From positions 3,286,001 to 3,350,000 of the forward strand of contig JBLDXI010000015.1 in NCBI GenBank assembly GCA_047495785.1: DNA of 64,000 bases, written 5' to 3'. Made by a program: the position numbers and the translations under genes. A model generated the notes under the pieces. It searched no databases. It saw only the letters and a list, made by a program, of their open reading frames with translations, and was not told where the DNA came from. Below, in pieces: positions 1 to 64,000 of this stretch (the first letter of the stretch is position 1; the number at the start of each line of letters is the position of its first letter). The DNA is from Lepidodermella squamata (taxonomy: Eukaryota; Animalia; Gastrotricha).

Positions 1-261
1 TGGTATCGGCGCAATGACTTTGCAGTATTGTGCAGTATTGTGATTTTCATGTGACAACTAATTAGGAAGTGGTCCCTAGTTCGACTTAGTTTTTTATCGC
101 TAGTATTTAAGCCCTTGTATTCATCGATGAACAATGATCGGTTCAAGTCTTCCTAAAGGAGTATGGACTAATGCCTGGCCAAGTCTTGACATTGCCATGG
201 CAGTTTGAGAACGCTTATCGGAGGAAAGGCTAAAGTTGATAAAGATTTGATGCATTCTGGA

Positions 262-300
262 AAGAAGGATGATTCGGGCGTTTATTCCGTTAACTGATAT
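262..300 (-). pseudogene. Heavily degraded relic of the tRNA-Ala 3' half
   Basis: aaggatgattcgggcgtttattccgttaac aligns to the intact gene's tggaggatacgggcgtcgatcccgttacc (4425-4453). The upstream ~60 nt also align to 2180-2243. Confidence 0.55.
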
Positions 301-323
301 TACAAGCAACAAATTAAATTAAT

Positions 324-354
324 TAGCATAGCATAGCATAGCATAGCATAGCAT
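324..354. repeat. (TAGCA)n microsatellite, ~6 units
   Basis: Perfect gcata repeats read directly. Confidence 0.95.
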
Positions 355-485
355 TTTCTTTATTTTATCTTTTCCTTCATTAATTGATCAACAATAACAT
401 AACAAAAACAATTGAGTTCAAGTACAGAAACGAAGAAACAAAAATGAGAAGGAAAAATGATAAAATAAAATTCACTCCGGTGTAC

Positions 486-667
486 CAGTGTAGAAGATGG
501 ACATCTTGCCGAAAGGGGGATATAGGTAAGGGTCCCCCCTTATATCGTTTAAGTTTCCGCAGGGGTCAGGGAAAAAATCATAAGGGTCCCCCCTGTGGTT
601 AGGCTTCGAGCCCGAGGGCTCGAAGCAGGGACAATCCCCCCCGTCCCCCCCGCCATCTTCGACACTG
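486..667. mobile_element. 182-bp hAT-type MITE
   Basis: 15-bp TIRs cagtgtagaagatgg / ccatcttcgacactg (1 mismatch) and a perfect 8-bp TSD cggtgtac at 478-485 and 668-675. An 8-bp TSD with 5'-CAG ends is typical of hAT. Confidence 0.9.
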
Positions 668-923
668 CGGTGTACCCAATATCGCCGGGCGTGATGTAAA
701 TTTTGTTCACGCCAAGCGAACCGAGTGTCGGAGGAGGACCGGTAGCAAGCTACCTATCCTGATCGTCAACCTCAAAAACTCATCCTTACTCTGATATTTC
801 AATTTCACCAAAATAACTATGAATTTTTTGTCTCCAAGTAGTTCTATCCTGGGCCAGGGCGTCGGCCTCCTTCAACAATTAAATTAATTATAATCATCAA
901 TCGTAGAGTTATTGCTGATAAAT

Positions 924-1358
924 ATGGTACTGTTTGTCCGATCTGCTAAGGCGGCCGCGAAGAACGATGAACGTTATAAATGTCATTTTTGTGACTTCAC
1001 CCATATGACTAAGAAAGGGGTTTCGAAACACAGTCGAAGTTCGCATCCCGATGAAATTGCCAAGCTGCCGAATGCCGTGAAATGTCCATTTTGCGATGTG
1101 GCTTTCCCGAACGCCTTAAGCTTGCGAAGTCACTGCGCGGGAGCAGAGAAATGCCGTGGCCCTGAGAAACTGTGGAAATGTCGATTCTGCGATATGAGTT
1201 ACAATGAATTTGGAAAAAGGAATAGCCATGAGCGCCTGAACCACCAAGAATTGTTCGGATCGCAACCTGGTGCGCTGCAATGTTCGAAATGCAAGGATTT
1301 CGCATTGTCTAGACGAAGTCTGACCTGGCATATGAAAACTTGCGGCCTAGAACTTTGA
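924..1358 (+). CDS. Short intronless zinc-finger protein (144 aa; two C2H2-C2HC doublets), copy 1
   Basis: ATG at 924. CHFC-x12-H-x4-H, linker HPDEIAKLP, CPFC-x12-H...C, CRFC...H-x4-H, CSKC...H-x3-C. Colinear, same-length paralog at 3136-3570. Confidence 0.85.
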   Translation: MVLFVRSAKAAAKNDERYKCHFCDFTHMTKKGVSKHSRSSHPDEIAKLPNAVKCPFCDVAFPNALSLRSHCAGAEKCRGPEKLWKCRFCDMSYNEFGKRNSHERLNHQELFGSQPGALQCSKCKDFALSRRSLTWHMKTCGLEL

Positions 1359-1854
1359 CCTAGAATCTAGAGCTCTGTTAGTCTGCTCTTCTCGAACCTC
1401 TTTCGCGATATATTTAATATATTTTATCACTGAATTCGCCTTTTTTATTCTTAGATGATAGCTGGATTAAACATTTATTAGGCTGATTCAAGATGGATTC
1501 TCTCGATTGTGAAAATTGTTGCAGAAATAGCACCCACATTTCGCAAATTGAAAACTCAAAGCTGAGTTCTGATGGTTGGAAATAAATTCTGTCGTTAAAC
1601 TGTTGCAATCTGCATAGCTTTTTCATTCGGAGGCCTTTTCTGTTGGGTACGATGAGTTTCGATGCAATTTATATTAGCTTTGATTCTTTTTTGCGTAGTC
1701 TCTCTCGACTTCCATAGATGAAAATTTGGTTACTGAAATTTCTAACACAAATGATTGGATTTATCCTATGATCTCAGGATCAACCCTTGATGATGCTAAT
1801 TCCGTTTTTCATTAACCAAGGCTGAGCAGCTATTATATATGTGAATACTGTTGC

Positions 1855-1880
1855 TAATTCTGCTGGCGATTGATTTAGAA
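1855..1880 (+). promoter_or_regulatory. Candidate snRNA proximal sequence element upstream of U2 copy 1
   Basis: TAATTCTGCTGGCGATTGA starts ~57 nt upstream of U2 and is identical in both copies. Position and the TAATTC start resemble insect PSEA. Confidence 0.4.
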
Positions 1881-1911
1881 CGCGGTCAGCTCGAAGTTCG
1901 TCATCCCTTTT

Positions 1912-2103
1912 ATCGCTTCTCGGCCTTTTTGGCTATGATCAAAGTGTAGTATCTGTTCTTTGTAGTTTAATATCTACAACGGCCTCCATGTGGGGCCTAC
2001 GATATTAGCCCTATTTTTGGCTAGCCGGGCGGGAGCAGCCAGCTTGCTGGACCCCGTCCACGAGTCGGCCCGGTATTGCAGTACCTCCGGGATTCGGCTC
2101 ACC
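1912..2103 (+). ncRNA. U2: U2 spliceosomal snRNA, copy 1
   Basis: 5' ATCGCTTCTCGGCC; branch-point recognition GTGTAGTATCTGTTCTT; stem IIa TTGTAG/CTACAA with compensatory changes; stem IIb GGCCTC/GGGGCC; Sm site ATTTTTG; loop IV TATTGCAGTACC. Confidence 0.97.
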
Positions 2104-2243
2104 CCCTGAAATACGGGGGAATGAAACTAAAAACAAATTAGGAGCCGGCATTGTTCCTAGTTCTCGTTGCAAACCGATGTTTGAGAATGTCGCTAATCGG
2201 TGGAAAAGCTGAACTTGATAAATTATTGACGAAATCTGGAAAA

Positions 2244-2290
2244 TGGAGAATACGGGCCTTTATCCCGTTAACTGATGAAGCTAATAGCAG
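2244..2290 (-). pseudogene. tRNA-Ala pseudogene relic (3' half)
   Basis: tggagaatacgggcctttatcccgtta versus intact tggaggatacgggcgtcgatcccgtta, at the same position relative to U2 as the intact tRNA. T-loop mutated; anticodon and D arms unrecognisable. Confidence 0.7.
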
Positions 2291-3135
2291 GCATGAAACT
2301 TCAAAGAAATTTCTTTTTTTTAAATAGTTTGAATATTTACTGCTAGTGAATGTGAGGAACAAGTTTAGATGGTCGATTAGGTGATTAGGTGATCAGGTGA
2401 TAAGTTGATCAAAAATCGAAGGTTATAAGGTTAGAACGCCCGAGTGGGGACTGTGGGATAGCTTGGAAAGAAAAATGTAAAGTTCAGATTACCGCAGTTT
2501 CCGAAATGCAAGCCTAAGCTGCACTGCAAAGAACATCAAAGTGCCGACAAAACGGTATCTGAATATTTTATTTAGGGTAAAGTCTCCTAATGACGATTGA
2601 GGAATCAATTGTGAAAGTTTGTTTCTCTACAATCGTCGAGTCGTTTTCGAAGCGGTTTGCGCTGGGATGTGCCAAGGGTCCCCTTAATCACCCCACAAAA
2701 GCTCACTATTGAGCAAAACAGGGCCGATGAGCAACTGTTGATAAGCAGAGGTGAGCCACAATTGTGCGCCATTGGGACCGTGCGTTTTTGATACCTAACT
2801 TCAAATTTAATGTGCACAACTCATGATTTTGACCTGAAAATGGCTAGATAGGGTAAATGGTCGGTAAATTGCCAAACTGCCAGAATCGGTTCGTCGAAAA
2901 ACCGTGAATCCGAACACGGCTTGGTTATGCACTACTAACAACTTCATTCTACGACTGTATGCATGGAATAATGACAAAATCAGATCTTAAGTTGAGATGA
3001 TTGATTTAAACCCAACATTCTTATTTTGCTTTAGTAAAATTGCATTTGAATACATTTGAGGTACAAATAAAATTGCTTTATAACAATATTTCAATTTTAC
3101 TCGCATTAATCGTAGGATTTTTACTAATCAATATT

Positions 3136-3570
3136 ATGGTGCTATTTGTCAAATCTGCAAAGGCGGCCTCTAAAAGCGATGAGCCTTACAAGTGTCAATT
3201 TTGCGATTTCACTCATGCAAGTAAGAAAGCGGTGTCGAAACACAGTCGACATTCTCATCCTGATGAAGTTGCCAAGCTGCCGAATGCCGTGAAATGTCCA
3301 TTTTGCGATGCGGCCTTCCCGGACGTATTGAGCTTGCGAAGTCACTGCGCGGTGGCGAAAAATTGTCGTGGCCCTGAAAGAATGTGGAAGTGTCGATTCT
3401 GCGATCTGAGTTACAACGAATTTAGTGCTAGGAATAACCACGAACGCCTGAACCACCGAGAACAGTTGGGATCGCTTCCTGGAGCGGTGCAATGTCCGAA
3501 GTGCAAGGATTTCGTGTCAAGTAAACGAGGTCTGACCTGGCACATGAAAACTTGCGGGCTAGAACTCTAG
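3136..3570 (+). CDS. Short intronless zinc-finger protein (144 aa), copy 2
   Basis: Ungapped paralog of 924-1358 (MVLFV...MKTCGLEL) with all Zn ligands conserved. Confidence 0.85.
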   Translation: MVLFVKSAKAASKSDEPYKCQFCDFTHASKKAVSKHSRHSHPDEVAKLPNAVKCPFCDAAFPDVLSLRSHCAVAKNCRGPERMWKCRFCDLSYNEFSARNNHERLNHREQLGSLPGAVQCPKCKDFVSSKRGLTWHMKTCGLEL

Positions 3571-4078
3571 TCTAGAATCTAGGGCTCTGTTTAGTCTATA
3601 ACCGTCCACCCTCTCGTTTGATATATTATTTAATATATTTTAGTACGGACTTTGTCTTTTTTATTCTTTGTTTTTAGATATTAAACTTTATTGGGCTGAT
3701 TCAAGATGGATTCTCTCGATCGTGAAGAGATTTGAGTTTCGTTTCTCAAAGCTGATTTCTAATGTCAGCCAGATTATCACTGTCGTAAAACTTGATGCAA
3801 GTTAGATCAGTTTTGGATCTGGTATTAATTCCTCGTTTGTCCTGTATTTTCTTTTCCTTTTTTGCGTAGTCTCGAATTCCATAGATGAAAATTTGGTTAC
3901 TGACTTTTTTAACACAAATGATTGGATTTATCCTATGATCTCAGGATCAACCCTTGATGATGCTAATTCCGTTTTTTATTAACCAAGGCTGAGCAGCTAT
4001 TATATATGTAAATACTGTTGCTAATTCTGCTGGCGATTGATTTAGAACGCGGTCAGCTCGAAGTTTGTCATCTCATTT

Positions 4079-4270
4079 ATCGCTTCTCGGCCTTTTTGGC
4101 TATGATCAAAGTGTAGTATCTGTTCTTTGTAGTTTAATATCTACAACGGCCTCCATGTGGGGCCTACGATATTAGCCCTATTTTTGGCTAGCCGGGCGGG
4201 AGCAGCCAGCTTGCTGGACCCCGTCCACGAGTCGGCCCGGTATTGCAGTACCTCCGGGATTCGGCTCACC
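4079..4270 (+). ncRNA. U2: U2 spliceosomal snRNA, copy 2
   Basis: Identical by eye to 1912-2103; about 220 bp of 5' flank nearly identical. Confidence 0.97.
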
Positions 4271-4424
4271 CCCTGAAACACGGGGGAATGAAAACTAAAA
4301 ACAAATATCTATTCAGAAGATTTCAAGTGAATTTGTAAGATGGGTAAAACGATCGTAAAAGTTTTCATCTCATCACCGGAGTTAGAAGGAAAAATCACTA
4401 AAATATTGGTAAAATGTGGAAAAA

Positions 4425-4497
4425 TGGAGGATACGGGCGTCGATCCCGTTACCTCTCGCATGCTAAGCGAGCGCTCTACCATTTGAGCTAATCCCCC
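4425..4497 (-). tRNA. tRNA-Ala-AGC: tRNA-Ala (anticodon AGC)
   Basis: 73 nt: GGGGGATTAGCTCAAATGGTAGAGCGCTCGCTTAGCATGCGAGAGGTAACGGGATCGACGCCCGTATCCTCCA. G3:U70 pair, anticodon arm CTCGC-TTAGCAT-GCGAG, followed by a T5 Pol III terminator. Confidence 0.97.
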
Positions 4498-4685
4498 GGC
4501 CTGAGTATTCATAGTTTAAGACGTGTTAAGGTAGCACTAACATTAAGCTGGCCACGTTATTGTTGGCATTGTTGCGTGTTATTGTCCACAAACGACCTGG
4601 GTCTCGTTACTACACGCTCTTGGCGCGATGATACAGTTTTATTCCTTTATTAGGCGAGAATTAAAACTTATTGCATTTCCATAAC

Positions 4686-6003
4686 ATGAAAGAACACTGC
4701 GCAGTCGTTGGTTTGTCTCCTAACCTCCACGAGTCAAATAACCGGCGGTAATGTCAACTATGAGCGGAATATCCTTATTTTACTTGCTTCATTCAGTCCC
4801 GACTCAACGTTGAATATTCGCTGTCCGGAATGTCTGAAAAATAATGGAACGAATACTATTCAAGTCCTTCTAGTTTCGGTCACCTCAGAAAACAACGAGC
4901 TATATGCGACCGAATGGAACGTTCTTAATTTCACGTACAGAGCTGATTAATCATTTAATTGTTGAATTTCACCAAGTTTTTATGGCAATTTAGATCAGGC
5001 TGTGTAGGTCTGGACTTCGCTTGCAAGGAATGTTTGAATTGCACACGTTTCGCTTTGAAAATTCAACCGTCGAAAGGAGAAGAAATTAAGGCGACTGATA
5101 GCAATCAATCACTCGCATTCTCGAACATTCAGTCCTCATTTCGCCTAAATCAGTAAGTTTTAGATATTGCGTGCCAAATTTCTTAAATATTCGAAGTAAT
5201 TTAGAGCTCTTCTCCGGATGTCTTACTGCTGTCCAAAGTGTGATAGCGAGTCCGACATTTCATTGGAAATATCTGAGCGCGATTCTGCCCCGATTTTTAC
5301 TAGTTTTCGAGCTGGAAATTCTCAAGGAAACGAGTACAAAAATCTTTAATTATTGAAAAATTATTAAAAATATGTATGTCTAGGACAAACAAGCTGTTGG
5401 CTGATTTGGGGCACCGATGTGCTCTTTGTAAGCATTCTTGCAGCTTGAGTCTGAGCTTTTTCGAAAAATTGGAAAGTGATGTCACATCTCTGAGGTATTT
5501 CCTTATATTTTTCTCGAATTTTGCTCGAAATTCCCTCCTTCAGCGCTAGAACAACGACGGTAAGCGTTGCGGATAGTGGGTTATCATCAATTGCTGGAAA
5601 AAATCAACAGGAGTCTGAAAGTGATGACCCTCCGATAACTGTGAAGCGTCGGAGAAGAAAGCCGACTGAGAGTGCAACACTCGTTTCTTGTTCGTGGTGT
5701 GCTTTCACGACGCGACAGTTGAGCAATTTAAGTGTTCATACTCGCAAGTGCCACCGTGATGAACTGTTGAGCAAGCCGAGCACGTTGGTTTGCAGTCGAT
5801 GTCAAGGAATTTTCGTGAACGAGCGTGGTTTGTTGTACCATCGGCTAAAATCGAATGGAAATTGTGAGGCACTGACTAAACGGTATCGCAACAAATTTGC
5901 TGAGAAAAAATGGCCGTGTCAACGTTGCAGTTCTGGCTACATCACTGAGGCATCTCTGAAAAAGCACGTCGAGAAGTACCATCCTGTTAAAGTATGCGTG
6001 TGA
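4686..6003 (+). CDS. ZF-A: 4xCxxC N-terminal domain + 3 zinc fingers (~352 aa)
   Basis: Exons 4686-4747, 4797-4934, 4994-5152, 5205-5333, 5384-5494, 5544-6003. All GT-AG and phase 2, giving an open frame homologous exon-by-exon to five neighbours. Confidence 0.85.
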
Positions 6004-6985
6004 AGGTTGTCCGATTTATGGCTGATCTGAATCTTGAGTTGAAATTGAAATTGATCATAAAATTGATTTGACAATCCGAATTTGTTCATAACTTGTCGAG
6101 TAACATTGAATAAATTTTAAAATTAATGGAGTCAATTGATGTCTTGTTGGCTTTCATTGAAATGCTCATCTTGAACCCATTTGAGCAAAAAAGGATTTCA
6201 TGATAAAAAGGGTACCCTCAAAAGCGAAGCTTCAGAGACGCAGGCGTTGTGTTTCCACCGAATGGATTTTCCAACGCACTCAAATGTTTCAGTCACAAGT
6301 TGTGATTTTCGAAAATGCAGCTGTCATTGGGCTTGGAACATTTTCTAAACTTGAAAATAATTTATCCTCGCAATCTTCTCCTTTTAATAATTATTCTGCA
6401 TTTTTCCACAAAAATTTAACACGAAGATACCCGAGCAGCATGCGACTACGACAGAGGGGCGTGCGGGGGACTGTATGCACTGCGTGCACGCCCCCGAAGG
6501 AGTTCATATTCTTTGAAGTTTCCTAGCCACACCGACTTTCTCGGTTCTCTCTGCCTCCATCCCTTTTGCATCCTACCTCGTAGTCCGTAATTTTGTTAAT
6601 TATCCCCGAATTTATTGCGGACATTGAAAATTTGCCGGTGAAAACGCGATAATTCGATAATTTTCGGTATTTTACCGGGTTGGACCAGATTATTCCGGAT
6701 TTTTTTCTGTCTCTATTCTCATGGCATTTTGAAGCTTTGTAAGACTTTTCTGGCCGTGGGATTAGCCTTTGCCTCTCATTTTTAAGATTCTGGTCCCTCT
6801 TTCCTTTGGTTTTCCTCTGTTTAGTTATGGGACACACTGCAATTTTTACTTTCGCTCAGTAATTTCTGGATTTCAAGGATCATTTATTCAAACTCTTGCC
6901 TCGTTTCTAAACTGCCTTGCTTTGCTAGATCAATTTATGTCTCTTTTCTGATCAGCTAATTTTATAAAAAAATATAGTTTATAAA

Positions 6986-9815
6986 ATGGATCAAGGACTT
7001 TTGATTGTCGGTTTGACCCCGTATGCCGGCGATCCTATGGCGTCTTGGTAGGTCCAAATCGTAGGCCATGAATCTTATTTAATTTCCACTGCACTTTCAG
7101 TCCGGAGACTCGGTTAACGCTTCGATGCACAAACTGCTCGAATGACGCTCTGACGTCGGCTGGTAATCACCTGGTCAATGTTTCCATGTCCTCGGAATCG
7201 AACGGATTTTTCGCACGAAAGTGGAACATTCAGAATTTCGGGTAAAAAAAAGTTGCGAATTTCGGTCCTGTTTTCGAGATGTTTGTTGTCTCAAGTTCTG
7301 CTCAGATATCGTACGCCTTCATCTGTAAGAACTGTTCTGCAAATTCCGACTTCATTTTGGAGTTGAAACCAGTTCGCGCTGATGCGACGCTGGGTGACTA
7401 TATGGAGAACCCTAAACGGTCAATTTCTATGACAAACATCGAATTCGACTTCCAGCTGAATCAGTTAGTTACAGTTTTATTAATTTCCCTCTCTTCATTG
7501 GATTTTCTAAAGCTTGGATGTGAAGTCGTCTTATTCGTGCCGAAATTGCGACAACGAAGCGCCTGTCAGCATATCGATCAAGTCCAGCCTATCAGCGCCG
7601 GTTTTCCCGTTCTTCCAGGCGGAAAAGCCACTTGAAGCGGAAAATGGGTCTTTGCTTTTAAATTTTCTCAATGTTTTAATTGATGTATAATTTTAGATCA
7701 AGCGCTTTGCACGCCGAATTGGGCTATCGCTGCAATCTATGTCAACACATGTCGAAAATTGCCATAAAGTTGGTGGATATGTTGAGCAAGCGAGAAGCTC
7801 CAGTTTTGCCTCTTAGAAGGTTGGAAAATAATCACCCATTTTACATGATAAATTTGATAATATTTGATTTTAAAGAATCGTAGCTCCTGATGCTATTCCT
7901 GTAGTTCCCCTGAGGCCGATCATACCCAATTCGCGGGAAACACCCCAACCTGTTCATTCAGGCTTGAGATCTGGCAGAAATGCCGAGGCGTTCGCATTAA
8001 TACCTGCCACCCAAGTGCGAGGCTCAACTACCGCCTTGGTTCCTTTGATCTCTAACCATCAGTCGACTTTTTTGCGACCGGCTGAATCCTCGTCAACACA
8101 GGCTACAACTCCATCGCCGATTCGTAAAAGGGCTGGGAGGCCGCTGAAGGAAAAGCCGAATTCATCCGTCGGAATAGTTGAAACAAGCTCAAATGCCGTG
8201 TTGAATCAGAACCGTATGTTGCGAATTTTCTACCTGTGAAATCATGAGAATTACTAATACCTATTCAAATTTTTAAATTTTGGAAAAGGCGGTGGCTACA
8301 GTAGAAACCGAATTTTGAGGTTTTATCCGGCAATTATTGACTTGTTTTATCTGGCAATCTAAATTACGACCTTAACCATCCAAGAATAAGGTCCACTCCA
8401 AACCAATTTCCAGCTAATTTAAACAGATCCAGGATGAACTCTTTGGCCGTAGATATTATTGAGTCGAATTTGAAATTGAACTTGATTAAATTAATTAAAT
8501 TAAATTAAATTAATAATTAATAAGATAAAATAAAATAAAAATAACGAAGTGTTATTTCATACATATTTATGTAACCTAGGGCTTGGTGCTTGGTTAGGGT
8601 TCTGGGTTAAGGTTAGGATTAGGTTTGGGTCGATTTTCGATTATTTCTGAAGTTCGCCTTGCACTTCACTATTTTCAAGCGGAAAAAATTGACTACGTTT
8701 TCGGAACTCCGATTTTTGTTTGAAAAACCGAAAACTAGTCCGCTGGCATTTCCTTCACGTTTCCAGCTCGAATTAAATGAAAAGAAATACGTATGAAAGT
8801 TCAACATTTCTTAAATATTAATGAATGAAAGATTGCTCCCTTAATTTAATTTAATTTACTTTTATTTTATTTTATTAATTAATTTATTCAATTTAATTTT
8901 GTATCTTATTTTTCTATTTTTCGACTTTTAATCTTGTTTTGTTTTTCAGATGGCAATGCGAAAAATCAAACTGATCTGAAGCCTGCCAAGTCATCGACAG
9001 AATTGAAGAACCAGTGCTCGCTGTGCCCTTTCAATGTTGTTCGCCTTAACAAATTTTGGGAACATATGCGAAATGTGCATCCGCAAGAAGTCGGCAAAAT
9101 GGCGGGTTCGACGCGCTGCCCTGATTGCAACCGAGTGTTTCAAAGTGCGAAAAGTTATCTGGTCCATCGTCGTCACAAGTCTGGCTGCCGCCGGGCGCCG
9201 TTTGTACCCGCTCGTCATCACCAGCAAACTAAGCCTCATAATAATCGAAAGCGATTGCCGTGCAAGTACTGCAGCGAGTCTTTCAGTGACCATGGTACCA
9301 GGCATACTCATCAGCGTAATTATCATGCTGATGAGCTCGAGAAATTGCCTCATTTTCGGCGATGTGACAGCTGCCCGTCTTTCTTCCTGAGTGAAAAGGG
9401 GCTGGAAAGGCACAAACTTTTTTGCCCGAAACCGATTCCAGCCGCCGAATCTAACTCAAAGAAACGTCTTGAATCATCCAAGCGTCCCGCCTCCCTTCGC
9501 CGACACGAGTTCATGAGTCATGATGAGACTGCGGCTAAGTTGCGCTGTGAGGACTGTGGAAACGTTTACCACTCGAAGCTCGTGCTGAAGCTTCACCGAG
9601 GACGCTGGAAAGGCAACTGCGCTTCGGACAAATCTTTGAACCACAAGTGCCGATTTTGCGGGAATAAGCACGCGACTGCGCAGGGTAAACGCAAGCACGA
9701 AGATGGCCACTTCTTCAAAGATGCAACTACGACGAATTCGATGACTGCCAACCCGCCGGTACCTAAACCGCCTGGAACTGAGCCGATTCCGGAGACTGTT
9801 GATATCGAAAACTGA
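6986..9815 (+). CDS. ZF-B: 4xCxxC domain + AT-hook-like motif + ~6 zinc fingers (~610 aa)
   Basis: Exons 6986-7047, 7101-7241, 7296-7463, 7513-7647, 7697-7819, 7876-8213, 8950-9815 splice into one open frame ending ETVDIEN. Confidence 0.85.
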
Positions 9816-9920
9816 CTTTGATTTTTGGCGCTTGAACAATTTTTATAGATAATTTAATCGGAATTTTCCCTTTGAATTTTGAACCTTAGGAATTGGATCT
9901 TTAGATTCGATTTTATCAAC

Positions 9921-12439
9921 ATGAATGAGGGACTTGCCATATTAGGATTGGCGCCAGATCCAGCCTCGAAAAGGTAGCGAAATAACCGAAAACAATAATT
10001 TTATCCATCTTAAACAAATTTCAGCTTCGAGTCGCGGCTAACTCTCGAATGTTCGAATTGTTTGAAAAATACTTCGCCCGCCGAAAATGCCCATTTGAAC
10101 ATTGCAATGTCATCAGAAAGCAGCAAATTGCTGACCCGAGACTGGAGGGTCTTGAATTTTGAGTAAATTTCCATTATTTCTTTTTAATATTTTTCCTCGA
10201 AATTGAAAATTTTACAGAGTGGCCCAGATATGGTACAGATTCACTTGTGGAAGCTGTTCAGCTGAGGCAGAATTTGTGTTGGAGTTGAAGCCTGAGGGTT
10301 CTGTGACAACCGATTCGTCGAAGAGCCCAATAAAATCGATCACTTTGCCGAAAATTGATTACCACTTCAATATCAATCAGTTAGTTCGATTTATTTGAAA
10401 ATTTGTCCTTTTTTAAGATTATTTTTCAGGTTAGCAATTAGGGCGACTTATTGTTGTCGAAATTGTACGAAAGGTTCAGAGGTCGATATGTTGATCAAGG
10501 AAACGGATCTTTCTCCAGCTTTCGCCTATTACAGCGCGAGAAGAGCGTTCGAAACCGAGAAAGGGTAAGATGAAAAATTAAATTGATCAAAAATTTTGAT
10601 TTTTGAGAATTTATAGATCCAGCACCTTTTGCGCCGAGCTAGGCCGTCGTTGCAGCTCATGTCAGACCCTGTCGAGGCTGGAAGTAAAATTCACCGAAAG
10701 ATTGATCAAGGGCAGTCCTGAACCTCCTCCAAGGTAGGAAAAATAATTTAACTTACAACAGCGAAGCGTGTCCTTGGAAAATGGTCAAAAAATGGTAAAA
10801 TAGTTGCAGCATTGCGAGAAGATGGAAAAAGTCCGATTCAGTGGTATCTAAAATATGACACAAATCTTATTGAAACGATGGCTGTCAATAAAATTGAGAT
10901 TTCTGATAAATTCAGGTACAAGAAAAAAATGTTCACAGCCGATTTTTTAGCTGGATTTTTCCCCTTTTAAATGTAATCTTATTTGAGGGTTGAAAAAATG
11001 GGGTTTTCAATTTTTCTAAAACCATTTCATGTATCCAATCCTTCATTTTAATTCAATTTAATTTAATAAATAATTTATTAATTTATTATTAATTATTAAT
11101 TTATTGAACTAGCACCTAAACTTTAAATCTGTAGTAACTGCCTGTTAACGCCATTTTTCTTTTTAGGATTGAAAGTAAATCCAGCTTGCCGCTTGTTCCG
11201 ATGCCCAACTCGGTTAATGAAGAAAAATCTATGGTATCGAGTGACATTTCCCGATCTGCCTCACCTGTCGTGAGCGTTATCGATCACCCTGTTACACCGT
11301 GCCGGGTTGAAGTTGTCAAAGCTGATATCGTAATTGAACCGAAGGAGAAAACTAGCGAAGAAAAGCCATCAAAGTTGGAAGAACCCGAGCCGAAGGGGGT
11401 TAACAACTGTCTTTTCTGCCCGTTCACTTCTAATAGAGGAGGCGATCGCCTGCGCCATATGCGTAAAATGCACCCTGATGAAATCGCCTGCTACCCCGGT
11501 TCAACCCGTTGCAGTCATTGCCGCGAGATGTTTCCGAACTTGGTCTCTCTATCGCGCCACAATCGAAAGTGGAAAGGCCGCTGTGAACCGGCAGAAGAAA
11601 GCCAAGATTGGAAACTATCCTGTCGCTTTTGCGATTCGAAGGTTCGGAACAAGTCGATGAGGACCCGCCACGAACATTCCGAACACTTCGCTGAGCTTCA
11701 AAAGCTGCCGAAATTTCGCCGATGCGAGCTTTGCCCAGCTTATTTCCTGTCAGCACTCGGCTGGCAAAACCACCAGGCTTCATGCCACGCGCCGTCGAAT
11801 TCAGATTCAGTGATCCTATTAAGCGAAACCCCGGGTATTGCCATCCCTCAACCAGCGAAAATCGAGAAAAGCGAACCCCGCCGTGAAAGAAAACGGCGTA
11901 GGCCTATCATTGATGCATCTCAAACAGCGTCGAAAAGGCGATCTGTTCGGAAATCGGCGGGCATCAATTCGGATGGAAAGGGCTTCAAATCTATCGACGA
12001 TATGAAGAAATCAGCTCGCAGAAATGCGTCCAATCAGCGTTTCCAGTGCTCGTATTGCCCTGTTTTCTCGCGTTTAGCCTGGGCACTTCGCGAGCATGTT
12101 CGCAAAAATCACGACAATGAAGTTGCGAAGTTGGCGGGGTCGAAGCGTTGCGATGAGTGCCAGCAGTTTTTTCACAACGACCACGCCTTGCACATTCACC
12201 AGGGCCACTCCAAGGGCAAATGTGCAGCTTTGGGTGCGAAAGAGGAAAGCGACATTAAATGCTCCGTTTGCCACGAAATTTTCGCTAACGAGCCTTCGAA
12301 ATCAGCTCATGAGCGCTTCTCGCATCGCAGCTCTGCCGGAAATTCGGATTTGTCCGTGGCTCAACAGAAGCCGAGCGAAACCAGCCTGGTAGATCGGCCT
12401 AGGCATCTCGAACAGGAAAATGTCGATGTTGAAAATTGA
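9921..12439 (+). CDS. ZF-C: 4xCxxC domain + 7 zinc fingers (~625 aa)
   Basis: Exons 9921-9973, 10025-10162, 10218-10379, 10430-10564, 10617-10733, 11167-12439; all introns phase 2; ends ENVDVEN. Confidence 0.88.
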
Positions 12440-12559
12440 ACCTTATTTTTTGTGGTGAAATTCTAATTTTTCTGAATAAAATATATCGTGCTTATTTTGG
12501 GTGAAAAAATAAATTAATTTTATCATTATTCCCTGAAGTGTTTTTTTCAAGTTGAAATA

Positions 12560-14368
12560 ATGCGCGAAGCTATTTCGATCCTTGGATTCGATCCATACTC
12601 CTCCGATTCGTATGTTTCCTTGTTTCTATTTTATTCGATTTTCCTGGTGATTATTTCATTTTTTAAGGCCTGATTGTCGAGTAAAACTGTCTTGCAATAC
12701 CTGCCAACCGGCCAGTTGTCGGTTCCTGAACCTATCCCTAGCAGCTGGAACTAACCAACTTTCCGCTATAACATGTGTCATTTCAAATTTTCAGTAATCG
12801 ATTTTTCGAAGGATTCTTGATATTGTTAACGATTTTGATGATAGAACTGCTCAAGGCTATTACAGCTTCAATTGTCTGAACTGCTCCTCTGAAATCGAAA
12901 TCCTTATTGAGCTGAAATTCGGGAAAGATTCCCTCGACGAGAAATTAACTGCGGGGAATTCATCGGAAAGGTTCAGCAAAACTTACTTCAATTTCGATTT
13001 CAATCGGTAATTTCTAAACTGTGAAAGGTTGTAAAATTGGTAAAATCTCACTCAGTCTAGAGATTGAAACGCTGTTGTCCTGTCGAGCTTGTAAAGCTGA
13101 TTCAGCGGTTAAAATCTCCATTAATGCAAGCGGTTCGGCTCGCGTTTTCACTTCATTTCAAGCCTGTGAACCCTTCGATTTGAACGATGAGTAAGTATGG
13201 GCCTAGTGAGCGCCCTAAATGTAAGGTCCAAGCTCTGAATTTGGGGGTTCCAGCTCTAAATTGTCCCAAAATAGTATTTTTTAGTTTGCGCTCAAGCGGT
13301 ATGTTTGGGAGTTTTACTTCAGCTTTCAGCGCCGTTATCGCTTCCAAGTATCGATTTTACAAATCAGTGATTTTCCGATATTAGAAGTATTGGAAGCCAA
13401 CATCAAAAATGTTTCTACCTAGCTGATGGTACCAGGTAGCTAAAATAAAAAATCCGGAGTCATTGTGAGGATCGGTATCGATCGGGAAATCTCGGGAAAA
13501 ATCGGAAAATTTAGCGCTAGAATAACTTCAGAGCGTTTTATACAACATGCGTTTTCATTCCTCATTTTTAGTGGTAATCTTTTTTTGAAAACAGGTCCAG
13601 TTCATGCACTACTAATATTGGTTTCAGGTGCGATTGTCAGAGTTGTTCAGCACTGAGCATGAGCATTGTCGAGAAGTTAACTGTTCGTGATCACTTCCCG
13701 CGTGGAAGGTAGGATTACCTGTATTTTTTTAGCCGGTGAAATTAAAATTATATGTTTTTTTTTCAAGAAATGCAAGTCATGATGTGGGAAACTGCGGCGA
13801 AAATGTGAACAAATTTGATGAAGTGCTTTTTAAATCTGAAAGCGGGGTATCATCTACGAATGCCTCTCCTGCAAAAACTTCAGTTCCCAAACCGGTAACT
13901 TCAACGAGTAGGAATCGGAGCAAGATGGGAATGAAGAAACTGAATGAATGTCCTTATTGCTCGTTTGCAGCGGCAACTAATTTTGGAATCACGGATCACG
14001 TGCGAATTAGCCACCCTGGTGAAATGGCCAAGTTACCTGATACAAAACAATGCATCTTTTGCGGAATCTTTTTTAAAGACACCCGTGGTCTGAATGTTCA
14101 CTTGCGTCGAGGAAAGGGTGATTGTTCGCGTAAGGTGACTAACTCTGGTGGCACTATACGAGTCCGCTGCCAGTTCTGTGACAACACTTATCGTAGCAAA
14201 GCATCGGCTCGCACTCACAAGCGAAGGAAACATCCTGATAAACTGGCAAGACCACCAGGTTTCTACGGGTGTAAATATTGCCCGGCTGTTTTCATTAATC
14301 TCGGGCGTTACAAGATCCACCTCAAATCATGCATTTCAGCACCCAGACACGATTCAGAAAATATTTGA
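12560..14368 (+). CDS. ZF-D: 4xCxxC domain + 4 zinc fingers (~395 aa)
   Basis: Exons 12560-12609, 12668-12793, 12845-13006, 13056-13190, 13595-13708, 13768-14368; all introns phase 2. Confidence 0.85.
13197..13510. repeat. Dispersed repeat in ZF-D intron 4; inverted homolog in laminin intron 10
   Basis: agtatcgattttacaaatcagtgattttcc...ggtagctaaaataaa (~13347-13450) matches the reverse complement of ~21115-21210; flanks also align. Confidence 0.75.
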
Positions 14369-14431
14369 AAGGGCTTGCATTTTTTTGTTTTTCCCTGTAG
14401 TTCCTTAATCAGGTTTTCGTAGTGACTGTTC

Positions 14432-16268
14432 ATGGAAGGTAGCCTGTCGATAATTGGTTTGGCACCTTTTGCCTCAGATCCGACTGCCTCGAGGTTTGTG
14501 AAACTTCACCTGATTCAAATTATGAAAATATTCGTTTCTAAACAGCCCAGAATCAAGGTTGACATTGGAATGTACAAGGTGTTCGAAGATCCATTCATCA
14601 AGTCGAAATTCGAATCTGAAACTCGTCAACGTTTCAGTTACTTCCACGGAAGATTCGATCCAAGCCCGCGATTGGAATCTCATCGACTTCGAGTAATAAT
14701 AACTCCTCAATTTATTCTTATTTTATTCGGATTAATATAGGATTGCGCAAGTGTCCTATGTCTTCATTTGTAAGAGCTGCTCAGCTTGTGCAGAATTTGT
14801 GTTGGAGGTGAGGCCGAATGTTGGCAATTCGCAAGAACCCAGTGGAACCTCGTCTCTCGCATTCGGGAAAGTTAAATTCAACTTCCGCCTGACTGGGTTT
14901 GCCTTGTTTTAGCATTTTCAAGCTTGAGTATTGCAGTCATTTGTTACAGTCTAGGTATCTCGGCCTGCTATACCTGCAGGAGATGTGCGAGCCAGGCCGA
15001 AATTCAAATTTCCATCAAGGATAGGTTCGCGACCCCCATTTTTCTCGACTTCAGGGCGAGAAAGCCTTTGGAAATCCAACCAGAGTAGTTTTAGCTTCGA
15101 TTTTTGTAAAATATAAGTTCGAGATTTTTTCTGTCTAGATCCAGATGCAGCATGCTAGCTGTGGACCTCAGCCACCGTTGTAGCTCATGCCTGACTTTGT
15201 CGAATCTAGCGCTGAAGATAAAAGAGCATTTGGTCGATCCTATTCCTCCCGTTCTTGTTCGGTTTGTCCATAAACTTTCGACTATATAAACTAAAATGCT
15301 CCGATTTTTGCGGGTGTTCCAGGATTCCAACCGAACCCAATACACCGATTTCGAGCCCTCGTGCTGTCAGTCATTCTCGCGTTGTAAGTCCAGCGAAACA
15401 GTCCACTGTCGATTTGACTACGCCATCCCCGACCATCGCTATCGCTTTGCCCACTCCACCCCCCACCATCGCTACTGCCATCTCCTCGGAGGAGGATTCA
15501 ATTTTGAAAAAGAAGAGAGGCAGGAAACCCGGTAGCTTTAACAGGAAATCTTTAAAAAATCCACCTTAAATGATTTTTTTCATTTTTTTCCGCTTTAAAG
15601 GCCCCCGTGCTATGAAGTGTGCCGAATGTCCATTCGTGTCATCAGCCGTCGCCACCTTTGAAAGGCACAAGCGAATAGCCCACTCCGAAGCTGCGGTGGA
15701 ACCTGCCAGCGCGCGATGTGACAAATGTCACAAGAGCTTTTTGAACCCCCGCGGGCTTCTCGTTCATCGGATTAGGTCGAAGGGGAGCTGTTCGCCAGTG
15801 GTTGCCGCAGATGCTAGTCGAGAAGTTAGATGTACTTTCTGTCACAGTCTCTTTCCGCATAAGACATCGTTAAGTTTCCATGAGCGAAAGTACCACGTCG
15901 CGGAGCTGGAACAGTTGCCGACATTTCGCCGGTGCAACAATTGCCCGGCGTTTTTCAAAAACCTAGATAGTTTTCACAAGCATGTGCTGAATTGCATGCC
16001 GGGGCGAATCGGTTCCGTCTCTGACAGCAGGCCGAAGTGCCTGCGGTGCCACAAGAGTTTCCGCAGCAACCGCGCCTTGCGAAATCATCAAACGCATCGT
16101 TACCTCAACTGTTCACCGCCCGCCGGGAAACCGGTTTCGCACGCGTCAGAAATGGCCGAAAAATCTGCCGGCAATTCGAACGAAATGAGCATCACCCCTG
16201 GAAAATATGCACCGCCTTCTTCTAAGCTGGAGGCTGACATCGAACGAGTTGTTGATGTTGAAAATTGA
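14432..16268 (+). CDS. ZF-E: 4xCxxC domain + AT-hook-like motif + 5 zinc fingers (~499 aa)
   Basis: Exons 14432-14493, 14546-14692, 14741-14896, 14950-15084, 15139-15261, 15323-15531, 15601-16268; ends RVVDVEN. Confidence 0.86.
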
Positions 16269-16433
16269 TATCGGCTTATTTATAATTATATGGCTGCTTG
16301 GTAACTTGTCATGAAATTTCGTGACATTTTCTAGCTAGAAAAAGGTCATTTTTGTGTGCGTTTTATGACCTGTTGATTCACCTTGAAATTTCGTTTTTTG
16401 AACGTTTTTCCCTAATTTAGCAATAATTTTGAA

Positions 16434-17717
16434 ATGGCTAAATGTCTTTCTATATGCTCGGTTCAGCTCGGTGCAATACTCGATCCGGCAGATCCTGCTA
16501 TTTCGTCGTATGATTCATTTCTATTAAACGTCAGTAATATTTGATGGTTTGAAACGCAGCCACGATTCAACATTGGTTTTACTGTGTTCACGTCCCAAAG
16601 CTGGTGAAAAACACAAACAGCTTCTAAATCTGTCGGTATCTTCAAAAACTGCGAAAATTTCGCTGGTGCAGAAGGTCGAGTTCAATGCGAGGCAAGTTTA
16701 TCAACTAGAAAAAAATCGCATTTACACCATAATTCTTCATTTTTTAAGGATAGCGAAGATTTGCCACGTCATTACTTGTGGAGCTTGTGCGACGCCATTG
16801 AACTTTTCCTTGGGGTGGAAAATTCTGGGGGAAAATGAGGCGTCAGATCAACCCCCGGCTGTTTTGCCGATTGTCCAATCTGCGAATAAAATCGACTATT
16901 TGTTCCAGCTCAATAGGTTGGTTTTTCCAGCATTACCTATATTCCGAAAATCGTTAACTTCGATATTTTTGTTCCTAGACTTGACTTGGAAACCATGCAT
17001 TGCTGTTCAAGCTGTGGGCACGAATTCACAGTTGAAACGTGTCTGAGTGGGAAATATTCCTCACTTGTTTTGACCAATTTTGAGGTCAAAGAGCCGACGG
17101 AGCTTGCGGCGTTTCCCGTATTGGAAATCGGTCACCGATGTTTCTCGTGTAGAGCTCCGTCTAGATTACTCCTGAAAATCGAAGATGCAGAATCAGCATC
17201 TGAACCCGATGAATCTGTTTCTGAGGAAGATCATGTAGATTATCCTAACATCACCGAGGAAAATCGAAAGACAATGCTTGCCAAGATGGTGAAATGTGGC
17301 TATTGTGGGTACAGTGGAAGGTGCCGAGGTCATCTCAACTTGCACATGCGGTTAAATCACAGGGAAGAAATCGCGCGATTGCCGGGTTCAAGGCGATGCA
17401 GCTCGTGTGGCATGGTTTTTCCCAACAAGCTTAGCTATATCAGGCATCGGCTGCAGCTAAGTTGTGATAAGATGTTGCTTGTTTATCAATCCGACGGCAC
17501 TGCTAAGATGAAATGTCGATTTTGTGATTCTGCGTTTCAATCCCTCTCAGGCATAGCAAGGCATGAGCGATCCCAACACCAGGATAGTTTGTCAAAATTA
17601 ACTGCTTCGAAGCGGTGCGAGAACTGTTTCTTACAATTTACAAAGTCTTCTGGATTGGAACTGCATGCAAAAGCCTGTCGAAAAAATGGCGCACGTAATA
17701 GCCGGTGCACAATTTGA
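16434..17717 (+). CDS. ZF-F: divergent 4xCxxC domain + 4 zinc fingers (~370 aa)
   Basis: Exons 16434-16507, 16560-16691, 16749-16916, 16979-17717. Intron 2 has a GC donor; modules 3-4 and the fingers lie in one exon. Confidence 0.8.
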
Positions 17718-17839
17718 TTTGACGACATCAAGTTGGAGATATCATTCATGCTTAAAATTCTAATTATAATTGCCCGATATATTTTGCTTGATATGTATGA
17801 ATATTTTTTGAATGATGTTTAATAAAATACGAGCGTTCG

Positions 17840-18206
17840 CAACTCGCACATGCGGTTAAATCACATGGAAGAAATTGCGCGATTGCCGGGTTCACAACGA
17901 TGCAGTTCGTGTGGCATGGTTTTTGCTAATGCCCTGAGTTATGAAAGGCATCGGCAACAGTTATGTTGTAATAAAATGCTGCTTACTCATCTACCTGACG
18001 GCACTGTTAAGGTGAAATGTCAATTTTGTGATTCGGCGTTTCAATTAGCTGCGAGCAAAGCAAGGCATGAGCGAAAACTACACAACGATAGTTTAGCGAA
18101 ATTAACTACTTCAAAGCAATGCGAGAAATGCCTCTTATACTTCGACTCTTATTCTTCTGGAATAAAATGCCATGCAAAATCGTGCCGCAAAAGATCGCGC
18201 ATGTAA
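17840..18206 (+). pseudogene. 5'-truncated duplicate of the ZF-F finger array
   Basis: Homology to ~17337-17700 starts inside finger 1 (HMRLNH, no CxxC) and extends into the 3' UTR; a 118-codon frame remains open. Confidence 0.7.
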
Positions 18207-18640
18207 TGGCCGATGATGAAATTAAGTTGACAACATGAAGTTGGACATCATTTATGCTACAGTTTCCTAATTATGATGATTAATTAAGGTCAATAAACTA
18301 TTTTCTTTATCAAGTTTTGTCATTTTACGTCAAGAATACCTATCAACTGTGTGGTTAAGGATCTCACGAATCCGAACAAACGGCAGACCGATTCATCAGC
18401 GGTGTTCGACTTTATTGCCCTTCATCAAATTAAAGCGAATTTAAACAACAAGAATGGTTTGACAGTTGAAAAAAATTGAGCATGCAAACAATTGAGTTTT
18501 GATTGAAATCTGTTCCGGAAAAAAAGACATTTTGATTGGTCCGTATAAAGCTTGAGCACTAAAATTATCGAAAAACAACGATACTAAAACGATGGTCAAA
18601 TAGCATGCTCAGAAAAAGAAATATTATAACAAAACAAAAT

Positions 18641-21600
18641 TTAATATAACGGGCAATAGTCATTGTCACGAGAAATCGTGCCGTTGTCGCCGTTACGGTG
18701 GAACGTCGACAGCGGCAACAGGCTGGCTGACGACGGTGGGCCGAGGTAGATGGCATCGATACAGCCCACAAAGCTGTCCGTAACTGGGGTGAAATGCGGC
18801 GCTCGTAACGTGGTCGGCAGGCCTCCAACGTACAAATGCATTTGACGCGGCGCCAAAGATTCACGACCTCGTCTGAAAAACATTGAAAATTTAATTTAAT
18901 TGAAATTCGAAATTTAAAATTAAATCTAAAAAATATGGATTAAATTTTAAAAAATAAAAAAAAATTCGAAATTTCAAAATAATTTAAGGAGGATTTTTTA
19001 ATTATATTTATTACCTTCTGCGATATAAGCGCAAGATTTGGCGCTGATGATCCGCAGCGATTTTGATGCTGTCAGGCCTGCTAGCGACGACAATTCGAAT
19101 CCAGTCTCCCGAGCATGGGTTCGAAATCGGGACATTAACCGTCTGCCGTAGCGACCCTGAACCCGGCATAGCATACAACCGGCCAGCCGATAAGAAAATC
19201 GACAAGCTATTCCGCGCGTCAGACAAATCGTGAACATAAGCCAGCAGCGCCCTGGGCGTCCTAGGCCGCACCATCAGGGTCAGGGTGAATTGGTACGGGT
19301 CCAGTACGACGTTATGGAAAAGTGAAGCAGTCGACGGCCGTTCGATCAATTCAGCGAAGAAAACGCCGTGTTCTAGGCTGTCGTAGCAAGCCGTCGTGTT
19401 GACCGGCTGCGGTTGCTGGAACAACTTTCCGTCGAGCGTGAAATCACTCAGCGTGCCAATCAACGTCTGCCGCCCGTCGATTTCCATGCGTTCAAAGCCG
19501 CGCTGTTCAATCGCCGCTTTTTCGTACATTGAATAGAAGTCCTGCGAGAAGCCGCCGAGGAACAACCAGTCAATGCCGTCAATTTTCTTGTTGTTGTAAC
19601 TCGACGGGAATTCTTGAGTGATCGGCGGGTCGAGATCGCCGGCGAAACCGTACTTATTGCCGTCGCGGAAAAACGTCAACTTATGCAACCGGCCGTCGTT
19701 GTACTTCGCCATTGAGCTATTCGTCGACAGTTCCAACATACCGGAACCGGCATCGAAGCGGAAAATTATCCGACCGTCGAGTAGGTAGGCTATCATGTAG
19801 TCCGGGACAATCGGCTTACCGTTCGCGTCTTTTCGAGTCGTGTTGCCATGCGCGTAGAAAATCAACCCGGACCGATGGACGGTTCGCATTTTTACCGAAA
19901 CACTGAACCGATCGGAAAATTTCGGTTTTCCCATAAATCGAACCGAAGCGGTTGGTTTTGCGAAGGTGTAACAGTAAGGATTTTCCGGGATTTGGGTGAC
20001 ATCTGGCAGACCAGCTTTACGGTCCAGCTGGCACCCAGAGTGCTTAGTCCGGCTGCTTTGAACCGAACAGTGGCCAAGCCGGTATTGAGTACCAGGTTCT
20101 TGCCGGAAAACTTCCGCCTTGTTGTTGATCATCAATCGACCGATACAGCCGTCAAGTGATTGGCCGTAATCGATCGATTCCGAGTAGACCCCAGCGCCGC
20201 CTAGGAAAACACTGACCGGACCTTCCAGCAACACATTTCCGTCATTTGGCAGCAATTTCTGAACCTTATCGCCCGTTTCCTTCCAAATGTCCCGATCTTC
20301 AACGTTGAGCAGTAAACTCTTGTCATTTGTATTCAGGGCGATTAGGACCGAAATCCAGTCACCCATGAGTTGGGTGACGGGTGCTGACAGCTTGACGTAA
20401 TCGTTTTCGTTATTCCGGTAGACGACTACGATTTTTCGCCGTTGTTGATCTTCGATGATCGAACATTCGAGAGTCCAGCCCTTTTCGGTACGCATGAATA
20501 GAACCAGCCCGGGTTTGACCGTTTTCAGCATGAAAGCGATGCGTTCGACATTGGCCGTGTCGAATTTGTAGAACGAGGTCGGGCGGCCGGAGAAGGAGAC
20601 CAGCCAGCTTTCGGTCTCGCCACTCGGGCACGTTTCATAGCCGAATTTCGCGCCGTAAGATCGGTGGTTGTAAGGCTTGAATGCGATGACTTCCTCGGAT
20701 TCCAGAGCGAGGTAGAACTCTTCTTTAGCCTCTTTCGGCGCGAGAAGCGACACTTTCCCAATGCAGCCGATGAGTTTGGGTTCGACGGCTCGGTTTTCGT
20801 TGAGATAAACGCGTCGGATCAGCTTTTCGGCGATGGTTTCAGGTACACCGCCCAGGTACAAGGTATCGACATTCAGCGTATGGGATGAGTCGGTTTGAGG
20901 GTAGTTCATCCGCTGAATTTCAGGGCAATCCAACGCATACAAAGAACTGACCGTATTGCTCACCTAAAAATTCGCGAAACAAAATTAAATTGAAAATTGA
21001 AAAATCCACCCTAATAATTAAAAAATCTGTAAAAGACATAATTGAGGGTCTCGTTTAAAATTTAAGCGTCAGGGCAAAAGAAATTTCCGATTTCCTTAAT
21101 TCACCCTGATATTCTTTATTTTAGCTACCAGATGGGTAGGAAAATGTTCAATTCTGATTTATAAGACTTCTAATAACGGGAAAATCACTGATTTGTAAAA
21201 TCGATACTAGGAATCGATATTGGAATCGATTATCGGAAATAGGGAAAAAAAATCACATTTTGTGAAATCTCGTGCTGAAACCCTAAATTTAGGGTGACCA
21301 CTTGGCCCACTTCGAAAAATTCCTATTCTTCGGGAATCCCAAGTTATTTTTTTCTAATTTTCCAATTTTTCCCTATTTTTTTAATTTTTCAAATCCAAAA
21401 ATTTCAAAATAATATTGAAATTGAAAAGGTCAACTCACTTCAACCAGGACTCTATGAGGATAGCCATCGTTGAATTTCTTGCCCTCGCAATTTTCATTCA
21501 GCGTGATAACTTGCTTATAGAAATCGAACTGAAGTCGCAGGGCGCCGTCGCGAAGGTCAAGCGCCACAAAATCGTTCTTATCATCCGAAGCCATGAAGGC

Positions 21601-24600
21601 CAGCAACGCGTTGGGTTGATGCGTTGAAAATTCAATGGCAAACGATATGACTTGAAATTCAGTTCTATTGATCTTATTCGCGGCGAGCGGGAGAGAAACA
21701 AAGCTCAAATCTCCAGATAACAACGCCATATTGTATTCATCAGTTCGAGACCTGTTAAAGTCAAAATTAAAATCAGGAAATATTCAAAAATTTCCAGACT
21801 TACATTCCATTGGCCAGATTTAGGTTGGTGAAATTAGCCAAATTGAATAGAGCAGTAGGCTTGGTGGAATACAGGTCCAAATGCTGGTACAGACCAGTCG
21901 AAGCCGATCGAGTGATACCTTGAGGACCGGCGAAATCTTTCGGCAGCCCGCCGACAAACATTCGCGGCATTTTCGGTCTGAAGAAGAAATTCGAGTCCGG
22001 CAAGTAGGCTCGGAACATGCCAACCGCCGTTTCCTCCTTGCCACGGCCCGAATGTCTCGCGCCAACCGTTAAATTCAACTGCTGAGCTGACCGACGAATC
22101 GATAAACGGTGCATAAGGCCAGGGGTGTTACAGGCCTTGGAAAAGGCGTGATTCAGCTCGACTGAACCTTCCATACGGCTGTTCATGCCGAGATTCAAGG
22201 TAGCCCAGTATTTGAAGCGGCCCGGTTCCGGTCGGCTGAGTTCCAGGGCCAAGAAATCAGCTTCATTCGTCGCATCACCCGCCAGACCAGTGAAATCAGG
22301 GCCAAGGTAGAAAACCAGCGATTTTCCAGCCATATCAGTATCAGGCATTTCGCAGGGTAGGTGCTGCAAATCGACAGATAAATCAACACCCATAGCCGCG
22401 ATAGTTTCGTGGTCCAGCGCGATTTCAGCCGATGACGTCGAGCTGTTCAACAAAATCGCCGGGCGAATGTCGATTAGCTGAGCTGTAGCTTCCTTACTGC
22501 GGCCGATGAGGGACCATAAGCTTTCAGTTAATTCGCCGATTTCAGAATTCAACATCCGCAACTCCTGTTCGACCTTCTTCAAACTCTCCCAGTTATCGTT
22601 GATCTGCTCGAATGAGGACTTGGCCCGATTCGCGTCGTTACCAGCCAACCGGAAATTCCGCTCAGCCTCTGGGTCTTTACCCTGAAGATTCGCGATAATT
22701 TGAGTCGCCTCCATGTCCCGCTGCTTCGCATCGGTTTGAATCGAGTCGAAAGCCGCATTCAACGCAGCGGTTCGATCGGCAAGGTCGTCCAGGCCAATGA
22801 CTAGATTCATCTCCTTAACCATGCCGAGAATCGTCCCCGTCTGCTCGATTTTCGCCTCAATATCAGCCGCTCGTTTCTGCTCACTGGCCAGTGTGGCATT
22901 TATCGCTTTTTCATCCGATTCAACGCCGTTTTTCTCGCGTTGCAGCCGGTCGGTTTTCGTGCCGATTGACGCCGCTCGATCTCTGAAGCGGTTCAAATCG
23001 ATCCGCGAAACATTTTCCGCGACTTTTTGAATCATCGCCACAGTTTTGTCTAAAGTCAACCCGGCTGATGTCAACATTTCAGCGATTTTATCGTAACTTG
23101 TAGCCACCTTAATCGCCTGGCTCTGACTCTCGGACGGGTTGAATAGCTGCTGCTCAATCGCCTTGACGCGATCCTCCATTTGCTGGACGCGTTTCGTCTG
23201 CTGGGGAACGACGTTATCCTTGTACTTTTGAATCTCAGTCTGCCAATTCGCGACAAATTCAGCCATTTGCGCCTCGAGTAGGCTGCACTGCGATGACATG
23301 TCTTCAAATAACGCTGGCCCATGAGCTGATTCGCACTGCTCAAGCGACGCGTTCAAAGCACTCATATCGCGATTGTAATCGGCTAAATATCGCAGAGCAG
23401 TTTGTTCCTGGTCAGAAATTCGCGAAATTTTCTCCTTAGCCGCGTTTAACTCAACAGCCCCGTTCGATAAATTCGTCCTTAGATCTTCAGCCATTTTCAG
23501 CAGATGCGCGACATCTTTATCCAAATCATCCAGCTTTTTCGGCAGGGTCGTCTTCAATTTCGCCTGAATTTCATCGAGCCGTTTTTGGGTTGCGTTGAAG
23601 TTTTGATGCAGCGATGTTACTGTATCGTACAATTTATTCGTCTCCTTCAATTCAGTCTCCCAAGATTCGACCTCCATTTTACTGCCATTCAACGCACGCT
23701 CCATTTCTTGAATCTTACTCTGAGCCGCCTCGAGAACGTCTCGCCAGTTGAATTGAACAGGATCGCTTAGGCTTTTGATATAACGATTGATCAATTCGTC
23801 GAGAGATTTCAGCTCTTTCTCGAGATCGGCAATCGAATTCGTGATATTTTTGAATTTCGACGAGACGAGTTTCGATGAGCCGTTGAATTTATCGCCATTC
23901 GCCTTAACCTCCAACATTCGTCGCTGGAAATCGGCTAGATAGCCCTGGATTGTCTGCAGCGATCGCGTCAATTCACTCATCTGCTCATTCGCGTGAGATT
24001 CAATGTCCTGAGGCGATGAAGCCGCTAGGCTGTTGGTCACATTAGCCAACCGATTTTTCAGGTCGTTCAACCGATTTCGAGCTTCGACGGAGGCGGATAG
24101 CTGCTGTAAGCTATTAAAAGCCTCGGAGGCCTTTCGCTCTTCCTCATAGACATCACCAGCTAGTTGCCGGACGCATTCGTCACAGGCGTGGCAACCAATG
24201 CCTTCAATCGGCAGCCAACCAGGCGCGCAGGACTCGCAACGAGAGCCCATGTAGCCTTCTTTGCAAAGACATTTTCCTGTCATTTTATCACAGGTGAAAG
24301 AGCCGTTTCGACCGCATTCGCAGGACGTGCAGCCTTCGGCGGTGTATTGCCAATAGCCGTCAGCGCATTCGTCGCATTTTCGGCCTTTAACGCTGCTTGA
24401 AACGCAGGGGCATTGGCCGTTGTCCGGGTCGCAGGTCGCCGATTTCGAGGCGGCGCCGCATTCGCAAGCCTTGCAGCCCTCGCACGATTTGAAGCCGTAG
24501 TAGTTGGGCAGACATGAGTCGCAACGGCGGGATGTGACGTTTTCGCGGCATTTGCATTGGCCGGTAACGCCGTCGCAGCTTGACGCGCCGCATTTGTCGC

Positions 24601-27600
24601 ATTCGCAGGCGACGCAGCGGCGTTCGGTCGCTGAGCCGTAGAACCAATCGCGGCATTGGGAGCACGATTCGCCGGCGGTGTCGAATAAACAGGTCAGGCA
24701 GATGCCAGTTTGCCGGTCGCAGGCGCCCGGGTCGGTCATATTGATGTTCGAATTGCAGATGCACGGCTCGCACAGCTTGCCTGAGCTCGGGTCGCCAAAA
24801 TGACCAGGGGCGCATCTGTAAGCAAGATCAGAAATTTTGAAAAAATTGGAATTTTTATAGGTTTTTGGGAAAATAGGTTATTTTGGGAAGAAAAGTTTAG
24901 AATTCAAAAATTATCTTCAAAATCATATTATTACAATTCCGGTCGCGATGTCAAAAAATGTCAATCCGAATTCGAAAATTAATGCATAATTTCAACATTT
25001 TTGGCATTCATCACAGTAGAAATTAAATGAAAAATTGTATAAATTGTTAAAACCCTATAATTTGTATTTCAAGTGACCGTAAATAACAAACTTTTTCCCA
25101 AATAATTGGCCAATAATTTCACCTATGACGAGATTTTCATTTCGAGTTGAGGCTGATCGAATCATTTTATTCGATGCCAGAAATCTGAACCTTGCATACC
25201 TACAGGAAAAACTGGCTCCAGGCATGGTGAGGCCAGTTGAGATTTGCTAAAATATTCAGAAAACCAGCCTATTTTCAGGTTTCAGACTGCCTAATAACTA
25301 ACCCGAATAGCTTGCTCAATTTAAATCATTGAAATTGAATAAATTGGTTCCGAGTTCCGAGAAAGGTTCCAAGTAGATGACTCAGTAGATGGCAACTCGT
25401 GTTTTATTTTCCTCGACCGCCCACCGTAAGTTTCAACCTTGAATCATTTTTAAATTTTTCAAATTTTTCAAAATTAGCCGTCCCCAACTTTTCACTCGTC
25501 CCACAACACATGCAGTCTACTTATTTTTATCATAATGTGAAGTAATTTTCTAACTTACTGTTGACAATGAGTGCCAGAAAATCCAGGTTTGCAATCGCAT
25601 AGGACAACACGACCTCGGTTATCGACCGTGCAATTGTTGGCATACGACGTCTCGAGCGAGTTACCCGGGCAGCGGCACAACTGGCAAGTATCCGACTTGG
25701 AGTCGTAGTAATGCCCAGCCAAACACCGCTCACAGCGAGACCCATCAAAATTACCGGCGCACTCCTTGCATTCGCCAGTTTCACGATCGCACTTCTGCGA
25801 CCGGCCGCCGCAGTCGCAGGGCACGCACTCAAATCCGCCGTTGACAAGGGGCTTCCGGGTATAGCCATCAGCGCATTGCTCGCAGGATGTGCCGGAATAG
25901 CCAGGCGGGCAGCTGCAGATCTCAACGGATAACGCCTGTTGCTCGGGCGCTACTTCTTCCGGCATTTCAGTCGCAACGTCCAGGTACACGTCCTTCAAGG
26001 TGGCTGACTGCGGCTGGTTGTTGTAAGACGCGCGAATCAACACAGCCTTCAAAGAAATCAGAACTTCCATAAAATCGTCACGTGACGTCAGCGACCCAGA
26101 AACAACGCCCTGACCTCCGATTCTACGGAACGATCGCTCAGTCATCGCGACAGACAGTGGGACAGCCCGGCCATTTGCGGTGGCAAACGGGTTTTCGGTG
26201 AAAGTGAACCCGATAGCGATAGGCGGCGTGAATCGGCCGCCGATCAGAATCAAATCAGGCACAATCGCGCCGTTTGTCGACGTTCCCTGCGGCTCGGGTG
26301 ACACGCTGATCGTCCACCTTAAATTACCGCCATATGTCATGACTTTGTTGTTAAGGTAGCTGGACGGTGCGACGAAATAGTGAACGCTTGGGTCGATGTT
26401 ATCCGGCCGAAGCAGGAAATCGATGTGGGAAACAGAGGCAGGGTAGAAAAACGTGCGAATCTGTTGGTCACCCTGGGGTGTGAACTCTACGCTGGCCGGT
26501 GGGGTTGTCCGCCAGCCGGTCATATCGACGAATGGCTGCCAGGCTAGTTGTTGACTAGACCGGCAAAGCCTGGCCTGGTTCGAGCAGTAGCACTTCGTAC
26601 AGCCCTGTGGGTTCAAAGCGTCCAGGTGGTAGTGATTCGGCTTGCAAGCGTCGCATCGAGCTGAGGTGGGGTCGATGTTGGGTTTGCAGCGGCACTGGCC
26701 GGTTTCGCCATGGCAAATGCCGTCGAGGGTGCCGCGTTTATCGCAATCGCACTCGGTACAGTCGGGGAATGAGTAGAAACCAGCCCGGCAGCGGTCGCAT
26801 CGGCGGGATTCGATGTTTTCGCGACACGAGCAGTCACCAGTTTGAGGGTCACAAGCATCGACCCGGCCATCGATAACACCTCGTTTGTCGCAATTACAGC
26901 TCTGGCATCCTATAGAATAAATTTAAATTTTTTGAAATTTGATTAAAATCTTCATTTAAATTAGAAAAAATATTAGACGTAAATTGAAAATAAAATCGAT
27001 TAAAATTTCATTTTTAATTGAAATATTTAATTATTAGAAAAATCAAAATAACATGGCTAGTATGTCCCACAATATTTTATTTGGAATTCTTTTGGTAATT
27101 TGATTCAATTACTAGAACCTCCTTACTAGTAATGATATATTTGAGAACAATAAAAATTTATAGTTTCAAAAGCGAACTTCAAGGTCGATTGATCAATTCA
27201 TCAATTGAATTTCTAAAAAAAATTATAATAATTCACCTTGAATTCTGTTGTAGCCCCAAGCACCAGGTTCGCATCGATCGCACTTCTCGCCGCCAACATT
27301 AGGCGGGCAAATGCAGTTACCAGTCTCGGTATCACATGTGCCCTGGTCGCAATTGCACCGCTGGCAGTTCGGGAAACCGTAATAACCCGGTCGACAGGCC
27401 GAACATTGCCGGCCAATCACGTTCTCCTTACAATAGCACTGGCCGCCCAACGGAGCGCATTGACGGCCCCGGCGAGATACCAAAGTCTCATCCAAACCAC
27501 TCGACTCGCAATCACACGATAAACCACCCTGGTTGTAAGCAGTTGTCAGGGTGAATAGTAATTGCTGGCATAACGGGTCGCTTTCTTTCGATTCCTCCAT

Positions 27601-30600
27601 AAAGTAACCCTTCGACGTGCATTGGGTGTAGAAACGGGACGATAAGTCGAGTTGTTGCACCTCGAAACCAGATTTCCCACCGTCTGATTTACGAACAGGG
27701 ATTATCAGCAGGCGATTAAGGTGGGATGGGCCGATGCTAGGGCTAGTCAAGAAGTCGACACTAACCACGCCAACGGGTAGCAAAACACTCGATTCTTGGC
27801 CCTGGCTGGTCGGGAAGGTGATTTCAGCGAAACAGCCGGCGTTATTCGGGCAGAATGGCAGGGTCAACGAGCCGATTTGCCGGTAAGACGACCCTCGATC
27901 GCTGTTAATCGTAACTCCATTGAGTGTTAAATCGCTTATTTGCGGCTGGAAATAGTGAACGAACAAGGTGTACCGGCCTTCCACCGTCACGTTAGCTGAT
28001 AAATAGAATGCCAGCGATGAAAGCGGGCCTGATGGTTGGATGTTCGATTGACCAACTGAAACGACTTTCGGTTTTGTTGGGATGTTCTCCAGCGTTTCAA
28101 CATAGGCGGCGGCAGTTGGAGCAGTGGCGAAATTCGAGACGACAGATCCAGCGGGAGGGTCTGGGTAGTTTTCCGCCGTGCATTTTCCATTTACGACCAG
28201 ACAGGCTGATTCAGGCCGTAGTTGCGAAATATGCCACGAGTCAGCTGGGACCAGGGTTACCGATTTAATAGCAACAGCCCGAGGCCCGCCCTGACGAAGA
28301 TCGAAGGTTATCGGAACACAGCCGTCTGAAGTCGGCAGTGGGGAAAGGGTGAAAAATGAGGGCAAATTGCCAGATTCTTCCTTCACGACCTGTCGGCAGA
28401 AAAAGCGGCAATGGTGTAGCCGTAAGGTGCCGAAAGTCTTCCCGGAGCGACCCGAACCAACACTGACGTCGAATTCGGCTTGAGGTACCGAAGAGTCGAG
28501 GTTAGAAACAGCGGAATAGTCGATTAGAATGACGTATTTCCCGGACGCGCTTGGCGGCCGGATCAAATATGTCATCGGTGTCCCGAGCTGAAAACAATAA
28601 AATTTAATTTAAGAATAAATTTAAGAAGTTTAAATTAAATTAAAATTTTCAAGCAGGCTGTTGTCAAGCATCAATCTCTACGGAAAAAAATTGTCATTTT
28701 TTTGAATGATTTAAGGAGGAATTTTCTGTTTTGAAGCTTAGCTACTAAAATGTCCTAAGTCTTACCGTTGCATGAGGCAAATCCGCGGGCAAAGTTAGCC
28801 CAGTGAAAGGCTCCGAGAAAACCGGCTTTGCTACCCCCGCTGCGATGGGAGATCTTGCGCATTCGTTCGGAGCAATTGATTCGACCGAGCCGATTGGCGG
28901 CGATGGGTATGTGTACCAGCGGCAGAAGGACGACTCGAAGGCGGTATCAAAAGTGCACGCATCATTGACTCGTTGGCGAAGAACAACACCCTCGCGATAC
29001 TCGCTAGGCAGTAAAATTGCGTAGTCGACAAACAGATTCGCCTGGGGGAGTCGTCGCAAGTCGTTTTTGAGATCAAGAACCAGGGTCATGTCAACAGGCG
29101 CGCCACCTGAGGCAGGAGAGGAGAGCTCAAACGGGCCCTTCGTATCAGTGAACATCTGCCTGGTTGAAGCTGCCGATGATTTGAAGGTTATCGGCAACGT
29201 TTGTTCAGTTCCGACATTTTCCGAACTTTCCGAGCCAGGCGATGGCCGGAAGCGAATGGTACCAGTCAAATCTTGATCAGTTGGGTTGACGTAAGAGAAT
29301 ATTACGTAATGGGTCGTGTTTGACCGGGCGGTGACTTCGAACGGTAAATCGATCATTACCTCGTTTTGCATGATCGACATGACGGCGTAACCCTTCCAAG
29401 AATACCCGGAAAACAGCGACTCGTCGTCCAAATACCGAGCATCGTGGCGTTGGTTGCCTTCTAGCTGATAGCCATCCTCCATTTCGAAGCGATGTTGATG
29501 TAGGGTTGGGTAGAAATGGGTCGAATCAGGTTCGTTACATTTCTGGCCCTGGATACCGGGTAGACACTCGCATTGACCACTCTCCTTATTGCAGGGGGTT
29601 GACATTCGAGAGCCGCCCCGATCGCAGTCGCATGGCGAGCAGCCAAACGGGTTTCGGCCATCGAGTCGGTAGAAACCGTCAGAACAAGATGCGCAGCTGC
29701 GAGATGACGTCCAACGTCTGCATGGGCATTGACCCGTCGCGTTTTGGCACAGCGACAATTCACCCAGGGTGCCTGAAATTTCACACGCGCAACTCTCGCA
29801 GCCATCCGGGTTACCGCCGTTTAAATTCCAGTAGCCACTACGACAGCGAGCGCATATTCTGCCTTCGACGTTTGTTTTGCATTTACAAAGCATAGCGCGG
29901 TCGTTCGGGGTCAGGGCGCCGCAGCCACCGGGTGGAAGTCCCGCGACTTGGATAGCGCCAGCCGGGTCGCAATTGCACGCCTCACATTCGGGAAAATTGT
30001 ACAAATCCGGGGTGCATTTATCGCAAAGACGGCCAGTAATAGTAGGACGGCAGTTGCATTGACCGGTTTTGACATCGCAGTCGTCAGCACTATTAGAGAC
30101 CGTTCCCTCGGCTGAGCAATTGCACGGCTGACATTCAGGGTAGGCGAAGAAGCCTCGAAGACAAGATTCACACGCCAGGCCAGAAAAACCGGTTTTACAG
30201 TAGCATTGACCGTTCTCCATGCAAATGTTGGGGTAATCGGGGCTAACACCGGCTCCGGAACATTGGCAAGGATCGCAAACACCTCGGTTGTAATAACCGG
30301 GTAAACACGCCTCGCAAGCCGGACCGGTGAATCGCTCTTTGCAGTAACATTCCCCAGTTTCGACCGAACATATCGATGAATTCACGCCATATCGTTCGCA
30401 GTTGCATTCTGAGGAATAATTCAATAATATTCAGAAATGCTATTGTAGCTTCAACTTACTTGTACATTCCGGGAAGTTATAATACCCAACATCGCATTTA
30501 TCACAACGAATGCCTCCAAAGCCAGGCTTGCATTTGCATTGACCAGTTTGACGATCGCAGAAGCTGTCTGGTTCAGTTCCAGTGTCTTCACAATCGCATT

Positions 30601-32358
30601 TAATGCACTCTTCCTGGTTGCCGGCCGTTCCTCGAGACGTCGAGTTGTAGTAACCGTCCGAACACATGTTACATTTTCCGCCAGTGTAATGCTCTCGACA
30701 CGTGCATCGACCATCAGCGGCGTCGCACTGAGCTCCAACGGAACCTTTGATGTAGCAATAGCAAGGTACGCAGTTCGGCCAATCGCCCATATGGTCGGCT
30801 GAGCATTGAGTGCAATCTTGTCCAGTGAATGCTGGAAGACACTCGCAAGTACCATCTTGATCACTGCAGCGGTCACTTGACAACTGAACGCCAGTTTCGT
30901 CATCATATAATGGACAATTGCATCGAACGCATGCATTCGGATCGTTGAGAGCGACACCCTTCGGGTGGTAATACCCGCTAACACAATTTTCGCATGTCGG
31001 GCCAGTCGTAAAATCCTGGAAACAAGTGGAAACAAGTAGATGGAAACAAGTAGAGAAGTAGTAGTTGAAACGAAATTCAAGTAGAATTTAGCTTGAGCTT
31101 ACCGTGCAATTGTAGCAAACAGGCTTATCGGCTACCTCGTTGTATTCGCACTCGTTGCTATGGCCGTTGCATTGGCAAGCTGAAAATCATATTTTAGGAT
31201 GCAAGAATTCAATCAAGATTAAGACTCACGTTCGCAAGCATTTTCCGAAGTTGTAGTGGCCGGACGCCATTTTCGGTTCCAAAATCCTGGACAACATGTT
31301 TCGCATTGATGACCACAGGTGTTGTGCTGACAGCGACAACGAAGCTTAGTCGGTTCGTTGGGCACGGTCTCATTACAAACACTCGCATGACCGTTGCAAA
31401 CGCAACGACCCCCTATGCTGATATCCTTGATACTGTAGTAGTACTGAAAAAAACAGCAATTATAACCCGTAATTATTACTTGAAGGAAAACTAACTCTTC
31501 GCAAAATCGTAGGGTCGTGACTTTGACTCATCAGTTGGCCATACAGAGTTTTTGCTCGCAAGAGTCGAAGCCGAATATTAGTCGCTTTAGTGAACTCTTG
31601 GAGTCTCTCCGAGAATGCGAACTCGTGGCTGCTAGGTCGATCATTTACAAGTGACACGACAATCTCTCCCTCTTCCAAAGGAATCAAGTTCGAGAATCGT
31701 GTAACGCACAGTACCTATTAGGAGAAAAATATGAGTATCGCTGGTAGAACAAATTAAACAATCCTACCTGCTCATCAAAATATGGAGTGATTTCAGCCGG
31801 GGTGTTAAACATTTCGCGGCATTGGCGATCTGATTCAGCAAAGTATTGCCATGGGTAGTAAGATTTTCCGCCATCAACTGATCTTTCCAAGACCCAAATA
31901 GCAGGGCGAGGCGATGTGGCCATTCTGATGTAAACGTATGCCACGTGATACTCCTGCCCAAGGTCGATGGTTATGTTAACCTTGTTGTACTCATCGCCTC
32001 TAGAGAGTGGCGGTGACTGCCACCATCTTCCTGTGCCATCAATCGCTTGCTGAATCGGATGTGACTTCTCTGGGACGTCGCTTTTGCAGTAATCGCATAA
32101 CTGTCCCCCGCGGATGAACGAGCCAGCCTGCCATAATAACACATCTTGCGGGCCGCCCTCTTGATCCGTGAACGGATTGGCTCCAGTCGTTTTACAATAA
32201 GTTTCATTGATGGGCCTGCCGTTATCTTCTCCGCACGTAGCCGTAGCTGTTATATTCTTTCCTTCCGCCAGATTAAAATACGGCGGAGAAAGGAAAACGT
32301 TTTGTTGCGACAAATGACAACAAGCTGAAAGTACCAATACTCTCAGCAATAATGTCAT
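18641..32358 (-). CDS. LanA: Laminin subunit alpha, alpha-3/5 (LanA/EPI-1) type, ~3835 aa, 12 exons
   Basis: Signal peptide, LN domain ([26 protein letters not shown]), many LE repeats, two L4-type inserts, coiled coil, LG domains. Exons 32358-31768, 31714-31496, 31443-31230, 31179-31103, 31015-30460, 30408-28766, 28587-27237, 26909-25559, 24815-21804, 21751-21439, 20963-19015, 18872-18641 keep frame. Confidence 0.96.
21075..21312. repeat. Dispersed repeat in laminin intron 10, same family as 13197-13510
   Basis: Reverse-complement similarity to the ZF-D intron 4 insert. Confidence 0.75.
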
Positions 32359-32359
32359 T

Positions 32360-32730
32360 GCTTACTGTTTTCTGCCAGCAAACTTCAACAAAGCATAACA
32401 ATATGAATCAATAGAAAATAGCAGCGCCAATAAAAACGTTGAAAGAATCACGATCAAGTTTGGTGTTTGGTGAAGCGGTACTTGGATCTCAACAACTGGA
32501 TTTTGACGATAAGCCAAAATCCGCATCCATTTTTTCGAATTACCCGCCTAAAAATAAGAATTATTGTAAAATTTATAATTAATGTAAATCAATTATTTCG
32601 GGAGATTATGTGTTGTTTATATTTCAAAACATAATTAATCATAGTTTCAGCGGCCGCCCCGAATGCAGTCTGAGAAGGGCCGGAACTCAGCTCGTTGAAG
32701 TACCCGGCCAACGCGTGTTGTGGGCCAAAG
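32360..32730. promoter_or_regulatory. Divergent promoter region between laminin and MGAT1
   Basis: Start codons are 673 bp apart, head-to-head. A GC-richer patch at 32645-32730 ends in a donor (AG|GTAAGA), suggesting a non-coding first exon of MGAT1. Confidence 0.5.
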
Positions 32731-33031
32731 GTAAGAGCTCAAGCCGGTAGATGGTGTGATTAAAGCAGTTACCTGTTCGTTCTCGTTTACCTCTTTAAAA
32801 ATTACAGTTTTATTATGTTTATCCTCTTCAAAATTAAACTTTCTATTTCATCGTGCCACATTCATGCTTTTATCCCATCTTTTTCTTATTTCTTACATAT
32901 CAAAGAGTTGGTTTTTCATGCTTCCATTACTGATTAGTCATTCTTGCTCATTTTACTCGTACCCTGAATCTTTCTCATTTGGACATTTGTTTGCAACTTG
33001 CCACTAGTTATTCTAAATTATACTGACACGG

Positions 33032-34830
33032 ATGCAACATGTGCTGAAGAAACGTTTTATTTTGGCCGCTTTGGTTATATTTGTACTATGGAACTTCATG
33101 CAATTGTTCCGGACAATCGGCACTCCGCCCGAGGAGGAGGTAATGCTTTTTATTTCGTCATTTGCGCTTCGCAACTTCATTAATCATGCAAATCAAGTCA
33201 CAGTCTCTATTCTCTATCGCTGATAAGGTTTGAGACCTGGGTTTCTTTTGGGTGTTTTTACGAGTCGAATAAGTTCCCTGAAAATCTTCATTTATACTGC
33301 TTTGGTCGCTCATAATGTTCTATTTGTAAATTCTTTGATCTTTTTTACAGAAATCTCTGGATCAGGCGGTTGACCGTATGACAAAGCTCATTTCTGAGCT
33401 GCGTGGTGCTATAGCTGAAGCTCGAGGCTTTAAATCGGAAATGGAGACATGGTTTTCACGAGTAAAACATATTAAAGATATCTCTAACGGGACTAGTAAG
33501 TCCGTCGTAGATCTCCTGACTCTTGTACTAATGAACCATTTTTCAGTCGATCTTGTCAACAAAGAGTTGGCTGGAGACAAAGAAGTCGAAAAAGGCGGCG
33601 CGACCGAAAATGAAAACCCCATCAATTATGATGCCCTGAAACTTGCTGTTATACCTGTACTGGTATTCGCATGCAATCGACCGACGGTTTCAGTCCACAT
33701 AGAACAGCTGCTTAAGTAAGATTCTTACAGAGTTAGCGCAGTATTATCATTCACTAACGTTAATATAGGCACAGATCGAGTCCTCATCGCTTTCCCATAA
33801 TCGTTAGCCAAGACTGCGCTCACGAAGAGACCAAAAAGTCAATTCTTCAATACGGTGATGCGGTTAAATTGATTGAGGTTTGTTCACTTGCTGATTGCAA
33901 AAGAAGGAATAAACCAGCTTGTATTTCATTTCAGCACCCAGATCAATCGGACATTGAAATAACTGATACAAAGCTGAAGAAATACGTCGGTTATTATAAA
34001 ATTGCTAGGCACTATAAATGGGCTTTGAACCAAGTTTTTCATACCCTCAACCACTCAGCTGTGATAGTAACTGAAGGTGAGTTGATCGACCATTGTTTAT
34101 TTATTATTAAAAGCAAGAAATTTCAGATGATTTGAATATCGCTCCGGATTTTTTCGAGTATTTCTCTGCCGTGTACCCTATATTGGTCAAAGACAAAACC
34201 TTGTGGTGTGCGTCTGCATGGAACGACAACGGAAAAGACAGCCTTGTGCTAGATCTCCCTGATCTTCTACATCGAACAGATTTTTTCCCCGGCCTTGGTT
34301 GGATGATGACCAAAGATTTATGGAATGAAATGGGACCTATCTGGCCTGCGACCTTCTGGGACGATTGGATGAGGCACCCGGATCGGCGGAAAGATCGCGC
34401 ATGTATTCGGCCAGAGATAAGTCGAACGACCACCTTTGGTCGCATCGGCGTTAGCAAAGGCCAATATTTTGATAAACATCTTAAATTCATTCGGCTTAAC
34501 ACAAAGTTTATCCCTTTCACTCAATTGGATCTTTCTTACTTGGAAAAAAGCCGTTATGATGTCGAGTTTCATAAACAAGTCTACAGTTCGCCGGTTATGA
34601 GCGTTGCCGATGTTCAAGGTGGTAATTTCCCTGACGTTCCCGCTGTTAGAATTTCATATACTGACAAGGCCAGCTTCAAGGAGGTTGCGAAAACAGTCGG
34701 TGTGATGGACGATTTTAAAAGCGGTGTGATGCGAATGGCTTATAGAGGCGTGGTTTCAATCGGCCAACAGGGCCATCGAGTTTACATTGCTCCTTCTGCC
34801 AATTGGTCTGCGTATGATACCTCGTGGTAG
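33032..34830 (+). CDS. MGAT1: N-acetylglucosaminyltransferase I (GT13)
   Basis: Type II anchor; IPVLVFACNRP, FPIIVSQDC, YYKIARHYKWAL, EDDL, CASAWNDNG, RTDFFPGLGWM, FWDDWMR, CIRPEISRT. Exons 33032-33139, 33351-33495, 33547-33715, 33769-33877, 33935-34076, 34127-34830. Confidence 0.96.
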
Positions 34831-35798
34831 TGAATCCGTTAAATTAATCTATGTGTTACTCCATGTCATTTCTCACTACATTATCAATATTTTTGCGAGA
34901 GCCAAGTTAGATGCGAATGATATCCATATTTTTGAGTGATCCGACGGTGTTATTTATTCTGAACCTACTTCAAATGATGGAATTGTTTGGCATCTTGAAA
35001 AAGCAAATTGTTGTTAATAATATGTGGATCATCGTATATTTGACCTGCGGAGGCTACTGTGATATTTTATTACTCAAAAAATCGCGCAAGAATAGGCGAA
35101 ATAGCTCAGAAAATCATAAATTTGATGCCACCGTAATCTTGATTCGTGAAACTACGAAAAATCGAAATTCCCTGATAATCACTATTACGTTTGTTGCGGT
35201 CGTGAAGTTTATTCCCGAGTCTATTCCACCCTAATAAGCCGCAGCAATTAAACTCGTCAACTATTAATGTATTTATTTTAACTGGTCAGTTCGTGTAGTC
35301 AAAATCAATAATATACCACTATACTTGTGTGTGAGTCGATTTCACACGTCTCTTTTTGTGTTTTTGTTGGCCATAGCTGCTGCGTTTTTCTGCTGGCCTG
35401 CTCATCTCAAAGTGCGAAGGCTGAACTATTCTTCACTGCGCTGAAAGTTTAGTAGACATTCATCTAGCCTGATTGCAAACCTTATCGCATAATATCTAGA
35501 GGTAACTTATATTGCGTTTTTGTCTGGATTCGCGTGAAAATTGTATAATAATGATATAAAGTTATACATCTATTGGCCTTCTTTCTTTCTTTTATTGTTG
35601 GTAACTGCTCATAATGCCCGTTATGAAGACAACATATGTATGATACAAATTATATTAATTATCGCTTCTTTTTAGTTTCACATTATTTGGATTTTGGAAA
35701 AGAGTAAAAAAAGATGAAACAGTGTGAATGTCGAGATTAATGTTACCTTTAATTTTTAGGGAATAGCGAAGCTTTAAAATTGGCTGAAGGACGATGCT

Positions 35799-37714
35799 AT
35801 GATAAATGTGAATTTCGTGCTAAATCTAGCCGCGTTTTGGGTCGTTTACAATGCGACGATTTTCGCGCTCAAGCACAATCCGATTGGGCGACGAGTTTTG
35901 GGTCGGCTAGGCCTGTTCGGTTTCGAATTCGAGTGGCTTCAAATAAAATGGTTCACGTCTCGATTCAATCGACCCCTGTCTAGGCTGGTCTCGCGATTTC
36001 GGCCCATCGTCTGGAGGCGATGGTTTGCTCTCGGATCTTTCTTCACATGCATCATCACCCTGATTTCAACCATGCTGCTCAGTTTTCTGTTGTTGAACAC
36101 GTTTTACGACAAGTATTTGAAAGAAGTCGCCGAACCGACTGCGGTACCGCAAGAAACCAGTCACAAAGCCCTGGTACCTTTGATACCAGGGGTGAATTTA
36201 CCGACGAGTCAGGTTATTTACGTTTTAATCGCACTGTTCGCCTGTGCGGTTTTTCACGAAATGGGACATGCAATAGCCGCGATAGCCGAACAAGTCCGTC
36301 TTAACGGCTGCGGCGCCTTCGTTTTCCTCATTTACCCGGGTGCCTATGTCGATTTGACCACGGATACCCTGCACGACCTGCCACCGAGTCACCAACTCCG
36401 CATTTATTGCGCGGGTGTTTGGCATAATTTGGTAATGTGTATCGCCGCTGTTGCTTTTCTGCTAATTCTACCCTGGTTCGTGTGGTCCCTTGTTTTCAAC
36501 ATCGATAAAGGGGTTGTTGTTACGAATGTGGCGTACAACTCGCCACTTTCCGGACCTCGCGGCTTAGTGCTAGGCGACGAGTTGACCGGCGTGGCGAATT
36601 GTTCCGTCAAAAACTCGACAACGTGGCGGAAATGCATTTCGCAGGCGCTTGATGAACCTCAACTTGGCAATTGCCTCCTGCCGTCTTCAGTTGCATCGAA
36701 TGACGATACGGACTGTTGCTCATCGCAGAACAGCTCAAATTCGCGGACAAATGCGTGTTTTTACTATGGTGAATCGGAATCGTCGAAGCAATTTACTTGC
36801 CTACCTGCCCATTCTGTGGTCAATGACCGGCCGTTTTGTCAACTGGACAGCGACTGTTTAACTAAACCGTCTCGGTTGCGAGAGGTTTTGCGGGTGGAAG
36901 CCGAGGCTAAGAATGAGAAGCCGATTTGCGTGTTTCCCAAAGTCGATAAAATGGCAAGATTACTACCAGTTTTCCGGCGAAATCGACTGCCTCTGCTTTT
37001 CTACGGCTACCCTTCAGATCTATTATATTTTTGTAAGCCAATTTCAACTTTTTTATATTACAGCGAAGATTTTACGATTTTTCGAATTTGTAGTTGACCG
37101 CTAAAAGTGGTGAATTTTAGATTTTAGTGTCCTCAGTCAGTTTTGTGTGGTAAATTTTGAATTTTTAAGATGAACAATTTAAGAAGATAATTAAAGTAAT
37201 TGATTTCGATTTTTACGTTTCGATGACGTTGAGAGATATAATTATTGGATAAAATGGTTTGACTAATTTTCCAATTGAAAAAGCAGTTCTTTGATTTTTT
37301 TCTGAAAACTCAAATTCTCCAAAAATTATCCCAATGTCCTAAACCAGTTTTTAGATGGTTTTTAATTTTCAATTTTTTTGTGACTATTTTTTTGAATTAG
37401 TATAATTTTCTGTTCTAGCAACTGTGAGCGATTACATCCCGGTGACCTCAGCAATGCCAGCTACGGTACCTATCGTAGTTGACACTCTGCTTCGCTACAT
37501 TCTTTCAATATCCGGCGCACTGGTCCTCCTTAACGCTGTGCCGTGTTACGGCCTCGACGGACAGTACATACTCGGCGCACTTGTTGAGCAATTTATGCCC
37601 GATAGGAGCAAGGCAAAACGGCCGTTTCGTCGGCTCGTCCACAATGCAATACTGGCCTTTGGCACAGTCCTCCTGCTTGCTAATGTCGTTCTCGCTTTTT
37701 CTAATTTATTTTGA
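35799..37714 (+). CDS. MBTPS2: Site-2 protease (peptidase M50A)
   Basis: IPGVNLP, HEMGH, IYCAGVWHN, PDZ-like region with Cys-rich insert, NAVPCYGLDG. Exons 35799-37032 and 37419-37714. Confidence 0.95.
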
Positions 37715-37817
37715 TGATATAACGAAAGTTGTGATGAAGAAAAATGAATTTGTTGGAAATGTTGATCAATAATGATTTTATTAACTTTTTATAGCCAAAC
37801 TTATACTATAAGGCGTG

Positions 37818-38167
37818 ATGAGCTTGACCACCGGCTTTTGGTCCCGGTTGGCGCAACAAACATCAATTGCTCTACGCATTCAAGCATCATCACGAAGCTT
37901 CCATGCTCGACGCCCAGTGGACGAGCGCAGAGTTTATTTTCGGACCAAAAAGATGACATCACCACGCGAGTTCATCTATGGTATTAAAATTTATACTGAA
38001 AACAAAATGCGGTAAACATTTTTTGCGGTCTACTTTTATTAGCTAAACCTTCGCAAATGGTTGCCCATGCTAAACCGGTCAAAGAACCCAGTGATGGTCC
38101 TTTGATTGCCGCCGTTGCGGCTTCAATAGGTTTCGGCGTTTTCACCGCCTACCGCGTTTCACAATGA
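37818..38167 (+). CDS. 95-aa putative mitochondrial single-pass microprotein
   Basis: Exons 37818-37980 and 38043-38167 (phase-1 GT-AG intron). Arg/Ser-rich, acid-free N-terminus with R-S-F-H cleavage-like site; C-terminal TM LIAAVAASIGFGVFTAY. Confidence 0.7.
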
Positions 38168-38400
38168 TTCGCGAAACATCTTACGAAATTCACAAACAGC
38201 GCTATCGGCGCTAACCTTCATGCTTTCAACCAATTTTTTAAGTCGCTTTTTAACAACTCGATTCCATTGTTTCGATCGCTTGCGCTTAGTTGAACGATTT
38301 TACGCTAAAATTTTGATTACTGGCAACGTTAATTCATTCATATTTCGTGATTTTTTTTAGTTTATTTAGTTGTTGAAATATTGTTGTTTGAGGCTTAGCC

Positions 38401-39488
38401 ATGAGAATTTCGCCGTTGGTTGTTGGTTTGTCCCGGTTTGTTGCTGCTGCCCAACCCGTAAGCCGGTCGCCTCTTCTCATTTCCGGTCAGATGAACAAGG
38501 CGACGCAATTTCAACGATTCTTTCAAACTCAGACATCGCAGACGAGCAGCTTTCTATTGGCTGGTCACAGCCATTGGCATAATATTAAGGCGACGAAAGA
38601 AGCGAAGGATAAAGTGAAATGCAACACGATTTCGCAGTATATCGGCAAAATTAGGAAATGCATCGCTGGTGAGTTTTATCTGATTGAATTTTTAATCAGC
38701 CAGTTATTAACTTGTTTATTTCGCCTGAAGCCACGGGTAATCCTGAGCCGAAAACAAACAGTGAACTCGCTAAGCTGATCGAAGAAGCACGAGGACGCGA
38801 TGTCCCGAAAGACTCTATCGACCGGGCCTTGAAAAACGTAAATTAAATAATTTTAAGGTGGATTTTCTGTAATCAATGATTTTTTTTCTAGAGCCTTCGA
38901 GGCGCTGGCAGCAAAGTTGTTATTCTGGAAGCCCGCGGGCCCGGTGGAGTTGCTTTGATTATCGAAGGCTTGACCGATAAATTGGCCAGGCTTAGGTCCG
39001 AAGTTGGATGGATTTTGAAGAAAAATGGGTTGGTTTTTCATTCTTGTGAATTGGAATTTTAGTAAAATTACGCTTTTCTCAGAGGTCAATTTGCTGATTC
39101 AAACTCGATCAAACATCAATTTGTTGAAAAGGGGACTATTGATGCTCCCCTGCCGGCTACTATCAAGCCTGAGCAGGTGGAGGATATTGCGATAGAAGCC
39201 GAGGCGGAGGAGTTTTCAATTGATTCCGACTCGAACCCGCCAATCGTTCGATTTTTGTGTGACGCCGCCGAGGTTTACAAGGTGTGTAATGCATTGAAAG
39301 CCAAAGGTTTGGTAGACGCCGCGGCTCAAATCGAATTTCTACCGCAAATCATGCGGCCAATCGACGAGCCGACCGGCCAACAGCTCGATAAACTACTGAC
39401 GCTTGTCGAAGAGCATGTCGAAGTTTTACGGATTTTCAACAACGCCAGTGTTGAAGAATCGCAGCAAGAACAAAAAAGGAAGAACTAA
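38401..39488 (+). CDS. TACO1: Translational activator of cytochrome c oxidase 1 (YebC/PmpR family)
   Basis: Mitochondrial presequence, AGHSHWHNIK, VPKDSIDRAL, EARGPGGVALIIEGLTD, C-terminal VLRIFNN; 4 exons. Confidence 0.92.
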
Positions 39489-39583
39489 AACTATTTTACG
39501 TTAAATTGAACTATTAGGGTATTATTATTGAAAAGAATAAAATTCTTCAGCGTGTCGAGTTTCGAAATCAAACCGGTGTTTTT

Positions 39584-41688
39584 TTATAATTTCCGCATGC
39601 GAGGTACAAAACAGACTACAGAGTTATTGTTCAAAGATGCTAGCAACATGATATTGTCTTGGTCGTGAATTGAGGGGCCCTCCTCATCTTCGTCTTCATC
39701 ATTTGCCTCGTCGTTCCTGTCTCTGGTGTTGGGTTCTAGGAAATGAAGGCAAACAGCCGGTGCCGATAACGCCTCGCTTTTCCAGGCCGAAGTAACACTC
39801 GAGTTAACAGCTGATTGTAAATCTGCGAGAATCTAAATTTTCCAGATTTTATGATGGCCTAACGCCTTAATTAGTCGCAAAAATTACCGAAATCTTGTTG
39901 TCGGCTTGGGAAACCAGTAGAAGATTGGAAAATATGTCGAAGTGCGGTAAAATAGGGTGATAAATTGACCCTTCACTTGTGGGCCCGTCTGGGTAGTTCG
40001 AACTAGCGACTTTGGTGATGAGGTAGTGATCCCCTGACGAGGCACCGATTGCGAAAAGATATACACAGCCGTAGCCGTGAATGTCGGAAACAGCTAATAA
40101 ACGTCGCTTTTTAGCTGTTTGGCTTTCGAGTGGTCGGGATAAGGAGCAAGAAATAGGCTTGAAATTGGTGACACTGCGTGGTTTTTTGATGCTACTCTCG
40201 GATTGTAGATCTCCGTCTTCCAAAGACCAGGCCGAAATATCGAACTGAGCATAAGGATCACAGCAGTATAGAACTTTGTTGTCGGGATCAACCTCCAGTC
40301 CGCAAAAGGTCCGGTAATTTAATTTATTAGGACGCACAAAATACGTCAAGTCAACAGATCCGCTCCAAGTTTCTGCCGTCAAATCGTACAAGAGTTCGAC
40401 TAGCGAACAGGTGAAGATACCGTGATTGACCTTTGACAGCGTCACATATAGCCGATCGTTCGTTGGGTCAAAAGCGCATTTCGCCAGATTGATCTTCTTC
40501 ATTTTAGCCTCATCGGGCAGGGTCATATTAACCACAAGTTCCCGCTTCATATCGCTTGGATTGAACAGCTATAACACCACAATTAGTTGTGTTTGACATT
40601 TGGAAATGATGCTTACCATCAGTTGCCCTTCTTGGCAGACTGCTATAACTCGGCGCCGTTTGCTAGTGACCGAAAAAAGACCGATTACCTTAGACGGTGC
40701 TTTGAGGCGCTGCTTTGCCGGTTCAGTGGGAATCCTCTCCCAATACTAATAAACGTTATAAATAATGACGTAATTCCGATAAAGATCGCGAACCTCGTTG
40801 TATTGATCCTTCAGTTGCTGATATTTAGCATTGTTGCCCGTGGTAATGCTCCGAACACTTAGCTCCTCAACTTCTTCAGCAGCTACATCTTCAACTTTCG
40901 CAGATTCGTCATCCACCTTATTTTCTTCCGCTGCTTCTGTTGGCTCGGCATTGTTCGACTCATCAGCATTCACAGTTTGATCTTCTGCAACTGGTTCGGT
41001 TGATTCATCCTTCGCTGATTCATCGGTGGGAGGATGCTGACCATCTTTATATTCCAATAGCTTGGCTTTCAAGGCCTTCACTTCGTGCTGATGTTCAGCC
41101 AGCAATTTGACGATCGCTTCTGGGGGCGTATTGAACTCACCAAGTTTGCGCAAAATGTGGTTAATTCTAGGTTCGATTTCCTATAAGATATGTACCAGTT
41201 ACTCCATCGTGTGGAAGTTTTTAGTCACAACTTACCCTTTTTACTTTGAAAGCTTTGTTGGCTACGTCTAACTTTCGTCTTTCAGCATCTTCGACTACCG
41301 AATCAGATTCTTGAAATAGCTTTTTCGCTTCTTCCTCAAAGTCTGCTGTGTAAGGTTGCTTTTTTATCCGTTTGATCAAAGACTCCAGGGACTCGTGAAC
41401 TTCTTTGAAATTCCTGCTAGTCTTTTGACCAATAGTCTCGCATATTGATTTAAGCTAAGGATTGGAACATTTGAAGCTGCGCTCGGGTTTTTCATTAGGA
41501 TGGAATATTACCTCTAGCGCTTCGATGCTAAGATCGGTTTTGAGATCGACGAGATGATTCTTCAGATGTTCGTCGCAGTAAACTTTTGAACAATGACGGC
41601 AATTTTTCCGAGATGATTCGGCGTTTTCGCAATCTGGTTCGAAGCATTTATCACGGAACTGTTGAAAATTCACCGTTTTGCGGCTCAT
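39584..41688 (-). CDS. RING-less TRIM-NHL-like protein (B-box-like + coiled coil + beta-propeller)
   Basis: C-x4-C-x9-CRHC-x4-C-x2-H-x3-H, a helical region, an acidic linker, then NHL-like blades (CAFDPTNDRLYVT, GLEVDPDNKVLYCCD, LLAVSD, LLVSQADNKIS). Six exons; the last (39833-39584) ends MRKL. Confidence 0.65.
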
Positions 41689-42653
41689 TTTGCCTCGAAA
41701 TATAGTAACTTTTCAGTGCGTGATCAAGTAAAATGAAGAATTGCTTGATCAAACATGATGAATGCGAATTTACCGCAATCATTGATCTACGCATACTTAT
41801 TCATCGTGCAGTGTAGCCATTCACCACGCGTTTGCACTGAATTTATTGATCGGTATGACGTATATAAGGTGCTTGCATGGTCAAAAGAATCACCAAACCG
41901 TTTCAATTTTTTTATTTCTGCTCAAATTCCAAATGAGGTAAACAGCAGCTGGCTATTTCTCGCAATCATAATAGGAGAGCCGGCAGCTGAAGGATGAAAG
42001 ATGATAATAATGAGCAAAAATCCAGGTATTTCCAAAGGTCAGACATTGATTAACTTGGCCCTCGTGGTTCTCGCGAGGTCTCAATAAGGATGTTTTACAT
42101 TGTTATAACACTGCGCGTCGGTAAACTTGAGCCTTTTCCATGGCGAATGTGATCTTAGCAAAACACTTCTCATCCCATTATTCGCTTGACAATAGTGTGG
42201 AACTACTGTCTCGGTAAACATTGCGCGCGCGAAACATGAATCTAAACGGATCAGAAGAACAACCTGCCCTAGTTTGCTTTGCCATAAAAAAATACATTTC
42301 TATGCATCATTATCAGTATATCTATCGTGTAGTACCACTGCAAAAACTCTGCAAAACGTTTGTTTGCCAAGATTTCGCAGTGAAAAATGTAGTTCATGCT
42401 ATAGGTAACTGATGAGCCTCTTGATTGTCTCGAATTAACTAATGCAGCTTTCACTATACCGGCTTATATAACCTTCCAGTCTTCTAATTTGTGGCTAAAA
42501 AATATCACTTCGGTGAGAGCTTACATCTTGTTTTCATCTGCCGGAATCGGTTTTCATCTATCCAAAATTTCGTCCCGGAAATTCAGAAAACGTGCAGTTT
42601 TCGTGTAATCTGGAGAAAAATTACCGGAATTTCGACCAACCATCCTGCTAATA

Positions 42654-42880
42654 TCTGGTCCTCTACAGTGTGGTCTGATACTCTAGTGCAGGGGGGGGGG
42701 GGCAAAGTTCATTCATATTTTCAATGAGGAGCTTGGAAAAATTTAAGAGTTTCATGAATTGAGACATCGATCTTTTCAATGGAAAGCAACTCTTGAAATT
42801 CTTCAATTTTTCCAAGCTCCTCATTAATGAATGAACTTCGTTCCCTGCACTAGTATCAGACCACACTGTAGAGGACCAGA
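42654..42880. mobile_element. Foldback MITE with long TIRs
   Basis: tctggtcctctacagtgtggtctgatac pairs with gtatcagaccacactgtagaggaccaga; inverted symmetry continues inward for roughly 90 bp. Confidence 0.85.
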
Positions 42881-43507
42881 AAATATTCCAATTGGCTGGG
42901 ATGGGGATAATGATAGTAGGAGCCCAAGCTATACTATAATAGTCTTAAAGCGAGTTTATAGCCTTGAATCCTGCTTGACTGATTGATAAAAAAATTATAT
43001 ACCCATTGTGTTTACCTGCATGTTTAGATGAAAAAATATGCTGGTTAATTAGATGAAAAGGACAATTGCTAGATGAAAAAAGATGTTGGCAGATGAAACA
43101 AATTCTCCCCCGGCGACGAAATTAAAATCGGCATTTGGAAGATTTAGGCGTTCTTCATTCATAAATTCTATTTCAATGAGTTCAGCCTTTTCAGCATTTA
43201 TTAATTCGCTCAATACTGCCTTTTCCGGTTTTGCGAGAGAATTTCAAGATCGATCAAAAAATCCAAATAAATTCGCCGTGATTTTCAGTAGAAGGCCTGG
43301 TCAACCATTTTCAGACTGTCGCGTCTATAGACAAATTATTCGAAAATGGCACCCAAGTTTGCGTTTGGTGCCAAGTTTTCAAATTTGACTCCTCTTCTGT
43401 CAATTTTAGTTCCGCAACAGGCAAATTTGGCTTCATTTTATCCCGTATTTCAAAACCATCCTCTTTCACCTTAATGCAACTAATTGAAGTAATAGCGAAG
43501 TGACATA

Positions 43508-43764
43508 TTTTATGAAATTACATCTTAGGCCGGATTTTGCGGAGTCAAAGTCCAACTACGTGTTGCTCTGATGGTCTATATGATAGCATCAATGGGATCA
43601 ATGGGGCTTGGCAGCACGCGATTCTATCAATTGATTAACATAGTGTGAAAAAAATTCACACCCACCAACCCGACCAGCCCCACTATCGCGACCGACCCAG
43701 CAACAAGTAGTTGGACTTTGACACTGCATATCCAGACTAAGATGTAATTGCATTTCGCATAAAA
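43508..43764. mobile_element. MITE with ~50-bp imperfect TIRs
   Basis: aattacatcttaggccggattttgcggagtcaaagtccaactacgtgttgct versus the reverse complement of agcaacaagtagttggactttgacactgcatatccagactaagatgtaatt. Confidence 0.8.
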
Positions 43765-44097
43765 GTGGTTAGAGGACAGCTACTGACAAAAGTTTGCGAT
43801 CGAAAGCAACAAATTTGCTTTTCTTTGACTGCGAACAATTAAAATCTCAGACGTCTATTGAGAGTAAACAACTTTTTTTAAATAAGGGAACGCACCCAAA
43901 ATATGCCCTGTAGCAAGAATCTCGTTAATTTTATCCACGAAACTAAAGTATAGTTTAATTTTCGCCAACACGCGTGACTGGTGTTTGGCACTGCTCAATT
44001 ATATGTGGGTTAAATTATGACTGTTTTTCTATATAATATTATAGTGAGATGAAAGTTCCTCAGTAAAATTAGTTCATGCACCGAGATTTGACACACC

Positions 44098-44682
44098 ATG
44101 GTCCACGAGCATGAGTATCTTATCGAAGACGACGCAAGGAACTCCTCTCAAAGCAGCAATGACACGATCACTTCGCCTCATGATCATGGATCTCACTTTG
44201 ACAGTGCTATAATAGTTGGAATTGTCGGAGCTATCTGCGTGTTCATTTGCTTACATGCTTTAGTTGTGAGCGCGATTTACAAGAGCTGTAAAGGCAAAAA
44301 ACCTCGCTTTCCCCGGTTATCGGCTGCTGCCATGAATCAAGCTCCGCCATCCATTCAAGCGTTGAATTTTTCGTTCAGATTTTTTCTGTATCAAATATTT
44401 CCGTGCGATTGCTGTGTGAGACACGCTGCTGAGGATTCGGCTGTTCCACGACAGCGGCCAGCGACTGTGCTTACGCTTTCATCATTCAGCGATGGTCCTA
44501 ATGCAGGGCACTTCGCATCGACTTCTTTCATTTCAAGTACGGTTACTAAAGCGTCAGACTGGAATGCTGCCCCGCCTTCTTACCAAGAAGTGATGATTTA
44601 TCTTCGAACAACAACCCTTTCTGACCTCGACGAAGCGGAATATTGTTCGCATCCTGTTAACTATGCCGGTGAATTGGTCTAA
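44098..44682 (+). CDS. Intronless single-pass membrane protein with PPxY motif, paralog 1
   Basis: N-terminal sequons, TM AIIVGIVGAICVFICLHALVVSAIY, juxtamembrane Cys, PPSYQEVM; homologous to 48913-49422. Confidence 0.8.
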   Translation: MVHEHEYLIEDDARNSSQSSNDTITSPHDHGSHFDSAIIVGIVGAICVFICLHALVVSAIYKSCKGKKPRFPRLSAAAMNQAPPSIQALNFSFRFFLYQIFPCDCCVRHAAEDSAVPRQRPATVLTLSSFSDGPNAGHFASTSFISSTVTKASDWNAAPPSYQEVMIYLRTTTLSDLDEAEYCSHPVNYAGELV

Positions 44683-44849
44683 ATTTTCAGAAATACTGTG
44701 CATTTTTATATTTGAGAAATTAAAAATAATAAATCAAATAAATTAGTATTGAGATTTTTTGTATTTTAAGAAAAATAAAAATACTAAGAAACAAGACGAA
44801 AGGAAAAAACACGCTTAAAGGATTTTGAGACCAAACCTATTCTTGATTT

Positions 44850-45356
44850 GGTGAATAGTAAGTTGGTACCCGCAAGTTCGTAACGTGCTCATTTCGTAAC
44901 AACCCAGGTACCTTTTCGTAACGCATTTAATTTCGTATCAACAGACCTACCTATCAACAGGTCGTTATATTGTGAATTAAACCTATAAATGTGAGGCAGT
45001 CTAACCTTTCGAGCCCAGGGCCTTGTTGTTTCGGGTTGTTGAGTAGAAACGATCGGGAACTAAAACAGGGTTGGGTAGCTCAGGCTTAGGAAGCTGAACT
45101 ACTTGGGGTTGGGCTTGAGGCTGTTCCATGGGTTTACGTGTGCTGTTGATACGAATTGATCACCATTCTTTATTTTACTTACGCTTGTTATGAAAAGATC
45201 ACCATTTTGGAATTTTAATCAGGAGATATTTTTTTGTTACGAAAAGGTCACCACTTTCGATACGAATATGTCTTGTTATGAATTTACTCTATATGGAAAT
45301 ATCACGTTATGAATATATCACGATATGAATTTGCGGTTACGAAATTACTATAAATC
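44850..45356. mobile_element. Non-autonomous DNA transposon with subterminal repeats
   Basis: Imperfect TIRs (atagtaagttggtacccgcaagttc / gaatttgcggttacgaaattactat). Repeated ttcgtaac units at the left and inverted gttacgaa/gttatgaa units at the right. Confidence 0.7.
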
Positions 45357-45381
45357 CTTATCTCTATCTCTAAAACGATTA

Positions 45382-45478
45382 AGAACAAGCGAGTGTTTCA
45401 TTACAATGCGGATTTTTCAAGAAAAATTCAACAAATTAAGCGAAGGATATTGCATTATATTTCATTTTCTCCTATTTC
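45382..45478. repeat. 97-bp direct repeat, left copy
   Basis: agaacaagcgagtgtttcattac...attttctcctatttc recurs at 46176-46272 with 3 mismatches. Confidence 0.92.
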
Positions 45479-45999
45479 TATTTCGGCGTTGATTCTTTAG
45501 GTGGCTCGGCGGTTTTTTCAATATTGCGCCTTTGCCTCATTATATCAGCTAATTCCTTCAATTGCTGCTTTTTCCTCTCATCCAACTCGCGAAGTTCTGC
45601 CTTTAGTGCATCTTTATCAACAGGTGGTTTTTCGATCTTCTCTTCAATTTTCGCAGTTTCAACCACGGGGGGTGGGGAATTTTTCATTTTATAACGTTCT
45701 CGCAGTGAATTGTCCAGTGTTTCAGCCAATTCAAACATTTTCCGCAGATTTGGCTCATCGATTTTGATGCGCTTCCGAAAATCCATCGCTATTTTTACGT
45801 AACGCATCAGATAGATGTAGGCCATCTCGTGATCGCCGTCTAACCGCGCCACATTTGCGCGTTTCTCAAGTTCTAGCAACGTACCCTCGAATTTTTCAAC
45901 TGAGGGCGATCGGAATTCGGTCAGTTTTTGCAGGTCGTCGAACGATGGCGCCATGTACAGGTCACGCGGTTGTCCGGCATTACTCAACGACCAACTCAT
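45478..45999 (-). CDS. Stand-alone USP8 N-terminal MIT/dimerisation domain + coiled coil (173 aa)
   Basis: PRDLY...LQKLTE...RLDGDHEMAYIYLMRY...AETLDNSLRERY parallels the recalled human USP8 N-terminus (PKELY...LNKKTE...RLDRDEERAYVLYMKY...AERLSESLKLRY). No rhodanese or USP domain follows. Confidence 0.8.
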   Translation of the reverse strand: MSWSLSNAGQPRDLYMAPSFDDLQKLTEFRSPSVEKFEGTLLELEKRANVARLDGDHEMAYIYLMRYVKIAMDFRKRIKIDEPNLRKMFELAETLDNSLRERYKMKNSPPPVVETAKIEEKIEKPPVDKDALKAELRELDERKKQQLKELADIMRQRRNIEKTAEPPKESTPK

Positions 46000-46175
46000 T
46001 ATGTACAGATGAAAAATTCTAAAACGAGAAATTTTGCAGTTTTATCATTATATTTTGATCGATTCTTCCTTTTTCTTTTTCATTTCAACTTTGAAATTTC
46101 AATTTCAAATGTACAAAAATTGATGTGTGAATGTAAATTGGAGACGACGAGTTTTAGAGAGTTAAGAGAGATAAG

Positions 46176-46272
46176 AGAACAAGCGAGTGTTTCATTACAG
46201 TCCGGATTTTTCAAGAAAAATTCAACAAATTAAGCGAAGGATATGGCATTATATTTCATTTTCTCCTATTTC
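46176..46272. repeat. 97-bp direct repeat, right copy
   Basis: Matches 45382-45478. Confidence 0.92.
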
Positions 46273-46904
46273 AATTCAAATAATTTTGTGAATGTTGGAA
46301 AATTTTGAGAAAAATCCGGACAGTAAATTCCAACATGAAGAGTTCGAAGTAGGCTCAAACAAACAATCAAAGCATGGCATTATTACTCGATATACCGAGA
46401 CGAGGCCTTGATTTCTAATTAGCGGAATTAGTTTCATTTGAGAAAGATGAAAGGCGCAAAGTTCTCAATTTTATTGAAAACTATGTATGCTATATGGAAA
46501 AAGCAGCATCTTCAACTGTTGGGGTGGGTGATGACCATTCTTCGCCTGCCTTCGCCCTCAAAACCGGAACTTGTGGATTTAATGCTTGCCACAGCGCGAA
46601 CGCGTGCCGTCAAATTGTTTATAAACACCTGATTTCAATAACGGATGAACGTGTATACAGCAAGCTGCTGTCGATCTCAAATAATTGTTAATTTTTTGTA
46701 CATCTACTTGACTCTTGAATTCTGAACAGGACCGAATAATCATGACTTGTTGCTACCTTTTTTCTCATTGACAATTTTTTATAACCGAGCTCTCAACTGT
46801 GGGATAAATGCTCTTAGATAAATAAATAAATAAATAATAACGGCATAGACGTTATAAAGTCATGGAGAGGAAAAAAAACTATTATTATTATTATTATTTT
46901 AAGA

Positions 46905-47010
46905 TTTTTTGCGGGTGATAGGTAATCATTTTTAGCTAGCAATAGAAACCATGGAATGACATTTCATTTTTCTATGGCTAGCTCTAAACTGATAATGCCC
47001 CGAAAAAAAT
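46905..47010. repeat. Imperfect palindrome, probably a foldback remnant
   Basis: agctagcaatagaaaccatggaatg-a-catttcatttttctatggctagct with weaker flanking symmetry. Confidence 0.55.
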
Positions 47011-48912
47011 CACCGCAATTCATCTAAAGCATGAATTAGTTTTTATAAATTAGGGTGATTTTTCGTTTTTGAGCAGATCAATTTTGAAAATCGGTGAAAT
47101 AGGATACTCACAGGGCCCTGGTTGAGAATTTCACAAGCTAAATCCCTAATTTTTATCGACGCAATTCGGGGGATTTTTTTCTAGTGCTAGACACTTCTAG
47201 ATTTAAGGCTGACAAAGGTGCTATAAGATAAAATTTTCCTATGGAAAACTTTACGCTTGCTCAAATCGCTTTGACAAGCACTGCAACTTTCCAAACCCCT
47301 CTAGATATTCCTTGAAGCGTCAAGCATTCGCAACGTTAAGGTTTCAAGGTAGGTCCTATAAATTTTGAATCCGCTAAAGAATATTCTCCCAGTGTAAGGC
47401 AACAATTAGGAGAACCTGCAAACAAAATAATAAGAAGACTCTTCTGTCTATTCGAATATGTCTATTCAATCGCCTTGATTTGGGCTAAGGGGTCAACCTA
47501 AAAATGTGTTTTCGAATAATTGGCAGCTAATATATAGTTGGGGGAACAACTGCAGTGGCTGCGCCCCAGCCACAAGCGGAGGTGTGAAATAAGTGTGATC
47601 CCTTGGCCCAAAAAATGTTAGCAATCGCTGACCGCTGTATGCAATCCCTTAGCATGGATAGTTGTAGGTCTGAGTTGGGTTGAGTTGTAGGTTGGCCTCT
47701 GCATAATGTCTTGGCACAAGTTTTGGCACAATTTTTTGCCTGCTCTGAGTTATAGGAGGGGTTTGTTCTCAGCATGGCTATATGGGCGATTCATAAGGAA
47801 GTACAAAGATACCAAGTTCATTTATACGATGAAGCCAACGGGGAAGGTGAAAAGGTAAACATCGCTCGCGTTCTATCTGCTGTTCGCCGGGCGACTGTCC
47901 GCGGCGGGGATACGGCGCAGTTTCTTGGGTAACAAAAAAAATAGCGGGTAACTCAATTTTATTCACATAAGTCCACAATAAATTTCAATTGCAATTTAAT
48001 TTTGAATTTTGAAACAAAATACCTATACATTTTGGATGCTGGCGTTTGAAAAAATGATCACCACAGCGGTGTTGTTATCACACCTCCGCTTCACTATTTT
48101 AATTTTTATTTATCTCATTTGCATTTGGGACCGAAATAGGGTAAGTCTCCACCCAAAAAACGATGAGCCCGATTTCAAGCGATCAAGCGATTGGGTGAGT
48201 GAGCATGAGAAAAGGCTGCTGAAAAGTATAGGAAAGTGCATATCCGGTATTTGGAATTTAGGGGATACGGGATCCAGAGTAATTATGACTTGGATTTCCT
48301 GTGGAATCAAGCTAAGCCCTCATTGGAAAAAATATTTTTCGCCAGCCTCCTGGGCTGCTTTATGCTTTCTATCCCCTAGTGTGAGAAAAGTATCTTAGAC
48401 TTTTAGTTGAGTTAATGGCCTTATAAAATCCAGTTTGCGTCACACTGGTGGTAAATAAGGCTGGCGAGAGACACGCCCTTCAAAACTGGTTTATTTGCTA
48501 TCTCACTAAAAATGGCTACCATTAGCCTCTTTTCCAGTGTACTCAGCTCCTACTGCTCTGGGCGTGTAATATATATCCCTTGAGAATGACTCAGCCCATT
48601 ATTTGCAGCAGGTAAAAGTAAAAATCCTGTTTATTCATGCGTGTATTTTACGCGTTAATATGTCACCCTCGACTGTAATATATAATGTGTATAGAAGACA
48701 TATAACATGACGTAACGTAAGTTTATCAAGCAGAAAGCCTACTTTTTTGATATGTTGTAACAAGCACTGCACGTAGTTGCAAAAAATCGACGTCATATAC
48801 TTGTTGTTCAGAGTTTTGATGCATTTGCAGGTCAGAAAAAACAGTTTAGGCTTCCTAGTATTACAACAAGAAATCTTCACCCTGCTGTTAAAACAATTCT
48901 TCTAATCTCAAC

Positions 48913-49422
48913 ATGGACCAGCCAAGGTTGGTCAATATCAGCCTAGCTGTAAGTAACTTCAGCAATCAAACTTTGACGACGGTTGTGCGGAACAATTCGA
49001 AGCTTTCGACCGATAAAGATGATGACGCAGGCGGTTTGGACAATGCTATTATTATGGCTATTGCCTTTACTTCAGCAGTTTTTCTCGGACTTCACTTTAT
49101 CGCCGTCACTTTTATGGTGAAAGGCTGTCGCAGGTGCTGCAGGAAAAGAAAATCCGAAGCTGATGATGAAGCAGCTCAAAGCGGACGGCGAACTCGAAGG
49201 TCTAATAGGAACCAGTCTAAGGAGTGCAGATTTTTTCAGATTTTTTGTCCTCGGCGGGGAAGAATCTCACCATCGGGTCAAGATGAAAGGCAGATTCCTC
49301 CACCTGTGATACTTCGAACAATTTCAGGAGCTTTTCATGCTTCAATCAATCACCCTTCATCACTTCCTCCGCCTTCCTACGAAGAAGTTATGAAGACTCT
49401 CAGACTCGTTCCACCTTCATGA
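48913..49422 (+). CDS. Intronless single-pass membrane protein with PPxY motif, paralog 2
   Basis: Four N-terminal sequons, TM AIIMAIAFTSAVFLGLHFIAVTFMV, CRRCC, FFQIFC, PPPSYEEVM. Confidence 0.8.
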   Translation: MDQPRLVNISLAVSNFSNQTLTTVVRNNSKLSTDKDDDAGGLDNAIIMAIAFTSAVFLGLHFIAVTFMVKGCRRCCRKRKSEADDEAAQSGRRTRRSNRNQSKECRFFQIFCPRRGRISPSGQDERQIPPPVILRTISGAFHASINHPSSLPPPSYEEVMKTLRLVPPS

Positions 49423-52400
49423 AATATAAGTCACTTTCAAAAAATCATGAGCTGCTTTATATTAGTGCAAATGTATAATTTTACGGCTACAAAAAAATAA
49501 ATAACATTGAATTTTGGTCGATGTCAGGTGCGCTGTTTATTTTATTTTGTTTACGAGTGTTCCTGATCAATTTTTGATTCAATTCGATGAATTACACACC
49601 TGCCGTAGGCGGCTTACCTTCCTGCTTCCTGTTGTTTACAGGGCGGGTGAATGTTCATATCGCATGGCCCGATCAAGTGATAAACAAAACAACGCTTTGC
49701 ACCCAAGTTCGGGTCTGCAAACTGGAGGCGCAGAAAATGTGTCTAGCCTATGAGAAAATTTGAACGTTATTATCGTAAAAATTTTAATCTATAGCTTTTT
49801 ATTCTTATTCTACTTGAGATATACCGCCGGCACACGCCATACGTTAGTAAGCTCTTCAGAACAAATGGCGGGGCGTGATATGAGATGATGGCTCTATACG
49901 TGGGTTCTGAGATGCTGAAATTTTCACCTAAAAATGGTCGAATAAGCACTTGTTTCGGCTGTATTGTTCTCTCGAGTGCTAATTATATACCTTTTTTCCT
50001 CACAGTTTTTTTTATTTTTCAAAGTGAAAATTGCGGGTCACATTTTGCGATTATTTGTGTTCCGTTCCATTGTAATTATTCTCTCGAGTCATTATCTCTT
50101 TTTTATTGCAGTCGACAAGACGAAATTTAGAGTTTTTTCTCAGGTATAATAGCCACAAAGCGGCACATCTTTTTGTTTTTGCCGCGACAAAGTATTCAAT
50201 ACAGTCGAGTTATAAAGTTACCACTTAGCCATGAAACATCTAAAACAAACACAGCAGTAGTCGCGCTTTTGTGCGAAAAAGTCGCAGTTTCAAAAACAAC
50301 ACGAACAAAAAATAGTAGCTCGTTATGAGAAGATCCGCATGCATACACAAAGCTCGCAAGATTGTTCTTTTCTTCTCTACCCGTGTGATGGATGGTGAGA
50401 TGATGATGATGGTGGTTTTCTCAGCAAACACGACACTGACCCGTAGGTATGGCTGAAAAAATTTGCTCACGTTTTTCGCGCTCCATGGCCGAAAAAATGC
50501 CCACCTTAAAAATCGACGGGCGTATTTTTCACGGCCGGCTTTTGTCTCACTCTGTGCGTGAGCGCATGTTACTATGTATGCATGTAACCGAGACTTTGAT
50601 GTCTACGCGCCGTCATCAGGTAAACAAAAAAAGCGCGCAGTTCACGCTTTATTTGCGCTGCCCGCCTTAATATTGCTGCGCGTATAATCGCCACCGTCTC
50701 TTGAGCTTGTTTCTTCTTCTGTGTCTTCTAGTGGGCTTGTCGCGTATTAGCCTGTTTTATTGTTATTTATTATTACCCATTACCCGCACTGTATACCACA
50801 AGGCTGCCGAGCCGAAGACCTGCGCCTCAAGTCCGTGACACGATCTTGTTTATTCCGGATTTACGTGTTTGCTAATTTGCTTACTCGCCGGCCTTGTTGG
50901 CCTACCTGCTCGTTGCAAAAAGACCAGTTTCCGGCACCGCCTAGGCCTCCCCCGTATATTACTGGCTATATTACGTCAACAAACAGCTCTAGATTTGTTA
51001 CTCTTGAGAAAACAGGTAAAATGGCGGTCATTTGGCTTGCAGCAGCTCTTGGGCTATGTATAATTAAGTTATCAAAACGGTTCTTGGTCATGACGTTCCG
51101 TACGTGTGCCTGGAAATGATGCCAACAACCGACAACAACAGCGGCCCCTTTGACTTGCCTTTTGATGTCTTTTGATAGGCTCTTCATTTCAAGAACTGAC
51201 TCTAAAATACGCTTCGCCTTTCCATGCCAACAGACATTACTTTTCATGGGACACGCAAATTCAACGAGGCTTTTTTCGTAAACCTTCTGGAACTATTAAG
51301 GTGGAAATATTCTGCCTCAATTCTCAACGTTCGTCAAAATATTCATGAATTTCTAAGCTGCGAGTAGTGTTTGCATTTTGCATAAGGTTTTAAGGAGTAG
51401 AAGAGCCTCAGGTTATTTATGCTGCCGAAAATGTGCGCGCCCAGTCATCGAAAGAGATGAGGGACAAAAACTATATAGCGTACATTATTAAATTACCGCA
51501 AAATTTGCGCGCATAAGTATCGCGCGCTCGTAAACACAAATTCTTGCGGCCTTAAAACACGATTCGCCTAAAAAGTGGGCGCATCGCACGCACCAGAACT
51601 AAAACGATGCTAACATTATCACCAAACAACTTGTAGTAGTAATCGTTTCAGAGCCTCCTTAATTAATTTAGCGTCCGTTTTATTGCTATCGCGTTGTCAA
51701 CTCAAGTGACCGCGCGCGCAAAAACCCACTGCAACGATTTAATCGCCTCGAAATAAATGCGCGATTTTCCTCAGGCCTCTTATCCCACCTTTGACCGGTT
51801 ATTTTCTTACGTATATTATACGCTTCGTTTACAACTGCGACATATCGTGCCTAATGGGCACAGATAGCCCGTTGCGCGTCCGCATGAGCGCATCTTCAGT
51901 AGCTATTATTATAAATTTTGGACGGGTTAAATTTGGTTGTCGCGAGTGGTGGTGGTGGTGATAATTATCGACGCGTGTTCTCATTCTTTAGCGCTCCGCG
52001 TGGCCTCGGATGGGGTCGCTGAACGTTTAACGGCAACGGCAAGTCTTTAATTTGACTCGAGAATTATAATAATTTAACTTGTACGCCAACGTCATTGTAA
52101 TAACCGCCAAAATTAAGCAAGTCGTGTGAAAAATTTCTGGCAGAAATTATTTCAGGTTAATTAGTCACGTGTGCGTACACCACCAGGTAGTAGTAGTAGT
52201 AAACGGCCTCGATTTTTCTAGTGTAGCACAGCCACCACAATATCCGCGTCAAAATAATTATGCGGTTCCGCGTTTATGAGATCGGCAACGCTCATTTTTC
52301 TTGTTAATTACAAGTGGCGTTTCCACTCGACGTTATGCCATTTTATTTACCGCCGCAGCTATCTCTAATATCGGAATGTTGCTAGTAATAGCTGCGATGA

Positions 52401-54853
52401 CATAGGCGCTACTTTGTCCATGTTGTTTATTTATTTATTTTAGCCATTTATTTTCAGGTTTTTATTGTTATTACTCTTCACTTTTATTTATGTACGTCGC
52501 GGCTTATCGCTTCCGTGCACGCAAACGGGCTATGAAACAAGGGACCAAAACCGCCACCCGCCCTCGCGCTCTTTCGGTCGAAAACCACGAACAGGTTTGT
52601 AGCGGCGGCGACTGTCTTCCGCGCCGTTAGAAAACACACATTACGACGGACGTGGTGTGTGAAATATATCGTGTTTTCAACGCGCTGCGCTGATTGTGCG
52701 TGCGCGGAAACACGCGCGCTCCGGTATAAAAATCCTCGACCACTCGATGCGCACCCGTCGCGCTTTGTCGGCGCGGCTAACAACTAACAACAACAATAAA
52801 TAATATTATTATAATATAATTAATAAATAAAAGCCCGTTAGCGACACAACGAGGCGACCACTCCGCGCCCACCTAAGTAATTACACTGCTTTTTGCGGCG
52901 CGCGCGGGTAGATTTTTGTTGAGATTACATTGTAATTTCTATTTAGCTGTGTCCGTCACTTATTGCTTCGCCCGCTGTTGTAGCTGTGGCTTATCTTCAT
53001 TACAAATGTCGTGTTGTTTTGTAATCCGCGCCTATCGGTACAATGCCGAGGTGCGCATTGTTTCACGTTTCAATCCGCAACTTCCGCTCCAAAAATATCC
53101 TTTTACCTGAGAACCGGCATCTGGTTATCCGATTTTTTCCCGAATTTTCTCTTTATCCGCCAATTTTTTTTATTGAAAAATCAGCGCTATTCATTATTCT
53201 TGTTTATCTGTGATGAACAATTTTCTGCGATAAATTGTTTGTTTACCTCGACTTGTCAATTAAATAATGCCTGTCACGCGTCTTTAACAATTTTCCGCCA
53301 ATAGTAATTTGTTGGTATCACGTAAAATAATATCATCATTATTTTCGTATTTTCTGTAAATATTTACGCCTAAATCCTGCTATTAATATGAGAGCGCGCG
53401 CGCGGTATATATGCGCGAATTTATTTGTTTTCGCGCGCGCGCGGATAAAAATTGACAGGCGCGGGTGATTTCACGCGGCCAAATCGTGTGATTTATTTTT
53501 ATATCGCGACCAACGTATATTTCATTACGCATTAGGAACTTGCCTGTTTGCTTAAGGAAAATAAATGTTGAGCTAAGCCGTGAGGTCATTCGGCTGAAAA
53601 ATGACTGGTCCGAGCCGCCTGGGACCAACCAACTCTTGGGTAGTAGTAATAGTAGTATTTTAGCGCTTTGTCTTTTTTGTTTACCCCAGTCGCTCTTTTT
53701 GTCACTGCGTCGGCTTGAGTGGCCACTCTGAAAATTTCATGTCGATATAATCTATTGGGATCTCTCGCGCTTTCTGCTGCGGCTAGATGGTATAATAATA
53801 ACAAAAATAAATAGTAGGAGTCAATCTGCCGGCTTCAAGGGACATTAGGTTTCTAATATGTGTGGTGGCTCGACAATAAAACATCAGCTGTTACGCCCGG
53901 CGCCTGGCTCTTTTTTTTATGATAGAGCCCATTATAGGATTTTCCGAGTGCTTTCTCTACCCGCGATCACGTCCCTGCGATACATACCGAGGCTAAAAAA
54001 TGATGAAGGATCTGAGAATCCTGAAGTTTCATCTGCCTTAATTTAAGCCCCGGGAGTATTTTCAAGCTTTCGAAATTTTACGTTTTACTCTACACGCCTT
54101 GTTTTTTTTGCTTATCTTGCTCATTAAGCCATTAGGGCATATGTTTAACAAGTTGTAGGGTGTCCACTCGCGCGATGAAAACAGGTGGTTAAAGCGCGCA
54201 TTATCTCACTAGTCATCAAGCACCGCCAGTTAAGTGTCAAATGATACCGGAACCCTTGGATAAGTCTTTTTCGTGGCTTATTAGCAAAAAAAATTTACAT
54301 TATTTTAGATGCATTTCATGTATTTTTGTTTAATAGTTTTAATTTTGTGGTTAGGAACTTTTTCCAGTTTTTTCACCGAGTAATTTTGATTTCCTGAGAA
54401 TTAATAACTTATTTTGATGATCTAAGGGTGTTATTTACTCTGACTTGACAAGTGCGACAACTTGACGCTCATATAATTTATGGCTATCAAGTTAACGTTG
54501 TCATCTTCACTTGACTCGACTTCATACGTTGGCAAATAAAAAAAAGAAGTGTGTGTGTTACCTGTTGCGCGCGCGCCTGGCACGTCGCTCAAAACAAGAG
54601 CAGGAATTTAGCCACTTATCCCGCTGTTAAAAAGTCTTCAAGTGTGCTGTTATACCTTCTTATCTACTCTCATGATTACTGTTCACATTTTTAAATAGGA
54701 TTATTATCACGATGAAGATGAGATATGCCGTGCAGTTGCAACTGCAGTGTTAACACCACCGGCTGTGTTGCAAGTGTAACGGTTTCTAACTAGATGGCAT
54801 TCGGCATAGAAGTTGTTACGCTTTCGATATAAGTACTGTCGCGGATCTATAAA

Positions 54854-57800
54854 ATGGCCCATCGATATCAGCAGCAGGCGCAGACGCAATCTCAGCCGCA
54901 AATGATCGTAATGATGCACCCGAGTCGCGGATACAGCAACACCGCGCATTACCAGCAACAGCCTTATCAGGCCAACCGATCGACTCGAAACCCGGGCCTG
55001 TCGCTCGCGGGTTTATCTTCTCCGGCATTGTCGGCCAAGTGTAACGCCAATAGTAATATTCCTCGCAGCAATTTGAACTCGATCGCCAGCCCGGCTACTA
55101 GCTCCTCCGCCTCATCCGCTGATCAGCAACGTGTGCGCGCCCTTCAACTCGCGCAATTGCAACAACGCTCAGCCGCCGCGGCCCGACTCGCCCAACCGCA
55201 ACAAAGCGCACCCGACTACTACCGCGTGAACCCGACGCCGCTCCGCAGTCAGCAATCAGCTGATATCAACCCCTGGATCTCGTCATTCGCCCACGCCAGC
55301 AACAAACCAGGTAAGAAGATCTTCCTTATATACTCCTATCCGTAATTACGCAACGCTGATTCATCTAAATACTCAACTCACCTTCCGGCTCGTTTCACAT
55401 ATTATTGCGTACCTATATAAAACGATAGCCAGAAGCCGCCGGGCCCGCACCTAAGAAACATGGAACCCAGCCGTTACCAATTTACAGCCGCCTCTGGTTT
55501 TGCGTTTTATTATGATATTGATAAATCGAACCGCTCATCTCTTGCGCGCTTTTCAATGCATTGCGCTACACGCGTGGAAACTGTGCCCGCGCGCGGGGCC
55601 GGCAAAAAACCCGCAAAATAATATTACCTTTCGAACCGCGCCAATGGTTATTCATCGTGCGATCATTAATCCTGCTGTTTATTGACGCGTTCATTTCGCT
55701 GTTTTCTAGTATCGTTACTAACAATTTGACCAAAGTAATGTATCTCGCCAACATATTGCTATAGTCTGCAAACAGTTGATCGCAAATTTGATTAAGATCT
55801 AGGCGAGTAATATCCCAAATCCAAAGAGAAATCGCTATTATTTGCTCTTATTCAACAATTAGCTAAATTAATTAAATTTTAATTGAATTTTATCGAAAAG
55901 CATTTTGGCCTTAACCATATAGGTTACATCTCATTCCATAGTCTAGAATCGGTTTTTTATAAACACCCTATTTATTTGCTGAAAGGCTTTTCTAGTTATT
56001 TGTTGCCAGATCCCACTCTAGTGGAGAAGATATATATTTTGTAAGATCTTTTCCAATAAGATAGCTGGGTGCAATCAATTGTAGCTAGTTTTTTTTATGG
56101 AAATTAATAAATCCGCCGTTAAAATTTATCGCTGCAGTAACCATCAAAACTGAAAAAACTGCGCAGAATAATAACTTTCTGCGTTTCGGACGCGCGCCCT
56201 ATTTTTGTTTCTGGCGAGTTTACATCGCGTGTTTTTTGGTACGAGTGCAGAGCGTTGCGCATTGATAACTTGAGAGGCGGCTAGCGAGTGCTCTTCACAT
56301 GTAGCTTTTGTTACGCCGTCGCGTTCTTTGTGCGCACGCGCTATGATAATTCATTTACGACACTTACAACACCTGGTCATGCGTGATAGGCATCGTATAT
56401 CCTGGCCGGTTTTTCTACCGCTGCCGAGCCCGCAGCGCTGGTTCTGCCTTGCCAGTGAGGTATGCTGGGATGAGCTGGTTTTCTGGTATGCGCAGTCTGG
56501 CGCCCCCGCGCTCGCCAGTTCGTCTGACCACGTCCGCGTGTGACAGGCAGTTTGACAACGCCTTTGCCGTAGTAATTCCGTTTCCTCATCTCTGATAAAC
56601 ACACATGCTATAGCCACTTCACCTCGTATGCGTAAATTACGGGCAAAAGTAGTGTATGAAGACACCCCATCGCCGGGCTCGTCAAATAGCGCACATCACG
56701 ATCACCGCCGCCGCCTTGGATAATAAAAAGACCGGCTATGATACGCGCCGGTCCCAAACAGCGTGCTTATAGGAATGCTGAGGTGCATAAATAACCAGTT
56801 GCTTGAAAAGACAACCATTATTTTAGGCCCGCCTATCATCGCCTCATCGTAGCTTTTATATCTTTGTTGTTGTTTTGTTGATGATGACGACGATAAGATG
56901 GTGCCGCGTTTTGTGCGCTCATCCCTCAAATTACTGCAATAATTACAACCGCATGTAATAAAATAGTGCGGAAATAAAGCGCGCCGCCTTAATTATATTA
57001 TATTATACTATTTTTGCGTGTGGCAGTTTTATGCTCAGCTAAAAGGTTGTAATCGCTTTTGTTACGACCGGCGTTTAAATAATAGGGACTGTCAAATAAA
57101 ATTATTTACCATCATCACAGCCGCCGATGGATTCCGTCTCCTTTCTTTGGTATATTTATACCTCCCTTATGCGCTTTGCTGCCTTTTATTCCGAACACTG
57201 GCCAGGATCGTAATCATCATCATTATTTTAGGATGTTATTCTCGCCCATTATCTGCTTGCCATTGTGCTTCGCATGAGGCAGCCCACCGCAAAATAATTA
57301 ATGCAGGTCAAATGAACGTTTCTTATTGGGGGCCCGTTTCTTCTGTAACTTTTTTTAATGACGGCATTTTTTGGCTCAAGTTTACAGACTGCCAATTTGC
57401 ATAATTATGCTAATTAATGTTCGAAATTCACGCCCATTTTATGCGTTTTTCGCACTATATCGCACTACTTTTGTTAGTTTCTCACCTGTGTAATGACCAC
57501 CAGACCGCAAGTTAATATAAAACGGCTATAACGTGAGACTGAATTAAGCTAGACTGGTCCCTGGAATACCTGAAGTCGTTTTTTTCTACAAAATTTACCA
57601 CTTTATTTTATTTGAATTTTGGATGATTAATGAATGCTATTTTTTCCTCTATAGCTTATAATTTGGCGAAACCAACTTATCAAAACTTTCAAGAAGTTGC
57701 TCAGTCACTGAAAGCCGCAAGTAACCGCGGATCAACGCCTAAGCAGCCGCAAATGGCAGCGAAGGCCCAACCACAACAACAGCAACAGTTGCAAGTTAAT

Positions 57801-60800
57801 GGCAGCCAGAAGGCCCCTGGTGGCAGTAAGATTCGCTCGACTATCGAATCGCTATTTCGCAGCGGTCATCACGCGAGCCATCAAGGCAACAAGGTGGAAC
57901 AGCAACAACACGACACGATCGACAATGACAGCACAAATGAGAGCAAGCAGCGAAAGAACAAATGGTTAGTTTTGTTAGTTGTATAATGGACAAACTAGAA
58001 TTAATATAACAAGTAGTGCAATTTTCACTCGATTTACACCGCAGCCGCCGCCAGCGCGTTGTGTTGATAATTTTTCGCCGGTGTAACTTTCTTGGAAATA
58101 TTATTTCTGGCGCGCGCACACTTTCGCTACGATGACTTTTGCATTTTAGATGATTAGCTTGGCATTAACCCGAGCGCCAGCGCGTCCGGTAAACACAGAT
58201 GACCCTCGCACACATAATAAACTTGTCGCAGTATTAGTGAGGATTATTGCTCATGTCATGCCGCCACCTTAATAATATTACTGCGCGCCTGTCATTTCGC
58301 TGCGCGCTAATCCCCGTGCGCTCTAACTCGACGCTAAAATAAATAAATAGTTGATAAAATAACAATAGGTTTTTGCAACACACGAGATAGCACTTGACTG
58401 CGCTATTTACTAGCTTATAATTGTTTATACGTTTTTGGGGCCATCATTTCAGGCCACGACAAAAAAATGAATGATTTTTTAATGACTTCCAGGCGCTCAA
58501 TCCCCGGCATCAGGCGCTCGTTGTCGAACTTGTTTGTCAATCAGAAGCAAAAACAACAACGGGCAGAAAAACAACAGCAGCAGCAAGCTCAGCAGCAGCA
58601 AAGCGAATTCGTGGCTCAACAAACGTGCCCCGTGTCAAACGCACCGCTGGTTCGAATGCGAAGTAACGACGCGGCGAATCACTCAATGTCAACCAACACC
58701 CTGTCGACGTCCAGCCGGCAGTCGGCGTCGATCGGCGACGGCCAAAGTGCTGATTCTGGCTACTCGCCGTCGACTGAGCCCGAGGTCATCAGCTTAGTCC
58801 CGCATCTCCACGGCGGCTCGATGCGCCTTAAATCTTCGCTACCCCTCAGCTCTTCGATGTACCTGCAGCGGAACAGTCATCCTCAGAATCAACTGGAGCT
58901 AGATTTCGATATCTACGAGCGGCATTGTGAGAAATCGCTCGAGTCGCTGTCGACGAATTGCGGTGCGGAGCCGTCGCGGCTATTTCGGCGGCGTTGTGAT
59001 GCCGAAGATAACTGCGAGGCTGACGACGAAGTGGTGATGGGCGACTGGCCGCCGCCTCACATGCGAACCCGGGGCGCCGTTAGCTCGCCCAACATTCCAC
59101 GGCTAGTTCGTCGAAACGGCGCTTCGTCAGCCGGCGTCCAGCGATTCCGCCCCCAGACGCAGCCGGAAGAATTTATCGACGAAGACGAGGATGAGATGGA
59201 TGACGATTTTCCCGACGATGATTTCATCAATCAGTCAATGTGCGGCGTGGCGAGCAACAACGGCCCGACCGGAAGTCTATGCCGTTTGTCGATGACAAGC
59301 TTCAACGCGCATGCCGAACTGCTGGCCGGAAGTCGGCAGCAACTTCGCCGGCCGCGCCGCATTCGCGCTGTCTCTGACCACAGCCTACACCGGCGTTCAA
59401 AGGTGAGTCACGCGACATATGTCACGCAACCGGAAGTTGCGCAATATCAGCTTAATTAGATAGTAGTGGGTAATCCCCCGGCTCTCTGTTCAGTTGTCAA
59501 ATAAACTTATCTCTATACTCCTTTTCCGCCAATATTGCTAATAAGAGATTAGACTCGTGCGCTTCCGTGACCTAGATGGGCCAGTTGACATTTTATTACG
59601 ACCAGGTATAATTTATTCACATTGGCCCATAATTTTAACTGAATTTTAATTATCGAAACCAAATTTTATAGAATTTCACACGAATCAAGTAATTTAAAAA
59701 TTAAACAATCCACCTCAAAATTTTGAATTTTTTTAAAATTTTAATAATTTTTTCTAGGACCAGCGAGCTCAAGAACGTGAATTGAGTGCCGATCACCATC
59801 AGTGTGGCGAGGCTACTTCGCTGCAACAGCAACATCACGACCATCCTAATCTACTGCTATCCCAAGCCGCGCTTTCCTCGAGCATTATGATGACATCGAC
59901 GCTTGTTAAATCCGCAACTCTCGGCGCGCTGGCGTCGGGCAACAAACATCGCCACAACGCGCCGAAAATTTTAACCGACGTGCCTCGCGCCGAGTTTACG
60001 CTCACGAATTCAACGAGTTTTTTCAACAAATCCGAATCTTCGCTTGTTGATAGACACGCGCCGAAAACAACGAGTAACGATGTATTCGACCCTAACCAGT
60101 TGCAATCTGGCAATCGGCCGCTACCTGCCCCTCCTCAGTCGAAGCAGCGCGTGCCTCTCCCTCAGACCCCGCTTAATAGCAACAACCTCCAGCATCGAAA
60201 TTCAACTTCAATGGCGATGCAGAGCGAAAACTGTGCGGGCAGTCAGAGTTACATTTACGGCAAACCATTCACCGTTACCGATCCAACTTCGACGAGTGGT
60301 ATGACTTTCGAAATCACGCCGATCATGCCTCCTAACAACATGCCGCTACCAAGCAACGCCTCTCAGCATAATGGACCTAAGGTTGGTAGAAAATTCGAGA
60401 TTTTAATTTTTTAGCTAATTTTTTTCATTGCTCTAGACTGTTCCGCACTCGCTGACGTTGTCGAACCTGGGTAGAATCAATGCGGCGCCGAGCGGGCCTG
60501 GTTCAAACGGATCGACCTCGCCTAATTCATCGGCGTCATCTTCAATCGAAAACGCGCCGGCGAAGAAAATGGCCCTCGGTTCATCTTCGATTCTAACATC
60601 GAATCCAAGCTCGAAACTGCTAACAGCCCAAGCCCCAGTTCAACCAACAACGCCAGCGACTGATACCGATAGCGGAAGTGCTGAACAGCAGGAGCAGGTC
60701 TTCAAGCGATTCGGCTGTCAGCGTCTCCTCGAAATGCAGCGGAGAATCGAGGAGAACTGCCGGTTGTCCGAACGGCAACAAAACGAACAGGAAGCTGTTA

Positions 60801-60850
60801 CACGCCTGCTGACCAATATTCGTCGAAATATTCGCACGACAGAAATTTGA
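54854..60850 (+). CDS. Uncharacterised Q/S-rich disordered protein (~904 aa) with C-terminal coil and PDZ-binding motif
   Basis: Exons 54854-55310, 57655-57964, 58493-59402, 59758-60381, 60437-60850 join in frame (phases 1,2,0,0); ends RTTEI. Confidence 0.75.
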
Positions 60851-63800
60851 ATACAGCTTCTCTCTCTTTCTTCTCTTTACTTTCTTCTCGTCGCGAAATT
60901 CAAGACTAATATTCGTTTTTATCATCTTTCTTCGGAAACTGTATTTAATTTTTATTATTTACAAAAAGCTATTTCGTGGCATTCAAATGCTGTTGATGGT
61001 TTTTCACTGGCATGATTGATGACAGCGCGCAAGAAAATTTGCTCTATTTAACTTTTTTTTTTAACAACGTGCAATATATTAATTGAACGAAGACCATCGC
61101 AATCGCATATAATTGGCCACATCATTGGAAAATAAATTACGAAATTTCTGAATTTATCGTCTCTTTTTTATTGGCTCCGACCTCGAAAAAACGGAACGTG
61201 AGAGTGCTCTCAGGGTTTGTTTGCATATCGTCGATTAGCTCTTGTCGGAAGTGACCTATGAAGAGCAGTGAAAGGACATTTTGCCATGCACACCGGATGC
61301 CGGGCTATTGATATCGTTCAGACCGATAAACGAGTGGGTTGTGTTTAATTATTGCATGCGCATGTCTCCGTAAAAAGCGGGCAATAAAACAATCTCAATC
61401 AAAAGTATGAATGAACGAAAGCGGCGCTATGGGCGACGGCCGTAGGAGCATAAATTTTGCAGATGAACTCGTTCGATTGCACCTTATCGCCGTTATTTTT
61501 TCTCTGTATAGGTATACTGCATTCAAATCAAGCGCGAGCACGTCAGCCATTTCTCGGGCGGGGCTGTTTATTTTTTCTATAATATTTTAGCGCAGCTATA
61601 TGACGCGTTTCGTTCAATAGATGATGGCGCGTTCTGAAGCGCGCCGGTGTTGAGAGCATTTTCTGCGTTTTTACCCTTCTGTGCATTCAAAGTGGGTGCG
61701 CGACATACGGCGCAAATGCAAACAGGCGTCCACATGAAGGACCTCCATCTACGGCGCTACAGCAGGAGTCAGCCGCTCGAGAATATATAAAAAATATACA
61801 CTTATTAATACGATTTACCCAGCGCGTGCTTGATTATTTTTCATAATGACGCGCGATAAAATAAAATGCGAACAAAGACGGCGATGGAATGGATGGAAAA
61901 AATAACTAATAATAATAATAATAAATTTAGAGAGGCAAAAAACTGCTGCAATCGACTAACTTGGCATTCAAGCTCGGTTTCTATATTGAGTGTCTGGGTC
62001 GATGGGTTGCCTTCCCCACAAATTAAATATTCAGCAATCTCGCGGTGATGCAGCCGCGGCTTTAATTCACAGTTACTCTCGCAATCAATAGCCGAATGGA
62101 GATAATAAAGCAATAATATCATATTACCATCCAAATTAAATTTCGAGCGGGAAATTCTGGCTGAGTTGATATCAAATGCTGATTTCATGATTCATCTGCG
62201 GAGTTGAAAATTTAATAAACTGGTCGAGTTGTATTCATATGTCTTCGATTCGAGTTTAACAATAGTTTAAAATTCACCGGACCTTGCTTCAGGCTTTGAA
62301 TAAAACGATTACTTTTATCGAACATGCGAGTTACCACGAGTGCAAAACAACACGCATCCCAACGAAACGTGACGTGATGATCAATTATTTATTTCGGAAA
62401 ATATTACAATACACAGCTGTCATCAATTATTGAAGAAAATAAGAAAAAGAAGAAATAGCGTAGAATTTCATCATTAGCCGACGGCACTTTTTGTCTGGTG
62501 TGCGCGCTTGCAAATCTTTCCGTTATACATCTTTTTCAAGGCACACAGAGACATAAGAGCAAATATATATATGAAATATACTGCAATATCTCGAATTATA
62601 GCTATAATGGTTAAAATATGGCGCCGCAGAAGGTGAACATTTGCGCCTAAGAACATGAAAAAGCCTCCAAGCAGGTTAATGGCGGTAATCGCGCTTCGCT
62701 TGAACGTAAACACTCATAAGAAAATAAGAGAAGTGTAAATGTTAGGAAAGTCTTCACTTGGGTTGAAAAAACAGTAAAAAACGACGATTTGAATAACAAA
62801 CGCATAACCGTTTGATTTGATGAGACGCATAAACAGCAAAAAACTAAACGCATATCAACAATCGCGCGCGAAAAAAATTTCGCGATGCATATAATTGAGA
62901 CCATATACCGACGGCTTTTTTCGGCAGGTAGATTGAGGAACGTGCGGTTCAAGACATGATTGGTAGAGCGCAAATAGATCTTGGTTTTTTTTCTTCCAGC
63001 GTTCAACTCACTGTGAACAAAGCAAACACGAGGTTGCTGATATATATTCAACGTGAGCGAAGCTAGAAAATAACGCTTAGAGGTTTGTATAACCGCAATC
63101 AATGATCGAGTGATGCAGCGAATGAGAGATATAATGCACAAAAATTCGTATAGGTAACCAAATGAGTTATAAATGAGAAAAAATGCAGGGAAACCAGGAA
63201 ATGTAAAACGGGGAAAATCATTATAGCAGGACTGAAAAATAAACGATCACATCTGCAGTTTCTTCTAATATGTATACCCAGCACCCAAAAGCGCCAATGC
63301 TATCAGCTAAATCTAAACAGTCCAATTATTCAAGTTTCGACAACCGTTTAAAAACCGTAAGATGAGAAATACGAATTTCAAGTAGGATATTGTAGACAAT
63401 CGAAATTCCCACTATATTTGCACAATTATTAGAACAACTGAACCCAACGCAACGGAAATTAGAACTGAAATCAAAATGATTAATCACTCTGCAACAACAT
63501 GATTTTCCAGCGCTGAATAAATTGTCTTACAGTGAAGCATCAGACCAATCAGAATTAAGCGATTAAAGATTACCAGGAAGATGAATTCACTCTCCAAACA
63601 AATTAGAATTTACAGTGTAAAGTGGCCAAGATACGAGCTGTCATCGGTAAAATCATTAGGGAGACTGATGTTGTGCTAAAAATCAACGTCCGAAGTTGCA
63701 AATTCCGTCAGTAACAATTTATAGTTCAGAGCAGATACATTCCAACTTCATAAATCTTCAAAACCTCAACGTATATGTATATCAGAAAGGCTCGAGATTG

Positions 63801-64000
63801 CGGTCCTCGTAAAATGCGGGCTGCAAAAATATAACAGCAAGAAATGTTAAAGACTGATATTCATTCAAAACAAAGCAATTAGTAAACAGAGTAAACAGCG
63901 GCAATCTTCTCCAATGAATCAATTCGTTAATACCGGTTTTGCATCAAAGAAAGAGTGCGCAAGTGGGATGTTAACGAGTAGTTCGAAGGCGAGTGCGAAC

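Follow-up and report, generated by a model that had tools for sequence, protein, structure and literature searches.

Lineage-specific N-terminal domains such as KRAB, SCAN, ZAD and FiNZ set the roles of zinc-finger families, and each of them was discovered in a well-studied clade. Does the cluster of six zinc-finger genes described here, which lies in a 64,000-nt stretch of DNA (the window), begin with a further domain of this kind, and if so, what sort of module is it? An earlier note had claimed that six paralogues in the window share an N-terminal domain of about 200 aa with four CxxC motifs. We found a common domain of this size in all of genes A–F, and the consensus proposed then agrees with our new alignment.

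The six genes are arranged in tandem on the + strand and span positions 4686–17717, with the N-terminal domain where the earlier note had placed it. Three-frame translation gave the same series of short, stop-free, CxxC-bearing segments, in the same order, six times over. Exon models were assembled by picking donor/acceptor pairs so that the frame stays open, which yields the following features.

4686–5494, + strand: gene A N-terminal 4xCxxC domain, 199 aa; exons 4686–4747, 4797–4934, 4994–5152, 5205–5333 and 5384–5494, all phase 2.
5544–6003, + strand: gene A exon for the linker and 3 fingers; complete ORF 352 aa.
6986–7819, + strand: gene B N-terminal 4xCxxC domain, 209 aa; exons 6986–7047, 7101–7241, 7296–7463, 7513–7647 and 7697–7819, all phase 2.
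7876–9815, + strand: gene B linker exon (7876–8213) and finger exon (8950–9815); complete ORF 610 aa.
9921–10733, + strand: gene C N-terminal 4xCxxC domain, 201 aa; exons 9921–9973, 10025–10162, 10218–10379, 10430–10564 and 10617–10733, all phase 2.
11167–12439, + strand: gene C linker, then 7 fingers in two modules; acceptor at 11166 in phase 2; ORF complete, 625 aa.
12560–13708, + strand: gene D N-terminal 4xCxxC domain, 195 aa; exons 12560–12609, 12668–12793, 12845–13006, 13056–13190 and 13595–13708; intron 4 of 404 nt.
13768–14368, + strand: gene D linker and finger exon; complete ORF 395 aa.
14432–15261, + strand: gene E N-terminal 4xCxxC domain, 207 aa; exons 14432–14493, 14546–14692, 14741–14896, 14950–15084 and 15139–15261, all phase 2.
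15323–16268, + strand: gene E linker exon (15323–15531) and finger exon (15601–16268); complete ORF 499 aa.
16434–17201, + strand: gene F N-terminal domain, divergent, with a degenerate first knuckle; exons 16434–16507, 16560–16695 (or read-through to 16916), 16759–16916, and 16979 onward.
17202–17717, + strand: gene F linker and fingers, in one ORF with repeats 3–4 (16979–17717, intronless).

In each gene a first exon of 50–74 nt, encoding the motif M..L.I.GL.P..DP, is followed by four exons with one CxxC motif position each, and a complete spliced ORF results in all six cases (368 aa in gene F; the others as listed). The four CxxC exons of genes A–E are 111–168 nt in length, always a multiple of 3, and carry one CxxC apiece. 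All junctions in the N-terminal part of these five genes are phase 2, so that the internal exons are symmetric (2-2), and the introns between them are of the GT..AG type and 47–61 nt long, with the single exception of intron 4 in gene D. In genes E and B the finger exon is joined on in phase 1. Gene F stands apart. The second Cys of its first knuckle has been lost (C-S-R-P), and the earlier claim of four CxxC motifs in every paralogue thus holds for genes A–E and fails at this one position. No phase-2 GT donor is present at the repeat 1/2 boundary of gene F, where the options are a 63-nt phase-0 intron or in-frame read-through, and from repeat 3 on, the remaining repeats, linker and fingers run on in a single uninterrupted frame.

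The spacers between genes B–F measure 63–165 nt (9816–9920, 12440–12559, 14369–14431 and 16269–16433). An unpaired acceptor-like site (TTTAG, TGTAG or CGTAG) lies 10–30 nt upstream of the next ATG in spacers B–C, D–E and E–F; C–D has none, and is the only one of the four to contain AATAAA. In their spacing and acceptor-like sites, genes B–F look like a putative spliced-leader operon. High-copy repeats occupy 6650–6849 in the A–B spacer and 8450–8900 in the 736-nt intron of gene B, where summed contig depth in a DNA run (X2) reaches 7418 and about 1500, respectively, versus about 100 elsewhere; loose ends at the two repeats include TTAGGG-like letters.

Contigs of a second run (X1), flagged as probably RNA, cover the exons and leave the A–B spacer uncovered. 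Their GT..AG joints, at 5152/5205, 5494/5544 and 8213/8950, fall in genes A and B only, among the rows listed. The first two correspond exactly to the gene A junctions predicted between exons 3 and 4 and between exon 5 and the finger exon, and the third, which skips 736 nt, connects the linker exon of gene B to its finger exon. Contig pieces stop at 5152 and resume at 5205, and the loose ends carry the letters of the neighbouring exon. The earlier proposal depended on the small exons being spliced to the finger exon, and joint 5494/5544 shows that in gene A they are.

Between paralogues, identity across the N-terminal domain is 21–41%, with the Cys residues and the hydrophobic pattern retained; synonymous sites are saturated (pS 0.71–0.84) and pN is 0.36–0.56. 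Judged by their low identity and saturated synonymous sites, the six genes are old tandem paralogues, and on sequence comparison the domain is conserved under purifying selection. When the window was compared with DNA run X2, many of the differences, among the 40 of 114 listed, were located in introns and spacers. At least 4 of those listed fall within N-terminal exons (genes B and C) and all of these are synonymous, although the numbers are small; the finger exon of gene B has at least 8 nonsynonymous and at least 3 synonymous differences in the same list of 40, mostly outside the fingers. Gene F, where one Cys is lost and an intron altered in a decay-like manner, prompts the thought that the small exons could be pseudo-exons in decay or ORFs that arose by chance. 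The probability of this is close to nil in the face of six complete ORFs, a constant intron phase, spliced contigs, nonsynonymous difference far below synonymous and HMM E values down to 1e-27. For genes A–E, the ORFs, spliced contigs, HMM and substitution pattern refute it. The N-terminal domain is real, expressed and conserved.

HMMs built for each repeat and run against the six-frame translation of the whole window returned exactly six matches apiece, one per gene A–F and in the right order, with E values of 1e-16 to 1e-27 (next best, 0.03–0.5). Two finger-only genes upstream (894–1355 and 3010–3567) and a fragment downstream (17826–18203) were considered as further carriers of the domain and rejected, there being no repeat HMM match nearby. 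Within the domain, successive CxxC motifs are spaced approximately 46–57 residues apart, and conserved positions other than Cys are occupied mainly by hydrophobic or aromatic residues. Profile comparison of repeat against repeat gave 85% probability for 3 versus 4 and 43% for 2 versus 3, and detected no relation of repeat 1 to repeats 2–4. MAFFT, unprompted, aligned repeats 2, 3 and 4 onto each other around the CxxC; in mixed-fragment alignments it misplaced pieces, setting repeat 4 onto repeat 3 and repeat 1 onto the second repeat of gene F. Taken together, the stacking of repeats, their profile similarity and the symmetric exons point to internal exon duplication, in which the unit is a CxxC knuckle between two strands. 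We infer that the domain arose when a symmetric phase-2 exon was duplicated within the gene.

What fold such a unit would adopt was approached by AF2 modelling of the contiguous halves of gene F. Repeats 3–4 (16980–17201) gave a model with pLDDT 73.8 and pTM 0.53, in which two beta-hairpins (residues 2–8/15–21 and 47–53/60–66) carry the CxxC motifs at their turns; the stretch between the hairpins is less confident, and the model has four strands and a sole helix of 4 residues. Repeats 1–2, with the in-frame intron-like 63 nt read through, reached a pLDDT of 45.9 and yielded no usable model. The beta-rich structure with Cys-based zinc sites that had been predicted from the sequence fits the model of repeats 3–4. 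Using this model, a Foldseek search of the PDB found nothing below E 1, the top rows being zinc-ribbon ribosomal proteins and Tim15. Structure matches in the ESM Atlas belonged to the CpXC, Zn_ribbon_21 and DZR families at TM 0.46–0.6, which is within noise, and a feature search there returned unnamed small bacterial proteins at 0.92, an uninformative result. With scores within noise, these matches fit an arrangement in which repeats 3 and 4 may form one long zinc ribbon.

Sequence searches for relatives used single exons, repeat profiles or the contiguous halves of gene F as queries. Pfam gave zero matches, even at E 1, for each exon and for the two F half-domains; zf-AD (PF07776) was absent at E ≤1, and none of the KRAB, SCAN and BTB profiles matched these queries from the N-terminal region. 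Among PDB sequences nothing significant matched the repeat profiles, the best being the zinc ribbon Rpo12, an RNA polymerase subunit, at E 0.017. A stacked profile of repeats 2–4, searched against 1.84 billion representative proteins, gave two matches and no accepted relative: one, a repetitive protein lacking CxxC, was rejected, and the other, a protein of 7,872 aa matched in six short stretches, was taken as a probable chance match. No homologues were found in word-index protein searches with the gene F ORF and the gene C finger exon, and two scans of metagenome contigs turned up no relative. A literature search for zinc-finger work on Lepidodermella squamata found nothing relevant. The MGAT1 exon at 34132–34830 is at most 60–61% identical to any database protein, with molluscs, annelids and fish equally close. 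The source animal is accordingly a bilaterian with no near relative among the sequences of that database. If the source is a gastrotrich, the absence of homologues would be due in part to poor sampling of the phylum.

Since searches proceeded exon by exon and half-domain by half-domain, the apparent novelty of the domain is not secure, and it could be a very divergent member of a described zinc-binding fold, for example two tandem beta-tent modules (Yippee/Mis18/MsrB-like) or a classical zinc-ribbon family, that merely seems new when queried in pieces. The beta-tent fold (Yippee/Mis18, MsrB, CULT) has two four-stranded sheets and a zinc held by two CxxC motifs about 50 residues apart. The CxxC spacing and the 3–4-strand units of the present domain recall beta-tent halves, a likeness that draws on general knowledge of the fold and is a lead only; beta-tent proteins do not occur among the structural matches of the repeat 3–4 model, and its top matches are zinc ribbons. 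In a leave-one-out experiment with the stacked profile of repeats 2–4, withheld genes A, B, C and E were recovered at 54–92 bits and D and F were missed, so that members as divergent as these two escape such profiles. We consider membership in a described fold unlikely.

The distribution of charge bears on function. The N-terminal domain ranges from neutral to acidic in the six paralogues (pI 5.1–8.0, net −4 to +2), and the remainder of each protein is strongly basic (pI 9.2–10.0, net +11 to +33). A neutral or acidic domain whose conserved residues are mostly hydrophobic or aromatic favours a structural-zinc module for protein contact over one that binds DNA. The domain might itself bind nucleic acid through zinc ribbons in pairs, like those of TFIIS, TFIIB or transposases, and add specificity to the fingers; many zinc ribbons do bind nucleic acids, and the weak Rpo12 match is to an RNA polymerase subunit. 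However, all of the positive charge resides in the linker and fingers in six of six paralogues, and the conserved residues of the domain are mainly hydrophobic or aromatic, not basic, which leaves this proposal distinctly improbable.

The explanation we prefer for the whole, at slightly better than an even chance, is that six old tandem paralogues of a lineage-restricted zinc-finger family each combine a four-unit, two-zinc interaction domain with a linker and fingers that act on nucleic acid. Each of the four exon-encoded units would start with a beta-hairpin, tipped by a CxxC knuckle, and end in one or two more strands. The eight Cys would hold two structural zinc ions through neighbouring knuckle pairs, 1+2 and 3+4, and each pair would make up a long zinc-ribbon-like unit. 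As a predicted protein–protein interaction module, the domain could mediate self-association, as ZAD does, or dock a cofactor, and would be a functional analogue of ZAD, SCAN or KRAB. The present results lend no support to the earlier suggestions of an effector role, co-repressor recruitment and transposon targeting. A linker predicted to be disordered would then lead to one or two copies of the finger module, and nucleic-acid binding would fall to the basic linker and fingers. A more specific version, to which we give somewhat less than an even chance, holds that this is a hitherto undescribed, lineage-restricted, two-zinc, all-beta zinc-finger-associated domain, possibly gastrotrich-specific, built by fourfold exon duplication, that serves oligomerisation or docking of CTCF-like few-finger chromatin proteins and is an invention independent of ZAD, SCAN and KRAB.

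In all six proteins a Ser/Pro-rich, partly basic linker joins the N-terminal domain to C2H2/C2HC fingers. Basic patches in the linkers of A (KRRRRKP, 5640–5670), B (RKRAGRP, 8150–8190) and E (KKKRGRKPG, 15500–15531) look like candidate nuclear localisation signals or AT-hook-like motifs. The C-terminal part belongs to the C2H2 class, with C-x2-C-x12-H-x3-5-H fingers numbering 3–7 per protein by pattern count, and PF00096 and PF13894 matched at or near gathering score in F, C, B and E. The fingers form a module in which a C2H2 finger (H-x4-H) and a C2HC finger, with about 12 linker residues (HP.E.AKLP) between them, make up a pair that occurs twice. Aligned, the modules share 15 invariant columns, and identity to the first sequence of the alignment is 26–34%. 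Fast-diverging DNA-binding arrays had been expected; what we found instead is a conserved four-finger module, about as conserved as the N-terminal domain, in proteins whose few fingers are joined by long non-TGEKP linkers. Its best match in the PDB is CTCF ZF7–11 (E 6e-19, 72 bits, approximately 20 bits over generic poly-zinc-finger proteins), a match that covers the H-x4-H, linker and C2HC arrangement of ZF10–11.

The same module, without the N-terminal domain, occurs in the two finger-only genes upstream and the fragment downstream. Each finger-only gene (894–1355 and 3010–3567) belongs to one copy of a tandem duplication, 894–2107 and 3010–4274, in which a four-finger module with no CxxC domain is followed by a full-length U2 snRNA gene (1912–2107 and 4079–4274, 159 bits each). 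The downstream ORF, 17826–18203, contains fingers 2–4 of a module much like that of gene F, lacks the first finger, and is probably a partial duplicate of gene F. Introns in the window, which is eukaryotic DNA, are of the GT..AG type and about 50 nt long; besides the two U2 snRNA genes it contains one tRNA, tRNA-Ala(AGC) (4425–4497, − strand). Beyond the cluster lie ordinary conserved genes: a large laminin-type gene (19011–32358, − strand) with EGF-like, laminin G and N-terminal domains and very long exons, and further on MGAT1 (34132–34830) and a site-2-protease-like ORF (35799–37097).

As a further independent case, from a phylum with almost no molecular data, these genes would add to a recurring pattern in which a family-specific module precedes the fingers. 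They would also offer a clean example of how duplicated exons make a domain, each symmetric exon contributing one zinc knuckle, and for structural work the domain may be a candidate small two-zinc beta module. In practical terms the value is modest before partners or targets are identified.

Comparison with known systems places the domain as follows. The finger module and CTCF ZF7–11 share H-x4-H fingers, a linker length of about 10 residues and a last finger of the C2HC type (CTCF ZF10–11); the present module has four fingers, not eleven, with every second one C2HC and its own HP.E.AKLP linker, and orthology to CTCF is unlikely. Zinc ribbons such as ZitP, LysW, ribosomal S27e and eL43 and the NrdR N-terminus have paired, CxxC-tipped beta-hairpins and are the best, though weak, structural matches to repeats 3–4 of gene F. 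The placement noted earlier, a domain ahead of zinc fingers in a tandem cluster, is borne out and parallels ZAD, KRAB, SCAN and FiNZ. Like ZAD, which is Cys4, the domain is an N-terminal Cys-based (predicted zinc) module before C2H2 fingers, in tandem clusters and lineage-restricted, and ZAD domains homodimerise (PMC7913770). Self-association is also the role we think likeliest for the present domain. ZAD differs in its size of about 75–90 aa, its single C4 zinc site and its long helix at the C terminus, whereas the present domain has about 200 aa, four CxxC motifs, a beta-rich structure and four repeated exons; membership in ZAD was rejected, as the exons and F halves have no PF07776 match and size and secondary structure are wrong. 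FiNZ, too, is without similarity to known domains (PMC10547256). As in FiNZ, KRAB and SCAN genes, a family-specific N-terminal domain on small 5′ exons is followed by a finger exon. Those three domains have no Cys/zinc sites and are attached to long TGEKP-linked arrays in up to hundreds of genes; in contrast, the present genes have 3–7 widely spaced fingers and number six within the 64-kb window. With no described relative detected in exon and half-domain searches, the four-CxxC domain is a new example of the known class of lineage-specific zinc-finger-associated domains, not a new kind of system.
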